Origin: an uncultured virus (IMG/VR IMGVR_UViG_3300027229_000184)
Lineage: Duplodnaviria > Heunggongvirae > Uroviricota > Caudoviricetes
Strand: one strand, 5' to 3'
Length of the DNA: 64,000 bases
Virus record (IMG/VR): IMGVR_UViG_3300027229_000184
In this document: positions 1-64,000 of the stretch, in pieces
Layout of the letters: each line of letters opens with the position of its first letter
Position numbering within the stretch: the stretch's first letter is position 1
Notes under the pieces: generated by a model
The model's input: the letters and a program-made list of their open reading frames with translations, nothing else
Told to the model about the DNA's origin: nothing
Databases searched by the model: none
Program-made: the position numbers and the translations under genes

Positions 1-522
1 CAAGGTGGTACAGGTGCTCAAGGTGCTCAAGGTGCTCAAGGTGCTCAAGGTTACCAAGGCCCTGTTGGTCAAAAAGGTGCTACAGGTGGCGGAGGTGCTA
101 CAGGTGCTACTGGTGCTCAAGGTGCTCAAGGTGCTCAAGGTGCTCAAGGTGCTGCAGGTACTTCAGGTTCATCAGGTACATCTGGTTCTTCAGGTGTAAA
201 TGGTGCTAAAGGTGCTACAGGTGGCGGAGGTGCTACAGGTGCTCAAGGTGCTCAAGGTGCTCAAGGTGCTGCAGGTACTTCAGGTTCATCAGGTACATCT
301 GGTTCTTCAGGTGTAAATGGTGCTACAGGTGCTCAAGGTGCTACTGGTGGCGGAGGTGCTACTGGTGCTCAAGGTGCTCAAGGTTACCAGGGTCCAGGCG
401 GTCCAGGTGGTGCTCCTGGTGCTAAAGGTGCTACAGGTGCTCAAGGTGCTCAAGGTGCTCAAGGTGCTCAAGGTGCTGGCGGTGCTAAAGGTGCTACAGG
501 TGCTACAGGTGCTACAGGTCCA
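1..522 (+). repeat. 9-nt collagen-coding tandem repeats (ggtgctcaa/ggtgctaca) with a ~60-nt block duplicated at 148 and 268
   Basis: Directly visible repeats. Confidence 0.95.
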
Positions 523-1095
523 AACGGTGGATCTTATCACTACACGGACGCAGGTAATAACTGGACTAAGTACAGAATGTGGGGTACTGATTCTTCTTAC
601 GGTATTGGTATGGGTAATGACGTTGCCGATTACGGCTGGGTTACTGACTACGCTCTAACTTTCACAATGAACAGACAGTCCAACAGAGGTTGGTCCTTCG
701 TTGCATCTGATGGTTATGTAGCTTCTTCTATCTCTACTGATGGTAACATGGCTCTAAAAGGTCAACTGCACGTCGGAGGCGATATCGTAGCTTACTCATC
801 AACTGCATCTGACCAAAACCTAAAGGAGAACATTGCAACTCTATCATCTGGTCTAGCTAAGATTGAAGCCCTAAGAGGTACAACCTTCACATGGAAAGAT
901 GAAAGAAGAGAAGGCACTCAATACGGTTTCATTGCACAAGAAGTTAAAGCAGTAATCCCAGAATTGGTATCAACAAATATCGATCCTGTGACTCACGAAC
1001 CATTCTTGTCAGTGAATTATGATGGTGTAATTCCAGTTCTAGTTGAGGCAATCAAAGAGCTAAAAGCTGAGATTGATTTGCTAAAACAAGCATAA
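1..1095 (+). CDS. Collagen-like tail fibre, 3' part (5' truncated), with C-terminal peptidase S74 intramolecular chaperone
   Basis: Frame 1 is open from base 1 as Gly-X-Y triplets (GAQ, GAT, GTS, GSS, GAK) and runs in frame into ORF 577..1095 with SD.NLKENI...L.G.TFTWK...YGFIAQEV...PELV...VNYDG...LVEAIKEL (S74 pattern). Confidence 0.9.
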
Positions 1096-1110
1096 ATTGA
1101 TTGAGAATAT

Positions 1111-1131
1111 GGGGTTCCTTATGGGAACCCC
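1111..1131 (+). terminator. Hairpin after the fibre gene, probable terminator
   Basis: ggggttcc-ttatg-ggaacccc followed by a T-rich stretch. Confidence 0.6.
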
Positions 1132-1164
1132 TAATCTCTTTCTTAAAAACACTAATACAATAAC

Positions 1165-2862
1165 ATGCTATCTAAACAGTCTCTATCAAATTTAAAGCTT
1201 AGTAAGCTAGGAGCTGATATTTCAACAGGTAATGGGTATTATTTAGGAGAACGCGGCTCTAGAATTTCCATCGGAGAAACACTTAGGATGGTAAATAGGA
1301 ATGGATTTTTGGGTGTAGACGGCATGCCAAATGGCTCTGGCGACGCTAGAGTATCGGGTTACCATAACGCTACTAATTTATCTTTTAGCCAAATATTTGG
1401 GTCAGGCGACACGGTAGGAAACAATCTCGTTTACGTTAAATCTACTCCATACTCTTCAGGAATGTGGAGATCCGATCTTTCACCTTATTACACTTCTAAT
1501 TCAGGTGCTTCAGGTGCTATGATTGCTGGAACTAACGGAGATCTTAATGGCGCTTTCATCGGATACGGTCCTAATTACGAATCTTATTACATGTGGGGAG
1601 GTAACTCTAAACACTGGAGGATTGGTACCAACATCTACAGGCTTTCTGCTGATGGCTCTGAATTCCAAAGAGTTTATACGTGGCATCACGTCACAGATTC
1701 AATTGGAGATCAATCTTCAGTTTCATTAGGTCTTGGAGGTATGGAACCAAGTTCGAACCTTAAATACACTGGTACAATCTATAGACTTCAGGATAATGGT
1801 AATCCAACAGCCGCGATTGGAGCATATAACATTTCAACTAACCAACTTAACAATAACTCCTGGATGGCTAGAAACGCTATTAACGGCGTAAACCAATGGG
1901 GTCAACCTTTGGATGCTATTGATGTTGGGACTAGTCCATCAGGACTAAGAACGGGTCTGTTCCTATGGCAAAGACAGTGGTGGGGACCAAGACTTGTTTT
2001 ATTTAAACATAACGGTTCTTCAATTACAACTCAAAATGCACAATCATTGGACGTGTTCTATCAAGGTTGGATTTATGACCATAATTTTGGTGGTCAAGGT
2101 GGAGTTGCATGGTCTCCTCATACCAATAAGGTAGTTACTATTTTCACGTACGAACCAAACGGTACTACATATGGTAGAAATATTGCTATCAACAACGTCA
2201 CAATTGATCCTGACAACGCAACCTTTACTTCTTCACCAGAGACTGATGTTATTCAGTTCATCTGGGGCGGCAATGATCCGTGTAAACCAGATTATGGGCA
2301 ATACACTGGAGGTCACATCGATTGGATGGCTTACCACCCTGATTTTGGAGATATTTGGGCGTATGCATTTATGAACGTATCACAAAATAGAATAATCGTT
2401 AGACTTGCTACAGTCAATTGGGATCAGTGGGAGCGCGATGGTAACAGATGTAACTGGCCTGAAGTCGGACAATACATTTATACTGGAATCAATGCACTTC
2501 AGAGATGTAGAGTTACTAGATTACACGTTATAGATGATAATGGTCAAGGCGGACCTACTGTGTTTTTTGCACTATCTTATGTTAATTCTTCAAACCAAAC
2601 TGTTGTTAAAATCTATAGAGGTGGCCCATCATTTGGTTTGTTTGAAATCGCTTCATATATTCCAAACAACAGAGGTCTTTTAGCCCGTAATGGCGGCGGA
2701 TCGGTAAATAACGAATATGGATGGGGTACTGGTCAACATGCTATTGTTATGGGTACGACTAATGATGGAGCACAAACAACATACACTTGGGATGGTTCTA
2801 AGTCGGGTTCATTATCTAGATCTGGAGACCAAGACCAAACATTAGCAATTAAATTAGTATAA
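1165..2862 (+). CDS. Putative virion/tail-associated protein (G/N/W/Y-rich, beta-rich)
   Basis: 565-aa ORF; composition and position after the fibre gene. Confidence 0.6.
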   Translation: MLSKQSLSNLKLSKLGADISTGNGYYLGERGSRISIGETLRMVNRNGFLGVDGMPNGSGDARVSGYHNATNLSFSQIFGSGDTVGNNLVYVKSTPYSSGMWRSDLSPYYTSNSGASGAMIAGTNGDLNGAFIGYGPNYESYYMWGGNSKHWRIGTNIYRLSADGSEFQRVYTWHHVTDSIGDQSSVSLGLGGMEPSSNLKYTGTIYRLQDNGNPTAAIGAYNISTNQLNNNSWMARNAINGVNQWGQPLDAIDVGTSPSGLRTGLFLWQRQWWGPRLVLFKHNGSSITTQNAQSLDVFYQGWIYDHNFGGQGGVAWSPHTNKVVTIFTYEPNGTTYGRNIAINNVTIDPDNATFTSSPETDVIQFIWGGNDPCKPDYGQYTGGHIDWMAYHPDFGDIWAYAFMNVSQNRIIVRLATVNWDQWERDGNRCNWPEVGQYIYTGINALQRCRVTRLHVIDDNGQGGPTVFFALSYVNSSNQTVVKIYRGGPSFGLFEIASYIPNNRGLLARNGGGSVNNEYGWGTGQHAIVMGTTNDGAQTTYTWDGSKSGSLSRSGDQDQTLAIKLV

Positions 2863-2865
2863 GCC

Positions 2866-3570
2866 ATGATTTACCACAATTTGAAAACAATGTTCATTGA
2901 GATCACAAAGAACGCTTCTGTCTCAGTTAAAAAAACTCTTTCTGGTCAGGATATTATTGTTCCATCTCATGAAACATACGACATGCTAATGTCTATTTCT
3001 AACTTTAATGGTGAAGATATTAGCGATTACTACAAATTCACAATTAGTAGAAATCCATACGACAGATTCTGCTCAGGGTTTGAATACATGCAAGTTGCAA
3101 TGAGATGGCCTCAAAGTTTCGATGAAACTCTAGATTATCTTATTGCATGTGATGCAAGAGCAAATGGTGAACCAATTTCAGTCCTTGACTCTAACGGTGA
3201 TCCAATCGCTGAAAAATCAGAAAGAGCATTAGACGGCCAGCTACAATACTGGTGGGATGATGCTCCTATTCTAGTGTGGCCACAGGTCGGTTTCATTAAG
3301 AGTGAAGGTTTGAATGGTGCTATTGCTATCACGAATAACTTCAAACTTGAAGAAATTGATCAACAGTGGCCAACTATCGCCGCAGCAATTGCAGCTAAGT
3401 CCGGCGTTAGCTTACCAAACGAGTTGCCTGTTACTAACTCTCTTCCTGACAGACCAGATTGGAAAACGTACTTTGAAGGTGAATTAGGTCAAACTAGAAT
3501 GTCAAAAATTCAACAGCTTTATGCTGATGATTTCGCAACATTCGGTTACAGCACTGAAATCACTTTCTAA
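2866..3570 (+). CDS. Sulfotransferase family 2-like protein
   Basis: FIEITKNASVS (5'-PSB-like), SRNPYDRFCSGF, C-terminal LYADDFATFGY. Confidence 0.75.
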   Translation: MIYHNLKTMFIEITKNASVSVKKTLSGQDIIVPSHETYDMLMSISNFNGEDISDYYKFTISRNPYDRFCSGFEYMQVAMRWPQSFDETLDYLIACDARANGEPISVLDSNGDPIAEKSERALDGQLQYWWDDAPILVWPQVGFIKSEGLNGAIAITNNFKLEEIDQQWPTIAAAIAAKSGVSLPNELPVTNSLPDRPDWKTYFEGELGQTRMSKIQQLYADDFATFGYSTEITF

Positions 3571-3589
3571 TCTTTAACTTTTTTAAAAG

Positions 3590-3617
3590 AAAAGCCCGCT
3601 GAAAAGCGGGCTTTTTT
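3590..3617 (+). terminator. Rho-independent terminator
   Basis: aaaagcccgc-tgaaaa-gcgggctttttt. Confidence 0.9.
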
Positions 3618-3673
3618 ACTATTATAAGGTTGGGCGTGTGATATATATGATATAAAAATATCTCACCACTTAA

Positions 3674-5878
3674 ATGGCAAATAGAATTAAAAAAAATGTT
3701 GGCATTGATGCAAATGCATCAAACGTTGGAGGATGGTCAATCGCCTCAAAAGAAGGTATGGGTCCTTCATCTTCAACGGGATTCTTCAACGGTTTACAAA
3801 TTCCTACAGGAGGTTATGCACTTTATTCTAGTAACATTGATGCTAGAATTGCATCAAACGATGATGAATTAATTGAAATCCTAAATAAAATGGGAGCTTC
3901 AATCGCAGTTGACGATTTAGCTCGAGGGTTAGAATGGGCTAAAAACAATGATGTTCTAATCATTAATAGTAACTACTCAAATGTGGTCACCGATGGATTG
4001 ATTATGAACGTTGAATCTAAACACAATGAAGGCTATTATTATCAAGTTCCAACCACTAATCTTCTTTCTTCAGGTGATCCAAATTCTAATATTGCGTGGA
4101 CTAACAGCGGTGAATGGACGATTAATAACAATGCAACCGATATTGAAAAACCATTTACAAATCATGGTGGACCATCAAACGTATTGACAATTTTGAGAGG
4201 TCAGAGTGTGACAACCGGTAGTCAGCATTGGGGTTGTGCAGGTTTTAGCGGCTTGCCTTCAACAACGTACACTATTTCAGTTTGGTTTAGACAGTCAAGA
4301 GCTGGTTCAAACCAACCTTACTTTAGAACCAACGTTAATAACAATTCTTTAGGTAATTTTAATTGGAATGGAGACACTAATGCTGCAAACTGGCCCGTTA
4401 ATCAATGGATCAGAATTTCATGTACTGCAACTCTTCAATCTAACGAAACTGGAGCGTATTTGAGTAACTATATCGGAGGAGAAGCTAGAGATATTGTTTG
4501 GTACTATGCACCTATGGTTGAATTAGGAAGTATTATGTCGCCGTTTGTGCACGGTTCTAGATCAGAGAATAACACTTGGATTGATTTAACTGGAAATGGA
4601 AACCATGCTTATAAAGGTCAAGGAGAATGGAATGCAGCTAAAAGATATTGGGATTCAAAATTTGATCCAGCATATTATGGTGGTAAAGACAGATTGCAAT
4701 TTAATGTTTCTCACTCAGCTTCTTTGAATGATGCTATGGCCAAAACATCAGGTGGTTGGGTAATTGAAGAACTTGTTAGAATCGACGATAACACATATCC
4801 AGAAGCTGCAGCAGGTGCTGTTATTTCAGGTGGTTATGGATCTGGGTCAATCGGCTTTGATTGGAACCATGGTGTATATAACACCGCAATTAGAATGGGT
4901 CTAGCAGATGGCTCACTGTCAAATTACACAATTGACGCTTCATGGCCCCTGCCTTCTAAGTTTCAAACTCTTGGAAAATGGTATCGTAGAAGCTTTTTCT
5001 GGAATAGAGATAATAATACAATGGGTGTCTATTACAATGGTGAATTGATTGGAACTACGGACATTTCATTAACAGCTGGTAAAATATTATATGATGGTGG
5101 AGGCATTTCATTCGGTGAAATGTACGGATGGTGTCACGATGGAGCTAGAGCAGAAATAAAATTGTACAATAGAATTCTTTCTCAAGAAGAAGTTTCTCAA
5201 AACGTGCATGGCGGTCCTATTGTAACAAATGGTTTAACATTCGCAGCTGATGCAGGTAATTTAATATGTTATGAAAGCGGATCTACTTCTATGTACTCAT
5301 TAGCAGATTCTCTTGAAGGAACTTTGGTAAATGGCACAGGATGGAATAGTTCAAATGGTGGTTTTTGGGAATTTGATAATTCGAATGATAAAATTATTAT
5401 TCCAAATAACGCAGCATTTAATCATACTTCACAATTAACTATAGAATCATGGGTAAGGTTTGATGGTAACAGCGATGATTTTATATTTGAAAAAGGTGAT
5501 GTAAATACCCAGTATAGTTTGTTTAGCCATGGTACAGATATAGTATTTAGAACTTACCACGCAGGTGATGGCGGATATGATACATTTGCTCCTAATAAAA
5601 CCGAAGTTGGCATTGTTAATGGTCAGTGGCACCACATTGTGGGTTCTTGGGATGGTTCAACAAAGCGAATTTACGTTGATGGAGTTGAGAGACGTAGCAA
5701 ATCTAAAAGTGGAGCTCTTGTTACAACTTCTAAAGGGGCTGCTATTGGAGCATTTGGCGGTGATACATCAGGGTATTATTTTGGTGGAGATATTGCTATA
5801 GTAAGAATTTACAATAAAGGTTTATCTACTAGTGAAGTTCTTCAAAACTATAATGCACATGTAACAAGATTCAAATAA
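3674..5878 (+). CDS. Virion protein with carbohydrate-binding-like and two LamG/concanavalin A-like domains
   Basis: WHHIVGSWDG...IYVDG...IG...GDIAIVRIYNKGLSTSEVLQNYNA; a second LamG-like copy precedes it. Confidence 0.85.
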   Translation: MANRIKKNVGIDANASNVGGWSIASKEGMGPSSSTGFFNGLQIPTGGYALYSSNIDARIASNDDELIEILNKMGASIAVDDLARGLEWAKNNDVLIINSNYSNVVTDGLIMNVESKHNEGYYYQVPTTNLLSSGDPNSNIAWTNSGEWTINNNATDIEKPFTNHGGPSNVLTILRGQSVTTGSQHWGCAGFSGLPSTTYTISVWFRQSRAGSNQPYFRTNVNNNSLGNFNWNGDTNAANWPVNQWIRISCTATLQSNETGAYLSNYIGGEARDIVWYYAPMVELGSIMSPFVHGSRSENNTWIDLTGNGNHAYKGQGEWNAAKRYWDSKFDPAYYGGKDRLQFNVSHSASLNDAMAKTSGGWVIEELVRIDDNTYPEAAAGAVISGGYGSGSIGFDWNHGVYNTAIRMGLADGSLSNYTIDASWPLPSKFQTLGKWYRRSFFWNRDNNTMGVYYNGELIGTTDISLTAGKILYDGGGISFGEMYGWCHDGARAEIKLYNRILSQEEVSQNVHGGPIVTNGLTFAADAGNLICYESGSTSMYSLADSLEGTLVNGTGWNSSNGGFWEFDNSNDKIIIPNNAAFNHTSQLTIESWVRFDGNSDDFIFEKGDVNTQYSLFSHGTDIVFRTYHAGDGGYDTFAPNKTEVGIVNGQWHHIVGSWDGSTKRIYVDGVERRSKSKSGALVTTSKGAAIGAFGGDTSGYYFGGDIAIVRIYNKGLSTSEVLQNYNAHVTRFK

Positions 5879-5890
5879 AGAAAAATAACT

Positions 5891-6127
5891 ATGGAAAGAG
5901 AATTAAAGTATATGATTTTAAACGCTAATGAGGTTGATGCTATTAACTTTATGGACGTAATGGACCAATCGGCTGAATCTTTAGTTAGATCTAAAGACGG
6001 TTCTAAAATTTATGTAAAGTGGGAAAGAGATGATGTTCCATCTAGCATTGCAGCTCTAACAACAAAAGAAGGACCTTATGCTGCTAGCGAAATGCAGGCT
6101 ATTTTGCAGGGTTCCGATTGGAAATAA
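5891..6127 (+). CDS. Hypothetical small virion-associated protein
   Basis: 78-aa ORF tightly coupled between LamG genes. Confidence 0.7.
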   Translation: MERELKYMILNANEVDAINFMDVMDQSAESLVRSKDGSKIYVKWERDDVPSSIAALTTKEGPYAASEMQAILQGSDWK

Positions 6128-6140
6128 ACACACATAGATA

Positions 6141-7628
6141 ATGTCAATTATAACATCAACATATAATGGTTATCCAGTAGAGTTTGACGGACAGTGGATG
6201 AAAGTATTTAGTCACTATTCAGGTGGCGGTGAATTCTTTAGCACGGCTAATGACTGGGATGAAGCCAAATGGTCTAATCCTGGTAATCCAAGTGCGAATA
6301 AGTATTCAATCATGGCTTACATTAAGAACTTTAGATTTGACGGTAAATACACTTTCAAACTTGTATATCCTCAATACCCTGATAGAAACAATATCTGGTC
6401 TCAAGCTCAAAACCCACTAGACATCATGGAGGTGGTCGATAATGTGGTTAAAATTGAAACCGGATGGAACAATAACTATTGGAACGGTCTTACTAGATCT
6501 AGCCAGACTGGAACCACATTTTTAGATGGCTCAAATCCACACGGTAACTGGTACTTTGCAGTTGCTTCAGCTTCTTCATGGAGTGGAGCTACCAATTTCC
6601 CAGGTCCTGGTGTTCCTGTTAACAGAGCTGAGCTTTGGATCAAAGCAACAGGTGATGATATGAAGGCAGTCTATCATAAAGGAGATGCAGCTGTACCATC
6701 TAATGTTGAAGCTAAGGCTCAACTTGGCGAATGGTCAGGTTACGGTTCTGAGCCGGTTGCAAGAACTTCAATGGTTGGTCTTCCAACTGGTGCTGGTAGA
6801 GACCTTCAAGTTTGGGCGAACGATGGTGTAACTCCAAGATTCTATTCTGCAGCTTCAAACGCAGGTCAACTTAAGCACATTGCATCTCAGTTAGCTGGTA
6901 CAACATTTGAAACACCGGGTGATGCTATCTCTTGGTTGAATGCAAATGCTGGAACGTACCACTTACATAATGAAGACTTGTATCCTACAGTGGATGGACT
7001 ATGGGCTTCTTATGATTTTGCTAATCCAAATTCATTTAATAATAGTGGAACTCTCTATGATCTTTCAGGTCAAGGTCGCCATGCTTCAGGTGGTTCACAC
7101 GATGTTGAAGACGTTCAAGGAGTAAAAGCTTATTATTTTAGAAGCTTTGAAAAGTTTGTTACGCCAGAGATTGGAAACCTTGGAACAGGAAGTTGTACGC
7201 TTGAATCTATGATTTATGCTGATGCAAATGAATTGTCATCGGGCGATAGAGGATGTATTATGAGAGCGCATATTTACATGTCATGGAACAAATCAAATCA
7301 AAGGCTAAGCTCGTATTGGTATTCAACTGATAACCAAGGTTACCACGAACCTTCACAGGTAATGAGTAGAAATCAGTGGTATCATTTAACAACTGTTTGG
7401 GATTACTCAACAGGGTATTTAAAACAATACATTGATGGTACTCTAGTTAATACGGTTGCAACGAGAGTTTCAAGTAACAATGGTTATATTGGAGGACTTG
7501 ATATTGGCCAAGAAGGAGATGGCAGACAGTTCTCTGGTGCTATTTCATTCATTAACGTTTATAAGAAAGCTCTTACTGGCGCTGAAGTTGCTAGAAACTA
7601 CGAATACTACTCAAAAAGAATTAGATAA
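6141..7628 (+). CDS. Virion protein with fibrinogen-C-like N-terminal region and C-terminal LamG domain
   Basis: GQWMKVFSH...NKYSI...FKLVYP...NIWSQ; C-terminal WYHLTTVWD...YIDG...FSGAISFINVYKKALT. Confidence 0.8.
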   Translation: MSIITSTYNGYPVEFDGQWMKVFSHYSGGGEFFSTANDWDEAKWSNPGNPSANKYSIMAYIKNFRFDGKYTFKLVYPQYPDRNNIWSQAQNPLDIMEVVDNVVKIETGWNNNYWNGLTRSSQTGTTFLDGSNPHGNWYFAVASASSWSGATNFPGPGVPVNRAELWIKATGDDMKAVYHKGDAAVPSNVEAKAQLGEWSGYGSEPVARTSMVGLPTGAGRDLQVWANDGVTPRFYSAASNAGQLKHIASQLAGTTFETPGDAISWLNANAGTYHLHNEDLYPTVDGLWASYDFANPNSFNNSGTLYDLSGQGRHASGGSHDVEDVQGVKAYYFRSFEKFVTPEIGNLGTGSCTLESMIYADANELSSGDRGCIMRAHIYMSWNKSNQRLSSYWYSTDNQGYHEPSQVMSRNQWYHLTTVWDYSTGYLKQYIDGTLVNTVATRVSSNNGYIGGLDIGQEGDGRQFSGAISFINVYKKALTGAEVARNYEYYSKRIR

Positions 7629-7630
7629 TC

Positions 7631-7753
7631 ATGAGAATAGAACAAGGAATTGATTTGAACGGAAATCCAATGTTTTTCGTTCTTAATGAGGCTGATCTAC
7701 TTGCTTCATTCTCTTCACAGGAAGAAGCTCGAGATTATATCGCAAACAACTAA
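7631..7753 (+). CDS. Small hypothetical protein (40 aa, MRIEQGIDLNGNPMFFV...)
   Basis: ATG 2 nt after the previous stop, ends just before the terminator. Confidence 0.6.
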   Translation: MRIEQGIDLNGNPMFFVLNEADLLASFSSQEEARDYIANN

Positions 7754-7755
7754 TT

Positions 7756-7779
7756 AAAAGCCCGCAAAGCGGGCTTTTT
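7756..7779 (+). terminator. Rho-independent terminator
   Basis: aaaagcccgc-aaa-gcgggctttt. Confidence 0.85.
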
Positions 7780-7846
7780 AGTTTATAGACGATTGAAACT
7801 GTAAACAAATCGATTAGAGTTAGATATAATTGTAAATCGATTTAAC

Positions 7847-8860
7847 ATGAAGATCCTCGTTTACGTAGGTTATCAAAACACTAACATAACTCCTCAGCGA
7901 ATTGAAAGCTGCGATGGGGTTGGCGGTACTGAGATTGCAGCTCTAAAATTGGCTGAGGGCCTTGCGAAGAGGGGTCACGCGGTTTGTTTTGGTGGACAAG
8001 TAGAAAGTACATTCCACAATGGAGTTACGTGGCTTAACATTGATCAGTGCCATCAACAACATTTTGATCTGTTGATCGCTGCATCATACCTCCACTATTT
8101 AAAAGAGTTTAACAATTTCGATAAGTCACTATTCTGGTTCCATAACACAGATTGGTTTCCTTGGTGGAGAGGCGAGGCTGTGATTGATTCCTCATGGTTA
8201 GAAGATCCTCGAATCAATGGATTCATTGCCCTAACTGAGTGGCACAAGCAGCAATTGATCAGAGATTACAGCCTGCAGAAACCAATCCACGTAATTGGTA
8301 ACGGTATTGATCGAAATGATTTTCCATCTTGGAAAGTTGAAAAGATTCCAAATTCATTCATCTATTCTTCTGCCCGTGAAAGAGGATTGTATGATCTTCT
8401 AAAGATGTGGCCTAGAATACATCAGAATCTCATTGGAGCAACCCTAAGAGTGTTCGGGCCCGGGTACGATATAGATAATAGCCCATTGCCACAATTAGAC
8501 GGTGTCACCTATATGGGCACTGTTGATCAAATGACTCTTCACAACTGGCAGATGAAATCAGAGTACTGGTTACACCCCACGCATTATGAAGAAACTTACG
8601 GCATCACTGCATTGGAAGCGCAATATTGCGGAGCCATACCTATTACAACCAATCTTGCCGCTCTGTCAGAAGTGGTGGGCAATCGAGGTTTTTTACTCGA
8701 AAGTGGTGAAACAGACACTGACATTCTAAATATAATCAAAGTACTTCACGGATCTCCAGAGGTTAAAGCTAAACTCAGACGTAGAGCTCACGAATGGGCA
8801 AAGCAGCAAACCTGGAACTTTCGAGTCGAACAATGGTTACACATCATAAACACAATATGA
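7847..8860 (+). CDS. Glycosyltransferase family 4 (GT-B)
   Basis: GGTEIA...IGNGID...YSS..ERGL...ETYGITALEAQYCGA.PITT. Confidence 0.9.
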   Translation: MKILVYVGYQNTNITPQRIESCDGVGGTEIAALKLAEGLAKRGHAVCFGGQVESTFHNGVTWLNIDQCHQQHFDLLIAASYLHYLKEFNNFDKSLFWFHNTDWFPWWRGEAVIDSSWLEDPRINGFIALTEWHKQQLIRDYSLQKPIHVIGNGIDRNDFPSWKVEKIPNSFIYSSARERGLYDLLKMWPRIHQNLIGATLRVFGPGYDIDNSPLPQLDGVTYMGTVDQMTLHNWQMKSEYWLHPTHYEETYGITALEAQYCGAIPITTNLAALSEVVGNRGFLLESGETDTDILNIIKVLHGSPEVKAKLRRRAHEWAKQQTWNFRVEQWLHIINTI

Positions 8861-9480
8861 ACTACGCAGAAATCTTAGACACTTCAAATTGGCAAGCATG
8901 GGTTGACAAATACATCAATCCGGCAATTGCTAGAGGCGAATATCAGCTGATGATTGATGAATTGGGACCTAGTGTAGCTGAGTTCCCATTGTTTACTCAA
9001 CGGTTCTGTGAGGAACTAATCATCCTAGCTGAAACTCAAGGCGAATGGACTCTTGGCCGCCACGAATTCTATCCAACTAATGATATGTTGATGGATGCCG
9101 TTGGTATGAAAGAGATCTACACTCGAGTTATCAGAGAATTTGTTGCCCCACTTGCAACGTATTATTGGACTCTTGAAGGCCAGGGATGGGACACAGTTGA
9201 AGACGAAACATTCATAATTCGCTATCGTGCAGATAAACAGGGTCATCTCTCACTACATCACGATCATTCATCCTATACGATAGCAGTAAAATTGAACGAT
9301 GAGTTTGAAGGCGGTGGAACCTATTTCCCAGCTTACAAGTTGAACGCTAATCCAAAACGAGTAGGTAACGCAATTCTACACCCAGGTATGATTAGTCACC
9401 GCCACGGAGGTCGACCAGTTTATAGTGGTACCCGTTACATTACGGTATCATTTATTCGCAACACGAAAATCTTTAAGTAA
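8857..9480 (+). CDS. 2OG-Fe(II) oxygenase, procollagen lysyl-hydroxylase (PLOD)-like
   Basis: FPLFTQRFCEELI, FIIRYRADKQGHLSLHHDHSSYT, EGGGTYF, LHPG..HRHGG, GTRYITVSF; ATG at 8857 overlaps the GT stop. Confidence 0.85.
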   Translation: MNYAEILDTSNWQAWVDKYINPAIARGEYQLMIDELGPSVAEFPLFTQRFCEELIILAETQGEWTLGRHEFYPTNDMLMDAVGMKEIYTRVIREFVAPLATYYWTLEGQGWDTVEDETFIIRYRADKQGHLSLHHDHSSYTIAVKLNDEFEGGGTYFPAYKLNANPKRVGNAILHPGMISHRHGGRPVYSGTRYITVSFIRNTKIFK

Positions 9481-9912
9481 ATGAAGCAGGACCTTAACTT
9501 GCAATCCGCTTTTGGAGATGATGGCAATCTAATTAGCCCACATCTACCCGAAGGAATCAAGAATTACTTGATTGACATCGACGGTACTATTACCGATGAC
9601 GTGCCAAACGAAGAACCAGAGAGAATGAAATACGTGCTTCCTTACCCAGAATCACGCGATATTCTGAATCAATGGTTTGACGAAGGTCACATCATTACGT
9701 TCTTCACATCTCGTACCGAGGAGCACCGTCAAATCACTGAAGAGTGGTTAAACAAACACGGCTTTAAATACCACGGTATGTTGATGAACAAACCTCGAGG
9801 TGGCAATTATCACTGGATTGACAATCATATCGTTAAAGCAACTCGCTATAATGGTGTATGGTCAAACCTGGTCAAGCGCGAAAAGACTGTAGAGGTGTTC
9901 GAAGACAGGTGA
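9481..9912 (+). CDS. HAD-family phosphatase (capsule-phosphatase-like)
   Basis: IDIDGTI, FFTSR, MNKPRGG..WID. Confidence 0.8.
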   Translation: MKQDLNLQSAFGDDGNLISPHLPEGIKNYLIDIDGTITDDVPNEEPERMKYVLPYPESRDILNQWFDEGHIITFFTSRTEEHRQITEEWLNKHGFKYHGMLMNKPRGGNYHWIDNHIVKATRYNGVWSNLVKREKTVEVFEDR

Positions 9913-9926
9913 TTGATATATACTCT

Positions 9927-10859
9927 ATGGAGTTAATCAAGAAGTATTCACAATTCGTTAACGAAAAGCAAGTTCAAGGCCAGCTGCAACAGCTGGCTTT
10001 GACCGTTGCTGTGGATATGCCTGATAACAAGTATATCTATGATCCAGCTTTCAGTACTGGTCGAATGTGGAAGTTGATTACAAAAGAAGAAAAACACATC
10101 GGTGAAACTACTCAACCCGTTCTAAACTACTCGAACTGGAACACCGATCGTTTAATCGACCAAGGATACGATTCATCACTCGTTTACAACTCAGTTATCG
10201 CTAAAGAAAAGGTTTCATCAAAGAAAGATTGGCACGTTTTGCACGAAGGTTCGGCTTACCTTCCAAAATCAGTGTACGCGCCTTCAGACATTAAGAACCT
10301 TTCATTTCCAGTTGTCGCAAAACCAGATAACAGATACGCCGGTCAAGGCATTGTGGTTTTTGATAGAGCTGAAGATACTAAAGGCGTACAGATGGAACAG
10401 TTCGCAGTCTTTTCAGAAAAGATTGACATTAAAGAAGAATTTAGAGTGTTCTGCTGGAGAGGCGAACCTCTAATGACTGTTTATCGAGTTCCAGCCAACG
10501 ACGAAACTGAGAACCTTTCAAAAGATCCAAAAGACAAGCTTAAATTTAATTATGAGCTTGCAGATAATATACCGCAAGACGCATTTGAACCTATCAAAGA
10601 GTTCAATGCAAAACATTCTGACTTAGATTTCTATTCCGTTGATTTCGCAAGAGCAAACAATGGCGATCTATATGTAATTGAAATGTCATCTGAACCTGGA
10701 CCAATCTTTGGAATTCTAGGTGAAGTGTACAAAAGAATGTACGTAGATCACCATGGTCAAGAATTACAACTTGCGATTTATGAACAAATTAACAAATGGA
10801 TTCAACAGGACATTGATGCAACAATCGCATCAGAACCTGGAAGGTTTAAACGAAGATGA
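9927..10859 (+). CDS. ATP-grasp domain protein
   Basis: FPVVAKP...GQGI...EFRV...YSVDF...YVIEM; start chosen after the GATATATA motif. Confidence 0.7.
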   Translation: MELIKKYSQFVNEKQVQGQLQQLALTVAVDMPDNKYIYDPAFSTGRMWKLITKEEKHIGETTQPVLNYSNWNTDRLIDQGYDSSLVYNSVIAKEKVSSKKDWHVLHEGSAYLPKSVYAPSDIKNLSFPVVAKPDNRYAGQGIVVFDRAEDTKGVQMEQFAVFSEKIDIKEEFRVFCWRGEPLMTVYRVPANDETENLSKDPKDKLKFNYELADNIPQDAFEPIKEFNAKHSDLDFYSVDFARANNGDLYVIEMSSEPGPIFGILGEVYKRMYVDHHGQELQLAIYEQINKWIQQDIDATIASEPGRFKRR

Positions 10860-11212
10860 TTATGGGCTATCCTGACATGAAATGTATGTACATTACGATT
10901 TGGGTTCATCACATGCAGATTGATGAACTGTTTGATTTTATGACTAGTAGAATCGATATGCCACCTCCGTTTTGGTACAATCACGAAGAGTGTCCTTACA
11001 CGGTCACCGGCGGTTACACTGCAATCAATTTAACGTATGAAGCTTTTAGTCGATTAAGATCGATTAGAGATTGGGAGGATCCATTTGCCCAAGAGAGAAA
11101 TCATTTCGCTTCTTTTAGAGAAGAGTTAGAAGAAACTGAATGGGACGTTACATTGAGCGATGGTCTAGATCATCTCGGCGATGATTGGGAAGATTTCGTT
11201 GACGAACAATAA
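10856..11212 (+). CDS. Hypothetical protein
   Basis: ORF overlapping the previous stop. Confidence 0.7.
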   Translation: MIMGYPDMKCMYITIWVHHMQIDELFDFMTSRIDMPPPFWYNHEECPYTVTGGYTAINLTYEAFSRLRSIRDWEDPFAQERNHFASFREELEETEWDVTLSDGLDHLGDDWEDFVDEQ

Positions 11213-11241
11213 ACTTTTTATTTTTTTATCATATAATTTTA

Positions 11242-11271
11242 CCGGGTCGTGGGTTTTTGTTATATTAGCCC
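11242..11271 (+). promoter_or_regulatory. Early (host sigma) promoter, Bacteroidota-like; further copies with TATATT(A/T)(G/A) at 12372, 22261, 22569, 24742
   Basis: Repeated CGG(G/T)...TTG(T)-TATATT(AG/TA)CC motif resembling the TAnnTTTG -7 element. Confidence 0.7.
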
Positions 11272-11290
11272 TATAACCCAGCAAAAGAAT

Positions 11291-11554
11291 ATGGCAAAGA
11301 AAGCAAAAGCTAAACCAAAGGCAACGGTCACCAAACCAAAAATTGGCAACTGGTACACCTTCACGTTCGCAGGTGGACCTCTTCTAGGTATTTTAGATCA
11401 GAAGAACGACAAACTCACAAACCTTTATGGAGTTGCTTGGTTCTGGATGCGAGTTCCATCTAATAGGTCTTACAGTTCAGGAAGTCATACAGCACGTGAC
11501 GTCAGATACCCCGTTTCAATCTATAACATAATAGCAGAACATAATGTACAGTAA
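11291..11554 (+). CDS. Hypothetical protein
   Basis: Start moved to the ATG downstream of the promoter. Confidence 0.7.
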   Translation: MAKKAKAKPKATVTKPKIGNWYTFTFAGGPLLGILDQKNDKLTNLYGVAWFWMRVPSNRSYSSGSHTARDVRYPVSIYNIIAEHNVQ

Positions 11555-12263
11555 AGATCAGATTAAAAATATGCTGTTTCTAGACATTGAGACAACATCA
11601 GCGTGCGATACTATTGAAGAATACAACGCTCAGTTTCCAGGTGTCCAGGGTCACTGGGAAAAGAAACTGGGCTATATCAGGAAGGATAAAGCAGAGTATG
11701 TTGACATGGAAGCCGGTGAGGTCTATCAATTAGATTCGGCCCTGTACCCGGAGTTTGGTAAAGTCATCGTGGTATCGATTGGTCAGGTTGTTTTCGATGA
11801 CTTCGATAAGCCTCAATTCAAGGTTAAATCGTTCTATGGCGACAATGAGAAAGACGTTCTAGAGCAACTTATGGCTGCTCTATCGGCCTTATTCAGACGT
11901 GCTCCAGGGTTGAAGCTAGTTGGACATAATGTTAAAGGATTTGACGCTCCATTCTTGATTCGTCGATCTCTAATCAACAAGGTTACGGTTCCTCCTCAAC
12001 TTCACCTTCAAAACGTTAAACCCTGGGAGAACTGTCTTCTCGATACGGCAGAGATTTGGAAGTTTGGTTCTTGGAACGGTGCTTCACTGGCTCTGATCTG
12101 TGATTTACTGGGTATCCCTTCACCTAAGGAGAACATGTATGGCGGTGAAGTTGCTCGAGCTTATTGGCAAGGTCGACTAGAAGAGATCAAGGACTACTGT
12201 GAAGGTGACGTTCGAGCCACTGCAAATGTCATTTTATCAATGGGTCAGTACGAATTAGTGTAA
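11544..12263 (+). CDS. 3'-5' exonuclease, PolB-exo2/DnaQ-like
   Basis: LFLDIET, GHNVKGFD, YCEGDV (DEDD). Confidence 0.9.
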   Translation: MYSKDQIKNMLFLDIETTSACDTIEEYNAQFPGVQGHWEKKLGYIRKDKAEYVDMEAGEVYQLDSALYPEFGKVIVVSIGQVVFDDFDKPQFKVKSFYGDNEKDVLEQLMAALSALFRRAPGLKLVGHNVKGFDAPFLIRRSLINKVTVPPQLHLQNVKPWENCLLDTAEIWKFGSWNGASLALICDLLGIPSPKENMYGGEVARAYWQGRLEEIKDYCEGDVRATANVILSMGQYELV

Positions 12264-12401
12264 TAGAAATGAGAATTACAGAAATTACTCCAAATGAAGA
12301 GATCATGTAAGTTTTTTTAGTCCGGGTTGAAAAAAGTTCAACCCGGATTTTTTTATCTCGGGTTTTTGTTGTATATTAGCCTTATAATTAAAAGAAGATC
12401 T

Positions 12402-12713
12402 ATGAAGATGTTTAAAAAAGACGGTAAGACCGCGGTTTTAGTAAGCCCACCATTCGGCGCTGGATTTAGCACTTGGAATTCTCCAGAAATGGCAATTGAC
12501 TTTGATTTGATTGACGCATTCCTCGCAGGTGATATTTCTCGATTTGAATACATTCTCACTGAAAAATACGATAATGAAGGTAGCTTATACTTTACAGGCT
12601 TTGAAAAACTTCATGTTGTGTGGGTTGAAGAAGGACAAAAGTTTCGAATTAACGAATACGATGGTTCCGAAAATGTAGAAGTGTTTAACGAAGCCGATTG
12701 GTTTGTAGCATGA
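12402..12713 (+). CDS. Hypothetical phage protein
   Basis: AVLVSPPFGAGFSTWN...FRINEYDGSE, a motif I recognise from phage proteins. Confidence 0.7.
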   Translation: MKMFKKDGKTAVLVSPPFGAGFSTWNSPEMAIDFDLIDAFLAGDISRFEYILTEKYDNEGSLYFTGFEKLHVVWVEEGQKFRINEYDGSENVEVFNEADWFVA

Positions 12714-12928
12714 TCGAGATTGTAGGTTATATTGCAACGTTCTTGGTGATGATGTCTTTTGTAATGAAGGATGTCACTCGCCTTCGAATCATTAATGCAA
12801 TTGGATGCACAGCGTGGATAGCGTATGGTGTAATGTTGGAATCCAATCCGGTTATCATCACTAACATTGGCATCCTAGCCATTAATGGCGGACATCTTTT
12901 AAGAACTTTTTTGAAAAACAGGGTATAA
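12710..12928 (+). CDS. Small membrane protein (YgjV/PQ-loop-like)
   Basis: Three hydrophobic segments, LRIINAIG...YG. Confidence 0.7.
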   Translation: MIEIVGYIATFLVMMSFVMKDVTRLRIINAIGCTAWIAYGVMLESNPVIITNIGILAINGGHLLRTFLKNRV

Positions 12929-12947
12929 TAAATTTAAACACAATAAA

Positions 12948-13175
12948 ATGGGAAAAGGAACAATTGGCCAAAGCCACACCGATCGAGCAGCTGACAAGAT
13001 GGACAAGTTCATGAGCAAGAACAAAACCAAAGCACCAAAGTTGCGCACCTTACTTGAACAATTCCAGGACATGTATCCTAATACATGGCGTCAAGAACTT
13101 GAAAAGACTCGTAATGAGCCAAAACCATGGGATCCTGACTTTAAAAAGAAAGGTCCATGGACATCTGAAAAATAA
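12948..13175 (+). CDS. Hypothetical protein
   Basis: ORF with upstream promoter and A-rich leader. Confidence 0.7.
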   Translation: MGKGTIGQSHTDRAADKMDKFMSKNKTKAPKLRTLLEQFQDMYPNTWRQELEKTRNEPKPWDPDFKKKGPWTSEK

Positions 13176-13234
13176 GTTGAAACTTTTTCATGGAAGAGTT
13201 TCGTTCTCACCTAGGAAAATTCAATATATAAGAT

Positions 13235-13546
13235 ATGTTTGAAGATCAAGACGATTTCGATTTTAACGACAGTGGTTCACAGAATATTGACCACATCATT
13301 CAAAACTGGCAGCGCATGATGATGCGTCGCCTGGTTGAAGAGAACTTTGAAAAGTTGTCAAACCAGGGTATTGATGGTGAGCAGGTAAAGATGTGGGACA
13401 AGATTCAGATTGAAACCCTGATTGAAACTTTTAACTACATGATTTCCGAGTTCGAAGAAGAGGAAGAGTACGAAAAGTGTGCTGTTCTAACTCAAGCTCG
13501 TCAAGCACTAATTGATCGACGAGCCTTTCAACCTCAGAATATATAA
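13235..13546 (+). CDS. Hypothetical protein with UVR-like EEYEKC motif
   Basis: FEEEEEYEKCAVL. Confidence 0.65.
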   Translation: MFEDQDDFDFNDSGSQNIDHIIQNWQRMMMRRLVEENFEKLSNQGIDGEQVKMWDKIQIETLIETFNYMISEFEEEEEYEKCAVLTQARQALIDRRAFQPQNI

Positions 13547-13549
13547 GGT

Positions 13550-13699
13550 ATGAAACACCAAGACCCTCGTTTAGAAAGAATCCGCCTTTATCAGGGCTCA
13601 ATCAAAGATCTTACTGATTTCATTAAATCAAAGGAAGCTGAAACAAAGGCCGCACAGGGATCTATAAATCCAAATAGCAACCTAAAAGATCAGCAATGA
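13550..13699 (+). CDS. Small hypothetical protein (49 aa)
   Basis: MKHQDPRLERIRLYQG..., coupled to neighbours. Confidence 0.55.
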   Translation: MKHQDPRLERIRLYQGSIKDLTDFIKSKEAETKAAQGSINPNSNLKDQQ

Positions 13700-13875
13700 A
13701 TGATGAAATGTTAATGATTCTAGAGCGAATTGCTTCAGCGCTAGAACGTCAAAATCAGTTGATGGAAAATCAAGAGTTGCGCCAGCGTAAGTTGGACCGT
13801 GCAACTTATGAGAACCTGAAAGTTGACGCCAAGAAAGTCATCAAGTCAAGTCCTATTATTAATAAAGAAGGATGA
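13696..13875 (+). CDS. Small coiled-coil hypothetical protein (59 aa)
   Basis: [20 protein letters not shown]..., ATGA overlaps at both ends. Confidence 0.6.
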
Positions 13876-14693
13876 CCCTATATGACGTTTTAGGGGTCAC
13901 TCAGCATGCTGATAAGGAAACAATCAAAAAAGCGTATCGGGACCTTGCTAAAAAGTATCATCCTGATGCGAATCAAGGGGATACTACAGCTGAGGAAAAG
14001 TTTAAAGAAATTTCAACAGCTTATTCAACTCTCAGCGATGATACCGAACGCATCAAATACGATGCCAGTCTGGTTAATCCATTCATGGGCCAAAATGGAT
14101 TTGGCGCAGATGGTAATTTCTCTGACTTATTCAATCAATTCTTTGGAGGTGATCCTCGCCAACGTCGAGGACAGGACATTCGAGTTACAATGACTCTACC
14201 GTTTGAAGATGCGTTCAAAGGAGGAATGAGAACCATTAACATTAATGGTCAAAACATTGACGTTCGATTGATTCCAGGTATTAAGACTGGCATGAAGTTC
14301 AAACTTCCTGGCAAAGGCCAAATCAATCCATATAACCCAACGGCTGGTCCTGGAGACCTGATTGTTGAGTTTGAAGTCCTAATGAATTCGCGCTTCATCC
14401 TACGAGGTGATGATATTTACATCGGTTATGACATACCATGGTGGGACCTTGTAGTTGGTACAAAAATTCAAGTTGACACCATGGATGGAAGATCTATTAA
14501 GGTTTCCGTTCCAGTCAATAGTTTTCACGGTAAGACTTTAAGAATTAAAGATCATGGGTGGCCAATATATAATACAAATCAACGCGGTTCCATGATGATT
14601 CAATTAAATGCTTCTTACCCGAATCTGAATCAACAACAAATCGAAGAGGTTCAAAAAATGAAGGATAAAATCAATGAATTGGAAGGACGGTGA
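13872..14693 (+). CDS. dnaJ: DnaJ/CbpA-class co-chaperone (no zinc finger)
   Basis: J domain with YHPD, G/F linker, C-terminal GDL. Confidence 0.92.
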
Positions 14694-14925
14694 TAGTGCG
14701 GGTTTCTTTTCGTATTTGATGGACCTATCGACGGTCTCAAAAGATGCGATGTACCAAGCCCTATATAATACCCTGATTGAAAATCACGAGAAAATCCTAA
14801 ATCAAAATAACGTTCCACGTCAAGAAGTTGAAAACGCTTTAGACAACTTAATCCAGTGGTTCGAACAAAAAGAAAGATACGAACAGTGTCAAAAAATAAA
14901 ACAGATTAAAGAATGCTTAAGATAG
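14674..14925 (+). CDS. Hypothetical protein with UVR-like ERYEQC motif
   Basis: [14 protein letters not shown]. Confidence 0.65.
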
Positions 14926-15107
14926 ACGTTAAAAACGGTAACATCGAACAAGCTCTTAAGAAATACAAGTCAAAGGTCATTAAGACCCGTCAGTTGAAAA
15001 GTCTTCGTGAAAAACAAGACTACATCAAGCCAACGACTGAAAGACGTATTAAGAAGCTTAAGATAAAGAAAACCCAACAGTGGTTAAAGAATAACGGACA
15101 ATTGTAA
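14913..15107 (+). CDS. rpsU: Ribosomal protein bS21
   Basis: [19 protein letters not shown]...LREKQDYIKPT.ERR. Confidence 0.9.
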   Translation: MLKIDVKNGNIEQALKKYKSKVIKTRQLKSLREKQDYIKPTTERRIKKLKIKKTQQWLKNNGQL

Positions 15108-15197
15108 TATCTTATTTAAAGTTTGAATTTGGCAACCGTATCACTTGATACAAAATATATACCATAACACACAAATTCAAACAAAGAGGAGAACACA

Positions 15198-15458
15198 ATG
15201 TCATTCGAGATTTCAAACGAGGAGAAAGACTCTCTGATGAGAGCAGCATATTATACCTTGACTCGTAATTTCACCAAGACAGTCAACAGGTTTGTTGTAT
15301 TTAAGGACGGAGAGAATGTCGTTGAAATCCCTCATGGCATTGGTCAAAGATCTAAGTTTATCGATGTATTGGTGAATTATTTTGAAGATCTTGAAGAATA
15401 TGAGAAATGTGACAAGCTTGTAAAACTGAAGGAACTGGTCATAATGGCCGGTGACTAA
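15198..15458 (+). CDS. Hypothetical protein with UVR-like EEYEKC motif
   Basis: YFEDLEEYEKCDKL. Confidence 0.65.
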   Translation: MSFEISNEEKDSLMRAAYYTLTRNFTKTVNRFVVFKDGENVVEIPHGIGQRSKFIDVLVNYFEDLEEYEKCDKLVKLKELVIMAGD

Positions 15459-15472
15459 ACAAAGTACATAAA

Positions 15473-16165
15473 ATGGCAGAACGAAACGGTCAATCCAGCC
15501 GCAGAGTTTTTGACGGAACAAGCCTTAAGGGAGTTCAACTTCGTCAAACTCAGCAACAATACTTACATACCATTAACGATAATCAAATTACATTCTGTTA
15601 CGGTCCAGCCGGAACATCAAAAACTTACACGGCATGTTATGCCGCTCTAAAAATGTTGGAAGCAAAGGAGATTGAAAGGGTCATTCTTTGTAAGCCAATT
15701 CAGGAAGCCGGCGAAAAGCTTGGTTTTCTTCCAGGTGAGGTAGACGAAAAGATCGCTCCTTACATTCAATCTTATAAGTCAAACATTGAAAAGATCATTG
15801 GGCCTGAAAAGACCAAGATCATGTTTGAAAAGAAAATCTTTGACTTTGAACCCTTAGCGTACATGAGAGGTAACACCTACGATAATGCGCTGATGATTCT
15901 AGATGAGGCCCAAAACGCCGATTACAAACAGTTGATGCTATTTGTTACTCGTATGGGTAAAGATTCTAAAGTTGTGGTTGCAGGCGATGTTTCTCAACAT
16001 GACATTATTAAGTCAAAGGTTTCTCTACCTTCATTCATGGATATGCTAAGAGGAATCAAAGGTGTTGGTTTTCATGTGTTCGGCGAAAAAGATATTGTTC
16101 GCGCTAAAATTCTACAAGAGATCGTTAACAAGTACGACAAGTGGAAAGTCGACAATAACAAGTAA
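15473..16165 (+). CDS. phoH: PhoH-family ATPase
   Basis: GPAGTSKT, LGFLPG, AYMRG, LDEAQN, GDVSQHD. Confidence 0.95.
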   Translation: MAERNGQSSRRVFDGTSLKGVQLRQTQQQYLHTINDNQITFCYGPAGTSKTYTACYAALKMLEAKEIERVILCKPIQEAGEKLGFLPGEVDEKIAPYIQSYKSNIEKIIGPEKTKIMFEKKIFDFEPLAYMRGNTYDNALMILDEAQNADYKQLMLFVTRMGKDSKVVVAGDVSQHDIIKSKVSLPSFMDMLRGIKGVGFHVFGEKDIVRAKILQEIVNKYDKWKVDNNK

Positions 16166-16189
16166 ACTTTTTACATATACGTTGTATAA
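16163..16189 (+). promoter_or_regulatory. Representative phage promoter (G/T)AAAC-N17-TATAA (>=17 copies in the window)
   Basis: Fixed-spacing motif upstream of many genes; see findings. Confidence 0.8.
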
Positions 16190-16206
16190 GATCTAAATTA
16201 TCTTAT

Positions 16207-16836
16207 ATGACTACCGGTAAGCACATTCTTTTAAAGTCCACCTACCATGAATCTGGTGTAGAGGTTGGAGTTGATGAAGCTGGTCGTGGGGCTCTTGCTG
16301 GTCCAGTGACAGTTGCAGCGTGTATCATGCCTCCAGGCTTTCAACATGAATTGATTCGAGATTCAAAATTGCTTAATGAAGGTCAACGTGCCGAGGCACG
16401 TAAGATGGTCCTTGACAATGTCCTGGCGTATCATATCGAGCACATTTCAATCGAAGATATTGAGAACTATAACATCTTGAATGCTACCCTAAAAGGCATG
16501 GAAATCTGCCTGACAGAGGTTCACAAGAAGATTATGTTTGACTTTATCACCATTGACGGTGATCAGTTTCATGGTTTTCATGGAGTTCCTTTCGTTTGTG
16601 TAGTTGGCGGAGACAACAAATACGTTAACATTGCAGCTGCATCAATCTTGGCTAAAACTGAGCGAGACAACCTGATGCGTGAGCTGTCAAAGGAAGAGCC
16701 CGAATACGGTTGGGCTTCAAACAAGGGTTACGGTTCTGCTCAGCATCGTAATGCCATTGTATCTGAAGGTGCTAGCAAGCACCACCGTATGTCATTCATC
16801 AGTCACATGTTGACTACAACCTCTTCATTGTTTTGA
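16207..16836 (+). CDS. rnhB: Ribonuclease HII
   Basis: GVDEAGRGALAGPV, DSK, IDG, IAAASILAK, KGYG. Confidence 0.95.
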   Translation: MTTGKHILLKSTYHESGVEVGVDEAGRGALAGPVTVAACIMPPGFQHELIRDSKLLNEGQRAEARKMVLDNVLAYHIEHISIEDIENYNILNATLKGMEICLTEVHKKIMFDFITIDGDQFHGFHGVPFVCVVGGDNKYVNIAAASILAKTERDNLMRELSKEEPEYGWASNKGYGSAQHRNAIVSEGASKHHRMSFISHMLTTTSSLF

Positions 16837-17177
16837 AGCTGTTCTGGGGTTTCTTGTTGTTCATGTTAGGCCAATCGTTGATTTGGATTCAAACTAATGG
16901 TCAATTCATTTGGCCCTGGTTTAAGAAGCATCCAATTGCGGTTTCAATTATCACAGGTTCAGTCATTTCTTACATTGTCATTTACGCCACTCGAATGGTA
17001 GTTGAACACTTTGATGGAGTGTTGTGGCCTGGTCGATTCATTGGTTTTTCCAGCGGCATGATTGTGTTTGCACTAATGACATGGGCATTTATGGGAGAAG
17101 GTGTTAATGTTAAGACTGGCATTTCATTGGTGCTAGCATTAGCGCTAATATTCGTTCAAATCTTTGTTAAGGCGTGA
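16833..17177 (+). CDS. Membrane protein (4 TM, DMT/SMR-like)
   Basis: Hydrophobic profile. Confidence 0.65.
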   Translation: MKLFWGFLLFMLGQSLIWIQTNGQFIWPWFKKHPIAVSIITGSVISYIVIYATRMVVEHFDGVLWPGRFIGFSSGMIVFALMTWAFMGEGVNVKTGISLVLALALIFVQIFVKA

Positions 17178-17386
17178 TAGATTTCCCTCAGAACTTCTTT
17201 TATGCTGGAGCACTTGCAACTGTAAGTAGATGGTTACGTCATCGCTCTAAAAAGAAGCATCCTGAAAAAGAACGAGTAGAGGTTCACCTACCCGAATGGT
17301 CTAAATTCCTGATCTATTGGGTTATTATGTACGTGTGGTGCGAATTTGTTGATGCTCTATTTTGGGTGCTGTTCCACGTAAAATGA
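17174..17386 (+). CDS. Hypothetical membrane protein
   Basis: GTG-start ORF overlapping the previous stop. Confidence 0.55.
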   Translation: MIDFPQNFFYAGALATVSRWLRHRSKKKHPEKERVEVHLPEWSKFLIYWVIMYVWCEFVDALFWVLFHVK

Positions 17387-17416
17387 AACAATTAAACCAC
17401 AACAAATATAATCACC

Positions 17417-18220
17417 ATGCCAGAGTTAGCAGAGCTTAAAATCACCGCCGATTACATCAATGAGATGTGCGAAGGTCTTACCTTTCAGAGGATTGAAAAG
17501 AATCCTCAACACAAGGGTGAGAAGGTTGAAGTTCCATTTCATAAGTTTACCGTATCTGCCAAGAGCAGGGGTAAAGAATTAATGCTAACTCTGTCAGATG
17601 GCCTTTCAAGGGGTAATTCAACCACATTGCTAATGACAATGGGAATGAGCGGATACTTTAAGCTGGTTCCTCTGAACGAGATCCCAAAACATGCACATCT
17701 AATCTTTTATGCACATGGTTCAGTTGCCTTGTGTTTTGTGGATGTTCGTCGATTTGGTAAGTGGAAGAAAACACTCAACTGGTCAGATAATCGAGGCCCA
17801 GATCCAACCGCAGATTACGAATCATTTTTTAAGAACATTGACCGTCACATCCTATCAAAGGAGTTTAAGAAGCCCATTCACGAGGTGATGATGAATCAAA
17901 AGTACTTTAATGGCATTGGTAACTATCTTCGAGCAGAGATCCTGTATCGAGCTGATGTGAATCCATTCCTTTCAACTAAGGATGCAATTGAACAGGGGCC
18001 CGAAATTCTGGAATTGTGTCGAAGAATACCCTTAGAAGCCTATAAACTCGGAGGAGGTTCAATCAAAGACTGGGAGAACCCTTACAACATTCAACCCCAA
18101 AACTGGGACGAGTTTATGCTATGTTATGGAAATCCAGCAATGGATAACATCATAGACAGGAACGGTCGTAGATTCTGGTTTAATCCAAAATGGTCAAAAC
18201 AACATGAGCACATATCATAA
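17417..18220 (+). CDS. Fpg/Nei DNA glycosylase (zinc-less, NEIL1-like)
   Basis: N-terminal MPE, RGKE, D.RRFG, H2TH FNGIGNYLRAEIL, C-terminal DRNGR without a Cys4 finger. Confidence 0.9.
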   Translation: MPELAELKITADYINEMCEGLTFQRIEKNPQHKGEKVEVPFHKFTVSAKSRGKELMLTLSDGLSRGNSTTLLMTMGMSGYFKLVPLNEIPKHAHLIFYAHGSVALCFVDVRRFGKWKKTLNWSDNRGPDPTADYESFFKNIDRHILSKEFKKPIHEVMMNQKYFNGIGNYLRAEILYRADVNPFLSTKDAIEQGPEILELCRRIPLEAYKLGGGSIKDWENPYNIQPQNWDEFMLCYGNPAMDNIIDRNGRRFWFNPKWSKQHEHIS

Positions 18221-18809
18221 ATGGCGCACAGTCTTTGTGCAAATCCCAAAGAACGCCTCAACTTCAATTCATTCGGTTTTAAGCAATCCAACGGATTGCG
18301 ATAACCATGAACATGAAATGTACATTGAAACTCTATCTAAGAACGATCCTGAGCTGATTGAAAGTTACTTTTCTTTTGCATGTGTTCGAAACCCATACGA
18401 TCGATTTGTATCTAACTTTGAGTATTATCGAGATCCAGATAATGATTATAGATGGTCTGTTGAATTTGAAGATGTGGTTAAGATGTTTTATGAAAGAGGC
18501 AGATTCTTTTATACCACTGAAAATAGACACTGGTGGCCTCAAGCCCGTTTCATTGCCATCAAAAAGAACATATTAGTTGATAAAATTATTAGGTTTGAAA
18601 CCCTAGATAAAGAATGGCCAGAAATAGTTGATGAAATTAAAAACAACATTCCTGAAGGATTTTCAACACCTGCTAGATCAATGTGCAAATCTAACATAAC
18701 ACTACATCGAGAAGGAAGACACTGGGAAGAGTATTACACACCAGAAACCAAGAAAATGGTTTACGAATTATACAAAAGAGATTTTGAAACGTTTAATTAC
18801 GAAAAATGA
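18204..18809 (+). CDS. Sulfotransferase family 2
   Basis: FVQIPKNASTSI, VRNPYDRFVS, YKRDFETFNY. Confidence 0.85.
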   Translation: MSTYHKWRTVFVQIPKNASTSIHSVLSNPTDCDNHEHEMYIETLSKNDPELIESYFSFACVRNPYDRFVSNFEYYRDPDNDYRWSVEFEDVVKMFYERGRFFYTTENRHWWPQARFIAIKKNILVDKIIRFETLDKEWPEIVDEIKNNIPEGFSTPARSMCKSNITLHREGRHWEEYYTPETKKMVYELYKRDFETFNYEK

Positions 18810-19252
18810 TAGAAGGAGATAAGAAATACGACATTGTAGTTGTAAGTGGTGGATTTGACCCAGTTCATAAGGGTCACGTCCGAATGTTTAACACTGCCAA
18901 AGAGATTGGTCATAAAGTAATTGCGGGAGCTAATTCAGACGGTTGGTTGGTTCGCAAGAAGGGTAAAGCTTTCATGAATTTTGCAGAACGAGCAGAGATC
19001 TTACGATCTTTTCGTTCGATCGATGAAGTGATGGCGTTTAACGACGATGATGATTCAGCAATCAATCTATTAGTTCGAGTTCAAACGATGTATCCTGAGT
19101 GTACGATTGCATTTGCAAACGGAGGTGATAGAGTTAAAAATAACACTCCAGAATCAGGATTCTGCTCGGCTTATAAGATCGATATGTTGTGGAACATTGG
19201 AGGTGAAAAGATTCAATCTTCATCTGACTTAATTAATGCAGCTAAAGATTAA
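18806..19252 (+). CDS. Cytidylyltransferase-like nucleotidyltransferase (RfaE/TagD-like)
   Basis: SGGFDPVHKGH, FANGGDR, KIQSSS. Confidence 0.9.
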   Translation: MIEGDKKYDIVVVSGGFDPVHKGHVRMFNTAKEIGHKVIAGANSDGWLVRKKGKAFMNFAERAEILRSFRSIDEVMAFNDDDDSAINLLVRVQTMYPECTIAFANGGDRVKNNTPESGFCSAYKIDMLWNIGGEKIQSSSDLINAAKD

Positions 19253-19283
19253 ACAAAACACCCATCAATGGGTATAATTTAAG

Positions 19284-20168
19284 ATGAAAGTATTAGTAAC
19301 AGGTGGTTCAGGTTTTGTGGGTTCAAACCTAATCAAGGCACTTTTAAAGAAGTATAAAGACATTCAGATTCAATCTGTAGACAACTATATGAGTGGATCT
19401 AAATCAAATGAAGTTAACGATTCTCGTGTAACATACTTTGATATTTCAACATATAGATTACTGAACGATAGAGAACGGCAGTATTGGTTAGATCAAAAGT
19501 TTGATGTGGTGTTTCACTTTGGTGAGTTTGCACGTATTGATGTATCTTTTGACCAACCTGAACAGGTGTGGGAATCTAACCTTGATGGAACCACTCAAAT
19601 CCTTGAACTGTGTCGTCACTGGGGAGCTAAGTTGATCTATTCAGCTTCAAGCTCAAAGTTTGGTCGTAACGGTTCACTTGAAAACCTTTCACCTTACGCT
19701 TGGTCAAAGGCTAAGATGGTCGAACTAATCAAGAACTACGCCGAATGGTACGGTCTTCGATACGAGATCTGTTACTTCTTTAACGTATACGGCAAGGGTC
19801 AAATCGAGAAAGGTCCTTACGCTACCGTCGTTGGAATCTTTGAACGACTTCGCCGTGAAGGTAAAGAACTAACTGTAACTGAACCCGGAACTCAAACTCG
19901 AGATTTCACCCACATTGATGACATCGTATCAGGTTTGATCGCAGCTTATGAAAACGGTAATCAAGGAGAATGGTTCCTTCGCAGAGGTCAACCTTACACG
20001 ATTGTTGAACTTGCACAGATGTTTGAATCTGACTGGAAGTTTATTCCTGAAAAAAGAGGTGAACGTAAGGAAGCGATTGAGATTCCGAACAATACAACCG
20101 AAACTTTAGGTTGGCAAGCAACACAAGATCTGAAACAATATATCCAAACTGAGGTATTAAATAAATGA
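19284..20168 (+). CDS. NAD-dependent epimerase/dehydratase
   Basis: VTGGSGFVGS, YAWSK, FNVYG, RDFTHIDD. Confidence 0.9.
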   Translation: MKVLVTGGSGFVGSNLIKALLKKYKDIQIQSVDNYMSGSKSNEVNDSRVTYFDISTYRLLNDRERQYWLDQKFDVVFHFGEFARIDVSFDQPEQVWESNLDGTTQILELCRHWGAKLIYSASSSKFGRNGSLENLSPYAWSKAKMVELIKNYAEWYGLRYEICYFFNVYGKGQIEKGPYATVVGIFERLRREGKELTVTEPGTQTRDFTHIDDIVSGLIAAYENGNQGEWFLRRGQPYTIVELAQMFESDWKFIPEKRGERKEAIEIPNNTTETLGWQATQDLKQYIQTEVLNK

Positions 20169-20638
20169 AACTCGTTTTAGTAGGTAAAGCAGCTGCAGGT
20201 AAAGACCACCTTAGAAAGCGTTTGATTGAACGTGGATTTAAGTTTGGTGTTTCTTGTACCACTCGTCCTCCTCGAGTAGGAGAACAAAATGGTAAAGACT
20301 ATTTCTTTTTGACTGAAGATCAGTTCTTAGGGCTGATTAACACAGGTGACATGATCGAGTACCAACAATTTAACGGTTGGTTTTACGGTTTAACTCGTGA
20401 AGAATTTGAGAATAGCGAGGTTATCATCCTAAACCGTGAAGCGGTCGATATGCTACCTGAAGAAATCAGACTTAAGTGTATGGTTATGTTTCTTGATATT
20501 GATAGGGACACCCGTCTTGAAAGAATGAAAGAACGAAACGATACAGTTGATAGCTTAGAGCGTAGAATTAATGCCGATGAGCAACAATATGTTGGTTTCG
20601 AAAATTTTGATGTCCGTGTAACAAATCCGGACTTTTGA
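20165..20638 (+). CDS. gmk: Guanylate kinase-like
   Basis: GKAAAGKD, TTRPPR.GE..GKDYFF, YG. Confidence 0.85.
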   Translation: MKLVLVGKAAAGKDHLRKRLIERGFKFGVSCTTRPPRVGEQNGKDYFFLTEDQFLGLINTGDMIEYQQFNGWFYGLTREEFENSEVIILNREAVDMLPEEIRLKCMVMFLDIDRDTRLERMKERNDTVDSLERRINADEQQYVGFENFDVRVTNPDF

Positions 20639-20662
20639 TATATAAAATCTAAATCACTTAAC

Positions 20663-21190
20663 ATGCAAGACTTAAAATCACAAATCCAAGAACTAGAGAA
20701 GAAGACAACTGATCTTCAGGTAGAAATTGCAAACCACGAGTTTGAACTAAATTTTGAAGATTATTCACACGTATCCAAAATTCTTCAACACATCGATAAA
20801 GATTACCAGTGGGAATCTAAAAACGCAGCTTTAGCAGTTTACGTATATGATAAACTGAAGGAGCAATACAAAGCATCAAAGGCAACTCAAACATCTGACG
20901 AAGATGCTTTTTCAATCATGATGAGATCAACTGAGTTGACAGGCCTTTACAATATCCTTCTAAACATTTCAGGAACGGGTGTTGAAAAAGCACGTTCTTT
21001 CACCCGTCTATTGACCAACGTCGGCCAGCAGGTCACATCGGCACTAGATCAATTGGCTGAAAGAAACGCAGAAGTTAGAGAACTTCACGCACAATTACAG
21101 GAACTTGAGCAACAATTGCAAGAGTCCGAATTTAATCTTTCAACCAATGAAGATAGCGAGCAAATCGAAGAAGAGGTTACAAATTCTTGA
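20663..21190 (+). CDS. Hypothetical coiled-coil protein
   Basis: ORF after GATATATA motif. Confidence 0.7.
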   Translation: MQDLKSQIQELEKKTTDLQVEIANHEFELNFEDYSHVSKILQHIDKDYQWESKNAALAVYVYDKLKEQYKASKATQTSDEDAFSIMMRSTELTGLYNILLNISGTGVEKARSFTRLLTNVGQQVTSALDQLAERNAEVRELHAQLQELEQQLQESEFNLSTNEDSEQIEEEVTNS

Positions 21191-21683
21191 TGCGCTGTGT
21201 GAGGGAATCACACATGACGAGATATTTGGAACTATCGACTACAAGAAACAGAACGAAGATAAGATCAAACAGTTCATGTATCCTCACATAGTTGAGGCCA
21301 TGACTCAATACTTGATCGATAGCGAGGCCATTGGCCGCAATGAGGCCAAGGACAAGGTTAAGAAAGCTTTGAAATGGGAGGGTAACGTTAATACTACCGT
21401 TCACAACATCGTTTTCATGGGCACTCAAAACCGCCCAGACATGGTCTTTGAATTTGGCGATCTTCGCATCGCGATTGAAGTTAAGAGAGGAGCTTCAGGC
21501 TCGGATCTTAGATCTGGCATCGGTCAGTCAATGATCTATGCAACTCATTATGACTTCGTGATCTGTTTGTTTATTGATACATCAGAAGACAAAAGAGTTC
21601 ATAACGCAAGATCTGGTTCGAATGAATACCATTTCATGGATACTTTGTGGAAGAATTATAACATCAAATTCATCACCATTTAA
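21147..21683 (+). CDS. PD-(D/E)XK nuclease-fold protein
   Basis: RPD...IAIEVK...GIGQ..Y. Confidence 0.6.
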   Translation: MKIASKSKKRLQILDALCEGITHDEIFGTIDYKKQNEDKIKQFMYPHIVEAMTQYLIDSEAIGRNEAKDKVKKALKWEGNVNTTVHNIVFMGTQNRPDMVFEFGDLRIAIEVKRGASGSDLRSGIGQSMIYATHYDFVICLFIDTSEDKRVHNARSGSNEYHFMDTLWKNYNIKFITI

Positions 21684-22210
21684 TGGCAACATATCTGATT
21701 GGTAACTGCCAGTTTGGCAGGGCCACCATTATTAAGCAAAACAAGCGTCCTTTCGATAACGTTCAAGAAATGAACGAAGAAATGATTCAGCGCTGGAACT
21801 CAGTAGTTACTGATGAAGATGATGTCATTCATCTAGGTAACTTTGCATGGGATCCAAGTACCACTGAAGAAGTGTTAATGCAATTGAACGGTCGTAGAAT
21901 CCTAATGGTTCCAGCTGAGTTTGATAGTGCAATCCTTGACATGCAGGGTAAGCAGGCTCTACCGACTAACGCTCAGATCATTAACCGTATCTTCGAGCAA
22001 CCTCAGCTGAATGCTACATTTGCCTATTGGCCACTGATGGAATGGCCCCAGAAGTCAAAGGGACACTTCCTATACTATGGTTTCTATAGCCCTAAGTACA
22101 AACCTGACCATAAGAAGAAGATGATTAACATGGCTTGTGAGTTTTGGAATTACACACCAATGAAGATTGGTAACCTGATCAAGCTGTTTGAAGATAAAGA
22201 CATTGAGTAA
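21683..22210 (+). CDS. Calcineurin-like metallophosphoesterase homologue with degenerate active site
   Basis: RPF..V.EMNE.MI.RWNSVV...D.VIHLG is typical; metal ligands are replaced. Confidence 0.75.
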   Translation: MATYLIGNCQFGRATIIKQNKRPFDNVQEMNEEMIQRWNSVVTDEDDVIHLGNFAWDPSTTEEVLMQLNGRRILMVPAEFDSAILDMQGKQALPTNAQIINRIFEQPQLNATFAYWPLMEWPQKSKGHFLYYGFYSPKYKPDHKKKMINMACEFWNYTPMKIGNLIKLFEDKDIE

Positions 22211-22292
22211 ATTGTTAATAACTTTTTGCGCAATTGTTTCTCCGGGTCACCGGAATTTGTTATATTTACCTAGTAATTAGTTATTTAGATAG

Positions 22293-22517
22293 ATGGAAGA
22301 TCTTACCAAACTTGTCGGAGCCTCAGTAGTAGTGATTGTTTTAGTCGCTCTAGCTGCGGTCTTATTTGCATTGCCAGTAATGTTCCTTTGGAATTACTGT
22401 CTCGTTCCCGCAGTTGATGCGGTTAACCCGGTTTCTTTTTGGCAGGCCATGGGCATTAGTGTCCTTTTCAGCCTGTTGTTCAAGAACCACGGGGTCGTCT
22501 CTAAGAACCAAAAGTAA
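22293..22517 (+). CDS. Small membrane protein
   Basis: Two TM segments, LWN...SFWQAMG. Confidence 0.75.
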   Translation: MEDLTKLVGASVVVIVLVALAAVLFALPVMFLWNYCLVPAVDAVNPVSFWQAMGISVLFSLLFKNHGVVSKNQK

Positions 22518-22603
22518 AAAAGTTTGAACTTTTTTCACTGAACTGTTTCACGGTTCAGATTTTTTTGTTATATTTACCCAGTAACCACCAAAAAACAAAG
22601 AAT

Positions 22604-23215
22604 ATGGCAACTTATCGCGAACTCACAGAAAATTACATTGCAACTCGTTCACACGAAGATTACACCGCTCTCTACCGTAAGGTAAAGCCAGGCCTTCAAA
22701 ACTACGTCAAGAATATCATCAAAGATAGTGATATCGCTGAAGACATCGCAGTCAACACTTTAATTAAGATGTGGACTAAGATCGATCAGTATGATCCACA
22801 GTATCAGATCACCACTTGGTTATATCGCATTGCTTACAACGAATCTTTGTACTACATTCGCGAACGTAATCGTAAGACTTCAATCGATCGTCTTCGTGAC
22901 GAATACGGAGTAGAAGTTACAAGCATGAATAATGTACGTGCTCTTGAAGAATTAATCGATGATGCAGCTTACAAATCTGAAATGGATTGGTACGAAGAAG
23001 AAAGTGAATTGAACGATACGTATGAAAATGCATTGAAAGCAATTCGCGAGCTCAAGCCTTTATACAAAGACATCTTAGTTGATCGTTTGATCGGTAACAT
23101 GAAGTATGAAGACATTGCCAAGAAGCACGACCTTCCTCTTCAAACCATTAAGAATCGTATTCGTCGTGGCCGTACACTAATTGTTGAAGCAATCGGAGTA
23201 GAAGTAAACTTTTAA
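22604..23215 (+). CDS. ECF-type RNA polymerase sigma factor
   Basis: AEDI...K...YD....TWLYRIAYN (region 2); YEDIA...TIKNRIRRGR (region 4). Confidence 0.92.
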   Translation: MATYRELTENYIATRSHEDYTALYRKVKPGLQNYVKNIIKDSDIAEDIAVNTLIKMWTKIDQYDPQYQITTWLYRIAYNESLYYIRERNRKTSIDRLRDEYGVEVTSMNNVRALEELIDDAAYKSEMDWYEEESELNDTYENALKAIRELKPLYKDILVDRLIGNMKYEDIAKKHDLPLQTIKNRIRRGRTLIVEAIGVEVNF

Positions 23216-23217
23216 TC

Positions 23218-23562
23218 ATGAAACTAGAAGATCTTTTCACAACCGAATGGACTCCTCGAGTTAAAGAATACGCTGACAAGATGGTGCAGGGAGTTCGTCA
23301 CATTGATGAACATGTTCACCATGATGACGTATTGTTCAAAACACAAACCCATGAAGATATTTTTCATGATTTGGTTTGTGAAGCCGCGACCGATAATCTA
23401 GTCAATTACGGAGACCTACAATTAGATGCTGAAGCATTCGATGACATTACAATTAAGATTGACATCTATGAATCGTTACTTCGTCTTCGTCAAGACGGTG
23501 TGATAGATTGGATTGATGACGAGAACGGTGAAGAAATCATTTTCAAGAAGAATGAAGATTGA
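23218..23562 (+). CDS. Hypothetical protein
   Basis: Coupled ORF. Confidence 0.7.
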   Translation: MKLEDLFTTEWTPRVKEYADKMVQGVRHIDEHVHHDDVLFKTQTHEDIFHDLVCEAATDNLVNYGDLQLDAEAFDDITIKIDIYESLLRLRQDGVIDWIDDENGEEIIFKKNED

Positions 23563-24295
23563 TAACATTTACCTGATTACCTTAGATCATAGTCAACAGA
23601 GTTATGACTCGTTAATTGATCGTTTAAACAGGCTAGGGGTTCCCACAGGAACACCTTATAAAATTATTGAAGGAGTTAATGGTCGCCAGTTATTTAAGAC
23701 AGAGGAGGGTCGAAATGAATATGGAATCAAGTTCTATGATAATTGGGCTCAAGGCACTAACAACGAATGGTGGAATCGGCCAGTAACAACTGGTGAAGCC
23801 GGTGGAATCTGCTCCCACATTAAAATCTGGGAAGATGCATACCGAAATGGTTATGAAAACATCTTAATCATAGAAGATGACTTCAATCCAATCGAAACGA
23901 TAGATTGGAGCGTCTTTACTGAATTACAGAACTATGATTGGGATCTCATCTTCTTATCGAGATTGTTGGTTAATCATCCAATGGTCAAAGATTTCAACGT
24001 AGGTTTAACTAACTTTATTCGTCCAGGTTACTCATATCAAACACATTGTTATGTATTGAATAAATCTGGAATCAGCAAGCTGGTTGAAACCAATCTACAG
24101 ACGTTAAAGCAAAATATCATCGTATCAGACGAATTTTTGCCAGCAACGTATACTTGGCACCCACGACAAGATCTTCGCTCAATGTACAATCAAAACATGA
24201 GCGCGTTAGCATTAAAGTGGAATCCCGTAAGTCAGCTCCGGTTTGAAGCAGCTGGCAATTCTCAAACTCAGCCAGTAGAAGGCGTAGACTTTTAA
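23552..24295 (+). CDS. Glycosyltransferase family 25, COLGALT-like
   Basis: RPVTTGE.G...SH..IW, IIEDD, WDLIFLSR, YSY.T.CY, DEFLP...HP. Confidence 0.85.
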   Translation: MKIDNIYLITLDHSQQSYDSLIDRLNRLGVPTGTPYKIIEGVNGRQLFKTEEGRNEYGIKFYDNWAQGTNNEWWNRPVTTGEAGGICSHIKIWEDAYRNGYENILIIEDDFNPIETIDWSVFTELQNYDWDLIFLSRLLVNHPMVKDFNVGLTNFIRPGYSYQTHCYVLNKSGISKLVETNLQTLKQNIIVSDEFLPATYTWHPRQDLRSMYNQNMSALALKWNPVSQLRFEAAGNSQTQPVEGVDF

Positions 24296-24299
24296 AGAC

Positions 24300-24452
24300 A
24301 TGAACTCGTTAGCACAACTCGTAGACATTATCGCAGAACACCCATTCGCATCACTATTCTTGGTTATGTGTGTTGCATGGGTAGTTAATACAACCATCGC
24401 CACAATTAAACCATGTGACTGTGGTGAAACAAAGAAAGATTCAGATATATAA
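24300..24452 (+). CDS. Small membrane protein (50 aa)
   Basis: MNSLAQLVDIIAEHPFASLFLVMCVAWVV... Confidence 0.5.
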   Translation: MNSLAQLVDIIAEHPFASLFLVMCVAWVVNTTIATIKPCDCGETKKDSDI

Positions 24453-24473
24453 GTCTCAAACAAAGCTAAAACA

Positions 24474-24551
24474 ATGCGTACACTAATTCAACATAACAAT
24501 AAATTCTGCATCTGGTATCCAGGTGAGAATGAGGCCTATGTGAAAATGTAA
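24474..24551 (+). CDS. Putative attenuator leader peptide MRTLIQHNNKFCIWYPGENEAYVKM
   Basis: 25-codon ORF after the GAAAC-N17-TATAA promoter (24426-24452); contains the complement of the downstream terminator 5' arm. Confidence 0.6.
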   Translation: MRTLIQHNNKFCIWYPGENEAYVKM

Positions 24552-24574
24552 GTACTGTTTTACTTAACGTTCTT

Positions 24575-24612
24575 GAAAGGCCTCATCGAAAGATTGAGGC
24601 CTTTCTTTTTTT
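24575..24612 (+). terminator. Intrinsic terminator/attenuator directly before tRNA-Cys
   Basis: gaaaggcctca-tcgaaagat-tgaggcctttc-ttttttt. Confidence 0.88.
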
Positions 24613-24686
24613 GGTGAGTTGCTCGAGTGGCCTAAGGGAGCTGTTTGCAAAACAGACGTTCAGTGGTTCGAATCCACTACTCACCT
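24613..24686 (+). tRNA. tRNA-Cys(GCA)
   Basis: Cloverleaf; acceptor ggtgagt/actcacc, loop ttGCAaa, ggttcgaatcc, U discriminator. Confidence 0.9.
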
Positions 24687-24809
24687 CAATCGCAACCGTA
24701 AAAAAGTTTCGTAAAAGTTTTACCGGGTCAAGTTTTTGTTGTATATTAGCCCAGTAATCATCAGATAGTGGTTCAAATTTAACGGAGACAGTAAACCTTA
24801 ATTAAATTT

Positions 24810-25004
24810 ATGACTATGAAAACGATGATGACAAACGAAGAAACAGCTAAGCAAATGTTCGGCCACCTGGTTGATACTTGCGAAAGTTGCGAACAAAAGT
24901 TGGGAGTTTGGACTGAGAATCCTTTTGATGCAGATGTCCGTAACGAACACAACATGATGTTCCTTTGCAAAGAGTGCTTTCACGAATTGCAGATGGATGT
25001 CTGA
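24810..25004 (+). CDS. Small Cys-rich (zinc-binding) protein
   Basis: CESC...CKEC, after early promoter. Confidence 0.65.
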   Translation: MTMKTMMTNEETAKQMFGHLVDTCESCEQKLGVWTENPFDADVRNEHNMMFLCKECFHELQMDV

Positions 25005-25025
25005 GGTCTTTGACTTGGTGGTAAT

Positions 25026-25098
25026 GATTCTTTAGCTCAGTTGGTAGAGCAGTACACTTTTAATGTACGGGTCCCGGGTTCTAGCCCCGGAGGGATCA
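25026..25098 (+). tRNA. tRNA-Lys(TTT)
   Basis: gtaca-ctTTTaa-tgtac; T loop reads ttctag. Confidence 0.9.
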
Positions 25099-25102
25099 CA
25101 AT

Positions 25103-25184
25103 GGGAGTATCGCATAGTGGCTATTGCAGTTGACTGTAAATCAATCGTCTAACGACATCGGAGGTTCGAGTCCTTCTACTCCCA
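25103..25184 (+). tRNA. tRNA-Tyr(GTA)
   Basis: gttga-ctGTAaa-tcaat, long variable arm. Confidence 0.92.
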
Positions 25185-25187
25185 CAA

Positions 25188-25306
25188 GGAAGAGGCAGTG
25201 CAAGCTGTAATAGATGATGGTGTTAAAATGGTGAAAAAGGGTTTGGAGTAATCAGAGCGTAAACAAATCATCTATCAGAAACCCTGAAAGACCCAGAGCC
25301 TCTTCC
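25188..25306 (+). ncRNA. Unidentified structured RNA between tRNA-Tyr and tRNA-Phe
   Basis: ggaagaggc/gcctcttcc closing stem, atagatgat/atcatctat inner stem, agggttt/aaaccct potential pseudoknot. Confidence 0.6.
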
Positions 25307-25310
25307 CCAT

Positions 25311-25383
25311 GGACTCGTAGCTCAGTTGGTAGAGCAATGGACTGAAAATCCATGTGTCGGCAGTTCGATTCTGCCCGAGTCCA
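25311..25383 (+). tRNA. tRNA-Phe(GAA)
   Basis: atgga-ctGAAaa-tccat. Confidence 0.93.
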
Positions 25384-25390
25384 CTAACAT

Positions 25391-25465
25391 TGCGGGTTGG
25401 ACTGGAGGTGGTTCCAGCCTGGTCTCATAAGCCAAACGACGTGGGTTCGACTCCCACACCCGCTA
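25391..25465 (+). tRNA. tRNA-Met(CAT), initiator-like (1:72 mismatch)
   Basis: tgcgggt/acccgct acceptor, ctCATaa loop. Confidence 0.85.
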
Positions 25466-25540
25466 CTAAGATCTAACCCAATGTAAACAATATGTTAATA
25501 CTGATATATAAGTTAATAACATTAAAATAACATTGGGACT

Positions 25541-25744
25541 ATGAAACATCTTAAGAACTTTTTAGTGATGATTTTTTCAACACTATCTATCGCGTCAATT
25601 TCATTGGCAACACTAATGTTATCTACTTCATGCTCTTCTAATCATGATTTAGTTGACACTTCAACGTGGGCTTCTAAACAAACATGTCAGTTTGATCCAC
25701 ATTGTACAATTACATCTATTCACAGCCACGTTAGCTTTGAATAA
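25541..25744 (+). CDS. Small putative lipoprotein
   Basis: Signal peptide ending LSTSC; Cys/His-rich C-terminus. Confidence 0.6.
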   Translation: MKHLKNFLVMIFSTLSIASISLATLMLSTSCSSNHDLVDTSTWASKQTCQFDPHCTITSIHSHVSFE

Positions 25745-25747
25745 ATA

Positions 25748-25976
25748 ATTAACACTGATCCATCGCTCGAAAGAGAGGAAACTCGGGACATCACTGCTTA
25801 AGGTGGAAGGTTATAACCTTTCCAAAACTAGTAAAAAAACAGAGTTTTGGAAAGGTTATAACCGTTATACCACCGAGGATGCAACACGTAATAGTCCATA
25901 GGGGTGAGCAGCCTGGGCAAGGTAGTGGCTTAGATTAATGGTGGAATAAAACAGAATCCCGGTTACTAGTGTTAAT
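25748..25976 (+). ncRNA. rnpB: Minimal RNase P RNA (type A catalytic domain, reduced S domain)
   Basis: CR-I gaggaaactcggga, CR-V aacagaatcccggtta (P4); P1, P2, P3, P5, P6, P7, P15, P16 pairings; CR-IV-like tagattaatg. Confidence 0.85.
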
Positions 25977-25982
25977 GTAAAT

Positions 25983-26060
25983 GGTGGTTGTAGCTCAGTT
26001 GGTTAGAGCGCTTGATTGTGGTTCAAGAGGTCGTCGGTTCGATTCCGATCAGTCACCCCA
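25983..26060 (+). tRNA. tRNA-His(GTG) with G-1 and encoded CCA
   Basis: cttga-ttGTGgt-tcaag. Confidence 0.93.
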
Positions 26061-26118
26061 GATATATAAATTGCGTATCAACAAGCCGATCGCAACGGCT
26101 TTTACGCGGTCCCCCGTC

Positions 26119-26146
26119 AAACCCGGTCTTTTTGACCGGGTTTTTT
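26119..26146 (+). terminator. Rho-independent terminator
   Basis: aaacccggtc-tttt-gaccgggtttttt. Confidence 0.85.
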
Positions 26147-26211
26147 CATCTCGATGAAGTTTTACCGTCTTAAATGTGATATATACAGAAACAAAAAACA
26201 TTTAAGTTAAA

Positions 26212-27918
26212 ATGCCAAATCCATTATATTTTAGATCTTCTAATCCAGGTCTAGGCAGCGTTAACGCTAAAGCAAACAAACTTTACGAGTGGGACGGAAC
26301 GGGTGCAATGCCAGCCGAACTTGCTCTAGGCAAAGGTGCTATGCCACCTGCTGAAATTTCAGGTGAAACGACAATTTGGTCGGATTCTTTCACACTAGGT
26401 TACACGAACGAAGCCGATGCTCACCCGATGTTCTGGTCAGACGGCGGAGCAGGTGATGCTAAAGTTCTTGAAATGATTAATCACTTTGCAGGTAGACTTG
26501 GTCAACCTCTTTTCTCTGACGTTGTTGCCGCAAAAGTATGGGCTGAAACCGCAGCTGGTCTTTATTCTTCATGGGCTGCAGCTGTTGCTCCAGGTCCTGC
26601 AGGATGGGACAACACAGTAGAATTCAGACCATGGTCTGACGGTGGATTCACAGCTTCAACTAATGATCTGGTCTCTAACATATGGGCTACTATGGCTTAT
26701 CCAGCTGTGAATGGGGTTAACTCATTTAGCATCTTTTTTACTAAAAACGCAGCTACAGCTGCATTTGCTGATCTAAGAGCTGGCGATATTGTTAGACTTG
26801 AACAGCCTTCTGGTGATTATGCAGTATGTTGGATAGCCAGAGATATCTGGCACACTAATTTAAGTCTTACAGGTGGAGGCACTGGACAGGGCTACAATCC
26901 TATGTTAGTTGTGGTTGAAGCGTCAGGTGTACTTAATACATCTCTTCCTACAACACTTAAGTTCCAAACAGCTCCTGTAGAACCTACATATTCTTTGGGT
27001 GCAGCGGGTGGACACTCTCTTACAATCACTAACGCATCAGCAACTGAACCTATTGTAAAGGTGTGGATTGAAGATGCTGCGATTGGATCAGGAGCTGGTA
27101 AGGCATGGTTAGCGTCTTATGGCGTTCCTAGCGGTACTCCTTTGGGAAACGGCAATACTGCGGCTCCATGGCTTCCAATTAGACCTGGTCATTCAGTTAC
27201 TCTAACTGACGTACCTTTGAGCGATATTAACAAATTCACTATGAACTTGGAGCTTGCAAATGCGTCAGGTAAATGGATTTATGCATCAACTAACAGAGCA
27301 CAAAACAACATAAGCTTTATTTCAGCAGTTTCTGGAAATAATCTATTCACACTTGGCAATGCCACTGGCGGAATTGCGATTACATCGCCTGCGCATTTTG
27401 ACGTTACACTTGTAAATGTATACAGACCAACTACTCTACCAGATCCAATGCCACCTGCGGGTTCAGTTGCAGGATCTTATTTCCCTACAACATATACTGA
27501 AGTTAACGTAGGAACAGGCCCTCACACTCTGATTGTACACAACCACACTGACATAAGCATTAAAGGTATTATGCCTGGATCCGGCGCAGGTACCTATAAA
27601 GCAGCGGGTGTCGGTGATATTCCTGGAGCTGTTCAAGCTGAATGGTTAAGCATTGCACCGGGAGGATACATTAAATTCACTGGAGTTAATCACCAATTTG
27701 ACGGTTCTAAGAACATAGTACCTTACTCGGTGTATTTTACCGGTTACGGTGGGAAGTATTTTGAAACGATTGCAGATGGTGAAATTGTCGCTGGTAATTA
27801 TTCTATTGACCCTACGAGGCATGCAGCTCTTACAGGTCCAATTGTTGCAGGTGTTGAGACTTCACTTAACGCTGCCGGAGCTACTGTTGAACTTAGAATT
27901 TACAAGTATATTCAATAA
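26212..27918 (+). CDS. Putative virion decoration/fibre protein (Ala/Gly/Thr-rich, repeated Ig-like modules)
   Basis: 568-aa ORF with late-type promoter; HSLTITN/HTLIVHN...W..I.PG repeats. Confidence 0.65.
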   Translation: MPNPLYFRSSNPGLGSVNAKANKLYEWDGTGAMPAELALGKGAMPPAEISGETTIWSDSFTLGYTNEADAHPMFWSDGGAGDAKVLEMINHFAGRLGQPLFSDVVAAKVWAETAAGLYSSWAAAVAPGPAGWDNTVEFRPWSDGGFTASTNDLVSNIWATMAYPAVNGVNSFSIFFTKNAATAAFADLRAGDIVRLEQPSGDYAVCWIARDIWHTNLSLTGGGTGQGYNPMLVVVEASGVLNTSLPTTLKFQTAPVEPTYSLGAAGGHSLTITNASATEPIVKVWIEDAAIGSGAGKAWLASYGVPSGTPLGNGNTAAPWLPIRPGHSVTLTDVPLSDINKFTMNLELANASGKWIYASTNRAQNNISFISAVSGNNLFTLGNATGGIAITSPAHFDVTLVNVYRPTTLPDPMPPAGSVAGSYFPTTYTEVNVGTGPHTLIVHNHTDISIKGIMPGSGAGTYKAAGVGDIPGAVQAEWLSIAPGGYIKFTGVNHQFDGSKNIVPYSVYFTGYGGKYFETIADGEIVAGNYSIDPTRHAALTGPIVAGVETSLNAAGATVELRIYKYIQ

Positions 27919-27942
27919 TCTAACTTCATACTAACTATTTTT

Positions 27943-27970
27943 AAAGCCCGGTCTTTGACCGGGCTTTTTT
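27943..27970 (+). terminator. Rho-independent terminator
   Basis: aaagcccggtc-ttt-gaccgggctttttt. Confidence 0.9.
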
Positions 27971-28029
27971 ATTATCAAATGAAACAACCCTTAGATCTAG
28001 TATATAAATACTGTTCTTCGGAATAACCA

Positions 28030-28102
<73 letters not shown>

Positions 28103-28129
28103 CAAAAAAAGAGTTATATAATTTCTTTT

Positions 28130-28203
28130 AGTCTTGTAGCTCAGTTGGTTAGAGCATTCGCCTGATACGCGAAGGGTCACTGGTTCGAGTCCAGTCAGGA
28201 CTA
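28130..28203 (+). tRNA. tRNA-Ile(GAT)
   Basis: ttcgc-ctGATac-gcgaa. Confidence 0.92.
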
Positions 28204-28208
28204 CATAT

Positions 28209-28279
28209 TACCCCGTCGTCTAATGGCAGGACAAGTGGTTTTGGTCCACTTAATGGTAGTTCGAATCTATCCGGGGTAA
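28209..28279 (+). tRNA. tRNA-Gln(TTG)
   Basis: agtgg-ttTTGgt-ccact. Confidence 0.92.
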
Positions 28280-28298
28280 CAGCATGCCATGCAAGAAT

Positions 28299-28372
28299 TC
28301 CTTCTTAGCTCAGTTGGTTAGAGCATCTGACTGTTAATCAGAGGGTCGCTGGTTCAAGTCCAGCAGAGGGAG
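28299..28372 (+). tRNA. tRNA-Asn(GTT)
   Basis: tctga-ctGTTaa-tcaga. Confidence 0.93.
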
Positions 28373-28378
28373 CAATCT

Positions 28379-28412
28379 AGAGTCCAGGTTTACTTAAATC
28401 TGGACTCTTTTT
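28379..28412 (+). terminator. Terminator after tRNA cluster
   Basis: agagtccagg...tctggactct-tttt. Confidence 0.8.
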
Positions 28413-28467
28413 GTTTGAAACTTTTTACGATCTCATAGTATAATCAATACATTTAAAGGATTAACTG

Positions 28468-28851
28468 ATGAGAGACTTAAAGACTTTGAACACCCTAATC
28501 GATCGCATTCGTAGCGATTATCAATTTGATTCAAGCTCAGAAGATTACATGGGCTTTTTGAACTTAGATCCATCCCAGGATTGGACAACTCAGGAATACG
28601 ATGAAGTATCGTACATGGTTGAGAATGAGCCCGAATTATTGGATGATATTCTTGAAATGCGTGGTTTAGAGCTTCAAAGTTTTGGTCCAACTGAAGCTAT
28701 CTTTGTCTTAATTGAAGAGCCTTTTGCTAATTGGAATCAAGGTCGCACTCCAAACCAAGTTCAATACTCAGAAATGGTAGTCAACGCTATCCTTTCTTTA
28801 GCTGCGGCCGCCGCAATCGTAACGGTTCTTTACTCATTCTTTAACATATAA
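28468..28851 (+). CDS. Hypothetical protein with C-terminal TM segment
   Basis: ORF after promoter. Confidence 0.7.
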   Translation: MRDLKTLNTLIDRIRSDYQFDSSSEDYMGFLNLDPSQDWTTQEYDEVSYMVENEPELLDDILEMRGLELQSFGPTEAIFVLIEEPFANWNQGRTPNQVQYSEMVVNAILSLAAAAAIVTVLYSFFNI

Positions 28852-28855
28852 CATA

Positions 28856-29941
28856 ATGAAAAGTCATAAGTTTTTAGAAGCGTACTTAAATGCTTACGCT
28901 CCTGTTGCACAGGAAACAGAAGGTCAAAAGATGTGGATGCGTTACATTTCAGACTTTTCACATTCACTTCACATGGACGCATACGGCACTGGTTATGGTG
29001 TTTACCGTTGCGGTAAAGAAGGAGCCAAGAAAGTTGTGATTGAAGCACACTGCGATGAGATCTCATGGATCATTACACACATTGAAAAAGACGGCTACAT
29101 CCGCGTTCGTCACCATGGAGGTTCAGACAATATGATCGCCCCTTCTAAAACAGTTATCATTCATACGCACGACGGTCGACAGGTTAAAGGTGTGTTTGGT
29201 TGGCCTGCGATCCACACACGTACCGAACGTACTTCTAAAGGTTACGAACCGCATGAATTGTGGATTGATGTAGGTGTTTCTTCAGACGAGCAAGCTGCTG
29301 AATTGGGAGTTGAAGTTGGATGCTTGGCTACGTTCGATACACAATTCAGCATGATTGGAGATTACTACGTTGGCCGTTCGTTGGACAATAAGATTGGAGG
29401 TTATATTATTGCTGAGGTCCTAAAGCGCATGGCGCTTGATGGTGAGAAGTTGGATTTTGACCTGTACGTGGTTAACTCGGTTCAAGAAGAAGTTGGCTTG
29501 TACGGTGCAAAGAAGATTGCAAAAGAACTGCAAGCTGATTTGGCCCTAGTGCATGATGTTTGTCACAACGTGGCTCACCCAAAGATGGATAAAGCCAAGC
29601 ACGGACCAGTTGAAGGTGGTAAAGGTCCTTCATTAGAGTACACTTCACAGAATCACCGTGGCATTCTAAACAAGCTGAAAGAGGTTGCTAAAGCCAATGA
29701 GCTGCCATTACAACATCATGTTGGATCTTACGGCAACGACACGATGGCTTTCTTTTTGGAAAACACTCCAACTGCAATCTTGGCCTCACCGCTGAAGTAC
29801 ATGCACACCACAGTCGAGATGGTTCATCGAGATGACGTTGAAAACTGTATCAAGTTGTACATCGCATTCTTGAAAGATATTGACGACGAGTGGATCGATA
29901 ACATCAACAACCCCTTAAACACTGGTATCCTTGAACTCTAA
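28856..29941 (+). CDS. M42 family aminopeptidase
   Basis: EAHCDEI, SLDNKIG, VQEEVG, YMHT. Confidence 0.92.
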   Translation: MKSHKFLEAYLNAYAPVAQETEGQKMWMRYISDFSHSLHMDAYGTGYGVYRCGKEGAKKVVIEAHCDEISWIITHIEKDGYIRVRHHGGSDNMIAPSKTVIIHTHDGRQVKGVFGWPAIHTRTERTSKGYEPHELWIDVGVSSDEQAAELGVEVGCLATFDTQFSMIGDYYVGRSLDNKIGGYIIAEVLKRMALDGEKLDFDLYVVNSVQEEVGLYGAKKIAKELQADLALVHDVCHNVAHPKMDKAKHGPVEGGKGPSLEYTSQNHRGILNKLKEVAKANELPLQHHVGSYGNDTMAFFLENTPTAILASPLKYMHTTVEMVHRDDVENCIKLYIAFLKDIDDEWIDNINNPLNTGILEL

Positions 29942-29997
29942 TTACTATTACACTACCACGACATTTGGAGATGTTCCATTCGTTTATGTATTGACCA

Positions 29998-30366
29998 ATG
30001 ACAAGAATTAATACTGGCATCAAACCTGAAGAATTGCCCGATAAACTGTTATTGGCAGAACTTCGCGAGATCAAGCGTATTCCAAACGTCATTCGTCAGG
30101 GTAAGTACAATATGAATGGTATTCCTGAAGAATTCACACTCGGCCAAGGTCACGTCAAATTCTTCTATAATAAATTAGAGTACCTGTTGAATCGTTACAA
30201 CTCTCTTAGATGGGAGGCCCTGTACCGTGGATTTAACGTCAGTGATTGGACTGATGCCTGGAACGGTGTGCCAGATGAACTGATGAACGATTACGTTGAA
30301 ACAAAGCGAGATCGAGAGATACTATTAGAAAGAATAGCCGAAAAGGGCTTTGAATTAAGAAAGTAA
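29998..30366 (+). CDS. denV: Pyrimidine-dimer DNA glycosylase (T4 endonuclease V-like)
   Basis: MTRIN...LLAE.REI.RI...F.LG.GHVKFFYNKL.YL. Confidence 0.92.
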   Translation: MTRINTGIKPEELPDKLLLAELREIKRIPNVIRQGKYNMNGIPEEFTLGQGHVKFFYNKLEYLLNRYNSLRWEALYRGFNVSDWTDAWNGVPDELMNDYVETKRDREILLERIAEKGFELRK

Positions 30367-30695
30367 TGGTCACAATCATGTTAATTGCCATCACGGCAAC
30401 AGGAATCGCAATGTACGTTATTGCAACTCAGAATAGAATTGGTAAGCGTTTGTTTAGATTTGAATTTCATTGCCCTGAAACGGGTAGAAGGTCAGTCTAT
30501 CATGTTCGTTCTGAAGGTTTTACAGCAGCGTATGAAGCAGCTAAAGAGGCTGTTAACCTTCAACACTCTGAAAACAATTTTGAGTGTAAGATCGCAGTGG
30601 AGTTGAACGCTGAAACTGAAGAGCCCATTTCGGCTAACATGGTTGACATTCTTCAGAGTTTAGAATCAGTCGAGCGAGTAGAGATTGAAGCATGA
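30366..30695 (+). CDS. Hypothetical protein with N-terminal TM segment
   Basis: Coupled ORF. Confidence 0.65.
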   Translation: MVTIMLIAITATGIAMYVIATQNRIGKRLFRFEFHCPETGRRSVYHVRSEGFTAAYEAAKEAVNLQHSENNFECKIAVELNAETEEPISANMVDILQSLESVERVEIEA

Positions 30696-31117
30696 AAGAA
30701 TTGAAAATAGTTGGCATCACTGCATCTACGTTTGACCTGTTTCATGCAGGGCACGTTAAAATGCTTGAAGAAGCTAAGCAGCATTGTGATTATCTGATCA
30801 TTGCTCTTCAGACGGATCCTACGATTGACCGTCCTGAAAAGAATAAACCAGTGCAATCTATCGTTGAAAGGTATATTCAAGTAGATGGTTGTAAGTGGGT
30901 TAACGAGATCATTCCTTATGCAACCGAAAAAGATCTTGAAGACATTCTAGCAAGCTTTAAAATTGATGTTAGAATTTTAGGTGAAGAATATCGCGAAAAA
31001 GAATTCACAGGCCGACAGATTTGTAACAATCGCGGTATTGAATTAATTTTTAACAAAAGAGATCACTCTTTTTCATCATCCGAATTACGTAAAAGAGTTG
31101 CTGAAAGGGAAGGTTGA
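30692..31117 (+). CDS. tagD: Glycerol-3-phosphate cytidylyltransferase-like
   Basis: TFDLFHAGH, ER, R.HSFSSS. Confidence 0.85.
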   Translation: MKELKIVGITASTFDLFHAGHVKMLEEAKQHCDYLIIALQTDPTIDRPEKNKPVQSIVERYIQVDGCKWVNEIIPYATEKDLEDILASFKIDVRILGEEYREKEFTGRQICNNRGIELIFNKRDHSFSSSELRKRVAEREG

Positions 31118-31127
31118 TAAATAATCT

Positions 31128-32048
31128 ATGAACTTAAACTTTTCTCAATTTCTAAAACATCCGTTCAAAGAAGTTCTATTGAACATGGTTAAATTGTTTA
31201 GGGCTGAAAGGCACTATTCAAATTACAAAGGTGAAGAACGTAAGGTTCAAGCACCTGAAGGTTATGATAAAGTGTTTTCAGATTACTTCTTAACACGCTT
31301 GAACAAAGATGAGTGGCGTTATGCAATGCCATGGGGAGACTTTCACCCGGGTTCTTTACACCAATACTATGATAACGATGGAACGCTAAGTTACATTGAT
31401 ACTCGAGGTCTGGTGTTGGCCCTTAAAAACACTCCTAAGACTTGGAAAAAGTCTGATCTTCCAAGTTGGAGACAGAATGAGTCGATGCCAGAAGAATTTA
31501 CAATTCCAACTGGCGTTGGTTTTGTTTCTTCAAAGCAGGTTTGGCAATACGGTTGGTTTGAAGCATGGATTCAACTTCCAGAAGGACAGTCATATTGGCC
31601 TGCATTCTGGTTTTCAGGTTATGATACATGGCCACCTGAAATTGATGTCTTTGAAGGATACTCTCACATGGGCCCAAAATACGATTCATACACTCTATTA
31701 GATCGTTGGTTTAAAAGGCCTAATAGAAGAATTAGGCCTAACATTCATTATGGTCAAATAGAACAAAATAACAAAGAAGATTATTCATCTTACGATGTTC
31801 CAGTTGCAGATGCAACCAAAAGATTGGTCCAATATGTTTGTCACTGGGAAAAGGATTTTATTAGAATTTACTACGATGGTCTATTGATTTTTGAAACAAA
31901 ATCACATAACGTACTACAATGGTTCAATAGAGCTGACGCAAGACAGTATGTTATTTTCAATCACGGTCTTCACATGGACTATCCTGAAAACCCTGATGAA
32001 AGTGAAATGATCATTCGTAGCTTTAACGTATATCAAAAACAAGATTAA
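31128..32048 (+). CDS. Glycoside hydrolase family 16
   Basis: YG.FEA...WPAFW...WPPEIDVFE. Confidence 0.88.
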   Translation: MNLNFSQFLKHPFKEVLLNMVKLFRAERHYSNYKGEERKVQAPEGYDKVFSDYFLTRLNKDEWRYAMPWGDFHPGSLHQYYDNDGTLSYIDTRGLVLALKNTPKTWKKSDLPSWRQNESMPEEFTIPTGVGFVSSKQVWQYGWFEAWIQLPEGQSYWPAFWFSGYDTWPPEIDVFEGYSHMGPKYDSYTLLDRWFKRPNRRIRPNIHYGQIEQNNKEDYSSYDVPVADATKRLVQYVCHWEKDFIRIYYDGLLIFETKSHNVLQWFNRADARQYVIFNHGLHMDYPENPDESEMIIRSFNVYQKQD

Positions 32049-32049
32049 A

Positions 32050-32634
32050 ATGCAAGTAAGCGCAATAGTTGTCGACGATTTTTATAATGACGTAGATGCC
32101 GTTAGAGAAATGGCTCTAGGTATGGAATTTGGTGTTCGAGGTAATTACCCAGGCCAACGCACCGTACAGGTTTATAACGAAGGAGTTAAAAACTTAATTC
32201 AGGCTATCATTTCTCCTTACGCTGGTAAAATCACAGCATGGGAACAGTATGAATATACTGGTGCGTTTCAATACACCACACAAAGGGATCGTTCGTGGAT
32301 TCACGCCGATCAAACCACTAAATGGGCAGGAGTTTGTTACTTAACACCCGATGCTCCACTTTCAGGTGGAACGGGTCTTTTCCGCCATAAGGCGACGGGT
32401 TGGACAACCGCCCCTCGAAAAGATGACGGATCTTATAACGAAGAAGGTTTAGCCCTAATTGGCCAAGATTCACAGGACATGACGAAGTGGGAAATGACCA
32501 ACTTCGTTGGTAACGTATACAATCGATTGATCCTTTACCCGGGAGATTTATTTCATACTTCGCTTGACTACTTCGGTAAGGATATGTATGATGGTCGTCT
32601 GTTCCAAACATTCTTCTTCGACACTCAGCACTAA
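32050..32634 (+). CDS. 2OG-Fe(II) oxygenase-like (DUF6445-type)
   Basis: IVVDDFY, YPG.R, WIHAD, YNRLILY...FH, RLFQTFF. Confidence 0.75.
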   Translation: MQVSAIVVDDFYNDVDAVREMALGMEFGVRGNYPGQRTVQVYNEGVKNLIQAIISPYAGKITAWEQYEYTGAFQYTTQRDRSWIHADQTTKWAGVCYLTPDAPLSGGTGLFRHKATGWTTAPRKDDGSYNEEGLALIGQDSQDMTKWEMTNFVGNVYNRLILYPGDLFHTSLDYFGKDMYDGRLFQTFFFDTQH

Positions 32635-33519
32635 ATGGGACTTGTTGAAAACGTAGGTAACACTCCAATGATCAAATTGGAGGAGGCTGATTTGACCGTA
32701 TGGGGCAAAGCAGAATTCATGAACCCTGGTGGATCAGTTAAAGATCGTCCAGTTCTTCATATTATTCAACAAGCCGAGAAATCAGGGCAATTGAAGAAAG
32801 GTGATACAATTTGCGAGGCAACTTCAGGTAACACTGGCATTGCATTTGCAATGTTTGCAGCCCACCTCGGATACAAGTGCGTGATTGTGATGCCAAGTAA
32901 CATGAGCGAAGAACGTAAGAAAATGTTCCAGGTTTATGGCGCTAAACTGATTGAAGTTGACGCAGGTAATTTTGACCTGGCGATTCAAACCCGAAACGAG
33001 TTGTGCGAAAAGAATGGATGGTTTAATGGTAACCAATTTCATTCTGAATGGAACATTGAAGCGCATTACAACACTACTGGTTTAGAAATAGTTGAGCAGC
33101 TAAAAGCCGAGGGTGTAACACCTGACGTATTCATTCTTGGAACTGGAACCGGTGGAACTCTGATGGGAGCAAGTAAGCGTATCAAAGAGACTTTTCCAAA
33201 CATCAAGATTGTGGCAATTGAACCCGCTGAATCTCCAGTTATGAGTGGTGGTCAACCAGGTTTACATGGAATTCAAGGCATTGGCGACGGTTCAAAATTC
33301 TTGGTTGATCTAAATGAAGTTGACCAAGTTGTCACTGTTCCAACCGATTGTGCAATTCAGCATGCAATGTACTTAGCAAAAACACAAGGTCTTTTCTTAG
33401 GCATTTCAGCTGGTGCAAACGTTAGAGGAGCTTTTGAATGGCTCCGAGATAATGATTACAAGAATGCAGTTACCATTCTTTGTGATCGAGGCGAAAGGTA
33501 CTTTAGTAATTTTATATGA
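32635..33519 (+). CDS. cysK: Cysteine synthase (PLP-dependent)
   Basis: KAEFMNPGGSVKDR, TSGNTG, GTGGT, IQGIG. Confidence 0.93.
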   Translation: MGLVENVGNTPMIKLEEADLTVWGKAEFMNPGGSVKDRPVLHIIQQAEKSGQLKKGDTICEATSGNTGIAFAMFAAHLGYKCVIVMPSNMSEERKKMFQVYGAKLIEVDAGNFDLAIQTRNELCEKNGWFNGNQFHSEWNIEAHYNTTGLEIVEQLKAEGVTPDVFILGTGTGGTLMGASKRIKETFPNIKIVAIEPAESPVMSGGQPGLHGIQGIGDGSKFLVDLNEVDQVVTVPTDCAIQHAMYLAKTQGLFLGISAGANVRGAFEWLRDNDYKNAVTILCDRGERYFSNFI

Positions 33520-33968
33520 TATATTGGTTCACTGGACAACCATCACACGGTAAGACCGTACTAGCAGACAGATTAAAGAAATTCATTATCGATCACGGAA
33601 CTCCTGAAGATCAGGTTTTCAGAATTGATGGTGATGAAATGAGAGATTTGTTTACAAACAAAGACTATTCTATGAATGGTCGAATTAAGAACATCGATGC
33701 AGCTCAAAAGATTGCTCATTACCTGCATAATCAAGGTAAGATTGTGATCGTATCATTAGTATCTCCATACCTAGATCAACGAGAAGAGTTTAAGCAGGTG
33801 ATTGGAGATGGAATGATTGAATTCTACGTCCACACTACTGAATCTCGAGAAAGAGATCACTTTGCGGTCAAGGGTTACCAACCGCCCCAACAAAACTTCG
33901 TAGATGTCGACACAACTGACGACATACCTTCACAAACTCTAACTAAAATCTTAGAGGCCATTAGATAG
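33516..33968 (+). CDS. cysC: Adenylylsulfate (APS) kinase
   Basis: WFTG...GKT, IDGDEMR, R..NI, VSLVSPY, YQPP. Confidence 0.88.
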   Translation: MIYWFTGQPSHGKTVLADRLKKFIIDHGTPEDQVFRIDGDEMRDLFTNKDYSMNGRIKNIDAAQKIAHYLHNQGKIVIVSLVSPYLDQREEFKQVIGDGMIEFYVHTTESRERDHFAVKGYQPPQQNFVDVDTTDDIPSQTLTKILEAIR

Positions 33969-34013
33969 GATTGTAAATCCATTAGATAGACACACAGGAT
34001 TTAATTTTATAAT

Positions 34014-34400
34014 ATGAAATACATTACAAAAGCAGACAAGCCCTCAAAAGATGGATGGGCACTTTACATTGGTCGTTGGCAGCCATGGCATGGAGGTCAC
34101 AGATGGTTAATTGACCAACAGTTGGGACAAGGTAACAAAGTTTGGATCGCCATTCGAGATATGGAACCAGACGAGAAGAACCCATTCGCTGCATCACAGG
34201 TTCAAATGAACATTGAAACCGAATTGTATGATCTAATGGAACAGGGCAAAGTGATTGTGACGGTTATTCCAGATATTTCATCGATCAATTTCGGTCGAGG
34301 TGTGGGATACGATGTAGTTGAACACGTTCCACCGACAGAAGTTGGTGAAATATCTGCCACCAAGATCAGACAGGAAATGAAGAAACGAGGAGAGTTATGA
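34014..34400 (+). CDS. Small HxGH nucleotidyltransferase
   Basis: IGRWQPWHGGH, GRGVGY, ISATKIR. Confidence 0.8.
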   Translation: MKYITKADKPSKDGWALYIGRWQPWHGGHRWLIDQQLGQGNKVWIAIRDMEPDEKNPFAASQVQMNIETELYDLMEQGKVIVTVIPDISSINFGRGVGYDVVEHVPPTEVGEISATKIRQEMKKRGEL

Positions 34401-34594
34401 GCAAAGATAAAATTAGACACATACTGAAGACAATCTCATGGAGAATCATCGGTACCTTAGATACCATTTTTCTGAGTTGGTTGGTCACCGGAGAGTTTAG
34501 TACAGGTTTAGCCATCGGTATGATCGAAATAGTTACGAAATCCATATTATACTATGCACATGAAAGAGCGTGGTACAATTGGATTCGTTTGTAA
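34397..34594 (+). CDS. DUF2061-type membrane protein
   Basis: KTISWRIIGT...LYYAHERAW. Confidence 0.85.
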   Translation: MSKDKIRHILKTISWRIIGTLDTIFLSWLVTGEFSTGLAIGMIEIVTKSILYYAHERAWYNWIRL

Positions 34595-34637
34595 ACTCTT
34601 TCAAAGTGCGGTATATAAAATAAAAAGCGTTGGAAAA

Positions 34638-34904
34638 ATGTATCGCGAAAGAATTGATGTCAGAACGGGTGCAGCACCATGGGTCTTAAAAATTGAATTT
34701 GGAGATGGAGAGATTATGGCTCTTCGTTATCAAGATTTCAATAGATGTCTTGAATTCATGAATTTGGTAGATGATTATTTTGGCAAGGAAGTTCGTCTTT
34801 GCCTAATGTCTAATATTGAATTCAAAACTCAAGCCCTTGAGAGAGGACATGAGGAATGGATTGACTTAATTGAGGACGTAGAAGATGCCGAAATGGAATT
34901 TTGA
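34638..34904 (+). CDS. Hypothetical protein
   Basis: Start after promoter 34592-34618. Confidence 0.65.
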   Translation: MYRERIDVRTGAAPWVLKIEFGDGEIMALRYQDFNRCLEFMNLVDDYFGKEVRLCLMSNIEFKTQALERGHEEWIDLIEDVEDAEMEF

Positions 34905-35070
34905 AGATATTGGAAACGAGACCCACTGTTCAAAATGTGGATCTTCTGATTATCATGAAACACATTCAGGTGTTCTAAAATGTGATGTTTGCGGATCAGT
35001 TATCTTAGAGCAAGGTAAGGTTCGTAGTCGCAAGGGAAAGAACATCAAGAAGGCCCGGTTTCGTGAATAA
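34885..35070 (+). CDS. Zinc-ribbon protein
   Basis: CSKC...CDVC. Confidence 0.65.
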   Translation: MPKWNFEDIGNETHCSKCGSSDYHETHSGVLKCDVCGSVILEQGKVRSRKGKNIKKARFRE

Positions 35071-35088
35071 ATACCTTGCATTTCACCC

Positions 35089-35153
35089 TAGAGGGGAAAT
35101 AACATTGGAGTCGAAAGCCGAGTGGGTGGGAGCCCCTAACAATGTCCCCTCTA
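35089..35153 (+). ncRNA. Candidate small structured RNA
   Basis: tagagggga/tcccctcta and acattg/caatgt nested stems enclosing short hairpins; upstream GAATAAATA. Confidence 0.5.
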
Positions 35154-35202
35154 ATCTAAACTTTTCAGTTTTTTGTAGTATAACCCTGTAAATAGATTCA
35201 AT

Positions 35203-36513
35203 ATGATCAAAGTAGGGTTACCCTCTGCACTTATTTATGGTTGGGATCGAGTTGGTGAGCATCGTTTATTGACATCACTCTATCATGAAGAAAACCTTCA
35301 GGAGAATGTTCTGTGTTATTCGTATCCAGACTCTTCTTCATTTGCTGAGGATTTTGCTCGCCATCGACCTGATGTTATTGTTACCATCGGCGGTAATCGA
35401 CAGGATTGGACACAACTTGTGTCTCGCATCAATGAAACTTTTATCACCACTAAGTGGTGTCATTATAGTCAACTACCTGTTGATTTTCAACTTGCAAACG
35501 ATATTGTTTCACATGCAACTAATTGGGCTTGCTTTTCATTAGACAAGGTTTTTGATGATCCAAATCGACCTTATTTTTCAGTTTTCACAGGTGCTTATAA
35601 GACGGGAGATAGATTGTATCGAACTTACGAAGGTATTAAAAATCAAACCTATCCCAATTGGGAATGGATCGTAATTGATGATTCTCCAGAAGATCACACT
35701 GAAACATGGACCATTCTACAAGAATTGGCCAAAAAAGACTATCGAGTTAGACCTTATAAGATAACTCCAATTTCTGGCGGTAATATCGGTGAAGTTAAAA
35801 ATAGAGCATGTTCAATGGCCAATGGAAACTGGTTCGCTGAACTAGATCATGATGACTTTTTCTTACCAGAATTGTTTGCTGAAACCATAAAGGCCATCAA
35901 TCAATATCCTGACGCTGGTTTTGTCTACACTGACGTCGCAGAACCATTTGAAGACGGTGAAATGAGAAAGTACACTAGCACCATTGGACCTGAAGAGTAT
36001 TGGTATGCACACCCTGAAAACGGATTTGTATGGGGATATGGTGGTCACGAATGGGTTGAATGGAATGGTACTGAATACCTGTGTCACTCATATCCTGACA
36101 TCAATCCCAGAACTATTCGATTCAACATTGGTATGCCAAACCATGCTCGAATCTGGCGTAAAGACGTGTACAATAAAATTGGAAAGCATAATCGATTCAT
36201 TTCTGTGGCTGATGATTTTGAGTTAATCATTAGAACGTTTCTAGAAACAAAAATGATTCACATCAAGAAAATGTTGTACTTACAGTACAATAATCGTAAC
36301 TCAACGGTTGATAACAATGCAACTGACATTAATAGAAAATCACGTTTGATTCGAGACCATTATAACCAACAGATTCACAATCGAATCGAACAACTCGGCT
36401 GTGTAGATTGGGATTGGAACGAAGAAACCAAAACTTCAACTCTATTTCAAATCGTCACGCCTAATCAAAAGTATTTTGAAGAAGAACAAAAGCTTAATTA
36501 CATTTACAAATGA
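35203..36513 (+). CDS. Glycosyltransferase family 2
   Basis: QTYPNWEWIVIDDS, ELDHDD, ADDFEL. Confidence 0.9.
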   Translation: MIKVGLPSALIYGWDRVGEHRLLTSLYHEENLQENVLCYSYPDSSSFAEDFARHRPDVIVTIGGNRQDWTQLVSRINETFITTKWCHYSQLPVDFQLANDIVSHATNWACFSLDKVFDDPNRPYFSVFTGAYKTGDRLYRTYEGIKNQTYPNWEWIVIDDSPEDHTETWTILQELAKKDYRVRPYKITPISGGNIGEVKNRACSMANGNWFAELDHDDFFLPELFAETIKAINQYPDAGFVYTDVAEPFEDGEMRKYTSTIGPEEYWYAHPENGFVWGYGGHEWVEWNGTEYLCHSYPDINPRTIRFNIGMPNHARIWRKDVYNKIGKHNRFISVADDFELIIRTFLETKMIHIKKMLYLQYNNRNSTVDNNATDINRKSRLIRDHYNQQIHNRIEQLGCVDWDWNEETKTSTLFQIVTPNQKYFEEEQKLNYIYK

Positions 36514-38186
36514 ATAACATAGTAATGGGAATCTCGATTGGTCACAATCGAGGAGCTGCAATCACAATCAACGGAGATCTTAAAGTTGCAATCAGCAATG
36601 AAAGAGTTACTCGCATTAAAACTGATCATTCCGATAGTTTACCACTAGAATCAATGAGATATTGTCTAGAGGCATTAAACCTGGAGTATAAAGACATAGA
36701 TGCGTTTATCTATAACACCACCGAAGACATCAATAGGGCTCCAGAAGAGTTTGAGATTGAAACCGGTATGTCAAGAGACAGATTAAACTTTGTTCCTCAC
36801 CATCTGGCTCATGCCTATTCAACTTTCTGTGCTTCTGACTTTGATGAGGCTGCAGTTGTAGTTGCAGACGCAATGGGATCAGTTTATAATGACGAAACCC
36901 CAATTAAAGATTGGTTTAAGGTCGATGAATCAGGGTTGAATCCAGGAGAACATTTAGCAGAAGGTTACTCAATTTATCATTTTTCAAGAAAAGATCAAAC
37001 CATCAATCAATCATATTGTAAGTGGGTGGTTTATCCTTTTAGAGAAGGAGATCCTGAAGCTGAAACATCAATTGGTCATAAATATGGAATGGGTTCAAAG
37101 CAACTTGTATATAACCCCGTTCACAATACGTGGCAAGCTGGAAAGTTAATGGGGCTTGCATCTTATGCTAATAAGGAGTGGGTTGATTCCCACCCGATTC
37201 AAACGAGATTTGAAGATGAAGATATGTACGTTATGGTGCAGACCTTTTATCCCGAAGTAACATGGCAATCAAACTTTCAACAAAAGGCTAACGTTGCAGG
37301 CCTCTATCAGCGTGAACAGGAATTGTCGTCCCTTCACCTTGCAAAGATGGCAAAGAAAATAACCAATTCAAATAACATTTGTGTAGCTGGCGGATCTTTC
37401 TTAAATTGTAACACTAATGAGCTTATTATTAGAGAAGGTATTTACGATAATGCATACTTCATGCCTCCTGCTGATGACAGTGGTATTCCCATCGGCTGTG
37501 CATATTACGGTTCGCATGTATTGATGGGTAAAATTCCAACTTCTGAAGGATGGATGACAGCGTATCTTGGAAAAACATATACTGAACAAGAAATCAATGA
37601 TGCAATTGACCTTTATTCTTCTTCAATTAATGTAATAAAACTTGAAGAAGATGAAATGGTAGATACTGTTGCTAATTTATTGAATGAAAATAGAGTCATC
37701 GGATGGTTTCAGAAGGGTTCCGAAATGGGTCCACGTGCTCTAGGTTGTCGTTCAATCTTGGCCTCACCAAAACAGGCTTGGATGCCACAGTACATTAATA
37801 GTGAAATCAAACTCAGGGAATGGTATCGCCCATTTGCGCCTTCGGTGCTATATGAAAAACAGGCCGAAATCTTCGAACTTGATACGTATTCTCCATACAT
37901 GCTGGTTACCACTGAAGTTAAACCAGAATGGAGAAGCAAGATTCCAGCAGTTACTCACATTGACGGAACTGCCCGCTATCAATCAGTTACACCAGATAAC
38001 AATCCAAAATATCACAAGCTAATCAGTAAATTCAATGAAGTGTCAGGCGTTCCAGTCGTGTTGAACACTTCATTCAATGGACCTGAAGAACCTATCGTTG
38101 AAACTCCTACCAATGCAATAAATACGTTCCTAAAAAGAAACTTATACGCATTGGTGCTTAATAATTATCTAATTACTCGAAAATGA
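36510..38186 (+). CDS. Carbamoyltransferase (NodU/CmcH family)
   Basis: ERVTRIK, HHLAHA, GKLMGLA, GPRALG.RS, RPFAP, LNTSFN. Confidence 0.93.
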   Translation: MNNIVMGISIGHNRGAAITINGDLKVAISNERVTRIKTDHSDSLPLESMRYCLEALNLEYKDIDAFIYNTTEDINRAPEEFEIETGMSRDRLNFVPHHLAHAYSTFCASDFDEAAVVVADAMGSVYNDETPIKDWFKVDESGLNPGEHLAEGYSIYHFSRKDQTINQSYCKWVVYPFREGDPEAETSIGHKYGMGSKQLVYNPVHNTWQAGKLMGLASYANKEWVDSHPIQTRFEDEDMYVMVQTFYPEVTWQSNFQQKANVAGLYQREQELSSLHLAKMAKKITNSNNICVAGGSFLNCNTNELIIREGIYDNAYFMPPADDSGIPIGCAYYGSHVLMGKIPTSEGWMTAYLGKTYTEQEINDAIDLYSSSINVIKLEEDEMVDTVANLLNENRVIGWFQKGSEMGPRALGCRSILASPKQAWMPQYINSEIKLREWYRPFAPSVLYEKQAEIFELDTYSPYMLVTTEVKPEWRSKIPAVTHIDGTARYQSVTPDNNPKYHKLISKFNEVSGVPVVLNTSFNGPEEPIVETPTNAINTFLKRNLYALVLNNYLITRK

Positions 38187-39502
38187 AAAAGCCAAAGAAC
38201 GTAAAAATCTGTTTAAATGCGATGGTGGGCAATGAAGAAGCCACTATCACCAGAATGTTAAAATCCGTTGTAGGTTACGTTGACTATTACGTAATTCAAT
38301 GTAACGGTAAAATCGATAACACCAAACAAATCATTGATGATTTCTTTGCTCAAAATGGAGTTCCAGGATTTACCTATGAAATTGATTGGGATTATCCAGG
38401 TTGGAACCGAGATCACACTCTTCAAACTGCTCTAGAGGCGGATCATGGATGCGATTGGATCTTACGTATGGATGCCGACGAGCAGCTTTCGGTTGATGAA
38501 AATTTCGATTGGAGTCCATTTAACGATACGATGATCGATTCATTTAACATTGTTGCCGATCCAGGAGATGCAATGTATTATCGTACATGGATGTGGAACG
38601 CTCACCGTCCATGGTTCTTTGCTCACGATAAGCGCCACGAAACAATTCACCTACCCGTGATCGGTGAAGGATTTAATCGAGTTAATCTTGAAACTGGATT
38701 CCGTCAGGTTATTACCAATGATGGTGAAACCTGGTTCGCTCCAATGAAGTTTTTGAAAGATGCTCTCGAATTAGAAAGCGATAAAGTACCTTCAAACAAG
38801 GTTCTTGAAGATGATTATCATTTATGGTACATTGGTAAATCTTATAGTGATTCTTATGGTAATCCTGATGAATTTCCATTTGGCATAGATCACGCAAGAG
38901 AATATGCCCGTCGCTGTATCTTCTATTTTAATATGTACTTGAACAAGCTTCATAATTATTCTCAAACCCAAAAGCCAGCCAATATCGATGACATGGGTTA
39001 CTATGCAATGTTCTTAATTGGTAATGCGTATAAATTCATGGGAAAATATGACATGGCTCTTGAAACTTATGAAAAGGCGCTTGAATTTAATCCCGCTCGA
39101 AATGAGGCAATGATGGCTCAAACCGAATTATTAGAGCAATTAGGTAGGCATGAAGAGATGATGAAGCTATCATTCAAAATGCTAAGGGACAGTAAGAGAA
39201 AGAATCCCTTCCCAACATATACGTTCTTGATTCATAACTCTGCGTATTATAATACGTCTGCCCACCCATTCTGGCTTCACATCAAATCTCTACGATACTT
39301 GGGCAAATCTTACGATCATGAGATCGAATGGATGAAGAGAGTTCACGATCAGATTCCTCAATACATCATTGATGATCTTGAAGGCACAACACCTCCAGTT
39401 GTTCAATCAACGCCAGAAAAATCAGTTGACTTCGTTTTGTCTAACGGTGAAACAACACCAAATCCAATTACTTTAACAGGTGTCTTCGGTATCTCAAGAT
39501 AA
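38183..39502 (+). CDS. GT2-like glycosyltransferase with TPR
   Basis: NEEATI.RML, WILRMDADE, HE, TPR-like ALETYEKALEFNPARNEA. Confidence 0.8.
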   Translation: MKKPKNVKICLNAMVGNEEATITRMLKSVVGYVDYYVIQCNGKIDNTKQIIDDFFAQNGVPGFTYEIDWDYPGWNRDHTLQTALEADHGCDWILRMDADEQLSVDENFDWSPFNDTMIDSFNIVADPGDAMYYRTWMWNAHRPWFFAHDKRHETIHLPVIGEGFNRVNLETGFRQVITNDGETWFAPMKFLKDALELESDKVPSNKVLEDDYHLWYIGKSYSDSYGNPDEFPFGIDHAREYARRCIFYFNMYLNKLHNYSQTQKPANIDDMGYYAMFLIGNAYKFMGKYDMALETYEKALEFNPARNEAMMAQTELLEQLGRHEEMMKLSFKMLRDSKRKNPFPTYTFLIHNSAYYNTSAHPFWLHIKSLRYLGKSYDHEIEWMKRVHDQIPQYIIDDLEGTTPPVVQSTPEKSVDFVLSNGETTPNPITLTGVFGISR

Positions 39503-40598
39503 GTATGATTTCCTAATCGTTGGAGCCGGACTGTATGGTTCGATATGTGCCCACGAGTTAACCAAACAAGGTTATCGAGTTTTGGTGATTGATAAAAGGG
39601 CACATATCGGCGGAAACTGTTACACTGAAAACGTTGAAGGCGTGCATGTACATCGGTATGGAGCTCATATCTTTCACACTAATGATAAACGGGTCTGGGA
39701 TTATGTCAATAATTTCGCCGAGTTTAGACAGTACAGTCATAACGTAATTGCAAATTATAAGAATAGTATCTACAATTTGCCATTCAATATGACCACATTC
39801 AATCAGATCTGGGGCGTATCCTCTCCGGAAGAGGCAAAAGATATGATTGAAAAACAACGATTCACGGGTAAAATTACTAATCTCGAAGAACAAGCCCTGT
39901 CATTGGTAGGAAAAGATGTATACGAAAGATTGATTAAGGGTTACACTGCCAAACAATGGCGCAAAGATCCTACAGAACTTCCAGCTGCAATCATCAAACG
40001 TCTACCTGTAAGATTCACATACGATAACAACTACTTTAATGATCGTTATCAGGGAATGCCAATTGGAGGGTACACTCAGATCTTTGAAAAATTATTAAAT
40101 GGTATTGACGTTCGATTAAACGAAGACTATCTTTCAGAAAAAGACTATTGGAACGCCAAAGCGCTGAAAGTCATCTACACCGGTCCCATCGATAAGTTTT
40201 TCAATTATAAACACGGTTTATTGGAATACAAATCAGTTAAGTGGCACAATGAATTGATGGATCAAGATAATTATCAAGGGTGCGCAGTCATGAATTATAC
40301 GGACGAAGAAACTCCACATACTCGTATCATTGAACATAAGTGGTTTGATGACCATGGTCAAAAGAAAACGTATGTTAGCTGGGAATTCCCCCAAGAATAC
40401 ACACAAGATGTTGAACCCTTTTATCCAGTGAATGATGACACCAATGGTCAAATCTATCAAAAATACAAGGCTTCAGCTGAAGGAATGTCAACTGTTCACT
40501 TTGGAGGAAGATTAGGAACGTATCGTTATTACGATATGCATCAGGTTGTCGCAGCAGCCCTTCATCAACTTGAAACAAACTCATTCTTTAAGGTATAA
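39480..40598 (+). CDS. glf: UDP-galactopyranose mutase
   Basis: IVGAGLYG, HIGGNCY, YGAHIFHT, GRLGTYRYYDM. Confidence 0.95.
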   Translation: MSSVSQDKYDFLIVGAGLYGSICAHELTKQGYRVLVIDKRAHIGGNCYTENVEGVHVHRYGAHIFHTNDKRVWDYVNNFAEFRQYSHNVIANYKNSIYNLPFNMTTFNQIWGVSSPEEAKDMIEKQRFTGKITNLEEQALSLVGKDVYERLIKGYTAKQWRKDPTELPAAIIKRLPVRFTYDNNYFNDRYQGMPIGGYTQIFEKLLNGIDVRLNEDYLSEKDYWNAKALKVIYTGPIDKFFNYKHGLLEYKSVKWHNELMDQDNYQGCAVMNYTDEETPHTRIIEHKWFDDHGQKKTYVSWEFPQEYTQDVEPFYPVNDDTNGQIYQKYKASAEGMSTVHFGGRLGTYRYYDMHQVVAAALHQLETNSFFKV

Positions 40599-40603
40599 CT
40601 ATC

Positions 40604-41008
40604 ATGGAAATTATGTTTATTATTACAATGATTTGCGCTGCCCTTGTCGCCTTATTGGCCGCTAAGATGCACAGTAAAATCGAAGCACTCGACGAAGCCC
40701 TTGAGGTTTTGGAAGATCTTCAAGATCATGTTCTAGAGCTTGAAGCAATCTCTATAACTCTTGAAGGACAGATGGAAGCGTGTAATGCAGATCGAAAAAA
40801 TTCATCAAAAGATGAAGAACTGTCTAAACACGTTGATTCGCTTGAAAAGAATGTGATTGCTAACATTCAGGAATTAAGCGATTTGCGAGCGATGATGGCT
40901 AATCTAAACCAAAACATCGCCGAGGTAGCTGCATTTGCAGATCGAGTTAGTGGAAAGGTGGATCAAATTCAAAATCAAATCAACGATGACCGGCCAGAAT
41001 CGTTCTAA
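40604..41008 (+). CDS. TM-anchored coiled-coil protein
   Basis: N-terminal TM followed by heptads. Confidence 0.7.
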   Translation: MEIMFIITMICAALVALLAAKMHSKIEALDEALEVLEDLQDHVLELEAISITLEGQMEACNADRKNSSKDEELSKHVDSLEKNVIANIQELSDLRAMMANLNQNIAEVAAFADRVSGKVDQIQNQINDDRPESF

Positions 41009-41438
41009 CGCAGATAAGTTTCTTCATGTGTTTCGTCGTCGAACCCAGTATTGGGGTTTGAAGGTGGCCAAGATGGTCAATCCAGAGAAATTGTATACTG
41101 AAAGAAACACAGATTACTACAGAGAAACATTTGGAATCTGTCATAAATTAATTTCAAATCCATTATCAACTCTATTAATGTCCCCTATTTCGGGTAAACG
41201 ATACATTAAGAGCGAAGATAATCAAATCTTTATTGTTATCAATAAAGACACCATTGACATTATCAATCACACCTACAGCTATAACATTAAAGTTAACGGT
41301 ACTAATCTATTTGATAAAATCACTAGGGTTTTTGACAATGAAGTTGAGCGTCGTCGAGAGGAGATGGAAGCTGAAATCAAGAATAACGTTGAGCACTCAT
41401 TAAAGTCAATCTATAATAATTTGGTCAATGAAAGGTAA
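40986..41438 (+). CDS. Hypothetical protein
   Basis: ORF; start uncertain. Confidence 0.65.
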   Translation: MTGQNRSNADKFLHVFRRRTQYWGLKVAKMVNPEKLYTERNTDYYRETFGICHKLISNPLSTLLMSPISGKRYIKSEDNQIFIVINKDTIDIINHTYSYNIKVNGTNLFDKITRVFDNEVERRREEMEAEIKNNVEHSLKSIYNNLVNER

Positions 41439-41715
41439 AGTATTTGGTGATCTATTTTGGGCAGGTGCAGTCCTAATAATTTTATTATCTTCTGTCATCT
41501 TTGGCCTAACTTACGGTGTTTCTTCATATTTTGAAAGTCAAGAAAGAATCGAAGTTGTTCACGATACCATCGTTATAGAAGTTATCAAAGAAATTCCAAT
41601 TGAATGTGTTCTTCCACACGTTCAACCAAAATCAACACCCGTTCAAAAGCCGATTGAGCAGGTTGTTTCAACAGTTGAAATCGTTGAACCTAAAGATTCT
41701 ACCTTTAATATATAG
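41428..41715 (+). CDS. Membrane-anchored hypothetical protein
   Basis: N-terminal TM, VVHDTIV motif. Confidence 0.65.
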   Translation: MKGKVFGDLFWAGAVLIILLSSVIFGLTYGVSSYFESQERIEVVHDTIVIEVIKEIPIECVLPHVQPKSTPVQKPIEQVVSTVEIVEPKDSTFNI

Positions 41716-41770
41716 AAAGGTTGAAACTTTTCGGCATAATTAAATATAATTACTCTAAATACACATTAAA

Positions 41771-41953
41771 ATGGATATGGATATTTTTAATCAACTAAAA
41801 GAAGTGATTGATTCAGTAGAAGCTGATGCGATCAAGTTTTACGACAAAAAGAATAAGGCAGCTGGAACTCGTGTTCGCAAGGCCATGCAAGACCTTAAAA
41901 AGATCGCTCAGGATGTTCGTTTGGACATCTCTGAAAAGTCTAAAGCTGAGTAA
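41771..41953 (+). CDS. Hc1/histone H1-like small protein (Bacteroidota type)
   Basis: KFY.K.NKAAGTRVRKAMQDLK..AQDVR. Confidence 0.85.
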   Translation: MDMDIFNQLKEVIDSVEADAIKFYDKKNKAAGTRVRKAMQDLKKIAQDVRLDISEKSKAE

Positions 41954-41962
41954 TCAGCTTCT

Positions 41963-42036
41963 GGTGCGGTAGTTCAGTTGGTCAGAATATCGGCCTGTCA
42001 CGCCGAGGGTCGCGGGTTCAAGTCCCGTCCGCACCG
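41963..42036 (+). tRNA. tRNA-Asp(GTC)
   Basis: tcggc-ctGTCac-gccga. Confidence 0.94.
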
Positions 42037-42040
42037 CAAT

Positions 42041-42235
42041 GGGTTCGTTGGACGCCCTAAGTTCAACGGTTAAAAATAGGACCGCCCCTCCCACGATACT
42101 AGTGTGGGATAAGGCCGGGTAAATGACGGAAAATGGCTGGAAGTCGACCTCTGCGGAACCCTACCGCATGCCACCGTCCCCCCACCGCATGCTGTAAAGA
42201 GCGGTTAGAGCACAGTAGGTGCCGACGGCGGTCCT
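42041..42235 (+). ncRNA. Unidentified GC-rich multi-stem, pseudoknotted RNA
   Basis: aggaccgcc/ggcggtcct plus at least five internal helices, ending in a T run. Confidence 0.7.
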
Positions 42236-42289
42236 TCTTTTTTACTTTGAAACTTTTTGTGGATCTAGTGTATAATCTATAGTTAACTT

Positions 42290-42760
42290 ATGACTATGGT
42301 AAAATATACAAATCGTTACAACGACGTCCACACCTTCACCAAGGTAGATGAAACCAAAATTCTGTGGCAAGGCAACTTTGATCACAGTCGATTCAGTTGG
42401 CCTAATGTTTATAAAGAGGCTTACGAACAATACCGCAAAGATGGCGGTGATCTTCATATTGAGGACTTTAAGAAGGAAGTACACCACTATGACAATGTCA
42501 CATTTGAATTTTCTGAAATCTCTAAGAAGTACCGATCACTAGTCTATTCAGATACAAAAACCATCAGTATGGTTGATCCATCTGGCGGTCCTTATGTTAC
42601 TGCTGGCATGGACATGAAGTACTTTGGCGAAGAATTAAAGGGTTTGATCGTTCGATCTTTTACCCCAGCCGAAGAAGGTTATATCGTTAATGTTTATAAC
42701 GAGTTTGACCACCTAGCTGACACCGAAATCATCGGTGGAATTATCAATACCTCAAAATAA
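42290..42760 (+). CDS. Hypothetical phage protein
   Basis: NRY.D..TF...MVDPSGGPY. Confidence 0.7.
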   Translation: MTMVKYTNRYNDVHTFTKVDETKILWQGNFDHSRFSWPNVYKEAYEQYRKDGGDLHIEDFKKEVHHYDNVTFEFSEISKKYRSLVYSDTKTISMVDPSGGPYVTAGMDMKYFGEELKGLIVRSFTPAEEGYIVNVYNEFDHLADTEIIGGIINTSK

Positions 42761-43224
42761 TGAAGAACTACATTCTCACCCTCATGGCTTTTATGGCTGT
42801 GAACTTTGCAGGGCTTTGGCTCGGTGGTCTTGCAACAGGCCCTGGTGTAACTAGCGACTGGTACACTTCTTTGAATCAAGCGCCTTGGACTCCACCGGGT
42901 TGGGTCTTTGGCTTGGCTTGGACCATTATTGGTGTAACGTTCTCAGTCTTTATGGCCAATGAATGGAGAGATGAAGAGAATCCTCTTCCTTATGCCCTTT
43001 TTCCTGAAGCTCTGCTACTAAACATCTTTTGGAATTACGTGTTCTTTGGCCAACATGTGCTCGGTGCAGCAATCATGATTTCAATACTATCGATCATTAT
43101 TTTTGTAATGGCACACTTTACACGAATCATCAACGGTTGGGGTCGAATGATCTGGATCATGCCGTATCTAATTTGGTTGATGATCGCATCTTCTCTTAAC
43201 TGGTATATTGTAATCATGAACTAA
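42760..43224 (+). CDS. tspO: TspO/MBR family protein
   Basis: WY.SL..APWTPPGWVFG.AW...PYL.WL..A..LN. Confidence 0.9.
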   Translation: MKNYILTLMAFMAVNFAGLWLGGLATGPGVTSDWYTSLNQAPWTPPGWVFGLAWTIIGVTFSVFMANEWRDEENPLPYALFPEALLLNIFWNYVFFGQHVLGAAIMISILSIIIFVMAHFTRIINGWGRMIWIMPYLIWLMIASSLNWYIVIMN

Positions 43225-43225
43225 A

Positions 43226-43666
43226 ATGAAAAAGCTACTTTTAACCCTGCTCGTAGTCCTAACTACAAACCTCTCTGCTCAAATTACTGGGCGAATGATC
43301 ACCGACCATACTTCAACTCAAGACATGGTTTGGTCTGAAGTTGAAAGTAAATACATGTTCTTTAATAAGCTTGCGCGATATGAAGAATACAATATGATTG
43401 AAACTAATGTCAATCAATCTAACACAGGAAAGATTGTTATTACTGACATTAAGACAAAGGTTACATACACTTTTACGGTTTATCAGGTTAATTACGATAA
43501 AACCGAAGAAGGAACTGAATTTGTTCGATGCGAATGTATTGAAGTTCAGACTGGCGATCAATGTACTTTTATTTTCACTAAGTATGGTGATCATCGAATG
43601 GTATCGATTATGATGCCATCTTCTCGATTAGCAGTATTTATGGATGATTTTGGTGACGAAGAATGA
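43226..43666 (+). CDS. Secreted hypothetical protein
   Basis: Signal peptide MKKLLLTLL...SAQ. Confidence 0.7.
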   Translation: MKKLLLTLLVVLTTNLSAQITGRMITDHTSTQDMVWSEVESKYMFFNKLARYEEYNMIETNVNQSNTGKIVITDIKTKVTYTFTVYQVNYDKTEEGTEFVRCECIEVQTGDQCTFIFTKYGDHRMVSIMMPSSRLAVFMDDFGDEE

Positions 43667-44592
43667 AAAAGATTTTACTAGCCCTTTTATTAGCAGTAAA
43701 TAGTACTGCTTTTGCGTCACACATCTTAGGTGGAATGTTGGCCATGACTCATGATCCAACTTCTCAACCTAACAATCAGTCAGTTGCTCTATATCTTATT
43801 ACGGACCCGCAGGGAATCTTACCCGCAAGCCAAACAGTCGCAGTTTATATTGAGAACAATAGCTTCTATCTGTTCTCAGAGAACGTAACAGTCACTCTAA
43901 CAAGTACTGACACAATGGCGGATGGTAATCTATTGTCAACCTACGTCAGTGGATACAAGCAGTTTTACATGAGTAAGTACCGCTTCATCTATTCACATTG
44001 TTGCCGAGGCATGACTGTTAATGCATCAAATTCTTTTACTAGTGATTTCTTGATTGCTCTTGATGTTGATCGTTTGAATGCAGTGAATAATAACACTCCG
44101 ATGCCAAACTATCTACCAACATGTAGGATGCCACAGAACTTTACCAGTGTGATTGACTTAAAAGCTTTGATCAACGATAACCTGTTTGAGAATGATTCTA
44201 TTCAATATGAAATGTGGGATGCTTTAGGTCAACATGCAAACAACACCTTTGTGCCATTAGCGCCATTCAACCAATTAACAAGTTATGGTATTTACACAAT
44301 GGGTGGTGGTATGATTAATTGGACACCATCAACCGTTGGTAACTTTGTTACAGGTTATAAACTAACAGAATGGAGAAGTGGTGGTATTAAAGCATCACAG
44401 TGCTACGTTCAAATGACGTACACCATCACACCTTCTTCAATTGGTATTACTGAGTTTGAAAGAGAAAAGAAGGTTCTAGGCGTTTATGATATGCTTGGAC
44501 GTTATATTCAAAAGGATATGGAATATCTTCCATCTGGGCAACTATATTTGGTTGAATATAACACTGGATTTGAAAAAATCTTTGTCCAGTGA
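43663..44592 (+). CDS. Secreted protein with truncated T9SS type-A-like C-terminal tail
   Basis: Signal peptide, ASHILGG, CCR, C-terminal YDMLGR...GQLYLV...KI. Confidence 0.7.
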   Translation: MKKILLALLLAVNSTAFASHILGGMLAMTHDPTSQPNNQSVALYLITDPQGILPASQTVAVYIENNSFYLFSENVTVTLTSTDTMADGNLLSTYVSGYKQFYMSKYRFIYSHCCRGMTVNASNSFTSDFLIALDVDRLNAVNNNTPMPNYLPTCRMPQNFTSVIDLKALINDNLFENDSIQYEMWDALGQHANNTFVPLAPFNQLTSYGIYTMGGGMINWTPSTVGNFVTGYKLTEWRSGGIKASQCYVQMTYTITPSSIGITEFEREKKVLGVYDMLGRYIQKDMEYLPSGQLYLVEYNTGFEKIFVQ

Positions 44593-44597
44593 TAAGT

Positions 44598-46658
44598 ATG
44601 AAAAAGTTCTTATTGGGTCTCTTTATGATCCTCGGTCTAATGACCCAAGCAAGTCACCTTTCAGGCGGTGACATTCAATACCGCTATATTGGCGATTCAA
44701 CTGGCGTGGCCAGACAGTACAAGGTAATCCTGCGAGTTTATAGAGATGTCACAGGAATCGGCATGCCTACGACCGAAACGGTTACAGTTTCATCAAACTG
44801 TTATGCAAACATTAACGTTCCTATGACTCTACAAGCGGGTTCAGGATTGGTTGCTCCAACATTGTTTGATTGTGTAACAGTAGGTAGCGCTGGAACCAAA
44901 ACACTTGAAATTTATACTTATAAAGGGTATGTAACACTACCAGGTGCTTGTTCCACATTTAAGTTTTGGTACTCTAATTGCTGTAGACCAGGTGGTATAA
45001 CAAACATTAATACCTCAAATGGATTTGGTAATGATGGCTTTTTCTTCGATGCAAACCTAGATAACATGTTAGGTGAGAATTCTTCACCAATCTTTATATC
45101 TGAACCTGTTCGTGCATTTTGTGTGGGTAATGCATTTAATTGGGCACAGAAGAGCGTTGAGTATGATGGCGACAGCGTTCATTATGAAATGATAAACTGT
45201 AGAGAGAATGCGTATCCTAATCAAACTAACATTCCATTTGATGCAGGTTGGTCAGCAACTCAGCCAGTAACTTCAACCTATTTTAATCTGAATCCAAAGA
45301 CTGGAACCATTTCATTCTTGCCAACTCAGCAAGAGATTGATGTGATGAGCATTAAGATTACTGAATACAGGTATGATTCACTCTATTATATCTGGTATCA
45401 AGTCGGTTCAGCGTCAAGAGATATGATGATCTCTATTTCAGCTAACTGTTCACCGGCAGCATCTCAAGGCGTAGTGTTGGATTACAACTATCCAGGACAA
45501 TACATTGATTCAGTTACGATGTTACCTGCGATTGATTATGATTGTGGAGATTCAGTGATTGATTTGAACTTCTTGGTTAAATTAGATTGTGAATCTATTT
45601 CAGAGGATGGAACTGATTTCCGATTAACTAATCCATTGGGTCAACCAATTCCAATCAGTAAACTTTCTGCAACATGTGATGTGAACGGCGAAACTCAAGC
45701 CATTCGAGTTCATCTATTCAAACCATTGTTGGTAAATGGCAGATACTTCCTCTATTCAAAGACCGGTAACGATGGAAACACCCTAACCAATAAGTGTGGA
45801 TTCCCAATGAACGAGTTCGACACGTTGGTTATCATTGTAGATGATTGTTTTGAACCAGTGTGGGATTTTAAGAATGTGAGCGTGGTAAATGATAACCACA
45901 CTACTCTACAATGGACAAGAGATTCTACATCATTCGATACAACATATTTTGACGGATACGGTATTTGGAGATGGGATGGAACTCAGTATCAATTCCGCCA
46001 GTTGGTTACTAATTGGAAGAAAAAGCACTACGATGATCTAACTGCCACTAATGTTGGCAATCAAACATATTCGTATAAGATTGACTTTAGATACAGTGGA
46101 TTTACATTCGGACCTTCAGATTCAATTCATTCTATTTGGCTAAGAGGTAGCGGTGAATGTGATTCATTGTATTTGATTTGGAATCAATACAACGGTTGGC
46201 CAACTCCACAATATGATGTTTACATAAACTATCAAAACCAGTGGATCAAGTGGAACGATATTGCAATCACCGACACAACATACTGCATGAAATCCGATAC
46301 TTTGGAGGTGGGCAATTATGATGTGAAAGTTGTTACCACAAATGGAGGATACACTTCAGAGAGTAACTATGTCAGATGTGTTCAACCCGAACCTCCTTAT
46401 GTCGTAATTCCTAACGTCATTACTCCAAACGGAGATGGTATAAATGATATGCTTACAATTCAAAATCTAATGAATTGGGACAATAGAGCATTAACCATCT
46501 TTAATCGATGGGGAGGTATTGTCTTCAAGACTGAGGACTATCGAAACGACTGGAACGGTAGTGGAGTATCAGATGGAGTGTATTTTGGAGTTCTAGTAAT
46601 ATCCGACAGTGGAAGATTAGAAACATACAACTTCATAGTAACCGTTCTGAGCGAATAG
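44598..46658 (+). CDS. Secreted protein with gliding-motility-associated (T9SS type B) C-terminal domain
   Basis: ASHLSGGDI.YRY, CCR, C-terminal IPNVITPNGDGIND...IFNRWG...WNG...DGVYF. Confidence 0.88.
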   Translation: MKKFLLGLFMILGLMTQASHLSGGDIQYRYIGDSTGVARQYKVILRVYRDVTGIGMPTTETVTVSSNCYANINVPMTLQAGSGLVAPTLFDCVTVGSAGTKTLEIYTYKGYVTLPGACSTFKFWYSNCCRPGGITNINTSNGFGNDGFFFDANLDNMLGENSSPIFISEPVRAFCVGNAFNWAQKSVEYDGDSVHYEMINCRENAYPNQTNIPFDAGWSATQPVTSTYFNLNPKTGTISFLPTQQEIDVMSIKITEYRYDSLYYIWYQVGSASRDMMISISANCSPAASQGVVLDYNYPGQYIDSVTMLPAIDYDCGDSVIDLNFLVKLDCESISEDGTDFRLTNPLGQPIPISKLSATCDVNGETQAIRVHLFKPLLVNGRYFLYSKTGNDGNTLTNKCGFPMNEFDTLVIIVDDCFEPVWDFKNVSVVNDNHTTLQWTRDSTSFDTTYFDGYGIWRWDGTQYQFRQLVTNWKKKHYDDLTATNVGNQTYSYKIDFRYSGFTFGPSDSIHSIWLRGSGECDSLYLIWNQYNGWPTPQYDVYINYQNQWIKWNDIAITDTTYCMKSDTLEVGNYDVKVVTTNGGYTSESNYVRCVQPEPPYVVIPNVITPNGDGINDMLTIQNLMNWDNRALTIFNRWGGIVFKTEDYRNDWNGSGVSDGVYFGVLVISDSGRLETYNFIVTVLSE

Positions 46659-46711
46659 ACGGATGAAACTTTACGTTCTATTATAGTATAACCATCCTAA
46701 GCGAATAGGAT

Positions 46712-46885
46712 ATGAAATTAGAATTCTTCAACATCTGGAGTCAAACGTATTTGACTCCAACGGTCAAGATCACTCATGACCGACTACTAAATGGTTTTCA
46801 CGAAGTGCAATTGATCTGGTTGAAGTGGGGCGTGTCACTAATGTTTAACGAAAAGGGCAATAACGATAAAAGCTGGTTTATATGA
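46712..46885 (+). CDS. Small hypothetical protein (57 aa)
   Basis: MKLEFFNIWSQTYLTPTVK..., after promoter 46665-46691. Confidence 0.55.
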   Translation: MKLEFFNIWSQTYLTPTVKITHDRLLNGFHEVQLIWLKWGVSLMFNEKGNNDKSWFI

Positions 46886-47562
46886 GCATTATTAATCCTG
46901 ATTTATGGTACAAGATAAAGGGCAAATCGACCAAGATCGAGAGCAAGTTCAAGCATATTGACACTCGTAGTCGAAGCCAAAAGTTGAAGGACTTTGGTCA
47001 ATCTCTTCTATTTTGGAAAGGCCGCAAACGCGTTCTGATCCACACTCGCGATTTGGAATGGTCCGATCTTCGTTACATCTTCTTTCCATCTAAGTTGGAA
47101 CGTTATGGTTACATGAACATTACGTTCTATCAAGAAGATAGTCCATACTATCGAGCTCTGATGCCACTGGTATTAGCAATGGATTATGAAGCAAAACCAA
47201 AGTGGTGCCCTAGATGGTTCTTACGTTTCTTACACGTGTTTGGAGATGATAAATCAGTGGTTCGAGTTCGTAATCATAGATTGAGCAATTTGCATCGTAA
47301 ACTGACTAAGGGTATTCAGTTCTGGGATTGGAAGACTAAATGGTATAATTATGACCTTCGTATTTCTATTAGTGGGCCAAACCACTTACAGGATCTTGCT
47401 GATGATATTGAACACGGATATTATTCTCGTGGAAGACAAAAAGAGTTAGTTGAACAAATCTTAAAATTAGATCCGAATGCTTCAATCATCTGGGGTAGTA
47501 TTGAACGATTTGAAGAACAGTTAGAAAAATTAGAACAAGCCGTTAACACCATCAAGGAATGA
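46882..47562 (+). CDS. Hypothetical protein
   Basis: 226-aa ORF. Confidence 0.7.
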   Translation: MSIINPDLWYKIKGKSTKIESKFKHIDTRSRSQKLKDFGQSLLFWKGRKRVLIHTRDLEWSDLRYIFFPSKLERYGYMNITFYQEDSPYYRALMPLVLAMDYEAKPKWCPRWFLRFLHVFGDDKSVVRVRNHRLSNLHRKLTKGIQFWDWKTKWYNYDLRISISGPNHLQDLADDIEHGYYSRGRQKELVEQILKLDPNASIIWGSIERFEEQLEKLEQAVNTIKE

Positions 47563-47759
47563 AAAACATCTGGGTAGTAACTGCACATCGTACCACTTTA
47601 AGTGAACATTCTTATGTGGTTGGTGTGTATGAGGATTTTGAAGATGCTAAAAAAGCAGCTAACATTGAACAATACAACCGAGGCGACAAATACGATATGG
47701 ACATTAATGGATATGGTCTTAACAAACTTCCAGAAGAAATTATTGATAACGAGATATGA
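47559..47759 (+). CDS. Hypothetical protein
   Basis: Coupled ORF. Confidence 0.65.
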   Translation: MKNIWVVTAHRTTLSEHSYVVGVYEDFEDAKKAANIEQYNRGDKYDMDINGYGLNKLPEEIIDNEI

Positions 47760-47992
47760 AAGCAGTTTTAGAATTTGATTTTAACGGTGATAACTTTGAC
47801 CGCACTGAATTTGAAGATGCCATTAATGGTGGTAAATGGAAAATGGCAATGTGGGAATTGGATCAAGATTTACGAGCTCGAAGCAAGTACTCATCGGATA
47901 AAGATGACCCAAAGGTAGTGGAAGCCTATTACAAACTTCGCGATGACATTCGAGAAATTATGCACAATCACAATTTAACATTTAACGATTAA
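47756..47992 (+). CDS. Hypothetical phage protein
   Basis: MKAVLEFD...WELDQ.LR. Confidence 0.7.
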   Translation: MKAVLEFDFNGDNFDRTEFEDAINGGKWKMAMWELDQDLRARSKYSSDKDDPKVVEAYYKLRDDIREIMHNHNLTFND

Positions 47993-48588
47993 TGAAAAGA
48001 TTAGGTCTTTTATTACTGTCACTGATTGCGCTTCAAGGCTGTGCGCAACAGTACACTGATTACAACGGAGTAGAATGGTATTCAACCTATATGGATGGGT
48101 TGTATTCTCAAGAGCTTGAGCAACCCTTGGTGGTTAATTACATTATCCTATGTACAGAGGGTGATGCAACACGAAACGGTTTGGATTTCTATAAACCAGA
48201 TTACATCCATACTTCTGATGATGCAGATTATTATAAGAACGAATGGGACAAAGGTCATTTAGCTCCTGCGGCTGATTACAAATGTGATCAAGATGCAATG
48301 GATGCAACCTTTACGTACTTAAATTGTGCTCTACAACAGGAGAAGCTGAATAGAACCACCTGGAAGTATTTAGAAGAGTTTGAGAGAGATCTTACAGAGT
48401 TTGGAGATGTTACCGTTACTATCGAAGTTGACTTCTCAGATTCACCTAAAAGAGTTCTAGCAGGTGCCGCGATTCCAGAAGGTTTTTACAAGCAGATCAT
48501 GGTAGGAGATACAATGATGTGTTTTTGGTTCCCTAATAAAGTTCCAACCAGTTCAGATTTTCGTGATTATGAATGTGATTGCCGATAA
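47992..48588 (+). CDS. DNA/RNA non-specific endonuclease (secreted/lipoprotein)
   Basis: DKGHLAPAAD, TF.YLN...Q...LNR..W..LE; signal peptide with Cys. Confidence 0.9.
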   Translation: MKRLGLLLLSLIALQGCAQQYTDYNGVEWYSTYMDGLYSQELEQPLVVNYIILCTEGDATRNGLDFYKPDYIHTSDDADYYKNEWDKGHLAPAADYKCDQDAMDATFTYLNCALQQEKLNRTTWKYLEEFERDLTEFGDVTVTIEVDFSDSPKRVLAGAAIPEGFYKQIMVGDTMMCFWFPNKVPTSSDFRDYECDCR

Positions 48589-48592
48589 CGGA

Positions 48593-48997
48593 ATGCAGCT
48601 ACTTACTTCACAGTTAATTAAAAAGGGTGACCTTGGGTTTCACGGCAATTTGTTTGGTGGAATTCTAATGGCGTGGATCGATACCGCGGCCGCTGCTTAT
48701 GCAATGGAAGTGTGTCGAAATCGTCGAATGGTTACCATCTGCATCGATGAGTGTGTGTTCAAGAAACCAGCCAAAGAGGGTTCAATGTTGAAAATCTACG
48801 GTAAGGTTATGAATATCGGTTCAACCTCAATCAAAATGATGTTAGAAGCTAGAGCGTATAACGTTTACACTCAAGACGAAGACATTATTCTATCAACATC
48901 AATTACATTCGTTCGAATCGACGAAGACGGTAACCCAATTCCAATCGCTGAAAAAGTTAAACAGCGATGGTTGGATGGAGAATTTGAAACAAAATAA
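48593..48997 (+). CDS. Acyl-CoA thioesterase (hotdog fold)
   Basis: HGNLFGG.LMAWID, VT, G.TS, FVRIDE.G.P. Confidence 0.9.
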   Translation: MQLLTSQLIKKGDLGFHGNLFGGILMAWIDTAAAAYAMEVCRNRRMVTICIDECVFKKPAKEGSMLKIYGKVMNIGSTSIKMMLEARAYNVYTQDEDIILSTSITFVRIDEDGNPIPIAEKVKQRWLDGEFETK

Positions 48998-49036
48998 AAT
49001 CGGGCTATATAATCTATAATCTTTAAAATAGAGAGC

Positions 49037-49255
49037 ATGCAACTTACACTTGAACGTCTTAATGGTGAATATCTTTCATGGGCTGTTGAATTCGGTGAGG
49101 GTAGAAACAACAATGACATTCGATTCGGTCAAATGATTCATAACAAGTATGATCTACCCGGTAAGGTTGACGTATTCTATATTGAAGGAACTGAAAGAGC
49201 TTATACAAGTCTTCTAGCTTACGTTGAAGAAGACAAAATTCAGAACACATTATGA
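49037..49255 (+). CDS. Hypothetical protein
   Basis: RFGQ motif ORF after promoter. Confidence 0.65.
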   Translation: MQLTLERLNGEYLSWAVEFGEGRNNNDIRFGQMIHNKYDLPGKVDVFYIEGTERAYTSLLAYVEEDKIQNTL

Positions 49256-50187
49256 GAGATCAATACGCATTACAAACAAATCAAAAACAAATGGGATATA
49301 CCAAAACACCAGTAGGTATCATTGGCCAAGGCTTTGTTGGCACGGCCGTTCGAGTTGGATTAGATAATGAATTCAATGTCATGACATACGATAAGTATGA
49401 GACAAATAAAACAACTCACCAACCTGCTGAAATTCTTCGCAAGTGTGAGGTTGTATTTGTTTGCGTTCCAACTCCGATGGATCTTGAAACCGGTGAATGT
49501 CACACTGGAATCGTTGAATCAGTGGTTGCAGAACTAGATGCGCTTGCAACTCTTCTCCATGATGCAGGTGAATTGAACCACCCAATCACTTTAGTGGTAA
49601 AATCAACCGTACCTCCGGGTACAACAAAATTCTTGAACGATCATCGTTCAGAGTACGTTAACGTAACATTTAATCCTGAGTTCTTGACTGAAGCTAACGC
49701 TATTCAAGATTTTATGAATCAGGATCGAATCATCCTTGGTGGCGAGCCGGCAGCCCTCGAACCAGTGGTTGACGTATTTCAAACAGCATTTCCAGGCGTG
49801 CCAATTCAAACGACCGATTCAACTACAGCTGAAATGGTCAAATACACCACCAACACCTTTCTATCGGTCAAGGTCAGTTTTGCAAACGAGATCTATGATC
49901 TATGTAAAGCCAGTCACGTTGACTACAGTAAAATGATTGAACTAGCTAAACTTGACAAGCGTCTTGGAGGTTCACATTGGATGGTTCCAGGTCCTGACGG
50001 TGACCGTGGCTTCGGAGGCCATTGTTTCCCTAAGGACCTTACCGCCCTTCGATATGTAGCATCACAATTTGAAGTTCAAACGCCTGTTCTTGACGGTGCA
50101 AATGAAACAAACAACCGAGTTCGTGCTAATAGAGACTGGGAAGAGCAAGAAGGTCGTGCGGTGATAAATAAATTACAAGTTAAATGA
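49252..50187 (+). CDS. ugd: UDP-glucose/GDP-mannose dehydrogenase
   Basis: GQGFVG, CVPTP, KSTVPPG, NPEFL, GFGGHCFPKD. Confidence 0.92.
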   Translation: MRDQYALQTNQKQMGYTKTPVGIIGQGFVGTAVRVGLDNEFNVMTYDKYETNKTTHQPAEILRKCEVVFVCVPTPMDLETGECHTGIVESVVAELDALATLLHDAGELNHPITLVVKSTVPPGTTKFLNDHRSEYVNVTFNPEFLTEANAIQDFMNQDRIILGGEPAALEPVVDVFQTAFPGVPIQTTDSTTAEMVKYTTNTFLSVKVSFANEIYDLCKASHVDYSKMIELAKLDKRLGGSHWMVPGPDGDRGFGGHCFPKDLTALRYVASQFEVQTPVLDGANETNNRVRANRDWEEQEGRAVINKLQVK

Positions 50188-50381
50188 AAAAGTTACTAAG
50201 GAATCCAGAAAAAGGCAGCATCGCAGGTGTTTGTCAAGGTCTTGGATTTTATTTTAATACAGATCCAATCCTAGTAAGAGCAGCGTTTGTTCTTTCAGGA
50301 TTACTATTCCCTCCGGGAGCAATCATAACTTACGTTGCTCTTTGGGTCTTAACACCAAAGTTTTCAACTAAAAGAAAATGA
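50184..50381 (+). CDS. PspC domain protein
   Basis: IAGVCQGLG.YF..DP.LVR...Y..LW..P. Confidence 0.88.
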   Translation: MKKLLRNPEKGSIAGVCQGLGFYFNTDPILVRAAFVLSGLLFPPGAIITYVALWVLTPKFSTKRK

Positions 50382-50836
50382 GAAATTTACTAGCATATTG
50401 GTCAGAGTTCTTTTCAGAGATAAAAATCTGGTGGAGATTCCGTAAAGCCGCTCAACAGAGCGAAAAGTTGCTTAATGATAACGGTATGCGGGTTGATTGG
50501 TTAGGGCGAATTTACACCATCGTTAACATGCCTGAAGAGGTTCAAACTAACATGGAAGTCGTTCAACAGGGTTGGGTCATTGGTCAATTAAAACCAATGA
50601 ATACCGTTCTATTCCAAATCGGTATTGCTGATTACGCATACCCTTCAATTTCAAAGGTTCCTGATTCAGCTTCATTCTTAGTTGTGATGTGGCCCGAATT
50701 AGACAATCTAAATATTTGGAAATTCTTATGGCAGTCCATGGTTACTTCTTTAATCGTAACCTCGATTTATTGGGCCATACAAGGACTTATCTGGTTAGAT
50801 ATTCCTACAATTGTAAATAATTTGAAGGGTGCATAG
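50378..50836 (+). CDS. Hypothetical membrane protein
   Basis: ORF with C-terminal TM. Confidence 0.65.
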   Translation: MRNLLAYWSEFFSEIKIWWRFRKAAQQSEKLLNDNGMRVDWLGRIYTIVNMPEEVQTNMEVVQQGWVIGQLKPMNTVLFQIGIADYAYPSISKVPDSASFLVVMWPELDNLNIWKFLWQSMVTSLIVTSIYWAIQGLIWLDIPTIVNNLKGA

Positions 50837-51572
50837 TATTCGACGCAAACAGGTCAATGGCCGTAGATATTACGAAGTAAAGGAGAATGAGACTGGTAAA
50901 ATCATCGGTCTCTTTCCTTCTATCACCACCGTTCTTGGTGAAACTTCAGATAAGTCAGGTCTTGATGAATGGAGAAAGAGAGTTGGAGAAGAAGAGGCCA
51001 ACCGTATCTCGTCACTGTCGTTAGGTCGAGGTAACATCTTACATCGATTACTTGAGTTATATAAGCCCTTAGAAGGGGAGCCTGAGGAGCGTCTAGAACT
51101 CTTGAAGGCACTAATGCATAAGGACAAAGAGATCAAGAAACACATTGATTACGTTCAAGATGGTTGGGATTTCTTTATGAAGTTCTGGCATAATCATTCT
51201 CGATACTTTGATCGAGTAAAACGAGTGATTGAGGCTGAAACCTTTCTTTGGTCTGCAAAGGGCGGAGGTTATGCTGGAACCACTGATAACGTCTCTGAAA
51301 TGATTGATGGTAAAATCCTGATCATTGATTATAAGAACTCTCGCAAACCTAAGAGAGATGAATGGATTCAAGATTACTTTATGCAGGCTGCAGCGTATTG
51401 GGTTGCATATTGGGAGCGAAGCGGCGTAAAACCTGATGGAGCTGAAATTTGGATCGCTAACGAGATTGACAATATGCCTCAAACGTTCACTCTAACGAAT
51501 GAAGACATTAAGTATTACTTTACCCTTTTCACTGAAAGGTTGAAGGCTTATAAAGAAACAGTGAATATATAA
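50829..51572 (+). CDS. PD-(D/E)XK exonuclease (phage Cas4/RecB-like)
   Basis: PSITTVL, RG..LH, YAGTTD, IIDYKNS, Q.AAY. Confidence 0.88.
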   Translation: MHSIRRKQVNGRRYYEVKENETGKIIGLFPSITTVLGETSDKSGLDEWRKRVGEEEANRISSLSLGRGNILHRLLELYKPLEGEPEERLELLKALMHKDKEIKKHIDYVQDGWDFFMKFWHNHSRYFDRVKRVIEAETFLWSAKGGGYAGTTDNVSEMIDGKILIIDYKNSRKPKRDEWIQDYFMQAAAYWVAYWERSGVKPDGAEIWIANEIDNMPQTFTLTNEDIKYYFTLFTERLKAYKETVNI

Positions 51573-51600
51573 TCAAGTGTAAATTAAAAACATCACTATT

Positions 51601-51891
51601 ATGGATAAATTAAATCAATTCCTAGCCAAGCATGGCACTAAAGTAATCATTGCACTATTGCTTTTGACTTACATGAAATCATGCAGCGTAGACTCTGAAC
51701 TTACTCTTGTTAAAAAGGAGTTTAGAGCTCAAAAAGAAATCATTGACGCACTTCCAACTCGAAATGACGTTCAAATCGAAGCCCTAAAAGCTGAGAAGAG
51801 AATGATTCAAGCGACTGATCGTAAGATGTTGGACGTTCAACGTCAAAATGCGATTGAAAAGGAAATCATCTCCCTTCAGGAGCAAAAGTAA
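51601..51891 (+). CDS. Hypothetical membrane/lipoprotein
   Basis: Hydrophobic N-terminus ending KSC. Confidence 0.65.
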   Translation: MDKLNQFLAKHGTKVIIALLLLTYMKSCSVDSELTLVKKEFRAQKEIIDALPTRNDVQIEALKAEKRMIQATDRKMLDVQRQNAIEKEIISLQEQK

Positions 51892-51920
51892 TTCAATCGT
51901 TCAAATTATAGCGAATACTT

Positions 51921-52766
51921 ATGAACGAAAAATTAGTAAGTAGATTTGTAATCAGTACGTTTGTGGTTCTATATGCAATCGTATCTATTATCTCTACTAT
52001 TCACGTAATTGACTTCTTCGAACTGTCAAATCCTTACTGGTTAGCAGTTTCTTTGGCGATTGCGTTCGAGTTTGGTGCAGCAGCTTCTTTAGCTTCGTTA
52101 GTGGCACTGGATAAAATGAATAAGACCATCGTGTGGTTACTATTCTTTGCGATCACTGCAATGCAGATGCAAGGTAACATGTATTATGCATTTACTAATC
52201 TACATGATTATCAATCTTGGATTGAACTTTTCAATCTAGTTGAATGGGAGCCTTTAGCTCAAAAGAGAGTGCTTGCCTTTGTTTCGGGAGCAATCCTACC
52301 TCTTGTAGCGCTTGGTTTCATTAAATCTCTAGTTGATTACATCAAACCTGCAGAAACCCAAGTCACTCTAGTTGAAGATAAAATTGAAGCTGAAGTTTTT
52401 AATCAAGAGATTGAAGATTATGAATCAATGAGATCTGAAGAAGTTGAATCTAAAGATTGGACTGAAGATCTTCCTGAAGAGGTAATCGATGAAATTTTAG
52501 CTGGTGAAGTATTCACAGTCGATAATGAAGATGAGGGTGAAGACGTATTCGACGCTCCAGTCGAAGAACCTGTAAAAAAGGAAGAGATTGATTCAGCGTA
52601 TGAAGCTGGTCGTAAAATGTTTGCAGAAAGCATTTCTTCTTTGAATAAAGGACTTAAAAGTAAAGAAGTAGAACCACAACCACAACCCGGTTTAATCAAT
52701 CGTAGAGAAGAATCTCAACGAGTTATTAAGAGAGGTGGACCAGGTGCAATGGGTGCAATTGATTAA
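51921..52766 (+). CDS. Multi-TM protein with acidic C-terminus
   Basis: Four TM segments. Confidence 0.7.
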   Translation: MNEKLVSRFVISTFVVLYAIVSIISTIHVIDFFELSNPYWLAVSLAIAFEFGAAASLASLVALDKMNKTIVWLLFFAITAMQMQGNMYYAFTNLHDYQSWIELFNLVEWEPLAQKRVLAFVSGAILPLVALGFIKSLVDYIKPAETQVTLVEDKIEAEVFNQEIEDYESMRSEEVESKDWTEDLPEEVIDEILAGEVFTVDNEDEGEDVFDAPVEEPVKKEEIDSAYEAGRKMFAESISSLNKGLKSKEVEPQPQPGLINRREESQRVIKRGGPGAMGAID

Positions 52767-52776
52767 GTTCTAGTTA

Positions 52777-53211
52777 ATGCTTTTAGAGTTTCAGAACAAT
52801 CACATTCCAGACAAGCTTTACTTAACTAAAAAGTTGGAGCCTAAGACCGTTCAAAAGGTTTTGGGCTCCAACGTTTTTACGGTCGATCGATTGTATCAAA
52901 TAGCAAACGATCAATTGACCAAGATCGATATTGTGGATCAAAGAGCAGACGGTATTCTATATCGAATTTACGTTCGTATGCAACATGCGTACGCTGGAGA
53001 AGCCAGAATTCAAGTTGGTAACATCAAGCCCTGGAAATCTCTGTTAAGAAAGAAACCCTATTGGACTCTAAGGGCTATCGTCGAAACACAGGATCATAAC
53101 GTGATCTATACCTTCGAGCACAAATACACTAACATCAATCATTTACACCGTGACATCATGGATCAGTATGAACATCTTCATGCGTTCATCATCCGATTGA
53201 AACAAAATTAA
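52777..53211 (+). CDS. Hypothetical protein
   Basis: ORF. Confidence 0.65.
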   Translation: MLLEFQNNHIPDKLYLTKKLEPKTVQKVLGSNVFTVDRLYQIANDQLTKIDIVDQRADGILYRIYVRMQHAYAGEARIQVGNIKPWKSLLRKKPYWTLRAIVETQDHNVIYTFEHKYTNINHLHRDIMDQYEHLHAFIIRLKQN

Positions 53212-53249
53212 AGAAAGTTATATAATCTATACATTTAATCAATTTAATT

Positions 53250-53477
53250 ATGTCACAAGAAACAACAACTCAAGAAAACTTGAATCAAGCTAATGAAGAG
53301 CAATTGAAAGCTCAATTCGCTCCAGTGTTTGAAGAAGCAAAGAACATCGATGCTGATTCAGCTCTAAACATTTTGATTCAGGCTGCGATGGCAGCACAAC
53401 AGACTGGCGCTCTAAGCGTTCGTGATTCTGTTCTGCTTGCTTCTGCAATCAGCGTAGTTCGTCCAGGTACCATCTAA
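53250..53477 (+). CDS. Hypothetical protein
   Basis: ORF after promoter 53199-53225. Confidence 0.7.
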   Translation: MSQETTTQENLNQANEEQLKAQFAPVFEEAKNIDADSALNILIQAAMAAQQTGALSVRDSVLLASAISVVRPGTI

Positions 53478-53490
53478 TAAAAATTAGAGG

Positions 53491-56400
53491 ATGCAAGTAG
53501 CGTTATGGATTGATACTCCTGCGCTGGGCGATACAATTGCAGCTATTCCAACGCTTCGTAAACTGTCACAGGTCTATAATCAGCCTGTGACAGTTTTTAC
53601 GAGCTTACCTTCAATCTTTGAAGGACATCCTTGCGTTAAGGAAGCGTTTCACTCAGATGCGGACAAATCAGATTACAAAGTTTATCGTACTTTTGCGCCT
53701 TTAGTTGGTGCAACTTATGACTTGAAAGGCGAGAAGGTTGAGTTTCGTCACTCAAACTCTGAAATTCGTCAGTTTCACGCAATGAGTTTAGGTTTCAATC
53801 TCACACCTGATGAGATGGAAACGGACTTGTACATTGAAGAGGAACTTGAATTACCTGTAAAAGATTACGTCATCATTCACCCTACTCACACTTGGGCCAC
53901 TAGAACCTGGGATCAGGCTAATTGGCAAGAGTTAGTGGACAGGTTGAATGATCGTGGTATTCCAGTGGTTGCCATTGGTCATGATTCAAAGGAAGTTGGG
54001 TTCTATAGCGTACAAAAGCCTGTAATGGACATTAACATCAAACATGGTGTTAATTTGCTAAACAATCCTATTACTACAATTCCAGCTTTACGTTGGATGA
54101 TGAATCACCGAGCTAAAGCAGTGGTAACAATGGATTCTGGCATTCTTCACATTGCTGGAACCACGGATGTTGAAATCATTCAACTAGGATCTTCAATCGA
54201 TCCAAAGCTAAGAGCACCTTATCGAAAGGGCTCACAAGATTACAAATACAAATACATTGCCGGTGGTTGTGGACTATTTTGTAGTTCAAACATGGCTTAT
54301 AATGTCAGAGTTCATGGCAGCCTCCACGGTGTACCTCCACAGATTCACTGTTTGGAAAATAAGCCAACTATGGAATGTCACCCAGGAGTGAATCCAGTGT
54401 TCGAGGCAGTATGTCAAAGATACGATGTTAGACCAAAGATCAGATTGGTTCATTTGCTTTTAAAGGATGATCATTCGCCTGAACGTCAACAAAGATCAAT
54501 CGATAGTATTTCTCAACTTGCAGATCGAGGTATTGAATACATTCAAATTTGGAATGAACGCTGGAAGGACGCTCCTCCTCGTGAAACCTTTGAGTACCCT
54601 GATCAGTTTGACAAGGTTCCCATCGGTCCAGGTCATTATGGCAATTATCGTGCATTCGTTGATTCTGGTTTAGAACATTTCACAGAAGACATAGATGCTT
54701 TAATCTTTGCCGAAGGAGATTCTTTCTTGACCAAACCAATCGACGAGGTCGTGGAAGATATTAATCGTGCTTATGAAGCTTGTGAATTACATAACATTTC
54801 ATATTTTTCATTCGGTTCACGCTATTCTCTGCATGATTTTAACGATCTAATTTCATCTACACGATATAAGATTGGAGATATTCACGTGGTAAATAAAGTT
54901 ATCGGAGCACAATTGGTAATGTTACACAATAGAGTTCAATACTATTGTTCAGACAGGTTTATTCATCAAAAGTGGACTGCAGCTGACATTTATCTAAACA
55001 ACATCATGATGGGCAAGTTCAACATTGGTATTTTTGACCAACCTGTTGCACTGCAAGCCGACGGTTTTTCTGCTATTGATTCTTATAACAAGATTCACGC
55101 CGATGAAAGATCTCGTAACTCTAAGAAAAGAATTCTATTCTTGGCCCCTCACCTTTCAACGGGTGGCATGCCAGAATTCCTATTGGGTCGACTAAAGGCC
55201 CTGATTGACGAGCCTTCTGTTGAGCTTCATGTCGTCGAGTTCACATGTTACGCTACAACATACGTTGTTCAAAGGGACCAGATTCGCCAAATGTTAGGTG
55301 ATAGATTCCATGAAATTGGTCACCTAGGTTCAATGGAAGATTCAGAACGTGAAGAGCGTCTAAAGCAAATCATTAGTCAGATTCAACCTGACGTTATTCA
55401 CATCGAGGAAAGTCCAGAGGCCTTTGATGGTTTCAACAAAATGTCAGAAGAGTGCCAATCATGGATCTACCAGTCATCGCATCCTTGGAGGATTGTGGAA
55501 ACTTGTCACAACATTTGGTTCAATCCGAGAGAAAACAAACGCATCTCTCCTGATGCCTATTTGTTTGTCACTCCTCACCACACGCTTGAGACATTCTCCG
55601 AGGAACCATCCGAGAAGTTTGAAGCCTTCTATCCAATCATTCCTCAGACTAAGTCCGAGTTGCAAAGGAGAAAATCTTTGGAAATTTTAGAATTGGAGCA
55701 TTTATCCGATGCAAAACATCTAATCAATATCGGTCTCTGGACCCAAGGCAAAAACCAAGGAGAAGCCGTTGAATGGGCCCGCACCCTGGAACAGCAATAC
55801 CCCGGTCAATACCAGTTCCACTTCATAGGCAACCAGGCTGAAAACTTCGAAAGCTACTGGGGCCCCATCATGCAGGACTTGCCTCCGAACGTCCACATCC
55901 ACGGCGAGCGTAACGACATCAACACATTCTACCAACTGGCAGATGGAGTGGTCTTTAACTCTACCTGGGAGTGTAACCCCTTGGCCCTTCGTCAGGCCCT
56001 AGGCTACCCAATCCCAGTGATGGCTCGTAACCTGCCGCAGTACCACTCAATGTATACAGGGCAGCTCACAGAAATCCAAGGAGACACCACCGATCCCCTC
56101 CGATTGGTTGAAGCCTTAAAATCTCCAATTCATAGAAAACAAAACGACCAAGCCATGGCTAAATTCAAGCAAGAACACTTACAAGCTTACATGAAAACCC
56201 TTAAAGGCCCAGTGATCAGAACCGCTCAAATCAGAGATGGGTACACAATCCAGTGGAACAACGGCCCAACTGTCCGATCAAAGGCCGGCCGCCCACTTGA
56301 TGTAGAATTTTGGGCTGATGGTGAATTGGTATACAAAAGTACCTTACAAGCTGAGGGCTATTGGTGCAGGCCGGCCGACGAATGGTTCCGAGATTGGACC

Positions 56401-57348
56401 GTTAAGATTGACGGCAAGGAGCACAAGATGGAACTCGAAGACAAAGTGGCTCACATTCAATTTAATTCAGGTTCTCTAGGAGACACTCTAAGTTGGGTTG
56501 AAGCAGCGGTTGAATTTAAGTTCAAACATGGCCTTAGCAAGTTGTACCTTAGTACCCACAAGAACTGGCTGTTTGACCAGGACCACTACCACCTACGAGG
56601 TGTCGAGTTTATCGCTCCAGGCGATTCACCCGAAGACACGTACGCTCGATGGGAGGTTGGAGTTTACATGGAAGATCCTCCAGGAACTCCATGGTTCCCT
56701 AATAGGAATAAAAGAGATTGGCGTAAGATCTACTTAGGTGACATCGCAACTGATCACTTGGGCCTACCATCGATTAGAAAAGCTCCTAAACTACAATACA
56801 CTAGCAAGCACCAACAAGATCGGCCCTACATTTGTATCGCTACACAATCGACCGCACAAGCCAAATACTGGAACAATCCTACCGGTTGGCAAGACCTGAT
56901 TGACCACTATACGGCTAAAGGTTACGATGTGTATCATGTATCTAAAGAGGGTAACAACGATTTGAAAGGTTTCATTCAAGGACCTGAAGACATGGGCGAA
57001 ACTTTTGCCCTCATCAATGGTGCTGAAGTGTTCTACGGAATTTCTTCTGGCCTATCTTGGTTGGCATGGTGTACTGAAACCCCAGTAGTGATGATCTCTG
57101 GCTTCACACCTGAGGAGTGCGAGTTCATGGACGATAAGACCCTTCGTATCATTAACAAAGATGTGTGTAACTCTTGCTGGGCTTGGGACCACTTTAACCG
57201 TGGAGACTGGAACTGGTGTCCAACTGGTAAGGGCAATGAACGCCACTTTGAGTGTACAAAAACCATTTCTGCATCGTCAGTAATTGAACAAGTTAACAAT
57301 TGGAATTATGGAAAAAGTATCGTTACAGAAGAAAGTACACACATCTGA
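53491..57348 (+). CDS. Multidomain glycosyltransferase: GT9-like + GT-A-like + GT4 + autotransporter O-heptosyltransferase (AAH/TibC-like)
   Basis: ALGDTIA..P...DSGILHIA; HLSTGGMP; SLGDTLSW, STAQAKYWN, SSGLSWLAW, ISGF, CNSCW...WCP...FEC. Confidence 0.85.
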   Translation: MQVALWIDTPALGDTIAAIPTLRKLSQVYNQPVTVFTSLPSIFEGHPCVKEAFHSDADKSDYKVYRTFAPLVGATYDLKGEKVEFRHSNSEIRQFHAMSLGFNLTPDEMETDLYIEEELELPVKDYVIIHPTHTWATRTWDQANWQELVDRLNDRGIPVVAIGHDSKEVGFYSVQKPVMDINIKHGVNLLNNPITTIPALRWMMNHRAKAVVTMDSGILHIAGTTDVEIIQLGSSIDPKLRAPYRKGSQDYKYKYIAGGCGLFCSSNMAYNVRVHGSLHGVPPQIHCLENKPTMECHPGVNPVFEAVCQRYDVRPKIRLVHLLLKDDHSPERQQRSIDSISQLADRGIEYIQIWNERWKDAPPRETFEYPDQFDKVPIGPGHYGNYRAFVDSGLEHFTEDIDALIFAEGDSFLTKPIDEVVEDINRAYEACELHNISYFSFGSRYSLHDFNDLISSTRYKIGDIHVVNKVIGAQLVMLHNRVQYYCSDRFIHQKWTAADIYLNNIMMGKFNIGIFDQPVALQADGFSAIDSYNKIHADERSRNSKKRILFLAPHLSTGGMPEFLLGRLKALIDEPSVELHVVEFTCYATTYVVQRDQIRQMLGDRFHEIGHLGSMEDSEREERLKQIISQIQPDVIHIEESPEAFDGFNKMSEECQSWIYQSSHPWRIVETCHNIWFNPRENKRISPDAYLFVTPHHTLETFSEEPSEKFEAFYPIIPQTKSELQRRKSLEILELEHLSDAKHLINIGLWTQGKNQGEAVEWARTLEQQYPGQYQFHFIGNQAENFESYWGPIMQDLPPNVHIHGERNDINTFYQLADGVVFNSTWECNPLALRQALGYPIPVMARNLPQYHSMYTGQLTEIQGDTTDPLRLVEALKSPIHRKQNDQAMAKFKQEHLQAYMKTLKGPVIRTAQIRDGYTIQWNNGPTVRSKAGRPLDVEFWADGELVYKSTLQAEGYWCRPADEWFRDWTVKIDGKEHKMELEDKVAHIQFNSGSLGDTLSWVEAAVEFKFKHGLSKLYLSTHKNWLFDQDHYHLRGVEFIAPGDSPEDTYARWEVGVYMEDPPGTPWFPNRNKRDWRKIYLGDIATDHLGLPSIRKAPKLQYTSKHQQDRPYICIATQSTAQAKYWNNPTGWQDLIDHYTAKGYDVYHVSKEGNNDLKGFIQGPEDMGETFALINGAEVFYGISSGLSWLAWCTETPVVMISGFTPEECEFMDDKTLRIINKDVCNSCWAWDHFNRGDWNWCPTGKGNERHFECTKTISASSVIEQVNNWNYGKSIVTEESTHI

Positions 57349-57961
57349 TAGGGGTATTATACCTGAGATGCTGACCACTATTGGCGCCAAGAAAGGAGTT
57401 GAAATTGGAGTCTTTAAAGGTGAATGGAGTCGACACGTACTTCAGAGATGGAATGGTACACTATACATGATCGATCCTTGGAGACCCTTGGGAAAAGAGT
57501 ATGAGGATGCATCAAATCATGCAAATCACATGGATGCGTATGAAAGAACGATGGAATCGATTCGTGGATTTGAAGATCGTGCTTTTATGCTACGTGGACT
57601 TGGTGAACAATTGGTTGAAATCTTTGAAGATGAATCCTTAGATTACGTATACATTGATGGTAACCACACATACGATTACGTCAAACAGGACATGGAGTTG
57701 TGGTGGCCTAAATTGAAAAAGGGTGGCTTGTTCGCTGGACACGACTATCTTGACTTTGATTGGTCTTACAAACCTGAGCTTGATCATCCTAACATGAAAG
57801 ACAAGTACATGTGGACCAGTGATGGGACACCGGGTGCAGAATTGAAGTATGCAGGTGTTTTTGGAGTTAATCCAGCCGTCGATGAATTTTGTGAAACCAA
57901 CAACATTGAAGTCTTAAATCTAACTAACGAATGGGCCAAAAGCTGGTTCTTTATCAAATAA
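57308..57961 (+). CDS. Class I SAM methyltransferase (Methyltransf_24-like)
   Basis: GVEIGVFKG, LDYVYIDGNH.Y, GG...GHDY. Confidence 0.88.
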   Translation: MEKVSLQKKVHTSDRGIIPEMLTTIGAKKGVEIGVFKGEWSRHVLQRWNGTLYMIDPWRPLGKEYEDASNHANHMDAYERTMESIRGFEDRAFMLRGLGEQLVEIFEDESLDYVYIDGNHTYDYVKQDMELWWPKLKKGGLFAGHDYLDFDWSYKPELDHPNMKDKYMWTSDGTPGAELKYAGVFGVNPAVDEFCETNNIEVLNLTNEWAKSWFFIK

Positions 57962-57971
57962 AAACTAAATT

Positions 57972-58619
57972 ATGGAAACAACCTTTTATAACATTGAAGA
58001 ACAAAAGTTCTGGAATGACGAATCAATTTGGGTTAATGGAGGACATGAGTGGTCCGGGTCATTTGGCACCACTGAAAACCTATGGAATAAATACATCTTT
58101 GATGATTTGAAACCTTTTAGAGGCGCTAACATCACTGAAATTGCGCCTGGATTTGGTCGCATCACTCAATTTTTAGCTATTGTTGCGGGTAGATTGTCTG
58201 TCGTCGATATGAATCCGATATGCATTCAAAAGACCAAAGAAAAGCTAGGAGCTCATGTAGCAAGTTACGGAGTTGGAGATGGAAAAAGTCTAGTTGGAGT
58301 TGAAGATCTATCACAGGACTTGGTTTTTTCTTTTGATTCATTTGTTCACATGCACAAGAATGTAATTAATGAATACGTAAAAGAAATGCAACGTGTGTTG
58401 GTTCCTGGTGGTTACGGTTGGATTCATCACTCTAATCTAATGGGAGGATCTGAACTTTCATTTAATAACGTCGCGGGTAGATCTAATATGACTCCTGAAG
58501 AAATGAAAGATATGGTTGAAGCTCAAGGATTTAAAGTTATAAGTCAAAAGCCAATTCAATTCGCTCCAGTTGATCAGTGGAATGGAATTGATTTCATTAC
58601 CTTCTTTCAAAAGTTATAA
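57972..58619 (+). CDS. Class I SAM methyltransferase
   Basis: EIAPGFGR, DLVFSFDSFVH, RVLVPGG. Confidence 0.88.
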   Translation: METTFYNIEEQKFWNDESIWVNGGHEWSGSFGTTENLWNKYIFDDLKPFRGANITEIAPGFGRITQFLAIVAGRLSVVDMNPICIQKTKEKLGAHVASYGVGDGKSLVGVEDLSQDLVFSFDSFVHMHKNVINEYVKEMQRVLVPGGYGWIHHSNLMGGSELSFNNVAGRSNMTPEEMKDMVEAQGFKVISQKPIQFAPVDQWNGIDFITFFQKL

Positions 58620-58621
58620 TT

Positions 58622-59515
58622 ATGAAAGCTCTTGTAACAGGAGGTGCCGGCTTTATTGGTCATCATCTAGTTAAGTCTCTTTTAGAAAAAGGTTATGAAG
58701 TTGAGGTTTGGGACAATCTATCAACCGGTAAACTTGATAGATTGTTAAAATCAATTCCACAATCCAAATCAGTTGAGTTTAAGAAATTAGACTTAACTTA
58801 TGATCTTCTACCAGAGGTTGAAGGTGTTGACGTAGTTTTCCACTTAGCAGCTACAACTTCTGTTCAAGAGTCATTAGAGAACCCTCAGAAATACGAGCAA
58901 CATTGTTATATGACAACCAAACGGATGTTAGATTGGTGCTTGAATAACAGGGTGAAAAGATTTGTATTTGCATCAACAGCTGCGGTATATGGCGAACCGA
59001 TTGAAGTTCCAGTCATGGAATCAATTGAATTGAATCCAATGTCACCGTATGCACAGTGGAAGTTAAAGTCTGAGCACTTGATGGCCGCATATCAGAATAA
59101 TTTTGGTATGAATTGTACTGCTCTGAGATTGTTTAACGTCTATGGCGAAGGCCAGCCTTCTTCAGGTTCTTATGCTCCAGCCGTTGCACTATTCTTAAAA
59201 CAGTTTGAGGCATTTGAACCTATAACAGTAACCGGAGACGGTCTTCAAACTAGAGATTACATTTACGTTAACGATGTAGCTCGAGCCTTTGTTACTGCTG
59301 CAGAAAAACCAAGCCCAGTATTTAGAGTTATGAACGTTGGAACAGGTGAAGAGTTAACTATTCTTGAGATTGCAGAAGCTTTTGGCGGCGAAATAAAGCA
59401 CATTCCGGCCAGAAAAGAGCCCAGAAGATCATGTGCTAATACTGATAAGATTAAAAAAGAGCTTGGATGGTCTTCTTCTGAAACTGTTTTGAGCTTTATA
59501 AATAAAATAAAGTAA
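58622..59515 (+). CDS. NAD-dependent epimerase (UDP-glucose 4-epimerase-like)
   Basis: VTGGAGFIG, HLAA, PYAQWK, RLFNVYG, RDYIYV.D. Confidence 0.92.
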   Translation: MKALVTGGAGFIGHHLVKSLLEKGYEVEVWDNLSTGKLDRLLKSIPQSKSVEFKKLDLTYDLLPEVEGVDVVFHLAATTSVQESLENPQKYEQHCYMTTKRMLDWCLNNRVKRFVFASTAAVYGEPIEVPVMESIELNPMSPYAQWKLKSEHLMAAYQNNFGMNCTALRLFNVYGEGQPSSGSYAPAVALFLKQFEAFEPITVTGDGLQTRDYIYVNDVARAFVTAAEKPSPVFRVMNVGTGEELTILEIAEAFGGEIKHIPARKEPRRSCANTDKIKKELGWSSSETVLSFINKIK

Positions 59516-59521
59516 AAGTAT

Positions 59522-61372
59522 ATGTGTGGAATCGTAGGATACATTGGTAAGGACCTCGTAGGACCTGGCGTAGTTATTAAAGGTCTTCAAAGACTAGAAT
59601 ATAGAGGATATGATTCTGCGGGTATTGCAATTAAAGACGGATTAGGTATCAGAGTTCACCGTTCAGTCGGTGGTGTCGATAATCTATATGAAGCCATCCC
59701 CGAAGATCAAAGTTGGGAAGTAGATTGTGCAATTGGTCACACTCGATGGGCAACCCATGGTGAACCGGCTGTTAGAAATGCACACCCACACACTTCAATG
59801 CAGGGTAAAGTAACCCTAGTTCACAACGGTATCATTGAAAACTATGAGACCCTAAAGAAAAAGCTGATTCAAGAGGGCTTTACGTTCCAATCTGATACCG
59901 ATACTGAGGTTTTAGCCAACTGGATTGAGTACATTTGGACTACATCTACTTGCGATTTTGCAAATGCAGTACGTTTTGCATTACAAGATGTTGTTGGTGC
60001 TTATGCGATCTTAGTTATTAGTGTTGATTCAACTGACATGGTAATGGCTCGAAAGTCATCTCCCCTTGCAATTGGCATCGGAGAAGGCGAATTTATCATC
60101 GCGTCTGATGCTACACCAATTGTAGAGTACACTAAGGACATAATTTACCTTAATGATGAGCAAATTGCAGTCGTCGAAGACAAAAAGACACTTCGAATCA
60201 TCAATTTGGACGCTTCGGAAGTAGATCCAGTGATCGAAAAGGTAGAATTAGAGCTTGATACGATCGAAAAGGGTGGTTATGACTCATTCATGTTAAAAGA
60301 GATCTACGAACAGCCAGATTCAGTGTGGAATTGTCTTCGTGGACGTTTGACAGAAGGTGAAGAACCCTTGATGATGGGTGGAGTTGAAAATGTGCTGCCT
60401 CAATTGCTTCGAGCTAACAAAATCTTCATCATTGCATGCGGAACTTCATGGCATGCAGGTCTAATTGGTAAAAATATGATTGAAAAGCTGACTCGAATCC
60501 CAGTTGAGGTTGATTATGCGTCAGAATTCAGGTACAAAGACCCAATTATTCGTCCAGGTGATGTAGTAATCTCAATTTCTCAGTCTGGTGAGACCGCAGA
60601 TACAAAGGCGGCGATGGAAATGGCTCGTGAAAGAGGTGCCACTCTATTTGGAATCGTTAATGTTGTAGGTTCTTCTATTTCTCGATTGGCTGATGCAGGC
60701 ATTTACACACACTCTGGAATTGAAATTGGAGTAGCTTCGACTAAAGCATTTACTGGTCAAGTTGCAGCTCTTTCTCTGCTGGCGATCAAAATGGCTCGTC
60801 AATTGAATTCAATCACCGATAATGATTACATTAAGCTAAAATTAGCCCTCAAGCACATCCCAGGCAAGATTAGAACGATCCTGGATGACACGAATCACAT
60901 ATTTGAAGTAGCAAATAAGTACGCAATTGATGAATACCAGGACTTTCTATACCTCGCCAGAGGCATTAACTTCCCGGTTGCTTTGGAAGGCTCTTTGAAG
61001 CTAAAAGAGATCTCATACATTCACGCTGAAGGTTATCCAGCTGGTGAAATGAAACATGGACCAATTGCATTAATTGACGAACAGTGTCCATCGGTTTTTA
61101 TCGTTCCAAATGATTCATCATACGGTAAAGTGGTGTCAAACATGCAAGAGGTTAAAGCTCGTAAAGGTAAAGTTATCGCAATTGTGACAAAAGGAGATGA
61201 GTTGATTCGAGGGATCGCTGACGATGTCATTGAGATACCTGAGACAGAAGAATTGCTAACTCCTTTATTGACAGTTATTCCACTACAGTTGCTCTCCTAT
61301 CAGATTGCGGTGCAACGTGGATGCAATGTTGATAAGCCAAGAAATTTGGCAAAATCTGTCACCGTAGAGTAA
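59522..61372 (+). CDS. glmS: Glutamine-fructose-6-phosphate aminotransferase
   Basis: MCGIVG, EYRGYDSAG, GHTRWATHG, SQSGET, PRNLAKSVTVE. Confidence 0.97.
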   Translation: MCGIVGYIGKDLVGPGVVIKGLQRLEYRGYDSAGIAIKDGLGIRVHRSVGGVDNLYEAIPEDQSWEVDCAIGHTRWATHGEPAVRNAHPHTSMQGKVTLVHNGIIENYETLKKKLIQEGFTFQSDTDTEVLANWIEYIWTTSTCDFANAVRFALQDVVGAYAILVISVDSTDMVMARKSSPLAIGIGEGEFIIASDATPIVEYTKDIIYLNDEQIAVVEDKKTLRIINLDASEVDPVIEKVELELDTIEKGGYDSFMLKEIYEQPDSVWNCLRGRLTEGEEPLMMGGVENVLPQLLRANKIFIIACGTSWHAGLIGKNMIEKLTRIPVEVDYASEFRYKDPIIRPGDVVISISQSGETADTKAAMEMARERGATLFGIVNVVGSSISRLADAGIYTHSGIEIGVASTKAFTGQVAALSLLAIKMARQLNSITDNDYIKLKLALKHIPGKIRTILDDTNHIFEVANKYAIDEYQDFLYLARGINFPVALEGSLKLKEISYIHAEGYPAGEMKHGPIALIDEQCPSVFIVPNDSSYGKVVSNMQEVKARKGKVIAIVTKGDELIRGIADDVIEIPETEELLTPLLTVIPLQLLSYQIAVQRGCNVDKPRNLAKSVTVE

Positions 61373-61419
61373 ACAATTCCTTTCATCGATATATAACTAG
61401 TAAATATATTTTACACATT

Positions 61420-61806
61420 ATGAAAATTGAAGTATCTAATGGCGAGATCTTGGATAAGTACAGTATCCTAGAAATCAAATTACAAGAGATTAAAGACGAG
61501 GCCAAATTGGCTAATGTACAAAACGAGTACGATTCTTTGACTCAGGCAGTGGAATCAATTAAATCATTGAATCCATTGACAGTTGCAACCCTTTACAAAG
61601 ACCTTCTTAATATTAACAAAACTCTTTGGAATGTTGAAGATTTGATTCGCGATTGTGAACGCGATAATAATTTTGGTCAAGATTTCATTGAGTTAGCACG
61701 TTCAGTTTATTACACGAACGACGAAAGAGCCGAGATTAAAAAGAACATCAATTTGGCTACAGGTTCAGACCTAGTCGAAGAAAAGTCGTATCAAAAGTAC
61801 GCTTAA
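61420..61806 (+). CDS. DUF6165-like protein
   Basis: S.GEILDK.SILEIK...LW..ED...ARSVYYTND.RA.IK...EEK. Confidence 0.8.
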   Translation: MKIEVSNGEILDKYSILEIKLQEIKDEAKLANVQNEYDSLTQAVESIKSLNPLTVATLYKDLLNINKTLWNVEDLIRDCERDNNFGQDFIELARSVYYTNDERAEIKKNINLATGSDLVEEKSYQKYA

Positions 61807-61824
61807 AAATAACTCTATTGCGCC

Positions 61825-62121
61825 ATGTCTATGGATAACGCTGATAAGTTTTGTAGCCTATTCAGCAATTTCTGTTTAGTTGTTAGACCTAAGAGCGAAG
61901 CTCGTCAAAAAGCAACCAAAGAGGACTTACACGAGAGTGTTGATTATAAGACCAAGTCTCAAATCAAGAATATGCTCAAAAAGGCCACTGAAGAATATAA
62001 TCATGCTAAAAAGCTATTTAAGCATGGTAAGATTTCAAAAGAGGAATTGTATGATTATGAATGGCGAGTCTTTGAATTAAAAGACGAATTAGATAAGTTT
62101 AATGATAAAGGGGTCGCTTAA
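61825..62121 (+). CDS. Hypothetical protein
   Basis: ORF before terminator. Confidence 0.6.
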   Translation: MSMDNADKFCSLFSNFCLVVRPKSEARQKATKEDLHESVDYKTKSQIKNMLKKATEEYNHAKKLFKHGKISKEELYDYEWRVFELKDELDKFNDKGVA

Positions 62122-62136
62122 GACCCCTTTCTTTTT
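62107..62136 (+). terminator. Rho-independent terminator
   Basis: aaaggggtc-gcttaa-gacccctttcttttt. Confidence 0.85.
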
Positions 62137-62152
62137 GTCAGATAAATAATAG

Positions 62153-62827
62153 ATGGACAAAAGGATTCTCGAAAGCTACGACAACTGGTCTTTAGACAGG
62201 GCTGTTTTTTCTAAACAGCCTAAACCTAGGCACGTCGAGAGGATGGAAAATCCAATTGAAAACGGATTGATTCACACTAAAGCTGAAAACGCTCCAGTCC
62301 AAGTTCCACCTTCTAATTCCTCTTCGCAAACTCGTCAAGAGTTGTTGCAGATGGCAAGAGATATTGAGGCGGTTGGTAAGAAAAAGCAACAAAAGATTGT
62401 TAGCAAGTACGATTCTGGTTTTGAATGGAAATTTGAAAAGATTTGTAAAGATCTTGGAATTAAATGGAACAAAGAATACGTTGACAGATTGATTGAAGAG
62501 TCAGGTGACATCATTTTACAATTGAAGTATAAATGGAATCGTCCAAGACCCTTTCAATTGGCACCAATGTTAGGTATCAAAATGAATGTGGGTAAAGCTT
62601 ACACGGCTGGAACACCTTCATTTCCTTCTGGTCATTCGGCACAATCACAATTAATAGCAGATGTTTTATCAAAAGTTTATCCCCTACATCGAGATGCTTT
62701 TCAAACTGTTCCAGAAAAAGTCAGCTACTCGCGTTACATCGGTGGTCTCCACTTCCCGAGTGACATCGAATACGGAAAGCAAATCGGACACTGGCTCGCA
62801 AGCCACACCAACACCGATTCCTACTGA
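62153..62827 (+). CDS. PAP2-superfamily phosphatase
   Basis: K..WNRPRP, PSFPSGH, SR..GGLHFPSD. Confidence 0.88.
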   Translation: MDKRILESYDNWSLDRAVFSKQPKPRHVERMENPIENGLIHTKAENAPVQVPPSNSSSQTRQELLQMARDIEAVGKKKQQKIVSKYDSGFEWKFEKICKDLGIKWNKEYVDRLIEESGDIILQLKYKWNRPRPFQLAPMLGIKMNVGKAYTAGTPSFPSGHSAQSQLIADVLSKVYPLHRDAFQTVPEKVSYSRYIGGLHFPSDIEYGKQIGHWLASHTNTDSY

Positions 62828-62858
62828 ACCGAGTGTAGAAACTACAACACAACCGACA

Positions 62859-63536
62859 ATGGACAAAGAATTCATTAAATCAATTCATCAGCTTCCTCTA
62901 AACTCAGATGAGTACATTCAAGAGGAATGCGCAAAGTATCAGATCTACCTACACCACACTGCTGGTAACGCCTCGGGTAGAGCTACAATGAGAAACTGGG
63001 ATGCCGATAAAAGAGGTAGAATCGCAACATGTGTTACAATCTCTAACACTGGTGCTAAAGATTCACCAGACGGTGAGATCGTACAGGGTTTCTCTTCAAA
63101 GTATTGGGCCTATCACTTAGGCTTAAAGCAGGATCATTTCAAGGTGTTTAATGCACCCTATAAGCAATTAGATAAGTATTCAATCGGTATTGAAATCTGT
63201 GCTTGGGGTCCTCTAACTCTAAAGGATGGTAAGTTCTACACTTACGTTAATACTGTGGTTCCAGCTGACCAAGTTTGTGAATTAGAAGAACCTTTTAAGG
63301 GTCACAAGTACTATCACAAGTATTCTGACGCACAGATTGAGTCAGTTAAGAACCTTCTTCTATACTGGAATGACGTGTACGATATTCCATTGGATTACAA
63401 TGAAGATATTTGGGGTCTAACTGAAAGAGCTTTCACAATGGAACCAGGCGTTTACACCCACAATTCAGTTAGAAAGGACAAATCAGATGTATTCCCACAA
63501 CCTGAATTAATCGCAATGTTAAAGTCACTATCATAA
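62859..63536 (+). CDS. N-acetylmuramoyl-L-alanine amidase (endolysin)
   Basis: IYLHHTAG, WAYHLG, SIGIEI, Q...V..L, THNSVRKDKSD. Confidence 0.88.
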   Translation: MDKEFIKSIHQLPLNSDEYIQEECAKYQIYLHHTAGNASGRATMRNWDADKRGRIATCVTISNTGAKDSPDGEIVQGFSSKYWAYHLGLKQDHFKVFNAPYKQLDKYSIGIEICAWGPLTLKDGKFYTYVNTVVPADQVCELEEPFKGHKYYHKYSDAQIESVKNLLLYWNDVYDIPLDYNEDIWGLTERAFTMEPGVYTHNSVRKDKSDVFPQPELIAMLKSLS

Positions 63537-63847
63537 TGGAAGAACTAATTCAACGTTACTTCGGTGAGTGGGGAGCATGGGTTATCACTGGTTTGTTAAT
63601 CCTAGCCGCAAAGGATGCAATCTCGCAAACTTGGAGTGGGTTGAAGTTTATGATGGGTAACGATTTCAACAATGATGATATCGTTTACATTAATGGTAAT
63701 AAAAAAGCTCGAATCGTACGTCAAGGAATATATAAGACTACCTTCTATCTGTACGATCATCAGCGTAAGTTTATTGTTCCAAATGATAGATTATGGTCAC
63801 TAAACATCGAGAAAGAAATTCCACAAGGAGAAGATGAAAAGAATTAA
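63536..63847 (+). CDS. MscS-like small membrane protein (holin candidate by position)
   Basis: TM followed by F..DD.V.I.G...T.F...VPN. Confidence 0.65.
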   Translation: MEELIQRYFGEWGAWVITGLLILAAKDAISQTWSGLKFMMGNDFNNDDIVYINGNKKARIVRQGIYKTTFYLYDHQRKFIVPNDRLWSLNIEKEIPQGEDEKN

Positions 63848-64000
63848 ACTGTTTGAAGACTTCGTTAACGAAGGGTATTACGATCCAGGAATCTTAAAGG
63901 CCTTTTTCATGGCCGGTGGGCCTGGTTCAGGTAAATCATTTGTAGCAACTGAGTTGTTTGACTTTCCAAAGAGAGCACAATCATCAGTATCTTACGCAAC
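63834..64000 (+). CDS. P-loop NTPase/kinase (3' truncated)
   Basis: MKRIKLFEDFVNEG...AFFMAGGPGSGKS. Confidence 0.75.
   Translation, partial: MKRIKLFEDFVNEGYYDPGILKAFFMAGGPGSGKSFVATELFDFPKRAQSSVSYA

Follow-up and report, generated by a model that had tools for sequence, protein, structure and literature searches.

A phage tRNA-Cys gene behind a short leader ORF and an intrinsic terminator with a conserved alternative pairing: a candidate attenuator

A tRNA-Cys gene carried by a phage was found to begin at the first base after an intrinsic terminator, and the leader in front of this terminator contains a short open reading frame (ORF) and a strand, here called region 2, which can form an alternative pairing with the 5' terminator arm. 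The order of the parts is a promoter motif, a 25-codon ORF, an 11-bp hairpin with a U7 tract and, at the next base, the tRNA. The complementarity between leader and terminator is rare by chance, the parts of the module are inherited together as a single cassette, and a diverged relative conserves the alternative pairing. We tentatively read the module as an attenuator that is set by translation of the leader ORF, an interpretation which we hold at slightly below even confidence. The phage is marine and probably infects a member of the Bacteroidota.

Results

Organisation of the tRNA-Cys module

The features of the module in the window, by which we mean the whole 64,000-nucleotide stretch of DNA that was analysed, are listed in Table 1. 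A first, sequence-only reading of this DNA had proposed a promoter, a 25-codon ORF, an 11-bp terminator followed by seven T and an abutting tRNA-Cys, and this anatomy was confirmed by direct reading and by annotation tools. The start of the tRNA at 24613 was equally correct, but its end, given before as 24686, was placed one base further by ARAGORN.

Table 1 Features of the tRNA-Cys module and its surroundings in the window.
Feature	Position	Strand	Basis or remark
Upstream 50-aa ORF	24300..24452	+	ORF list; 3' end overlaps the promoter motif
Promoter motif TGAAACAA-N13-TATATAA	24425..24452	+	One of nine same-strand copies
Leader ORF MRTLIQHNNKFCIWYPGENEAYVKM + TAA, 25 codons	24474..24551	+	Direct reading and ORF list
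Single Cys codon TGC	24507..24509	+	Direct reading
Single Trp codon TGG	24513..24515	+	Within the 5' arm of the leader hairpin
Leader hairpin	24503..24530	+	MFE fold; core CAUCUGG-UAU-CCAGGUG at 24509-24525
Region 2, antiterminator strand AUGAGGCCU	24529..24537	+	Exact complement of 24578-24586
Small spacer hairpin AAGUA/UACUU	24550..24565	+	Fold with the antiterminator forced; inside the antiterminator loop
Terminator hairpin, 11-bp stem, 9-nt loop	24575..24605	+	Region 3 at 24578-24586, region 4 at 24595-24605
U7 tract	24606..24612	+	Last U directly before the tRNA
tRNA-Cys (GCA)	24613..24687	+	ARAGORN; Rfam tRNA 50.6 bits
Second promoter AAAAAAGTTT ... TTTACC-17-TATATT	24700..24747	+	Serves a 64-aa ORF and the Lys-Tyr-Phe-Met tRNAs

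The leader is about 155 nt long with a 5' UTR of about 15 nt. In the MFE fold the leader hairpin extends beyond its core by five further pairs, with G24508 bulged. The 50-aa ORF upstream has 40-aa homologues in two related loci, L018 (38% identity) and L017 (35%), and gave no match against Pfam. A promoter between the terminator and the tRNA was ruled out, as the U tract touches the tRNA. Further downstream, the second promoter that had been suspected near 24742 was detected as a TTTACC-17-TATATT element, and elements like it recur upstream of homologues of the 64-aa ORF in L007, L008 and L017. This second promoter is independent and bounds the downstream reach of any control that is exerted by the terminator alone. 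The unit from promoter to tRNA is best read as a self-contained expression cassette for the phage tRNA-Cys, and for tRNA-Cys together with tRNA-Trp in relatives.

A promoter class associated with tRNA genes

The promoter of the module, which had been called from its letters only, scored under the threshold of a sigma-70 scan but proved to be a member of a recurrent motif class. The motif TGAAAC-N15-17-TATA[AT]A occurs nine times in the 170.6-kb genome, always on the + strand, compared with a mean of 0.44 in 50 shuffles, and five of these nine copies sit 9-162 nt upstream of a tRNA (Glu at 9 nt, Pro at 22, Arg at 55, Leu at 75 and Cys at 162). As a class, the promoter of the Cys module is real. 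Among the five copies preceding a tRNA, an ORF and a canonical U7 terminator intervene at the Cys copy only. The ATG of the leader ORF lies 21 nt past the motif in the window and likewise in L018, and small genes behind the same motif at 49037 and 53250 have their ATG at 24 nt.

The terminator and its alternative pairing

The terminator hairpin alone folds at -19.3 kcal/mol; our initial hairpin pattern scan accepted loops of 8 nt or less and hence missed this hairpin with its 9-nt loop. Region 2 had been proposed as an antiterminator strand, and it is indeed the exact reverse complement of the terminator bases assigned to it. When the window leader was shuffled 2000 times with its dinucleotides preserved, a perfect complement of this length appeared once; for the equivalent in L018 the count was 24 of 2000. 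Among 43 candidates in the genome that combine a hairpin with a T-run, the complement ranked second overall and first on the coding strand. As a control, the terminator that abuts a tRNA-Gln in L011 has no such complement, and its best match was equalled by 916 of 1000 shuffles.

Region 2 can form 9 bp with the terminator arm in the window and 7 bp in L018; in a near variant of the module, 8 bp and a G-U pair are possible. When nascent transcripts ending before the 3' arm were folded, the seven core antiterminator pairs formed with probabilities of 0.91-0.99 (window) and 0.98-0.99 (L018); for the near variant the antiterminator probability of the naked transcript was only about 0.1. The MFE structure of the full-length RNA is the terminator, favoured by 13.0-14.5 kcal/mol. 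No hairpin that sequesters region 2 in untranslated RNA was present in the folds of the window or L018, and the module therefore has no trp-like 1:2 structure. The leader hairpin shares 2 nt with region 2 in the window and none in L018.

Conservation in a diverged relative and in natural variants

L018 was the only diverged relative found, and every part of the module is kept in it. Its glycosyltransferase shares 77% protein identity with that of the phage and its leader is identical at 123 of 193 columns (64%); the promoter motif lies at 3859-3886 and the leader ORF has 22 codons. Promoter, ATG and hairpin stand out as conserved blocks, and so do region 2, the terminator and the junction with the tRNA. 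Since the MAFFT alignment sets the terminators of the window and L018 out of register, pairs were compared by hand and with a script. Region 2 of L018 (GAGGCCC) matches its terminator arm (GGGCCUC), with a single covarying position, at which the 5' arm has G in place of A, and the 3' arm and region 2 both have C in place of U. In the terminator of L018 a stem of 11 bp closes a loop of 5 nt, and the junction of its U tract with the tRNA is identical to that of the window. The leader hairpin (CUUCUGG-UAU-CCAGAAG) differs by one pair changed on both sides and by one U-G pair that has become U-A; with 12 identical bases in addition to these changed-yet-paired positions, it is the best-conserved block of the leader.

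The ORF, terminator and antiterminator that had been expected to recur in relatives are thus kept in L018, with one matching base change, but the control codons expected with them are single. TGC and TGG each occur once in all of the leaders. The Cys codon is codon 12 in the window and codon 9 in L018, at non-homologous places; the position of the TGG codon is kept in L018 and in the run-borne variants. As the L018 leader has a second frame that stays open over about 70 nt, the openness of the ORF is weak evidence there. In L018 the tRNA-Cys is followed by a tRNA that is cut at its 3' end and has the anticodon CCA (tRNA-Trp), and as read from this arrangement the terminator would gate both the tRNA-Cys and the tRNA-Trp. 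The terminator of the near variant would probably gate a second tRNA as well. Together with the TGC and TGG of the leaders, this speaks in favour of the codon-sensing idea.

The relative L017 (74% related) is without promoter, ORF, terminator and tRNA, all together, and this joint absence identifies the module as one cassette. A run-borne variant with 94% identity keeps the complementarity of region 2 to the terminator arm with one G-U pair (C24535>T); the promoter motif of the run-borne variant is unchanged, and its changes at 24555 and 24556 fall in the loop of the spacer hairpin. Run-borne ORFs have 19 or 25 codons: in a +1-base variant the frame ends after 19 codons at TGA 24530-24532, and the inserted C is able to pair with the bulged G of the leader hairpin. 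The near variant has uncompensated changes in region 2, in the leader hairpin and in the outer terminator pair, and the one in region 2 (C>U) makes the antiterminator pairing weaker. Contigs from RNA libraries of all four runs (4/4) span the junction of terminator and tRNA, although contigs cannot show transcripts or their ends and may derive from DNA. In all, only about three independent sequences of the module were available, the near-identical L013-L016 being uninformative.

Searches for further copies

Searches of GenBank phages returned tRNA-to-tRNA matches only and no relative of the leader. Against IMG/VR, a 20-mer of the tRNA-Cys, a pattern of 3' arm, T-run and GGT, an alignment of the 50-aa ORF and the Cys-Trp spacer each gave 0 matches. 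A pattern of the hairpin with GAGGCC gave 13 matches in the same database, all unrelated and none with a tRNA, and the promoter followed by ATG gave 81 matches at no fewer than 80 loci, with no tRNA within 450 nt among the matches listed. The pattern of 3' arm, T-run and GGT had 10 matches in GTDB genomes, all of them unrelated. The records of five relatives held nothing beyond 26-nt matches to the T arm, and the hairpin motif, searched across the compared loci and the phage genome, was found in copies of the module and at one unrelated site only. No Rfam family besides tRNA passed on the window or L018 (best non-tRNA score 24 bits vs a gathering threshold of 70), none of the small-RNA families passed on the window, and T-boxes gave no match up to E=10 in the window and E=1 in L018.

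A ribosome on the leader as the possible switch

Under the attenuator reading, the promoter that the phage usually places before its tRNA genes would start a leader of about 155 nt ending in a strong intrinsic terminator. Since this terminator abuts the tRNA, no tRNA would be made unless the polymerase gets past it. This would come about if region 2 pairs with the 5' arm before the 3' arm has been transcribed, and the choice between the two folds would most likely be made by a ribosome translating the leader. If held at TGC or TGG, the ribosome would melt the leader hairpin and free region 2, leading to readthrough and more tRNA, and a ribosome that reaches the stop codon over region 2 would block the pairing, leading to termination. 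We infer that the ORF is translated and that readthrough depends on this translation, and we likewise infer whatever specificity there may be for Cys or Trp.

Folds were also computed with a modelled ribosome. A ribosome at TGC had been suggested to leave the antiterminator free, and the models agree, predicting the antiterminator at a probability of at least 0.98 in all three variants; the same value (at least 0.98 in all three) was predicted with the ribosome at TGG. With the ribosome at the stop codon, where it had been said to overlap the antiterminator, the predicted probability was 0, but for the window this value depends on the assumed footprint: 0 with one reaching A-site -15 and 0.86 with one reaching -12. 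The stop codon of the frameshifted variant falls within region 2, and those of L018 and the window follow it at 5 nt and 12 nt; the control codons precede region 2 by about 15-18 nt.

The codons of the leader were also considered. As the sequence-only reading had noted, the leader has a single Cys codon, and no run or enrichment of cognate codons was found beyond this TGC and one TGG. TGC and TGG together are expected in 2.6-4.3% of peptides with the coding usage of the phage, and they occur together in 32 of 368 (8.7%) random genome ORFs of 19-25 codons. It is true, as claimed before, that codons of the leader are readable by tRNAs of the phage, but not more often than by chance (21 of 25 codons in the leader, P=0.096; 11 of 12 in the run singled out earlier, P=0.088), given that 70.3% of the codons in the long ORFs of the phage are readable by its 18 tRNAs. 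The leader ORF has no Shine-Dalgarno sequence. A micro-protein as the product is unlikely, as a natural +1 frameshift swaps the C-terminus and the peptide is identical to that of L018 at 10 of 22 residues; the ORF of the frameshifted variant still stops inside region 2, which speaks against the peptide itself being the product.

The earlier interpretation of the locus is thus supported in part. Its architecture is real, rare by chance, inherited as a unit and kept in L018, but the sensing of tRNA shortage or cleavage through a Cys codon is conjectural: the codon is single, its position is not conserved and the match of leader codons to phage tRNAs is not significant. We consider it doubtful that the single Cys and Trp codons report on the decoding of rare codons and so set the transcription of the phage tRNA-Cys and tRNA-Trp in a direct feedback loop.

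Discussion

Alternative readings of the module

A somewhat unlikely alternative is that the terminator is passive. It might end a separate small transcript (a small RNA or a throw-away peptide), or the hairpin might end and protect the upstream RNA after the RNase P cut; tRNA-Cys, which serves a rare amino acid, would then be made by leaky readthrough at a fixed low level, and the complementarity in the leader would have no regulatory role. A low fixed output would be enough for Cys codons, which are 0.61% of the codons of the phage. Other hairpins abut tRNA genes of this genome, namely at Leu (a hairpin with U5 and no ORF) and at Thr (a GC hairpin with no U tract), and these fit with a passive role, as does the tRNA-Gln of a relative that lies behind the terminator of a 34-aa Cys-rich ORF. 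The full-length MFE structure always contains the terminator, the uncompensated changes of the near variant point in the same direction, and the conserved leader hairpin could belong to a small RNA with a gene of its own. However, a passive terminator leaves unexplained the 9-nt complement that 1 of 2000 shuffles reproduced, its retention with a matching change in a leader of 64% identity, and the fact that control terminators are without such complements. In addition, four tRNA promoters of the same class have no canonical terminator, which would make a dampener at this tRNA a special case.

It is unlikely, to our judgement, that the switch is real and is worked by something other than a ribosome. 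An RNA-binding protein of phage or host, an RNA (possibly a tRNA) or pausing of the polymerase would act on the CUGG-UAU-CCAG hairpin, much as in TRAP or PyrR attenuation, and the ORF would be incidental. The conservation of the hairpin, with its 12 identical bases and compensated pairs, speaks for such a factor, as do the poorly conserved peptide (10/22 residues), the tolerated frameshift and the lack of a Shine-Dalgarno sequence. Moreover, the naked nascent transcripts of the window and L018 fold into the antiterminator, so that readthrough would be the default and the factor would impose termination. Nevertheless, neither a factor nor a binding motif can be named as a candidate, and no Rfam family, T-box included, scored above its threshold. 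Stabilising the hairpin would not sequester region 2, because the two have no more than 2 nt in common in the window and none in L018. A factor of this kind also has no need of a conserved, gene-like ATG spacing or of stop codons at or just past region 2.

A chance juxtaposition of complementarity and ORF in AT-rich intergenic DNA, undecayed in relatives for lack of time, is very improbable despite the small number of independent sequences (about three, with L013-L016 near-identical) and the abundance of short ORFs (368 of 19-25 codons in the genome), as L018 has diverged enough for decay (123/193 columns) yet has the parts of the module as its conserved blocks, and as the shuffle tests gave 1/2000 for the window and 24/2000 for L018.

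Comparison with known attenuators

Classical attenuators contain runs of control codons. In E. coli trpL the antiterminator is less stable than the terminator and prevails only if it folds earlier, and the same would hold for the attenuator proposed here. The two further have in common a promoter with a short ORF behind it, an intrinsic terminator and a stretch of leader able to pair with the 5' arm, and they are similar in the placing of the control codons (about 15-18 nt before region 2) and of the stop at or just past region 2. Unlike trpL, the module is phage-borne, has single Cys and Trp codons, no 1:2 structure and no Shine-Dalgarno sequence, and the gene it would gate is a tRNA rather than a biosynthetic enzyme. 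Nor does it share sequence with the amino-acid operon leaders of Rfam, the Thr_leader model scoring 15.7 bits vs 55 and covering the terminator only.

In E. coli, pheST (with the pheM leader) is a case in which an aminoacyl-tRNA synthetase is controlled through a run of Phe codons. The present module would share with it leader-peptide attenuation of a gene of the decoding apparatus, with a cognate codon in the leader; the difference is that the tRNA itself would be the product, so that the feedback loop would be a direct one. T-boxes, which bind uncharged tRNA directly, are longer than 200 nt, have a conserved Stem I and T-box sequence, and control synthetase and amino-acid genes. In both, a choice between terminator and antiterminator would reflect the state of one particular tRNA, but the leader described here is too short for a T-box and has no T-box match. 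A further parallel comes from mycobacteria, in which short leaderless ORFs encoding polycysteine are reported to act as attenuators, with downstream expression answering the supply of cysteine (bioRxiv 10.1101/834739). Those attenuators have several consecutive Cys codons, leaderless mRNAs and protein operons, in contrast to the one Cys codon, the 5' UTR of about 15 nt and the tRNA gene found here.

Implications for phage tRNA genes

Phage tRNA genes are usually seen as constitutive cargo, which adjusts codon supply or makes up for host tRNAs lost to defence nucleases, a view put forward for example in PMC10264068, PMC11464382 and PMC11555353. No description of leader-peptide attenuation of a tRNA gene was found in the full-text literature searched, outside which most subscription journals lie. 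If the attenuator reading is true, the phage would measure decoding capacity and dose its own tRNAs accordingly, and attenuation of the trp type would be extended from enzyme genes to an RNA product. If its codon-sensing form is also true, tRNA-Cys and tRNA-Trp would be topped up when the host pool decays or when defences cleave tRNA. At about 190 nt the locus makes a compact test case, for which nature supplies three controls: the same promoter on other tRNAs without a terminator, a relative without the cassette and a frameshifted variant.

Leader and terminator architecture

Read directly, the DNA contains all the parts listed by the sequence-only reading, including the leader ORF and a terminator leading straight into tRNA-Cys. 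The terminator loop is 9 nt long and was therefore missed by our hairpin pattern scan, which allowed loops of up to 8 nt. On its own this hairpin has a predicted energy of -19.3 kcal/mol, and the whole leader folds with z = -5.9 (0 of 200 shuffles as good). Region 2, within the leader, is the exact complement of part of the 5' terminator arm, as had been claimed; a complement that long arose in 1 of 2000 dinucleotide shuffles and an equal duplex energy in 2 of 2000. When 43 genomic candidates with a hairpin and T-run were compared by how well the 5' arm pairs with the 112 nt preceding it, this terminator ranked second overall and headed those on the coding strand. In Rfam only the tRNA was above threshold, with leader families and small RNAs appearing as sub-threshold matches to the terminator.

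Features of the tRNA-Cys cassette, its relatives and their surroundings. L018, L017, L007, L008 and L011 are loci of related phages, G000 is the whole virus record, and variant positions are those of the window.
Feature	Location	Detail
ECF-like sigma factor	window 22565-23215	Sigma70 regions 2 and 4 (Pfam)
TGAAAC-N15-17-TATA[AT]A copies	window 24425, 27980, 48985, 53198	+ strand
TGAAAC-N15-17-TATA[AT]A copies	G000 20097, 67730, 69486, 69663, 71357	+ strand
Leader ORF	window 24474-24551	25 codons
Region 2	window 24529-24537	complement of 24578-24586
Terminator	window 24575-24585/24595-24605	11-bp stem, then seven T
tRNA-Cys	window 24613-24687	75 nt
Promoter motif	L018 3859-3886	ATG 21 nt downstream
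Leader ORF	L018 3908-3976	22 codons
Leader hairpin	L018	CUUCUGG-UAU-CCAGAAG
Region 2	L018 3962-3968	GAGGCCC; complements GGGCCUC of terminator 5' arm
Terminator	L018	11-bp stem, TTTCTTTTTTT, leading into tRNA-Cys
tRNA-Cys	L018 4036-4106	71 nt
Stretch after tRNA-Cys, with second tRNA	L018 4107-4182	anticodon CCA; cut by contig end
Variant C>T	24483	synonymous
Variant A>G, T>A	24496, 24511	amino-acid changes
Variant extra C	after 24525	frameshift; stop TGA 24530-24532 within region 2 (19 codons)
Variant C>T	24535	region 2; G-U pair remains
Variant, two changes	24555, 24556	loop of small spacer hairpin
Variant G>A	24575	outermost terminator pair lost
Hairpin-bearing site at tRNA-Leu(UAG)	G000 69692-69765 (outside the window)
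Hairpin-bearing site at tRNA-Thr	G000 70229-70271 (outside the window)
Cys-rich 34-aa ORF and its terminator	L011 2098-2230	minus strand
Duplicated gene pair	window 48563-49255, 52777-53477
Second promoter-like family	window 24700-24747; L007 3880-3950; L008 3920-3975, 4225-4262; L017 1245-1290
Host-like genes	window 28856-29941, 35203-40598, 44589-46658, 53491-57348, 59522-61372

Conservation in related phages and metatranscriptome variants

Nothing similar to the module was found in GenBank phages. Relatives in IMG/VR share about 59% in the adjoining glycosyltransferase, and different tRNAs occupy the corresponding position in them; the informative loci all come from one metagenome scan. The whole module is present in L018, whose glycosyltransferase is 77% identical. 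The two leaders are identical in 123 of 193 aligned columns, and the conserved blocks coincide exactly with the functional candidates. Pairing in the leader hairpin survives two alterations, a double change of A-U to U-A and a single change of U-G to U-A. L018 has G for the window's A at one site of the terminator's 5' arm and, matching it, C for U in both the 3' arm and region 2; its 7-nt complement was matched in 24 of 2000 shuffles. A second relative, L017 (74% identical), lacks promoter, ORF, terminator and tRNA all together, its homologue of the 50-aa ORF running directly to the next promoter, so that the terminator belongs to the cassette and not to the upstream operon.

The tRNA-Cys genes of the window and L018 are too diverged for MAFFT alignment and score 50.6 versus 38.6 bits in Rfam; long identical blocks persist in the leaders ahead of them. 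The leader may have been retained through a replacement of the tRNA behind it.

Contigs from four metatranscriptome runs carry a leader about 94% identical to that of the window. The bulged G24508 in the leader hairpin gains a potential partner in the inserted C, the hairpin changes about cancel in stability, and the region 2 change is tolerated and uncompensated. The natural frameshift argues against a functional leader peptide. A low-depth contig from one run (X19) is without the 24511 change and the insertion and retains the 25-codon frame. Being assembled, these contigs cannot reveal transcript ends and have no bearing on termination.

An ordinary reading is that of a passive, leaky terminator, the hairpin next to the tRNA simply ending or protecting upstream RNA; constant low readthrough might be enough for the tRNA of a rare amino acid, and hairpins abut other tRNAs both in this genome and in a relative. 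The tRNA-Leu gene shares the promoter class of tRNA-Cys and has a 75-nt leader without ATG; of the two hairpins in this leader, the second is weak, carries U5 and stops 3 nt short of the tRNA. Directly adjoining tRNA-Thr is a GC hairpin of 9-10 bp that lacks a U tract. Both sites may hold additional elements for regulation or processing. In L011 a 34-aa ORF (CxxC...C...C) that contains three CAA codons leads into a terminator hairpin whose T6 tract ends 2 nt ahead of tRNA-Gln(UUG), and no complement of the terminator arm was found upstream. The passive reading leaves the conserved, covarying complement unexplained, and we regard it as rather unlikely. On balance, the more probable explanation is some form of terminator/antiterminator switch.

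Folding and the ribosome model

The full-length minimum free energy fold contains the terminator in every variant, at -48.8 kcal/mol for the window, -47.5 for L018 and -51.8 for the run-borne variant, compared with -35.2, -34.5 and -37.3 kcal/mol for the best antiterminator folds. When the transcript stops short of the 3' arm, the probability of the seven core antiterminator pairs is 0.91-0.99 for the window, 0.98-0.99 for L018 and about 0.1 for the variant. With the ribosome modelled as a 28-nt mask, one whose A site holds TGC or TGG is predicted to give an antiterminator probability of at least 0.98 in all three, in agreement with the proposed effect of a stalled ribosome. The complementary proposal, that the antiterminator is lost once the ribosome stands at the stop codon, held in the model; for the window this requires a footprint extending 15 nt upstream of the A site, and with 12 nt the probability remained 0.86. 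The outcome at the stop codon follows in part from how the mask was placed. Region 2 is not hidden by any structure in the untranslated RNAs of the window and L018. The modelled folding is consistent with a two-state version of ribosome-run attenuation.

Control codons and the possible operator of the putative switch

The proposal that a leader codon run is matched to the phage's own tRNAs did not stand out from background: 11 of 12 codons are so read (P = 0.088), and 21 of 25 in the whole leader (P = 0.096), the 18 phage tRNAs reading 70.3% of the 49,621 codons in long ORFs. A single TGC and a single TGG occur in every leader variant; in L018 the genes behind the terminator are tRNA-Cys and tRNA-Trp. 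At the coding usage of Cys codons (0.61%) and TGG (1.51%), both would be expected in 2.6-4.3% of peptides this long; of 368 random ORFs with an ATG start and 19-25 codons, taken from all six frames, 32 (8.7%) contain the two together. The TGC positions of the window and L018 are not homologous, a weak hint of codon maintenance. Conservation of TGG cannot be assigned to coding because this codon is part of the conserved hairpin. The window has no second tRNA after tRNA-Cys (24688-24712), yet its leader retains the Trp codon. Beyond tRNA-Cys the variant contigs resemble the Cys-Trp spacer of L018, and in one of them this interval measures 119 bases, compared with 23 in the window; the variant probably carries a second tRNA, for which the arithmetic would fit a length of 73 nt.

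A leader-peptide attenuator run by the ribosome is a tentative reading to which we give slightly less than even weight, and its narrower form, a specific Cys/Trp feedback loop, is doubtful. Operation of the switch by another factor is likewise improbable. Compared with classical attenuators, the tRNA-Cys leader is without both the codon runs and the 1:2 structure, and we therefore term it attenuator-like in design, not a proven member. A search of accessible full texts found no account of a tRNA gene controlled by leader-peptide attenuation, whether phage or cellular, and a single candidate passage proved to concern something else. The closest published Cys sensor is formed by mycobacterial polycysteine short ORFs (10.1101/834739). 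If real, the tRNA-Cys leader would be a new variant of attenuator.

Promoter class, sigma factor and genome setting

The promoter proposed for the leader lies inside the end of the 50-aa ORF and falls below the threshold of a sigma-70 scan; it is nevertheless one of a class of nine motif copies in the genome, all on the + strand (50 shuffles: mean 0.44, maximum 3). Five of the nine lie shortly 5' of tRNAs (Arg 55 nt, Leu 75, Glu 9, Pro 22, Cys 162), and two more lie 24 nt upstream of the ATGs of 72-aa and 75-aa ORFs; the 21 nt between motif and leader ATG is thus a gene-like spacing. The class reads straight into tRNA-Pro and tRNA-Glu; at tRNA-Cys an ORF and a canonical terminator intervene. 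The closest GenBank relatives of the phage's sigma factor are in huge uncultured phages, Prevotella phages and crAss-like phages, annotated as 'sigma-W factor'. The -35 element of the motif, TGAAAC, resembles that of ECF promoters of the sigma-W type, so that this class, and with it the tRNA genes, may be read by the sigma factor that the phage itself encodes.

The two small ORFs belong to a duplicated pair, a 144-aa ORF followed by the 72-aa or 75-aa ORF, each small ORF preceded by TGAAACAA...TATATAA overlapping the end of the 144-aa ORF; no family was found for either in Pfam. A second promoter-like family (A-run, GTTT, GGGTCAA or similar, then TATATT) is conserved 5' of homologues of a 64-aa CxxC ORF, which adjoin tRNA clusters in several related phages.

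The window corresponds to bases 95664-159663 of the 170,561-bp record (about 70% complete), and identical copies of the region are on four metagenome contigs, one of 223 kb. Coding is nearly all on the + strand, which has 159 of the ORFs of 100 aa or more, compared with 16 on the opposite one. Marine Bacteroidota are the probable hosts, as suggested by the type IX secretion domain (CHU_C, Pfam) at the end of a 689-aa phage protein and by the phage's sigma factor with its GenBank relatives. Host-like metabolic and surface genes in the window encode an M42 peptidase, several glycosyltransferases, a carbamoyltransferase, a GlmS-like GATase+SIS protein and the CHU_C-ending protein.

Follow-up and report, generated by a model that had tools for sequence, protein, structure and literature searches.

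A specificity-domain-less homologue of bacterial type A RNase P RNA in the tRNA array of an uncultured marine phage

Results

Genes and features at the locus

The DNA analysed here, a stretch of 64,000 nucleotides referred to as the window, corresponds to bases 95664-159663 of a 170,561-base IMG/VR virus record that is estimated to be 70% complete. The whole record has a GC content of 39.8%, encodes 166 of its 195 ORFs of at least 100 aa on one strand, and carries 18 tRNA genes. The record is a virus contig whose PHROG matches comprise, among others, a virion structural protein, a long-tail-fibre hinge connector and numerous genes of sugar metabolism. Fourteen marine-metagenome-labelled DNA runs contained 86-92% of the sampled words from a 4-kb stretch around the RNA described below. 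The source is an uncultured marine phage with an RNase P RNA gene among its own tRNA genes.

At Rfam gathering thresholds, the 64-kb window yielded 11 tRNAs and nothing else. Genes for tRNA-Cys, Lys, Tyr, Phe and Met, found by Rfam and ARAGORN, occupy 24613-25466 on the + strand, followed on that strand by a 67-aa ORF (25541-25744, from the ORF list) without a PHROG match. The reduced RNase P RNA gene, 229 nt from the first to the last base of P1, lies at 25748-25976 (+), on the evidence of the Rfam model RF00010, our own model R1 and covariation. Six nucleotides after the end of P1 begins tRNA-His(GTG) at 25983-26060 (+), with a genome-encoded G-1 at 25983, C73 and CCA (ARAGORN, 25984-26060; Rfam tRNA, 65.7 bits; sequence). 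The unit ends with an intrinsic-terminator-like hairpin and T run at 26119-26143 (+; 10 pairs, 6 of them G-C, T tail). Further same-strand tRNAs (Pro, Ile, Gln, Asn) follow about 2 kb past the RNA. A scan of the whole record with R1 returned a single copy of the reduced RNA, and a search for relatives of the downstream 568-aa ORF found none.

The surroundings of the RNA differ among its relatives. In relative X15, position 25384 is joined to 25757, such that tRNA-Phe is followed by 7 letters and then by the RNA (the shorter side of this joint covers only 30 letters); the 67-aa ORF and tRNA-Met are missing at that place. In relative X16, 968 extra letters stand between 25744 and 25748, and homology restarts exactly at the first base of P1.

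Several other features of the region were observed. The N-terminus of the 67-aa ORF is hydrophobic and followed by Cys, and looks lipoprotein-like by eye. The tRNA with anticodon CAT at 25391-25466 (+) scored 34.5 bits on the Rfam tRNA model, compared with 50-74 bits for the other ten in the window, and is possibly an atypical tRNA of the initiator, elongator or Ile2 type. For a phage, the window is unusually rich in sugar-modification genes (7847-8860, 19284-20168, 23513-24295, 36510-38186, 49252-50187, 53491-57348 and 59522-61372, all +), comprising glycosyl- and glucosyltransferases, a nucleotide-sugar epimerase, a Nol-like carbamoyltransferase, a UDP-glucose dehydrogenase, a glutamine amidotransferase/GFAT-like protein and a 1285-aa protein with a glycosyltransferase domain.

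The RNA matches the catalytic domain of bacterial type A RNase P RNA

We searched 734 nt around the RNA (25467-26200) with Rfam at an E-value threshold. Positions 1-367 of RF00010 (RNaseP_bact_a), the full model, aligned to 25747-25981 with 46.2 bits (E = 4.6e-13), and the same match in the whole 170.6-kb record reached E = 2.6e-14. An RNase P RNA at 25748-25976, as a sequence-only reading of this DNA had claimed, was thereby borne out, and the covariance search with RF00010 that the reading had named as its check returned a match to the C domain. The RNA is not listed at the gathering score of 100 bits, because about 110 model positions of the specificity (S) domain are absent. In the alignment, CR-I, J5/15-P15-P16-P17, CR-IV and CR-V match well, while the positions of P8-P14 and P18 are deleted. 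Within clan CL00002 the best match of the window was RF00010 rather than an archaeal (type T/archaeal) model. R1 gave 225.7 bits over exactly 25748-25976, a match by construction since the window is one of the R1 seeds. The fold of the RNA had a z-score of -5.79, and 0 of 200 shuffles were as stable, with a large share of this stability coming from one long hairpin.

All structural elements lie on the + strand. Read from the sequence, P1 has 9 bp (25748-25756/25968-25976), P2 has 7 bp including 2 G-U (25759-25765/25939-25945), and P3 has 3 bp closed by a GAAA loop (25766-25768/25773-25775). CR-I with the 5' strand of P4 spans 25775-25789 and is invariant in 18 homologues; P4 itself pairs 25780-25782 and 25784-25787 with 25958-25964 around the bulged T25783, as in type A RNAs. 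P5 (25789-25792/25878-25881) and P7 (25802-25806/25870-25874) were likewise read from the sequence, and the 5' strand of P6 pairs with the P17 loop as a pseudoknot (25794-25800/25905-25911). The segment 25882-25929, which aligned to the P15-P17 part of RF00010, holds J5/15 (GCAA), P15 (25885-25887/25925-25927), P16 (25894-25898/25914-25918), P17 and the GGT of L15 (25921-25923). The segment 25931-25965 holds CR-IV (25931-25940), the 3' strand of P2, J2/4, and CR-V (25951-25965) with the 3' strand of P4; its columns are invariant, and a pattern made from it retrieved 14 viral loci. The CR-I, CR-IV and CR-V blocks, P15 with L15 GGU and the P6 pseudoknot to the P16/P17 loop are all type A features.

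Every element named in the sequence-only reading (P1-P7, P15, P16, CR-I, CR-IV, CR-V, L15 GGU and the bulged U) could thus be located, as could its length of about 229 nt and its position 6 nt before tRNA-His (G-1 at 25983). The reading was also right that P18/P19 are missing: only 3 nt lie between P15 and CR-IV, and nothing there resembles P18. None of P8-P14 is present in the RNA.

A lineage-specific hairpin stands in place of the S domain

The stub that replaces the S domain comprises the 63 nt between the P7 strands (25807-25869, +), namely AA, a perfect 21-bp hairpin and GTTATA. The stem pairs 25809-25829 with 25843-25863 around a 13-nt loop, and the predicted fold, including P7, has an energy of -37.8 kcal/mol. 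No S-domain element was recognisable in these 63 nt, with no equivalent of CR-II, CR-III or P10-P12. An S domain of about 63 nt, mostly lacking, had been proposed earlier; the length holds, but no S-domain homology is left in it, only the one 21-bp hairpin.

In contigs of runs X17 and X18, 25809 is joined to 25869 by 12 other letters that form a 2-bp stem with a GAAA loop, and very close relatives therefore lack the long hairpin entirely. In contig X16 the hairpin carries two compensatory changes, 25817/25855 and 25825/25847 each changing together. Across the subfamily of the window, the insert at this position ranges from 16 nt (L016, an RNA of 185 nt) to 102 nt (L012). Two further ideas about the stub were rejected: a repeated mobile element, since no other copy of the hairpin was found in the genome, and a stub structure common to five family members, since P7 alone is common to them and the inserts are not alignable. 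Together, the lack of an S-domain equivalent, the inserts without shared structure and the 12-nt replacement point to a C-domain-only RNA with a variable expansion segment. The 21-bp hairpin is, as far as these comparisons go, such a lineage-specific and dispensable segment and not a reader of the substrate.

Reduced RNase P RNAs form a family in viral contigs

Two pattern scans of viral contigs turned up about 20 different reduced RNase P RNAs, which are 185-277 nt long and for the most part lie in phage tRNA arrays. The CR-IV/CR-V pattern retrieved 14 stretches, and the CR-I/P6 pattern retrieved 18, of which 4 were on contigs already matched. At an E-value threshold, Rfam placed reduced RNase P RNAs in most stretches (28-118 bits, 189-281 nt), and also gave three full-size RNAs on short contigs and one 325-nt form (L005, with L014 at the same score and coordinates). 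L008, L024/L033 and L025/L030 had no Rfam match at the thresholds used, yet are clear homologues, and L002 and L019 scored slightly higher on RF00373 (32-34 bits).

We built the covariance model R1 from six close members, with nested helices only. It matched 20 of the 24 sources searched, the non-seed members scoring 32-153 bits; the window shows the family traits of a full-length match, a C-domain-only architecture and a virus contig. The four sources without a match at E<=1 were L004, L006 and L010, which are full-size RNase P RNAs (275-328 bits) on contigs of 3.7-32 kb, and L009, a 113-bit match with its 5' end cut off. Duplicates were left out of the alignments (L014, equal to L005; L026/L032, equal to L017; L029, equal to L020; L030, equal to L025), and where two stretches came from the same contig (L018/L002, L022/L008, L028/L012, L031/L015) the former of each pair was set aside. 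The contigs carrying family members range from 14.6 kb to 436 kb, and the GC of the RNA ranges from 0.33 to 0.61 across copies. The sequence-only reading had suggested looking for homologues in huge phages, and such a search succeeded, with about 20 reduced RNAs in viral contigs of up to 436 kb.

The family is not claimed to be virus-only. Among GTDB species genomes, the CR-I/P6 pattern retrieved 8 contigs, all from MAGs, and all 8 carried the reduced form (R1, 71-231 bits), in 7 cases with tRNAs beside it. Five of these MAGs were checked: two had a full-size RNase P RNA above the cut-off elsewhere, so the small form is an extra copy there, and in the other three, of unstated completeness, the small form alone was found. 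The MAG contigs may be prophages or mis-binned phage DNA. BLAST against 50,697 GenBank phage records gave tRNA matches only with an 801-nt query, tRNA-sized matches only with a 12-kb query, and two chance matches (E = 3) with the RNA alone; there is therefore no cultured relative detectable by BLAST in that set.

Some members depart from the common form. L020, L021, L023, L025 and L027, on viral contigs of 56-436 kb, make up a GC-richer branch with no tRNA within 600 nt; in them, P15 and CR-IV are separated by one or two additional hairpins, P18/P19-like and in some cases with GNRA loops, and the R1 alignment of their P15-P17 region is poor. L002 (590-788, -) has an intact core with 5' strands of P1 and P2 that are not convincing by eye; this copy might be decaying, or its 5' end might be rearranged. 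L005 (327-651, +) and likewise L014 carry the 325-nt RNA, which scored 209 bits, above the Rfam cut-off, and lies between tRNA-Cys and tRNA-Gly on viral contigs of 100-155 kb. This less reduced phage form suggests a graded series of S-domain loss.

Compensatory changes indicate selection on the structure

Covariation was counted in a 20-sequence alignment with P4 and P6 entered as pseudoknots. Pairing was found in 95.0% of 914 cells, compared with 30.8-41.7% when the partners were slid by 1-3 columns, and both-sided changes occurred in 36 of 52 pairs. None of 500 shuffles reached any of the observed measures. The nested helices were fitted by R1 and are thus biased towards pairing; P4 and P6 provide the cleaner test because they are absent from the aligning model. 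Pairing in P4 reached 99.3%, and two of its positions covary (GC:10/CG:9/UG:1 and AU:11/GC:5/CG:3/other:1); L023 has an A-C mismatch in this helix. P6 was 94-100% paired with two pairs changed on both sides, and P15 was 92.9% paired with all 3 of its 3 pairs covarying. The invariant nucleotides are those of the catalytic core (GAGGAAA, the bulged T, AGAT-AATG and ACAGAATCC), and the G-G of the L15 GGT is near-invariant across homologues.

Close relatives gave the same picture. Among the best-supported differences, contig X16 has 10 substitutions within the RNA, 4 of them outside the hairpin: two change G-U to A-U (25917, 25941), one changes A-U to G-U (25968), and one, at 25888 in the single-stranded J15/16, changes towards the family consensus. 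These four are structure-neutral.

These results demonstrate homology, a reduced architecture, selection on structure, and a phage and tRNA-array context. The covariance-model match, the roughly 20 reduced viral homologues and the compensatory changes in all core helices, including P4, together support the identity of the RNA as a homologue of bacterial type A RNase P RNA that is carried by a phage and has no S domain.

The RNA lies next to tRNA genes and may be transcribed with them

A tRNA begins no more than 11 nt downstream of the RNA in 10 of 19 loci (window, L002, L003, L005, L013, L015, L016, L017, L019, L024), the adjoining types being Arg (three), His and Lys (two each), and Thr, Gly and Trp (one each). 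Some tRNA lies within 600 nt in 13 of the 19 loci; the 6 loci with none are all on larger virus contigs of 88-436 kb.

No convincing sigma-70-like site was found directly upstream of the RNA. A promoter had been proposed at GAATAAATA, a claim that is not supported because this motif contains the stop codon of the 67-aa ORF, is not enriched (5 in the genome vs 3.1 expected) and is replaced by different upstream sequence in relatives; the promoter reading itself is neither supported nor excluded. The + strand of the record holds 7 copies of another motif, TATAAATA, against 13 expected, and the - strand holds none. One copy, at window 28003-28010 (+), precedes the tRNA-Pro/Ile/Gln/Asn cluster by about 20 nt and may be a promoter of the T4 late type, which it resembles.

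Contigs from three metatranscriptome runs in three studies span the RNA of close relatives. Contigs from RNA libraries may be DNA, and we interpreted only the parts covered, not contig depth as an expression level; the presence in three RNA libraries is compatible with transcription and is not proof of it. On the simplest reading of the arrangement, the RNA would be transcribed together with the tRNAs and freed by the enzymes that process them.

The phage tRNAs themselves have T at -1 in 14 of 18 cases, the base preferred by bacterial RNase P. Only 3 of the 18 (Thr, Ala, His) encode CCA, so that most primary transcripts cannot make the L15 contact, and a search of the 70%-complete record for a CCA-adding enzyme (PF01743) found none. 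When a tRNA-His combines G-1, C73 and CCA, as this one does, bacterial RNase P cleaves so that the extra G stays on.

Discussion

A probable ribozyme dependent on a host protein

We consider it probable that the RNA is an active, S-domain-less RNase P RNA that would be co-transcribed with the phage tRNAs, partner with host RnpA and remove the 5' leaders of pre-tRNAs. Its transcription, protein partner, catalysis and benefit to the phage are what we infer from homology and context. The RNA would be made from the + strand within the phage tRNA transcript, and its 3' end would be set by the RNase P cut 5' of the adjoining tRNA-His. Its fold would comprise P1-P7, P15-P17 and the pseudoknots P4 and P6, and host RnpA would most likely be bound through the retained CR-IV/CR-V region. 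The RNA would then remove the 5' leaders of phage (and host) pre-tRNAs; it would recognise the acceptor stem and the leader, as well as the 3' CCA of those substrates that have one, and would not read the T-loop/D-loop elbow. The benefit may be extra or host-independent capacity for tRNA 5' maturation during infection.

A search for rnpA (PF00825) was negative both for this record (~70% complete) and for 5 other RPR-bearing virus records (191-436 kb, 44-85% complete), and we therefore assume supply by the host. This absence fits the use of host RnpA without proving it, and host RnpA is the likely partner.

In passages of a 2024 review by Kirsebom and co-authors (PMC11143913), catalysis and recognition of the acceptor end are linked to U69, which is the bulged U of P4, and to the GGU that contacts RCCA. 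Measured against those passages, the phage RNA keeps all of these elements and has lost the T-stem-loop binding site. The same passages report that type A and type B C domains without an S domain cleave pre-tRNA with and without protein, at lower affinity, and that deletion of P18 from the E. coli RNA lowered kobs more than 3000-fold (PMC11143913). By analogy, the phage RNA should be active and is probably protein-dependent. Counting against this explanation are the absent P18, a P3 of only 3 bp and the score of 46.2 against the cut-off of 100.

Other explanations for the RNA

One alternative, which we regard as unlikely, is a catalytically weak or inert decoy that titrates host RnpA, or another RNase P-binding factor, and so re-routes or throttles host tRNA maturation. 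The protein-binding part is indeed retained while the elements that give substrate affinity (S domain, P18) have gone, the search for a phage rnpA was negative, and an inactive camelpox RNase P-like RNA has been discussed as a possible decoy in the passages of PMC3001073 that treat it. A decoy would need no intact active site, however, and the bulged U, the P4 geometry, the A-A of J5/15, the L15 GGU and P6 are invariant or covarying; moreover, RNase P is required for the phage's own tRNAs, of which 14 of 18 carry the preferred U(-1).

It is also doubtful, to a similar degree, that the RNA is an active ribozyme with changed substrates, acting mainly on non-tRNA or non-canonical targets such as hairpin-like sites within phage polycistronic RNAs or host RNAs and leaving ordinary tRNAs to the host enzyme. 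Pre-4.5S RNA and similar substrates need no intact S domain, according to the relevant passages of PMC11143913, and the 6 of 19 loci without a tRNA within 600 nt would suit such a role. Yet 10 of 19 copies stand directly before a tRNA, the window tRNAs score as ordinary (50-74 bits) save the one at 34.5, and no candidate alternative substrate was identified.

Less probable again is a structured spacer without catalysis: an rnpB fragment, once captured, would be kept only because its stable fold organises the tRNA polycistron or protects it, for instance by marking where processing occurs. Although the RNA is embedded between tRNAs with spacers of 0-11 nt and its long hairpin is stable, the hairpin is dispensable in relatives, and invariance is concentrated in the catalytic nucleotides of CR-I, CR-IV and CR-V while the helices vary freely, which would be unexpected for a spacer. 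A functionless, decaying remnant of a host rnpB taken up by the phage, for which the sub-threshold Rfam score and the large deletions might speak, is very improbable and already disfavoured, since about 20 diverged copies (GC 0.33 to 0.61) keep 95% pairing via compensatory changes and the substitutions of close relatives are structure-neutral.

Relation to known RNase P RNAs

The active, host-RnpA-dependent ribozyme that we favour would have several counterparts in part. With bacterial type A RNase P RNA (rnpB/M1 RNA; RF00010) the phage RNA shares P1-P7, P15-P17, the P4 and P6 pseudoknots, CR-I/CR-IV/CR-V, the bulged U and the L15 GGU. It differs from type A in having no P8-P14 (CR-II and CR-III are absent), no P18 and a 3-bp P3, in its 229 nt against a 367-position model, and in being virus-encoded inside a tRNA array. 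A natural RNA with a nearly absent S domain is the type T RNase P RNA of Pyrobaculum, reportedly described by Lai et al. in 2010. That RNA is an archaeal, cellular gene product working with archaeal proteins, whereas the phage RNA matches the bacterial type A model best and has a bacterial-style P15/L15 GGU and P6.

Engineered C-domain-only bacterial RNase P RNAs, as treated in passages of PMC11143913, are alike in having a catalytic domain without an S domain. They are laboratory deletions, usually with P18, whereas the phage RNA belongs to a natural, selected and diversified gene family. A virus-encoded RNA with a proposed resemblance to RNase P RNA is that of camelpox (Orthopoxvirus), for which passages of PMC3001073 report some secondary-structure similarity and no pre-tRNA cleavage in vitro. 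Compared with what those passages describe, the phage RNA has a significant covariance-model match and covariation in the catalytic core. Mycobacterium austroafricanum and M. sp. YC-RL4 carry extra RPR homologues with altered S domains, which flank an endonuclease gene and are thought to be horizontally acquired (passages of PMC9569102), and CPR bacteria have diverged RPRs without P12/P13/P14/P18 or without P15 (passages of PMC8172020). Both come from cellular genomes and, in those passages, are neither described as phage genes nor cut down to the C domain. We found no description of a phage-encoded RNase P RNA in the full-text literature, with most subscription journals outside that search; the 'phage' passages seen in the 2024 review (PMC11143913) concern phage-encoded and T4 tRNAs only.

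Implications

For the family as a whole, we lean towards a diversified set of natural C-domain-only, bacterial-type RNase P ribozymes, encoded by large tailed phages of marine, soil and other habitats, that would use host RnpA, serve the 5' maturation of the phages' own tRNAs and recognise no elbow. The site of the lost S domain would be free for expansion, with inserts of 16-102 nt in this subfamily and the 21-bp hairpin in this phage. RNase P RNA is one of two universal ribozymes, and a design with a catalytic and a specificity domain is the bacterial norm; to our knowledge, C-domain-only forms are known mainly as laboratory constructs. If this reading is true, these would be the first functional viral RNase P RNAs, the S domain would be dispensable in vivo in some setting, and tRNA 5' processing would join the translation-related functions carried by large phages. 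Structural studies and engineering would gain about 20 or more minimal scaffolds of natural origin, and the family offers a directly testable case of a virus-encoded ribozyme dependent on a host protein. A virus-borne, natural C-domain-only type A RNA is of relevance to both the RNase P and the phage fields.

Follow-up and report, generated by a model that had tools for sequence, protein, structure and literature searches.

The window, by which we mean the whole stretch of 64,000 nt that was analysed, belongs to a 170,561-nt virus contig with an estimated completeness of 70%, and all positions below are window coordinates unless another record is named. From our own reading of its open reading frames, the contig carries what we take to be a T4-like gene set. 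The best named relatives of the capsid protein are the Lak Prevotella megaphages and Tenacibaculum phage PTm1, and a phage gene at 44589-46658, with a TspO gene (42760-43224) adjacent, encodes a protein of 689 aa that carries a type IX secretion signal domain (PF13585, E 8e-20). Given these capsid relatives and the nearby type IX secretion signal gene, the host of this T4-like jumbo phage is likely a member of the Bacteroidota.

The element under study, at 42041-42235, lies in a local unit in which a promoter, the Hc1 gene, tRNA-Asp, the RNA, a U tract and the next promoter follow one another:

41721-41750, + strand: phage promoter of the GAAAC, 16-18 nt, TATAA class, with an 11/12 match to the consensus
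41771-41953, + strand: gene for the histone H1-like protein Hc1, first in the unit (PF07432, E 9e-23)
41963-42036, + strand: tRNA-Asp(GUC), with no encoded CCA
42238-42243, + strand: U tract, from its sequence the likely 3' end of the RNA, present also in a related record (L232) and in the distant clade described below
42247-42276, + strand: promoter of the next gene, forming the downstream border

The promoter motif is strongly biased towards the coding strand, with 25 occurrences to 1 on the other in the window's genome (G000) and 24 to 0 in G025, and the copy at 41721-41750 most likely drives Hc1, tRNA-Asp and the RNA together. A preliminary description of the element, made from the letters of the DNA, had held it to be GC-rich, without a credible reading frame and ended by a U tract, and these points are borne out. 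The GC content is 0.59 over 42000-42199, compared with 0.31-0.42 in most neighbouring intervals and 0.40 in the genome; no reading frame of at least 50 aa overlaps the element, its frames stopping early; and the U tract is found at 42238-42243, where no classic terminator was called.

Fold of the RNA and its conservation

The folding energy of the RNA is no better than chance (z of -1.19 for the element against shuffles, -1.92 for the core and -0.64 for a distant homologue), and because it fails to beat the shuffles, the many short pairings needed the support of homologues. The model drawn at a time when the distant clade had yet to come to light supplied 35 nested pairs. Of these, 17 show two-sided changes, one a one-sided change, 16 are invariant and one is broken, these counts coming from four distinct sequences of two clades, in effect one deep comparison, in an alignment fitted to the model. 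Pairing cells are 98.6% in register, compared with 34-46% in slid registers, and RNAalifold independently recovered P1, P2, the outer P3 helix, P4 and P5, with another partner for 42135-37. Judged by sequence comparison, the element is a real structured RNA gene of about 196 nt, and its nested fold, consisting of a closing helix, a hairpin, a long arm and a GNRA-capped hairpin, is shown at the level of covariation. The parts of the RNA are as follows:

42041-42068, + strand: 5' H-type pseudoknot (42041-44/42054-57 and 42046-53/42061-68), a peripheral variable domain
42069-42077, + strand: A-rich linker, single-stranded as read from the sequence, not conserved in the distant clade
42078-42235, + strand: conserved core closed by helix P1 (42078-86/42227-35), with two-sided changes, as counted by the program, in six of nine pairs and none broken
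42089-42109, + strand: hairpin P2, with two-sided changes in three of six pairs and one broken
42113-42126, + strand: junction with GGCCG (42113-17) and AAUGA (42122-26), invariant in 4/4 distinct sequences; a metatranscriptome variant has A at 42113
42117-42183, + strand: long arm P3, made of 42117-19/42181-83, 42125-29/42174-78 and 42135-37/42170-72, with two-sided changes in 1/3, 2/5 and 1/3 pairs and none broken
42142-42152, + strand: invariant strand AGUCGACCUCU, the longest invariant run and proposed knot partner of 42217-25
42152-42168, + strand: hairpin P4 with a variable loop, with two-sided changes in two of five pairs
42184-42205, + strand: hairpin P5 with a conserved 12-nt loop and a GNRA tetraloop (42194-97) on two pairs; three of five stem pairs show two-sided changes
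42215-42226, + strand: conserved 3' strand closing the proposed double knot, with invariant runs at 42215-17 and 42219-22

Closer relatives add further substitutions that keep the pairing. In L232, a G-C pair of P1 becomes A-U, and the 5' knot changes from U-G to U-A in one stem and from G-U to G-C in the other. The metatranscriptome variant, read by hand, carries a U-A to G-C change at 42089/42109 in P2, a C-G to U-A change in P1, a new A-U pair that lengthens P3 and a U-A to U-G change beneath the GNRA loop. This tetraloop is GUAA in the window and GUGA in the distant clade, whose 5' domain is larger and unalignable and can, by eye, form an H-type knot.

All strings listed in the preliminary description lie where it placed them, and its drawing can be compared with these data pair by pair. 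The closing helix and the helices tcccac/gtggga, tgcgg/ccgca and accgc/gcggt are kept with compensatory changes, as is gacgg/ccgtc, which had been drawn as a cross-pairing and becomes a nested long-range helix because ggccg/tggct has to be dropped. The latter is broken at two of five pairs in the distant clade, and 42113 and 42138 are both A in the metatranscriptome variant. The composite helix gtcg-acct/aggt-gc-cgac mostly persists, with 6/8 pairs in the distant clade, in letters that are near-invariant. The proposed tgct/agca did not survive, being broken at 2/4 pairs in the distant clade and 1/4 in L232, in a 3' stretch of uncertain alignment, and aaccc/gggt falls outside the pair counts, as its loop is gapped in the alignment. 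The 5' hairpin cgttggac/gttcaacg does pair, as one half of the H-type pseudoknot; the other half (42041-44/42054-57), the helix 42135-37/42170-72 and the GNRA loop at 42194-97 were absent from the earlier drawing. The overall view of a real non-coding RNA, compact and knotted, that belongs to none of the known families finds support here, its drawn structure holds in part, and the ribozyme-like or scaffold role that it proposed is conjectural. Of the checks named in that description, the comparison with Rfam gave no match, and the homologues do have compensatory changes, so that neither of its refuting outcomes came about.

Helix sequences drift freely in these RNAs, at about 54% core identity, and about 45 letters of junctions and loops are fixed, a combination typical of a tertiary fold; the P5 loop, too, is for the most part fixed across the distinct sequences. 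The core is probably double-knotted, as its strands suggest: 42144-50 would pair with 42217-25, and 42113-15 with 42221-23, where two or three letters are looped out of the first helix. Because they join invariant strands, the surviving knots are compatible with the alignment and not proven by it. The 42144-50/42217-25 pairing has zero two-sided changes, and one of its pairs is C-A in the distant clade. The pair 42113/42223, which reads G-C, G-U and A-U in three lineages (the A-U read by hand), is the sole covariation hint for a knot within the core; 42146 could equally pair with 42223, and many other 3-pair helices fit the four sequences equally well.

Distribution, genomic neighbours and expression

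The RNA family is rare among the phage records examined. A covariance model based solely on the window copy detected a distant form in 4/49 other phage records (E about 1e-11), and RNA models place the RNA in 4/154 other phage records, most of them fragments, with one copy per record; it is present in 0/5 IMG/VR records that are at least 90% complete and in 0/9 named records. Searches with blastn gave no real match in 50,697 phage records or 72,556 plasmids. Scans of viral contigs with patterns derived solely from the window yielded zero matches, two chance matches, and 105 listed matches of which none is similar, and consensus-pattern scans met the same distant clade only (10/12 matches, then 10/29, where 18 of the other 19 scored as no match). 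A scan with exact consensus blocks over 185,579 bacterial and archaeal genomes, which divergent copies would escape, returned two matches, both by chance, and a mismatch-tolerant block search over 2.3 Mb of DNA added nothing new. A metagenome pattern scan gave at least four true matches among at least 119 stretches listed; among DNA data sets, the stretch is best represented in marine metagenomes.

The copies fall into few lineages. L239 agrees with the window letter for letter over 3,023 nt and does not count as an independent copy, and L232, with the same gene order, differs in the RNA at 6/196 letters (97% identical). L264 and L217 represent one near-identical strain of the window's phage with an unchanged RNA, upstream of which lie a different tRNA-Asp allele and then a 209-aa endonuclease-like gene. 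At 676-1411 of L264, the swapped allele (79% identical) is followed by this cysteine-rich, TnsA-like gene (E 3e-4, below the cut-off), and the L217 copy is frameshifted or misassembled. From its sequence the gene looks like a free-standing homing endonuclease, and it would be aimed at the tRNA gene, since a swapped tRNA-Asp allele accompanies it. The distant clade amounts, after the pattern scan, to 10 contigs with two distinct sequences, whose cores are 53-55% identical to that of the window and whose proteins are about 49% identical at the median; its RNA has 0 Rfam matches. The 3.2-kb locus of this clade contains no tRNA, and the RNA is preceded there by a thioesterase gene and by a phage promoter copy of its own, with its U tract about 35 nt before the next gene. 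It sits in an operon leader, with no second promoter match before the next genes. A variant of the RNA occurs, in addition, in two metatranscriptomes.

The neighbours of the RNA vary: in the distant clade they are the thioesterase gene and an unnamed gene, in the window and L232 tRNA-Asp, and in L264 and L217 the endonuclease gene. The preliminary description placed the RNA immediately after tRNA-Asp, and it does start 4 nt past that gene in the window; L264, L217 and the distant clade lack this arrangement, and the tie is not conserved. The downstream genes differ in all three lineages and have their own promoter in two. A gene at 40935-41438, for a 167-aa protein of no family, is common to the window's phage, L232 and the distant clade; it lies upstream of the RNA in three lineages and occurs also in L006-L008 and in G006 and G007, where the RNA was not found. 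Gene co-occurrence against three genomes without the RNA gave no convincing partner gene.

Two readings bear directly on this context. The distant-clade RNA has a promoter on one side and an operon on the other, with a start codon about 35 nt further on, and its invariant core is pocket-like, as would suit a cis-acting leader or a riboswitch-like aptamer that sets read-through at the U tract. We consider this improbable, because in the window and L232 the RNA closes its unit and a separate promoter serves the next gene, the downstream genes differ across the three lineages, and no alternative terminator hairpin was called; a riboswitch would be expected to precede related genes regularly and to include an expression platform, and three different downstream genes were found instead. 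The patchy occurrence (the 4/154 records above), the different sites in the two clades and the endonuclease-like gene directly upstream in L264 and L217 would, in turn, fit a selfish or mobile RNA which takes up positions behind phage promoters in association with a homing endonuclease or a reverse transcriptase. Such an element is hardly to be expected here, as neither the window nor L232 nor the distant clade has the endonuclease, which looks tRNA-targeted, each record has one copy, and no PF00078 match appears in the 4/4 records searched (16-70% complete).

Evidence of expression comes from three RNA runs, considered with one DNA run, all chosen because they hold the stretch and represented by contigs, which carry no level, ends or strand. 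X19 has a near-identical contig over 42009-42226, which extends from inside tRNA-Asp, and a 185-nt variant contig; X20 has variant contigs of 140 and 106 nt; and X21 (1/3 RNA runs) has zero cover on the RNA. The variant contigs of the two studies (2/3 RNA runs) begin at 42052, cross the 5' domain into the core and include no flanking gene. Genes on either side have no RNA cover, which we do not take as evidence of level. Contigs of the RNA alone are a hint of a discrete RNA.

Known RNA families and a possible role

The preliminary description recognised no known family, and the comparison with Rfam agrees with it: there is no match at the gathering score, and at E up to 10 Rfam 15, whose families include GOLLD, ROOL, manA, raiA and OLE as well as ribozymes and riboswitches, returns on 42041-42235 only the tail of a chance match on the tRNA. 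No description of this RNA was found in the literature covered, where subscription papers were mostly outside the scope, including a search for the invariant strand as a text string. The accessible supplementary tables of a set of 8495 candidate RNAs from DNA viruses (PMC10690425) hold no match, and its larger archives might include the distant clade unnamed. This is probably an undescribed family of structured phage RNA.

The closest known systems are the large structured RNAs of phages. According to the accessible part of one report, GOLLD and ROOL are phage-encoded, ornate, multi-knot RNAs often found near tRNA islands (10.1101/2024.12.08.627333). The element is phage-encoded, has RNA contigs in 2/3 runs and adjoins a tRNA in one clade only; at 196 nt it has a third to a quarter of their size of several hundred nt, and GOLLD (RF02032) gives no match at E 1 in 3/3 records. 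A related phage record, L016, carries a GOLLD RNA (243 bits) at 4079-4509, before tRNA-Met. The manA RNA is found in phages and assembles via kissing loops and GNRA-receptor contacts, as stated in the available portion of its description (10.64898/2026.07.01.735769). It is similar in size (RF01745, 192 model positions), but the element has no RF01745 match, and a weak one lies elsewhere in the same genome. That match (25.5 bits, E 5e-4, gathering score 55) falls outside the window, at G000:C1:70630-70925 (L510 1483-1778), on an RNA of about 295 nt with a closed structure, which lies between tRNA-Gly and tRNA-Ala, and two shorter structured spacers lie between tRNA-Thr and tRNA-Gly in the same region. 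The raiA motif RNA of bacterial species, as far as its accessible account goes (PMC12968392), has about 200 nt, a terminal closing helix and a compact core with two pseudoknots. Measured against that account, the element is alike in size, closing helix and a compact core with two knots, here proposed, and differs in that an internal-loop strand and a junction strand would both pair with the 3' strand; it shows no conserved apical-loop pairing and no match to the Rfam model.

A further comparison concerns catalytic RNAs. Theta ribozymes, minimal HDV-like ribozymes, are described in the part of the source available as knotted RNAs within 5 nt of phage tRNA 3' ends (PMC10879173), and the element begins 4 nt after tRNA-Asp in the window. 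It is, however, far larger, and the tRNA adjacency is not conserved. A loose descriptor of the HDV-type fold, a nested double knot with its catalytic C in J4/2, gave one match in the window, where shuffled sequences average 2.4; no match starts at the tRNA end, and none is common to both clades.

The same phage also has an RNase P RNA-like gene of 235 nt at 25747-25981 (+ strand), directly before tRNA-His. Its match to RF00010 reaches 46.2 bits (E 3e-12 to 3e-14), short of the 100 set as gathering score; its P4 knot pairs by hand, with one compensatory swap, its specificity domain is reduced to a long hairpin, and the P18 region is missing. It occurs in 1/50 phage records searched, no RnpA gene was found in four records searched, and no report of a phage RNase P RNA was found in the literature. 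The strand order of the element, with a closing helix, a second helix and a knot stacked on the closing helix, loosely recalls P1, P2 and P4 of RNase P RNA, but the element has no RF00010 signal, whereas the RNase P-like RNA of the genome scores E 3e-14.

These observations bear on the possibility of a ribozyme of a new class, which might for example cut or join RNA in tRNA or transcript processing and use the double-knot core as its active site. As in catalytic cores, the invariant letters are concentrated where two knots are proposed to stack on the closing helix, the RNA has a suitable size, the RNase P RNA-like gene is in the same phage, and among the 18 tRNA ends of this phage an encoded CCA is clear in tRNA-Ala only. 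On the other hand, there is no conserved substrate or junction, the tRNA being absent or displaced in other members; the contigs span the borders between tRNA-Asp and the RNA and between the 5' domain and the core, so that fast self-cleavage there is not suggested; and the HDV-like descriptor gave only chance-level matches, none at the tRNA end. We regard a ribozyme as doubtful, if worth keeping in mind. On the most far-reaching view, the element would be a founding member of a new catalytic RNA class, or a partner of the phage's shortened RNase P RNA, and the phage might have its own tRNA-processing RNA machines, an outcome that we likewise hold to be unlikely.

It is very improbable that the element is derived from a housekeeping RNA, whether from a split tmRNA, of which it would be the message-like half, or from RNase P RNA, in which case it would give the phage's shortened form a specificity domain on a separate molecule. 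The H-type knot at the 5' end and the A-rich spacer after it are reminiscent of PK1 of tmRNA, the RNase P RNA-like gene of this genome has a much reduced specificity domain, and no tmRNA was found in the 70%-complete genome. Against this, neither RF00023 nor RF00010 responds to the element at a threshold as loose as E 10, no reading frame is preserved, the frames stopping early and the spacer not being conserved, and no RNase P RNA is present in 4/4 distant-clade contigs (10-34% complete); ARAGORN finds no tmRNA, and RF00023 matches tRNAs only. Short likenesses to motifs of group I and II introns, of the cobalamin riboswitch and of 16S rRNA were considered and set aside, as they have the wrong order or hold in a single clade.

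Further RNAs and non-coding stretches stand out in other records. In related phages, a permuted tRNA-like RNA lies behind Hc1 in L002 (3667-3794, with a sub-threshold YrlA match of 34.5 bits, E 2e-5) and, in similar form, in L003, L005, L009, L028 and L049. Next to it, at about 3795-3870 of L002, comes another conserved structured RNA, about 75 nt long and GC-rich, which includes a variable hairpin and has no Rfam match in L002; similar RNAs occur in L003, L005, L009, L013, L019, L028, L042 and L049. In L046, a GC-rich non-coding stretch of about 200 nt (about 3465-3720) comes right after tRNA-Gly, with no Rfam gathering match and no match to our model R2.

Our preferred reading, to which we assign a probability of about one half, is by analogy that of a stable, trans-acting, ornate phage RNA that would offer a folded binding or assembly surface like GOLLD, ROOL and manA, being a member of none of them; such a surface is the role suspected for those three RNAs, for which homo-oligomers free of protein are characteristic. 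Free helix sequences, fixed junctions, changing neighbours and a promoter of its own in one clade suggest action in trans through three-dimensional shape, and as the neighbours differ among lineages, there is no common cis target. The RNA is, moreover, 97% identical in L232 while Hc1 and TspO are 68% and 73% identical, and the phage group has other such RNAs (GOLLD in L016 and the manA-like stretch in G000). No reverse-complement match of at least 13 nt exists between the RNA and either phage, which argues against an antisense role, and the loss of the GGCC palindrome in the metatranscriptome variant weakens self-assembly. Other points also count against our reading: the operon-leader position in the distant clade fits a cis role too, the proposed knots join invariant letters, the 167-aa upstream protein of no family, which accompanies the RNA in three lineages, occurs also in G006 and G007, where the RNA was not found, and 1/3 RNA runs, all chosen for the stretch, lacks cover on the RNA.

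As a trans-acting RNA, the element would, from its promoter and U tract, be transcribed from the phage promoter with Hc1 and tRNA-Asp and end at the U tract, and its presence in RNA libraries weakly suggests that it is made. Its 5' end may be freed by tRNA 3'-end processing, and the 5' knot and the closing helix could protect it from exonucleases. It folds, as the covariation shows, into the closing helix, the hairpin, the long arm and the GNRA-capped hairpin, and two knots between invariant strands, with docking of the GNRA loop, might pack a compact core. During infection, this core may hold or decoy a host partner (a protein, a part of the ribosome or a tRNA) or copies of the RNA itself.

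Large knotted RNAs of bacteria and phages have yielded new ribozymes, riboswitches and RNA-only cages. The new RNA is of synthesisable size, has natural variants that mark its key letters and has no Rfam model, and it is therefore directly testable. It also points to a probable Bacteroidota jumbo-phage clade with an unusual stock of RNAs, in which a single genome combines the new RNA with a manA-like RNA and an RNase P RNA-like gene.
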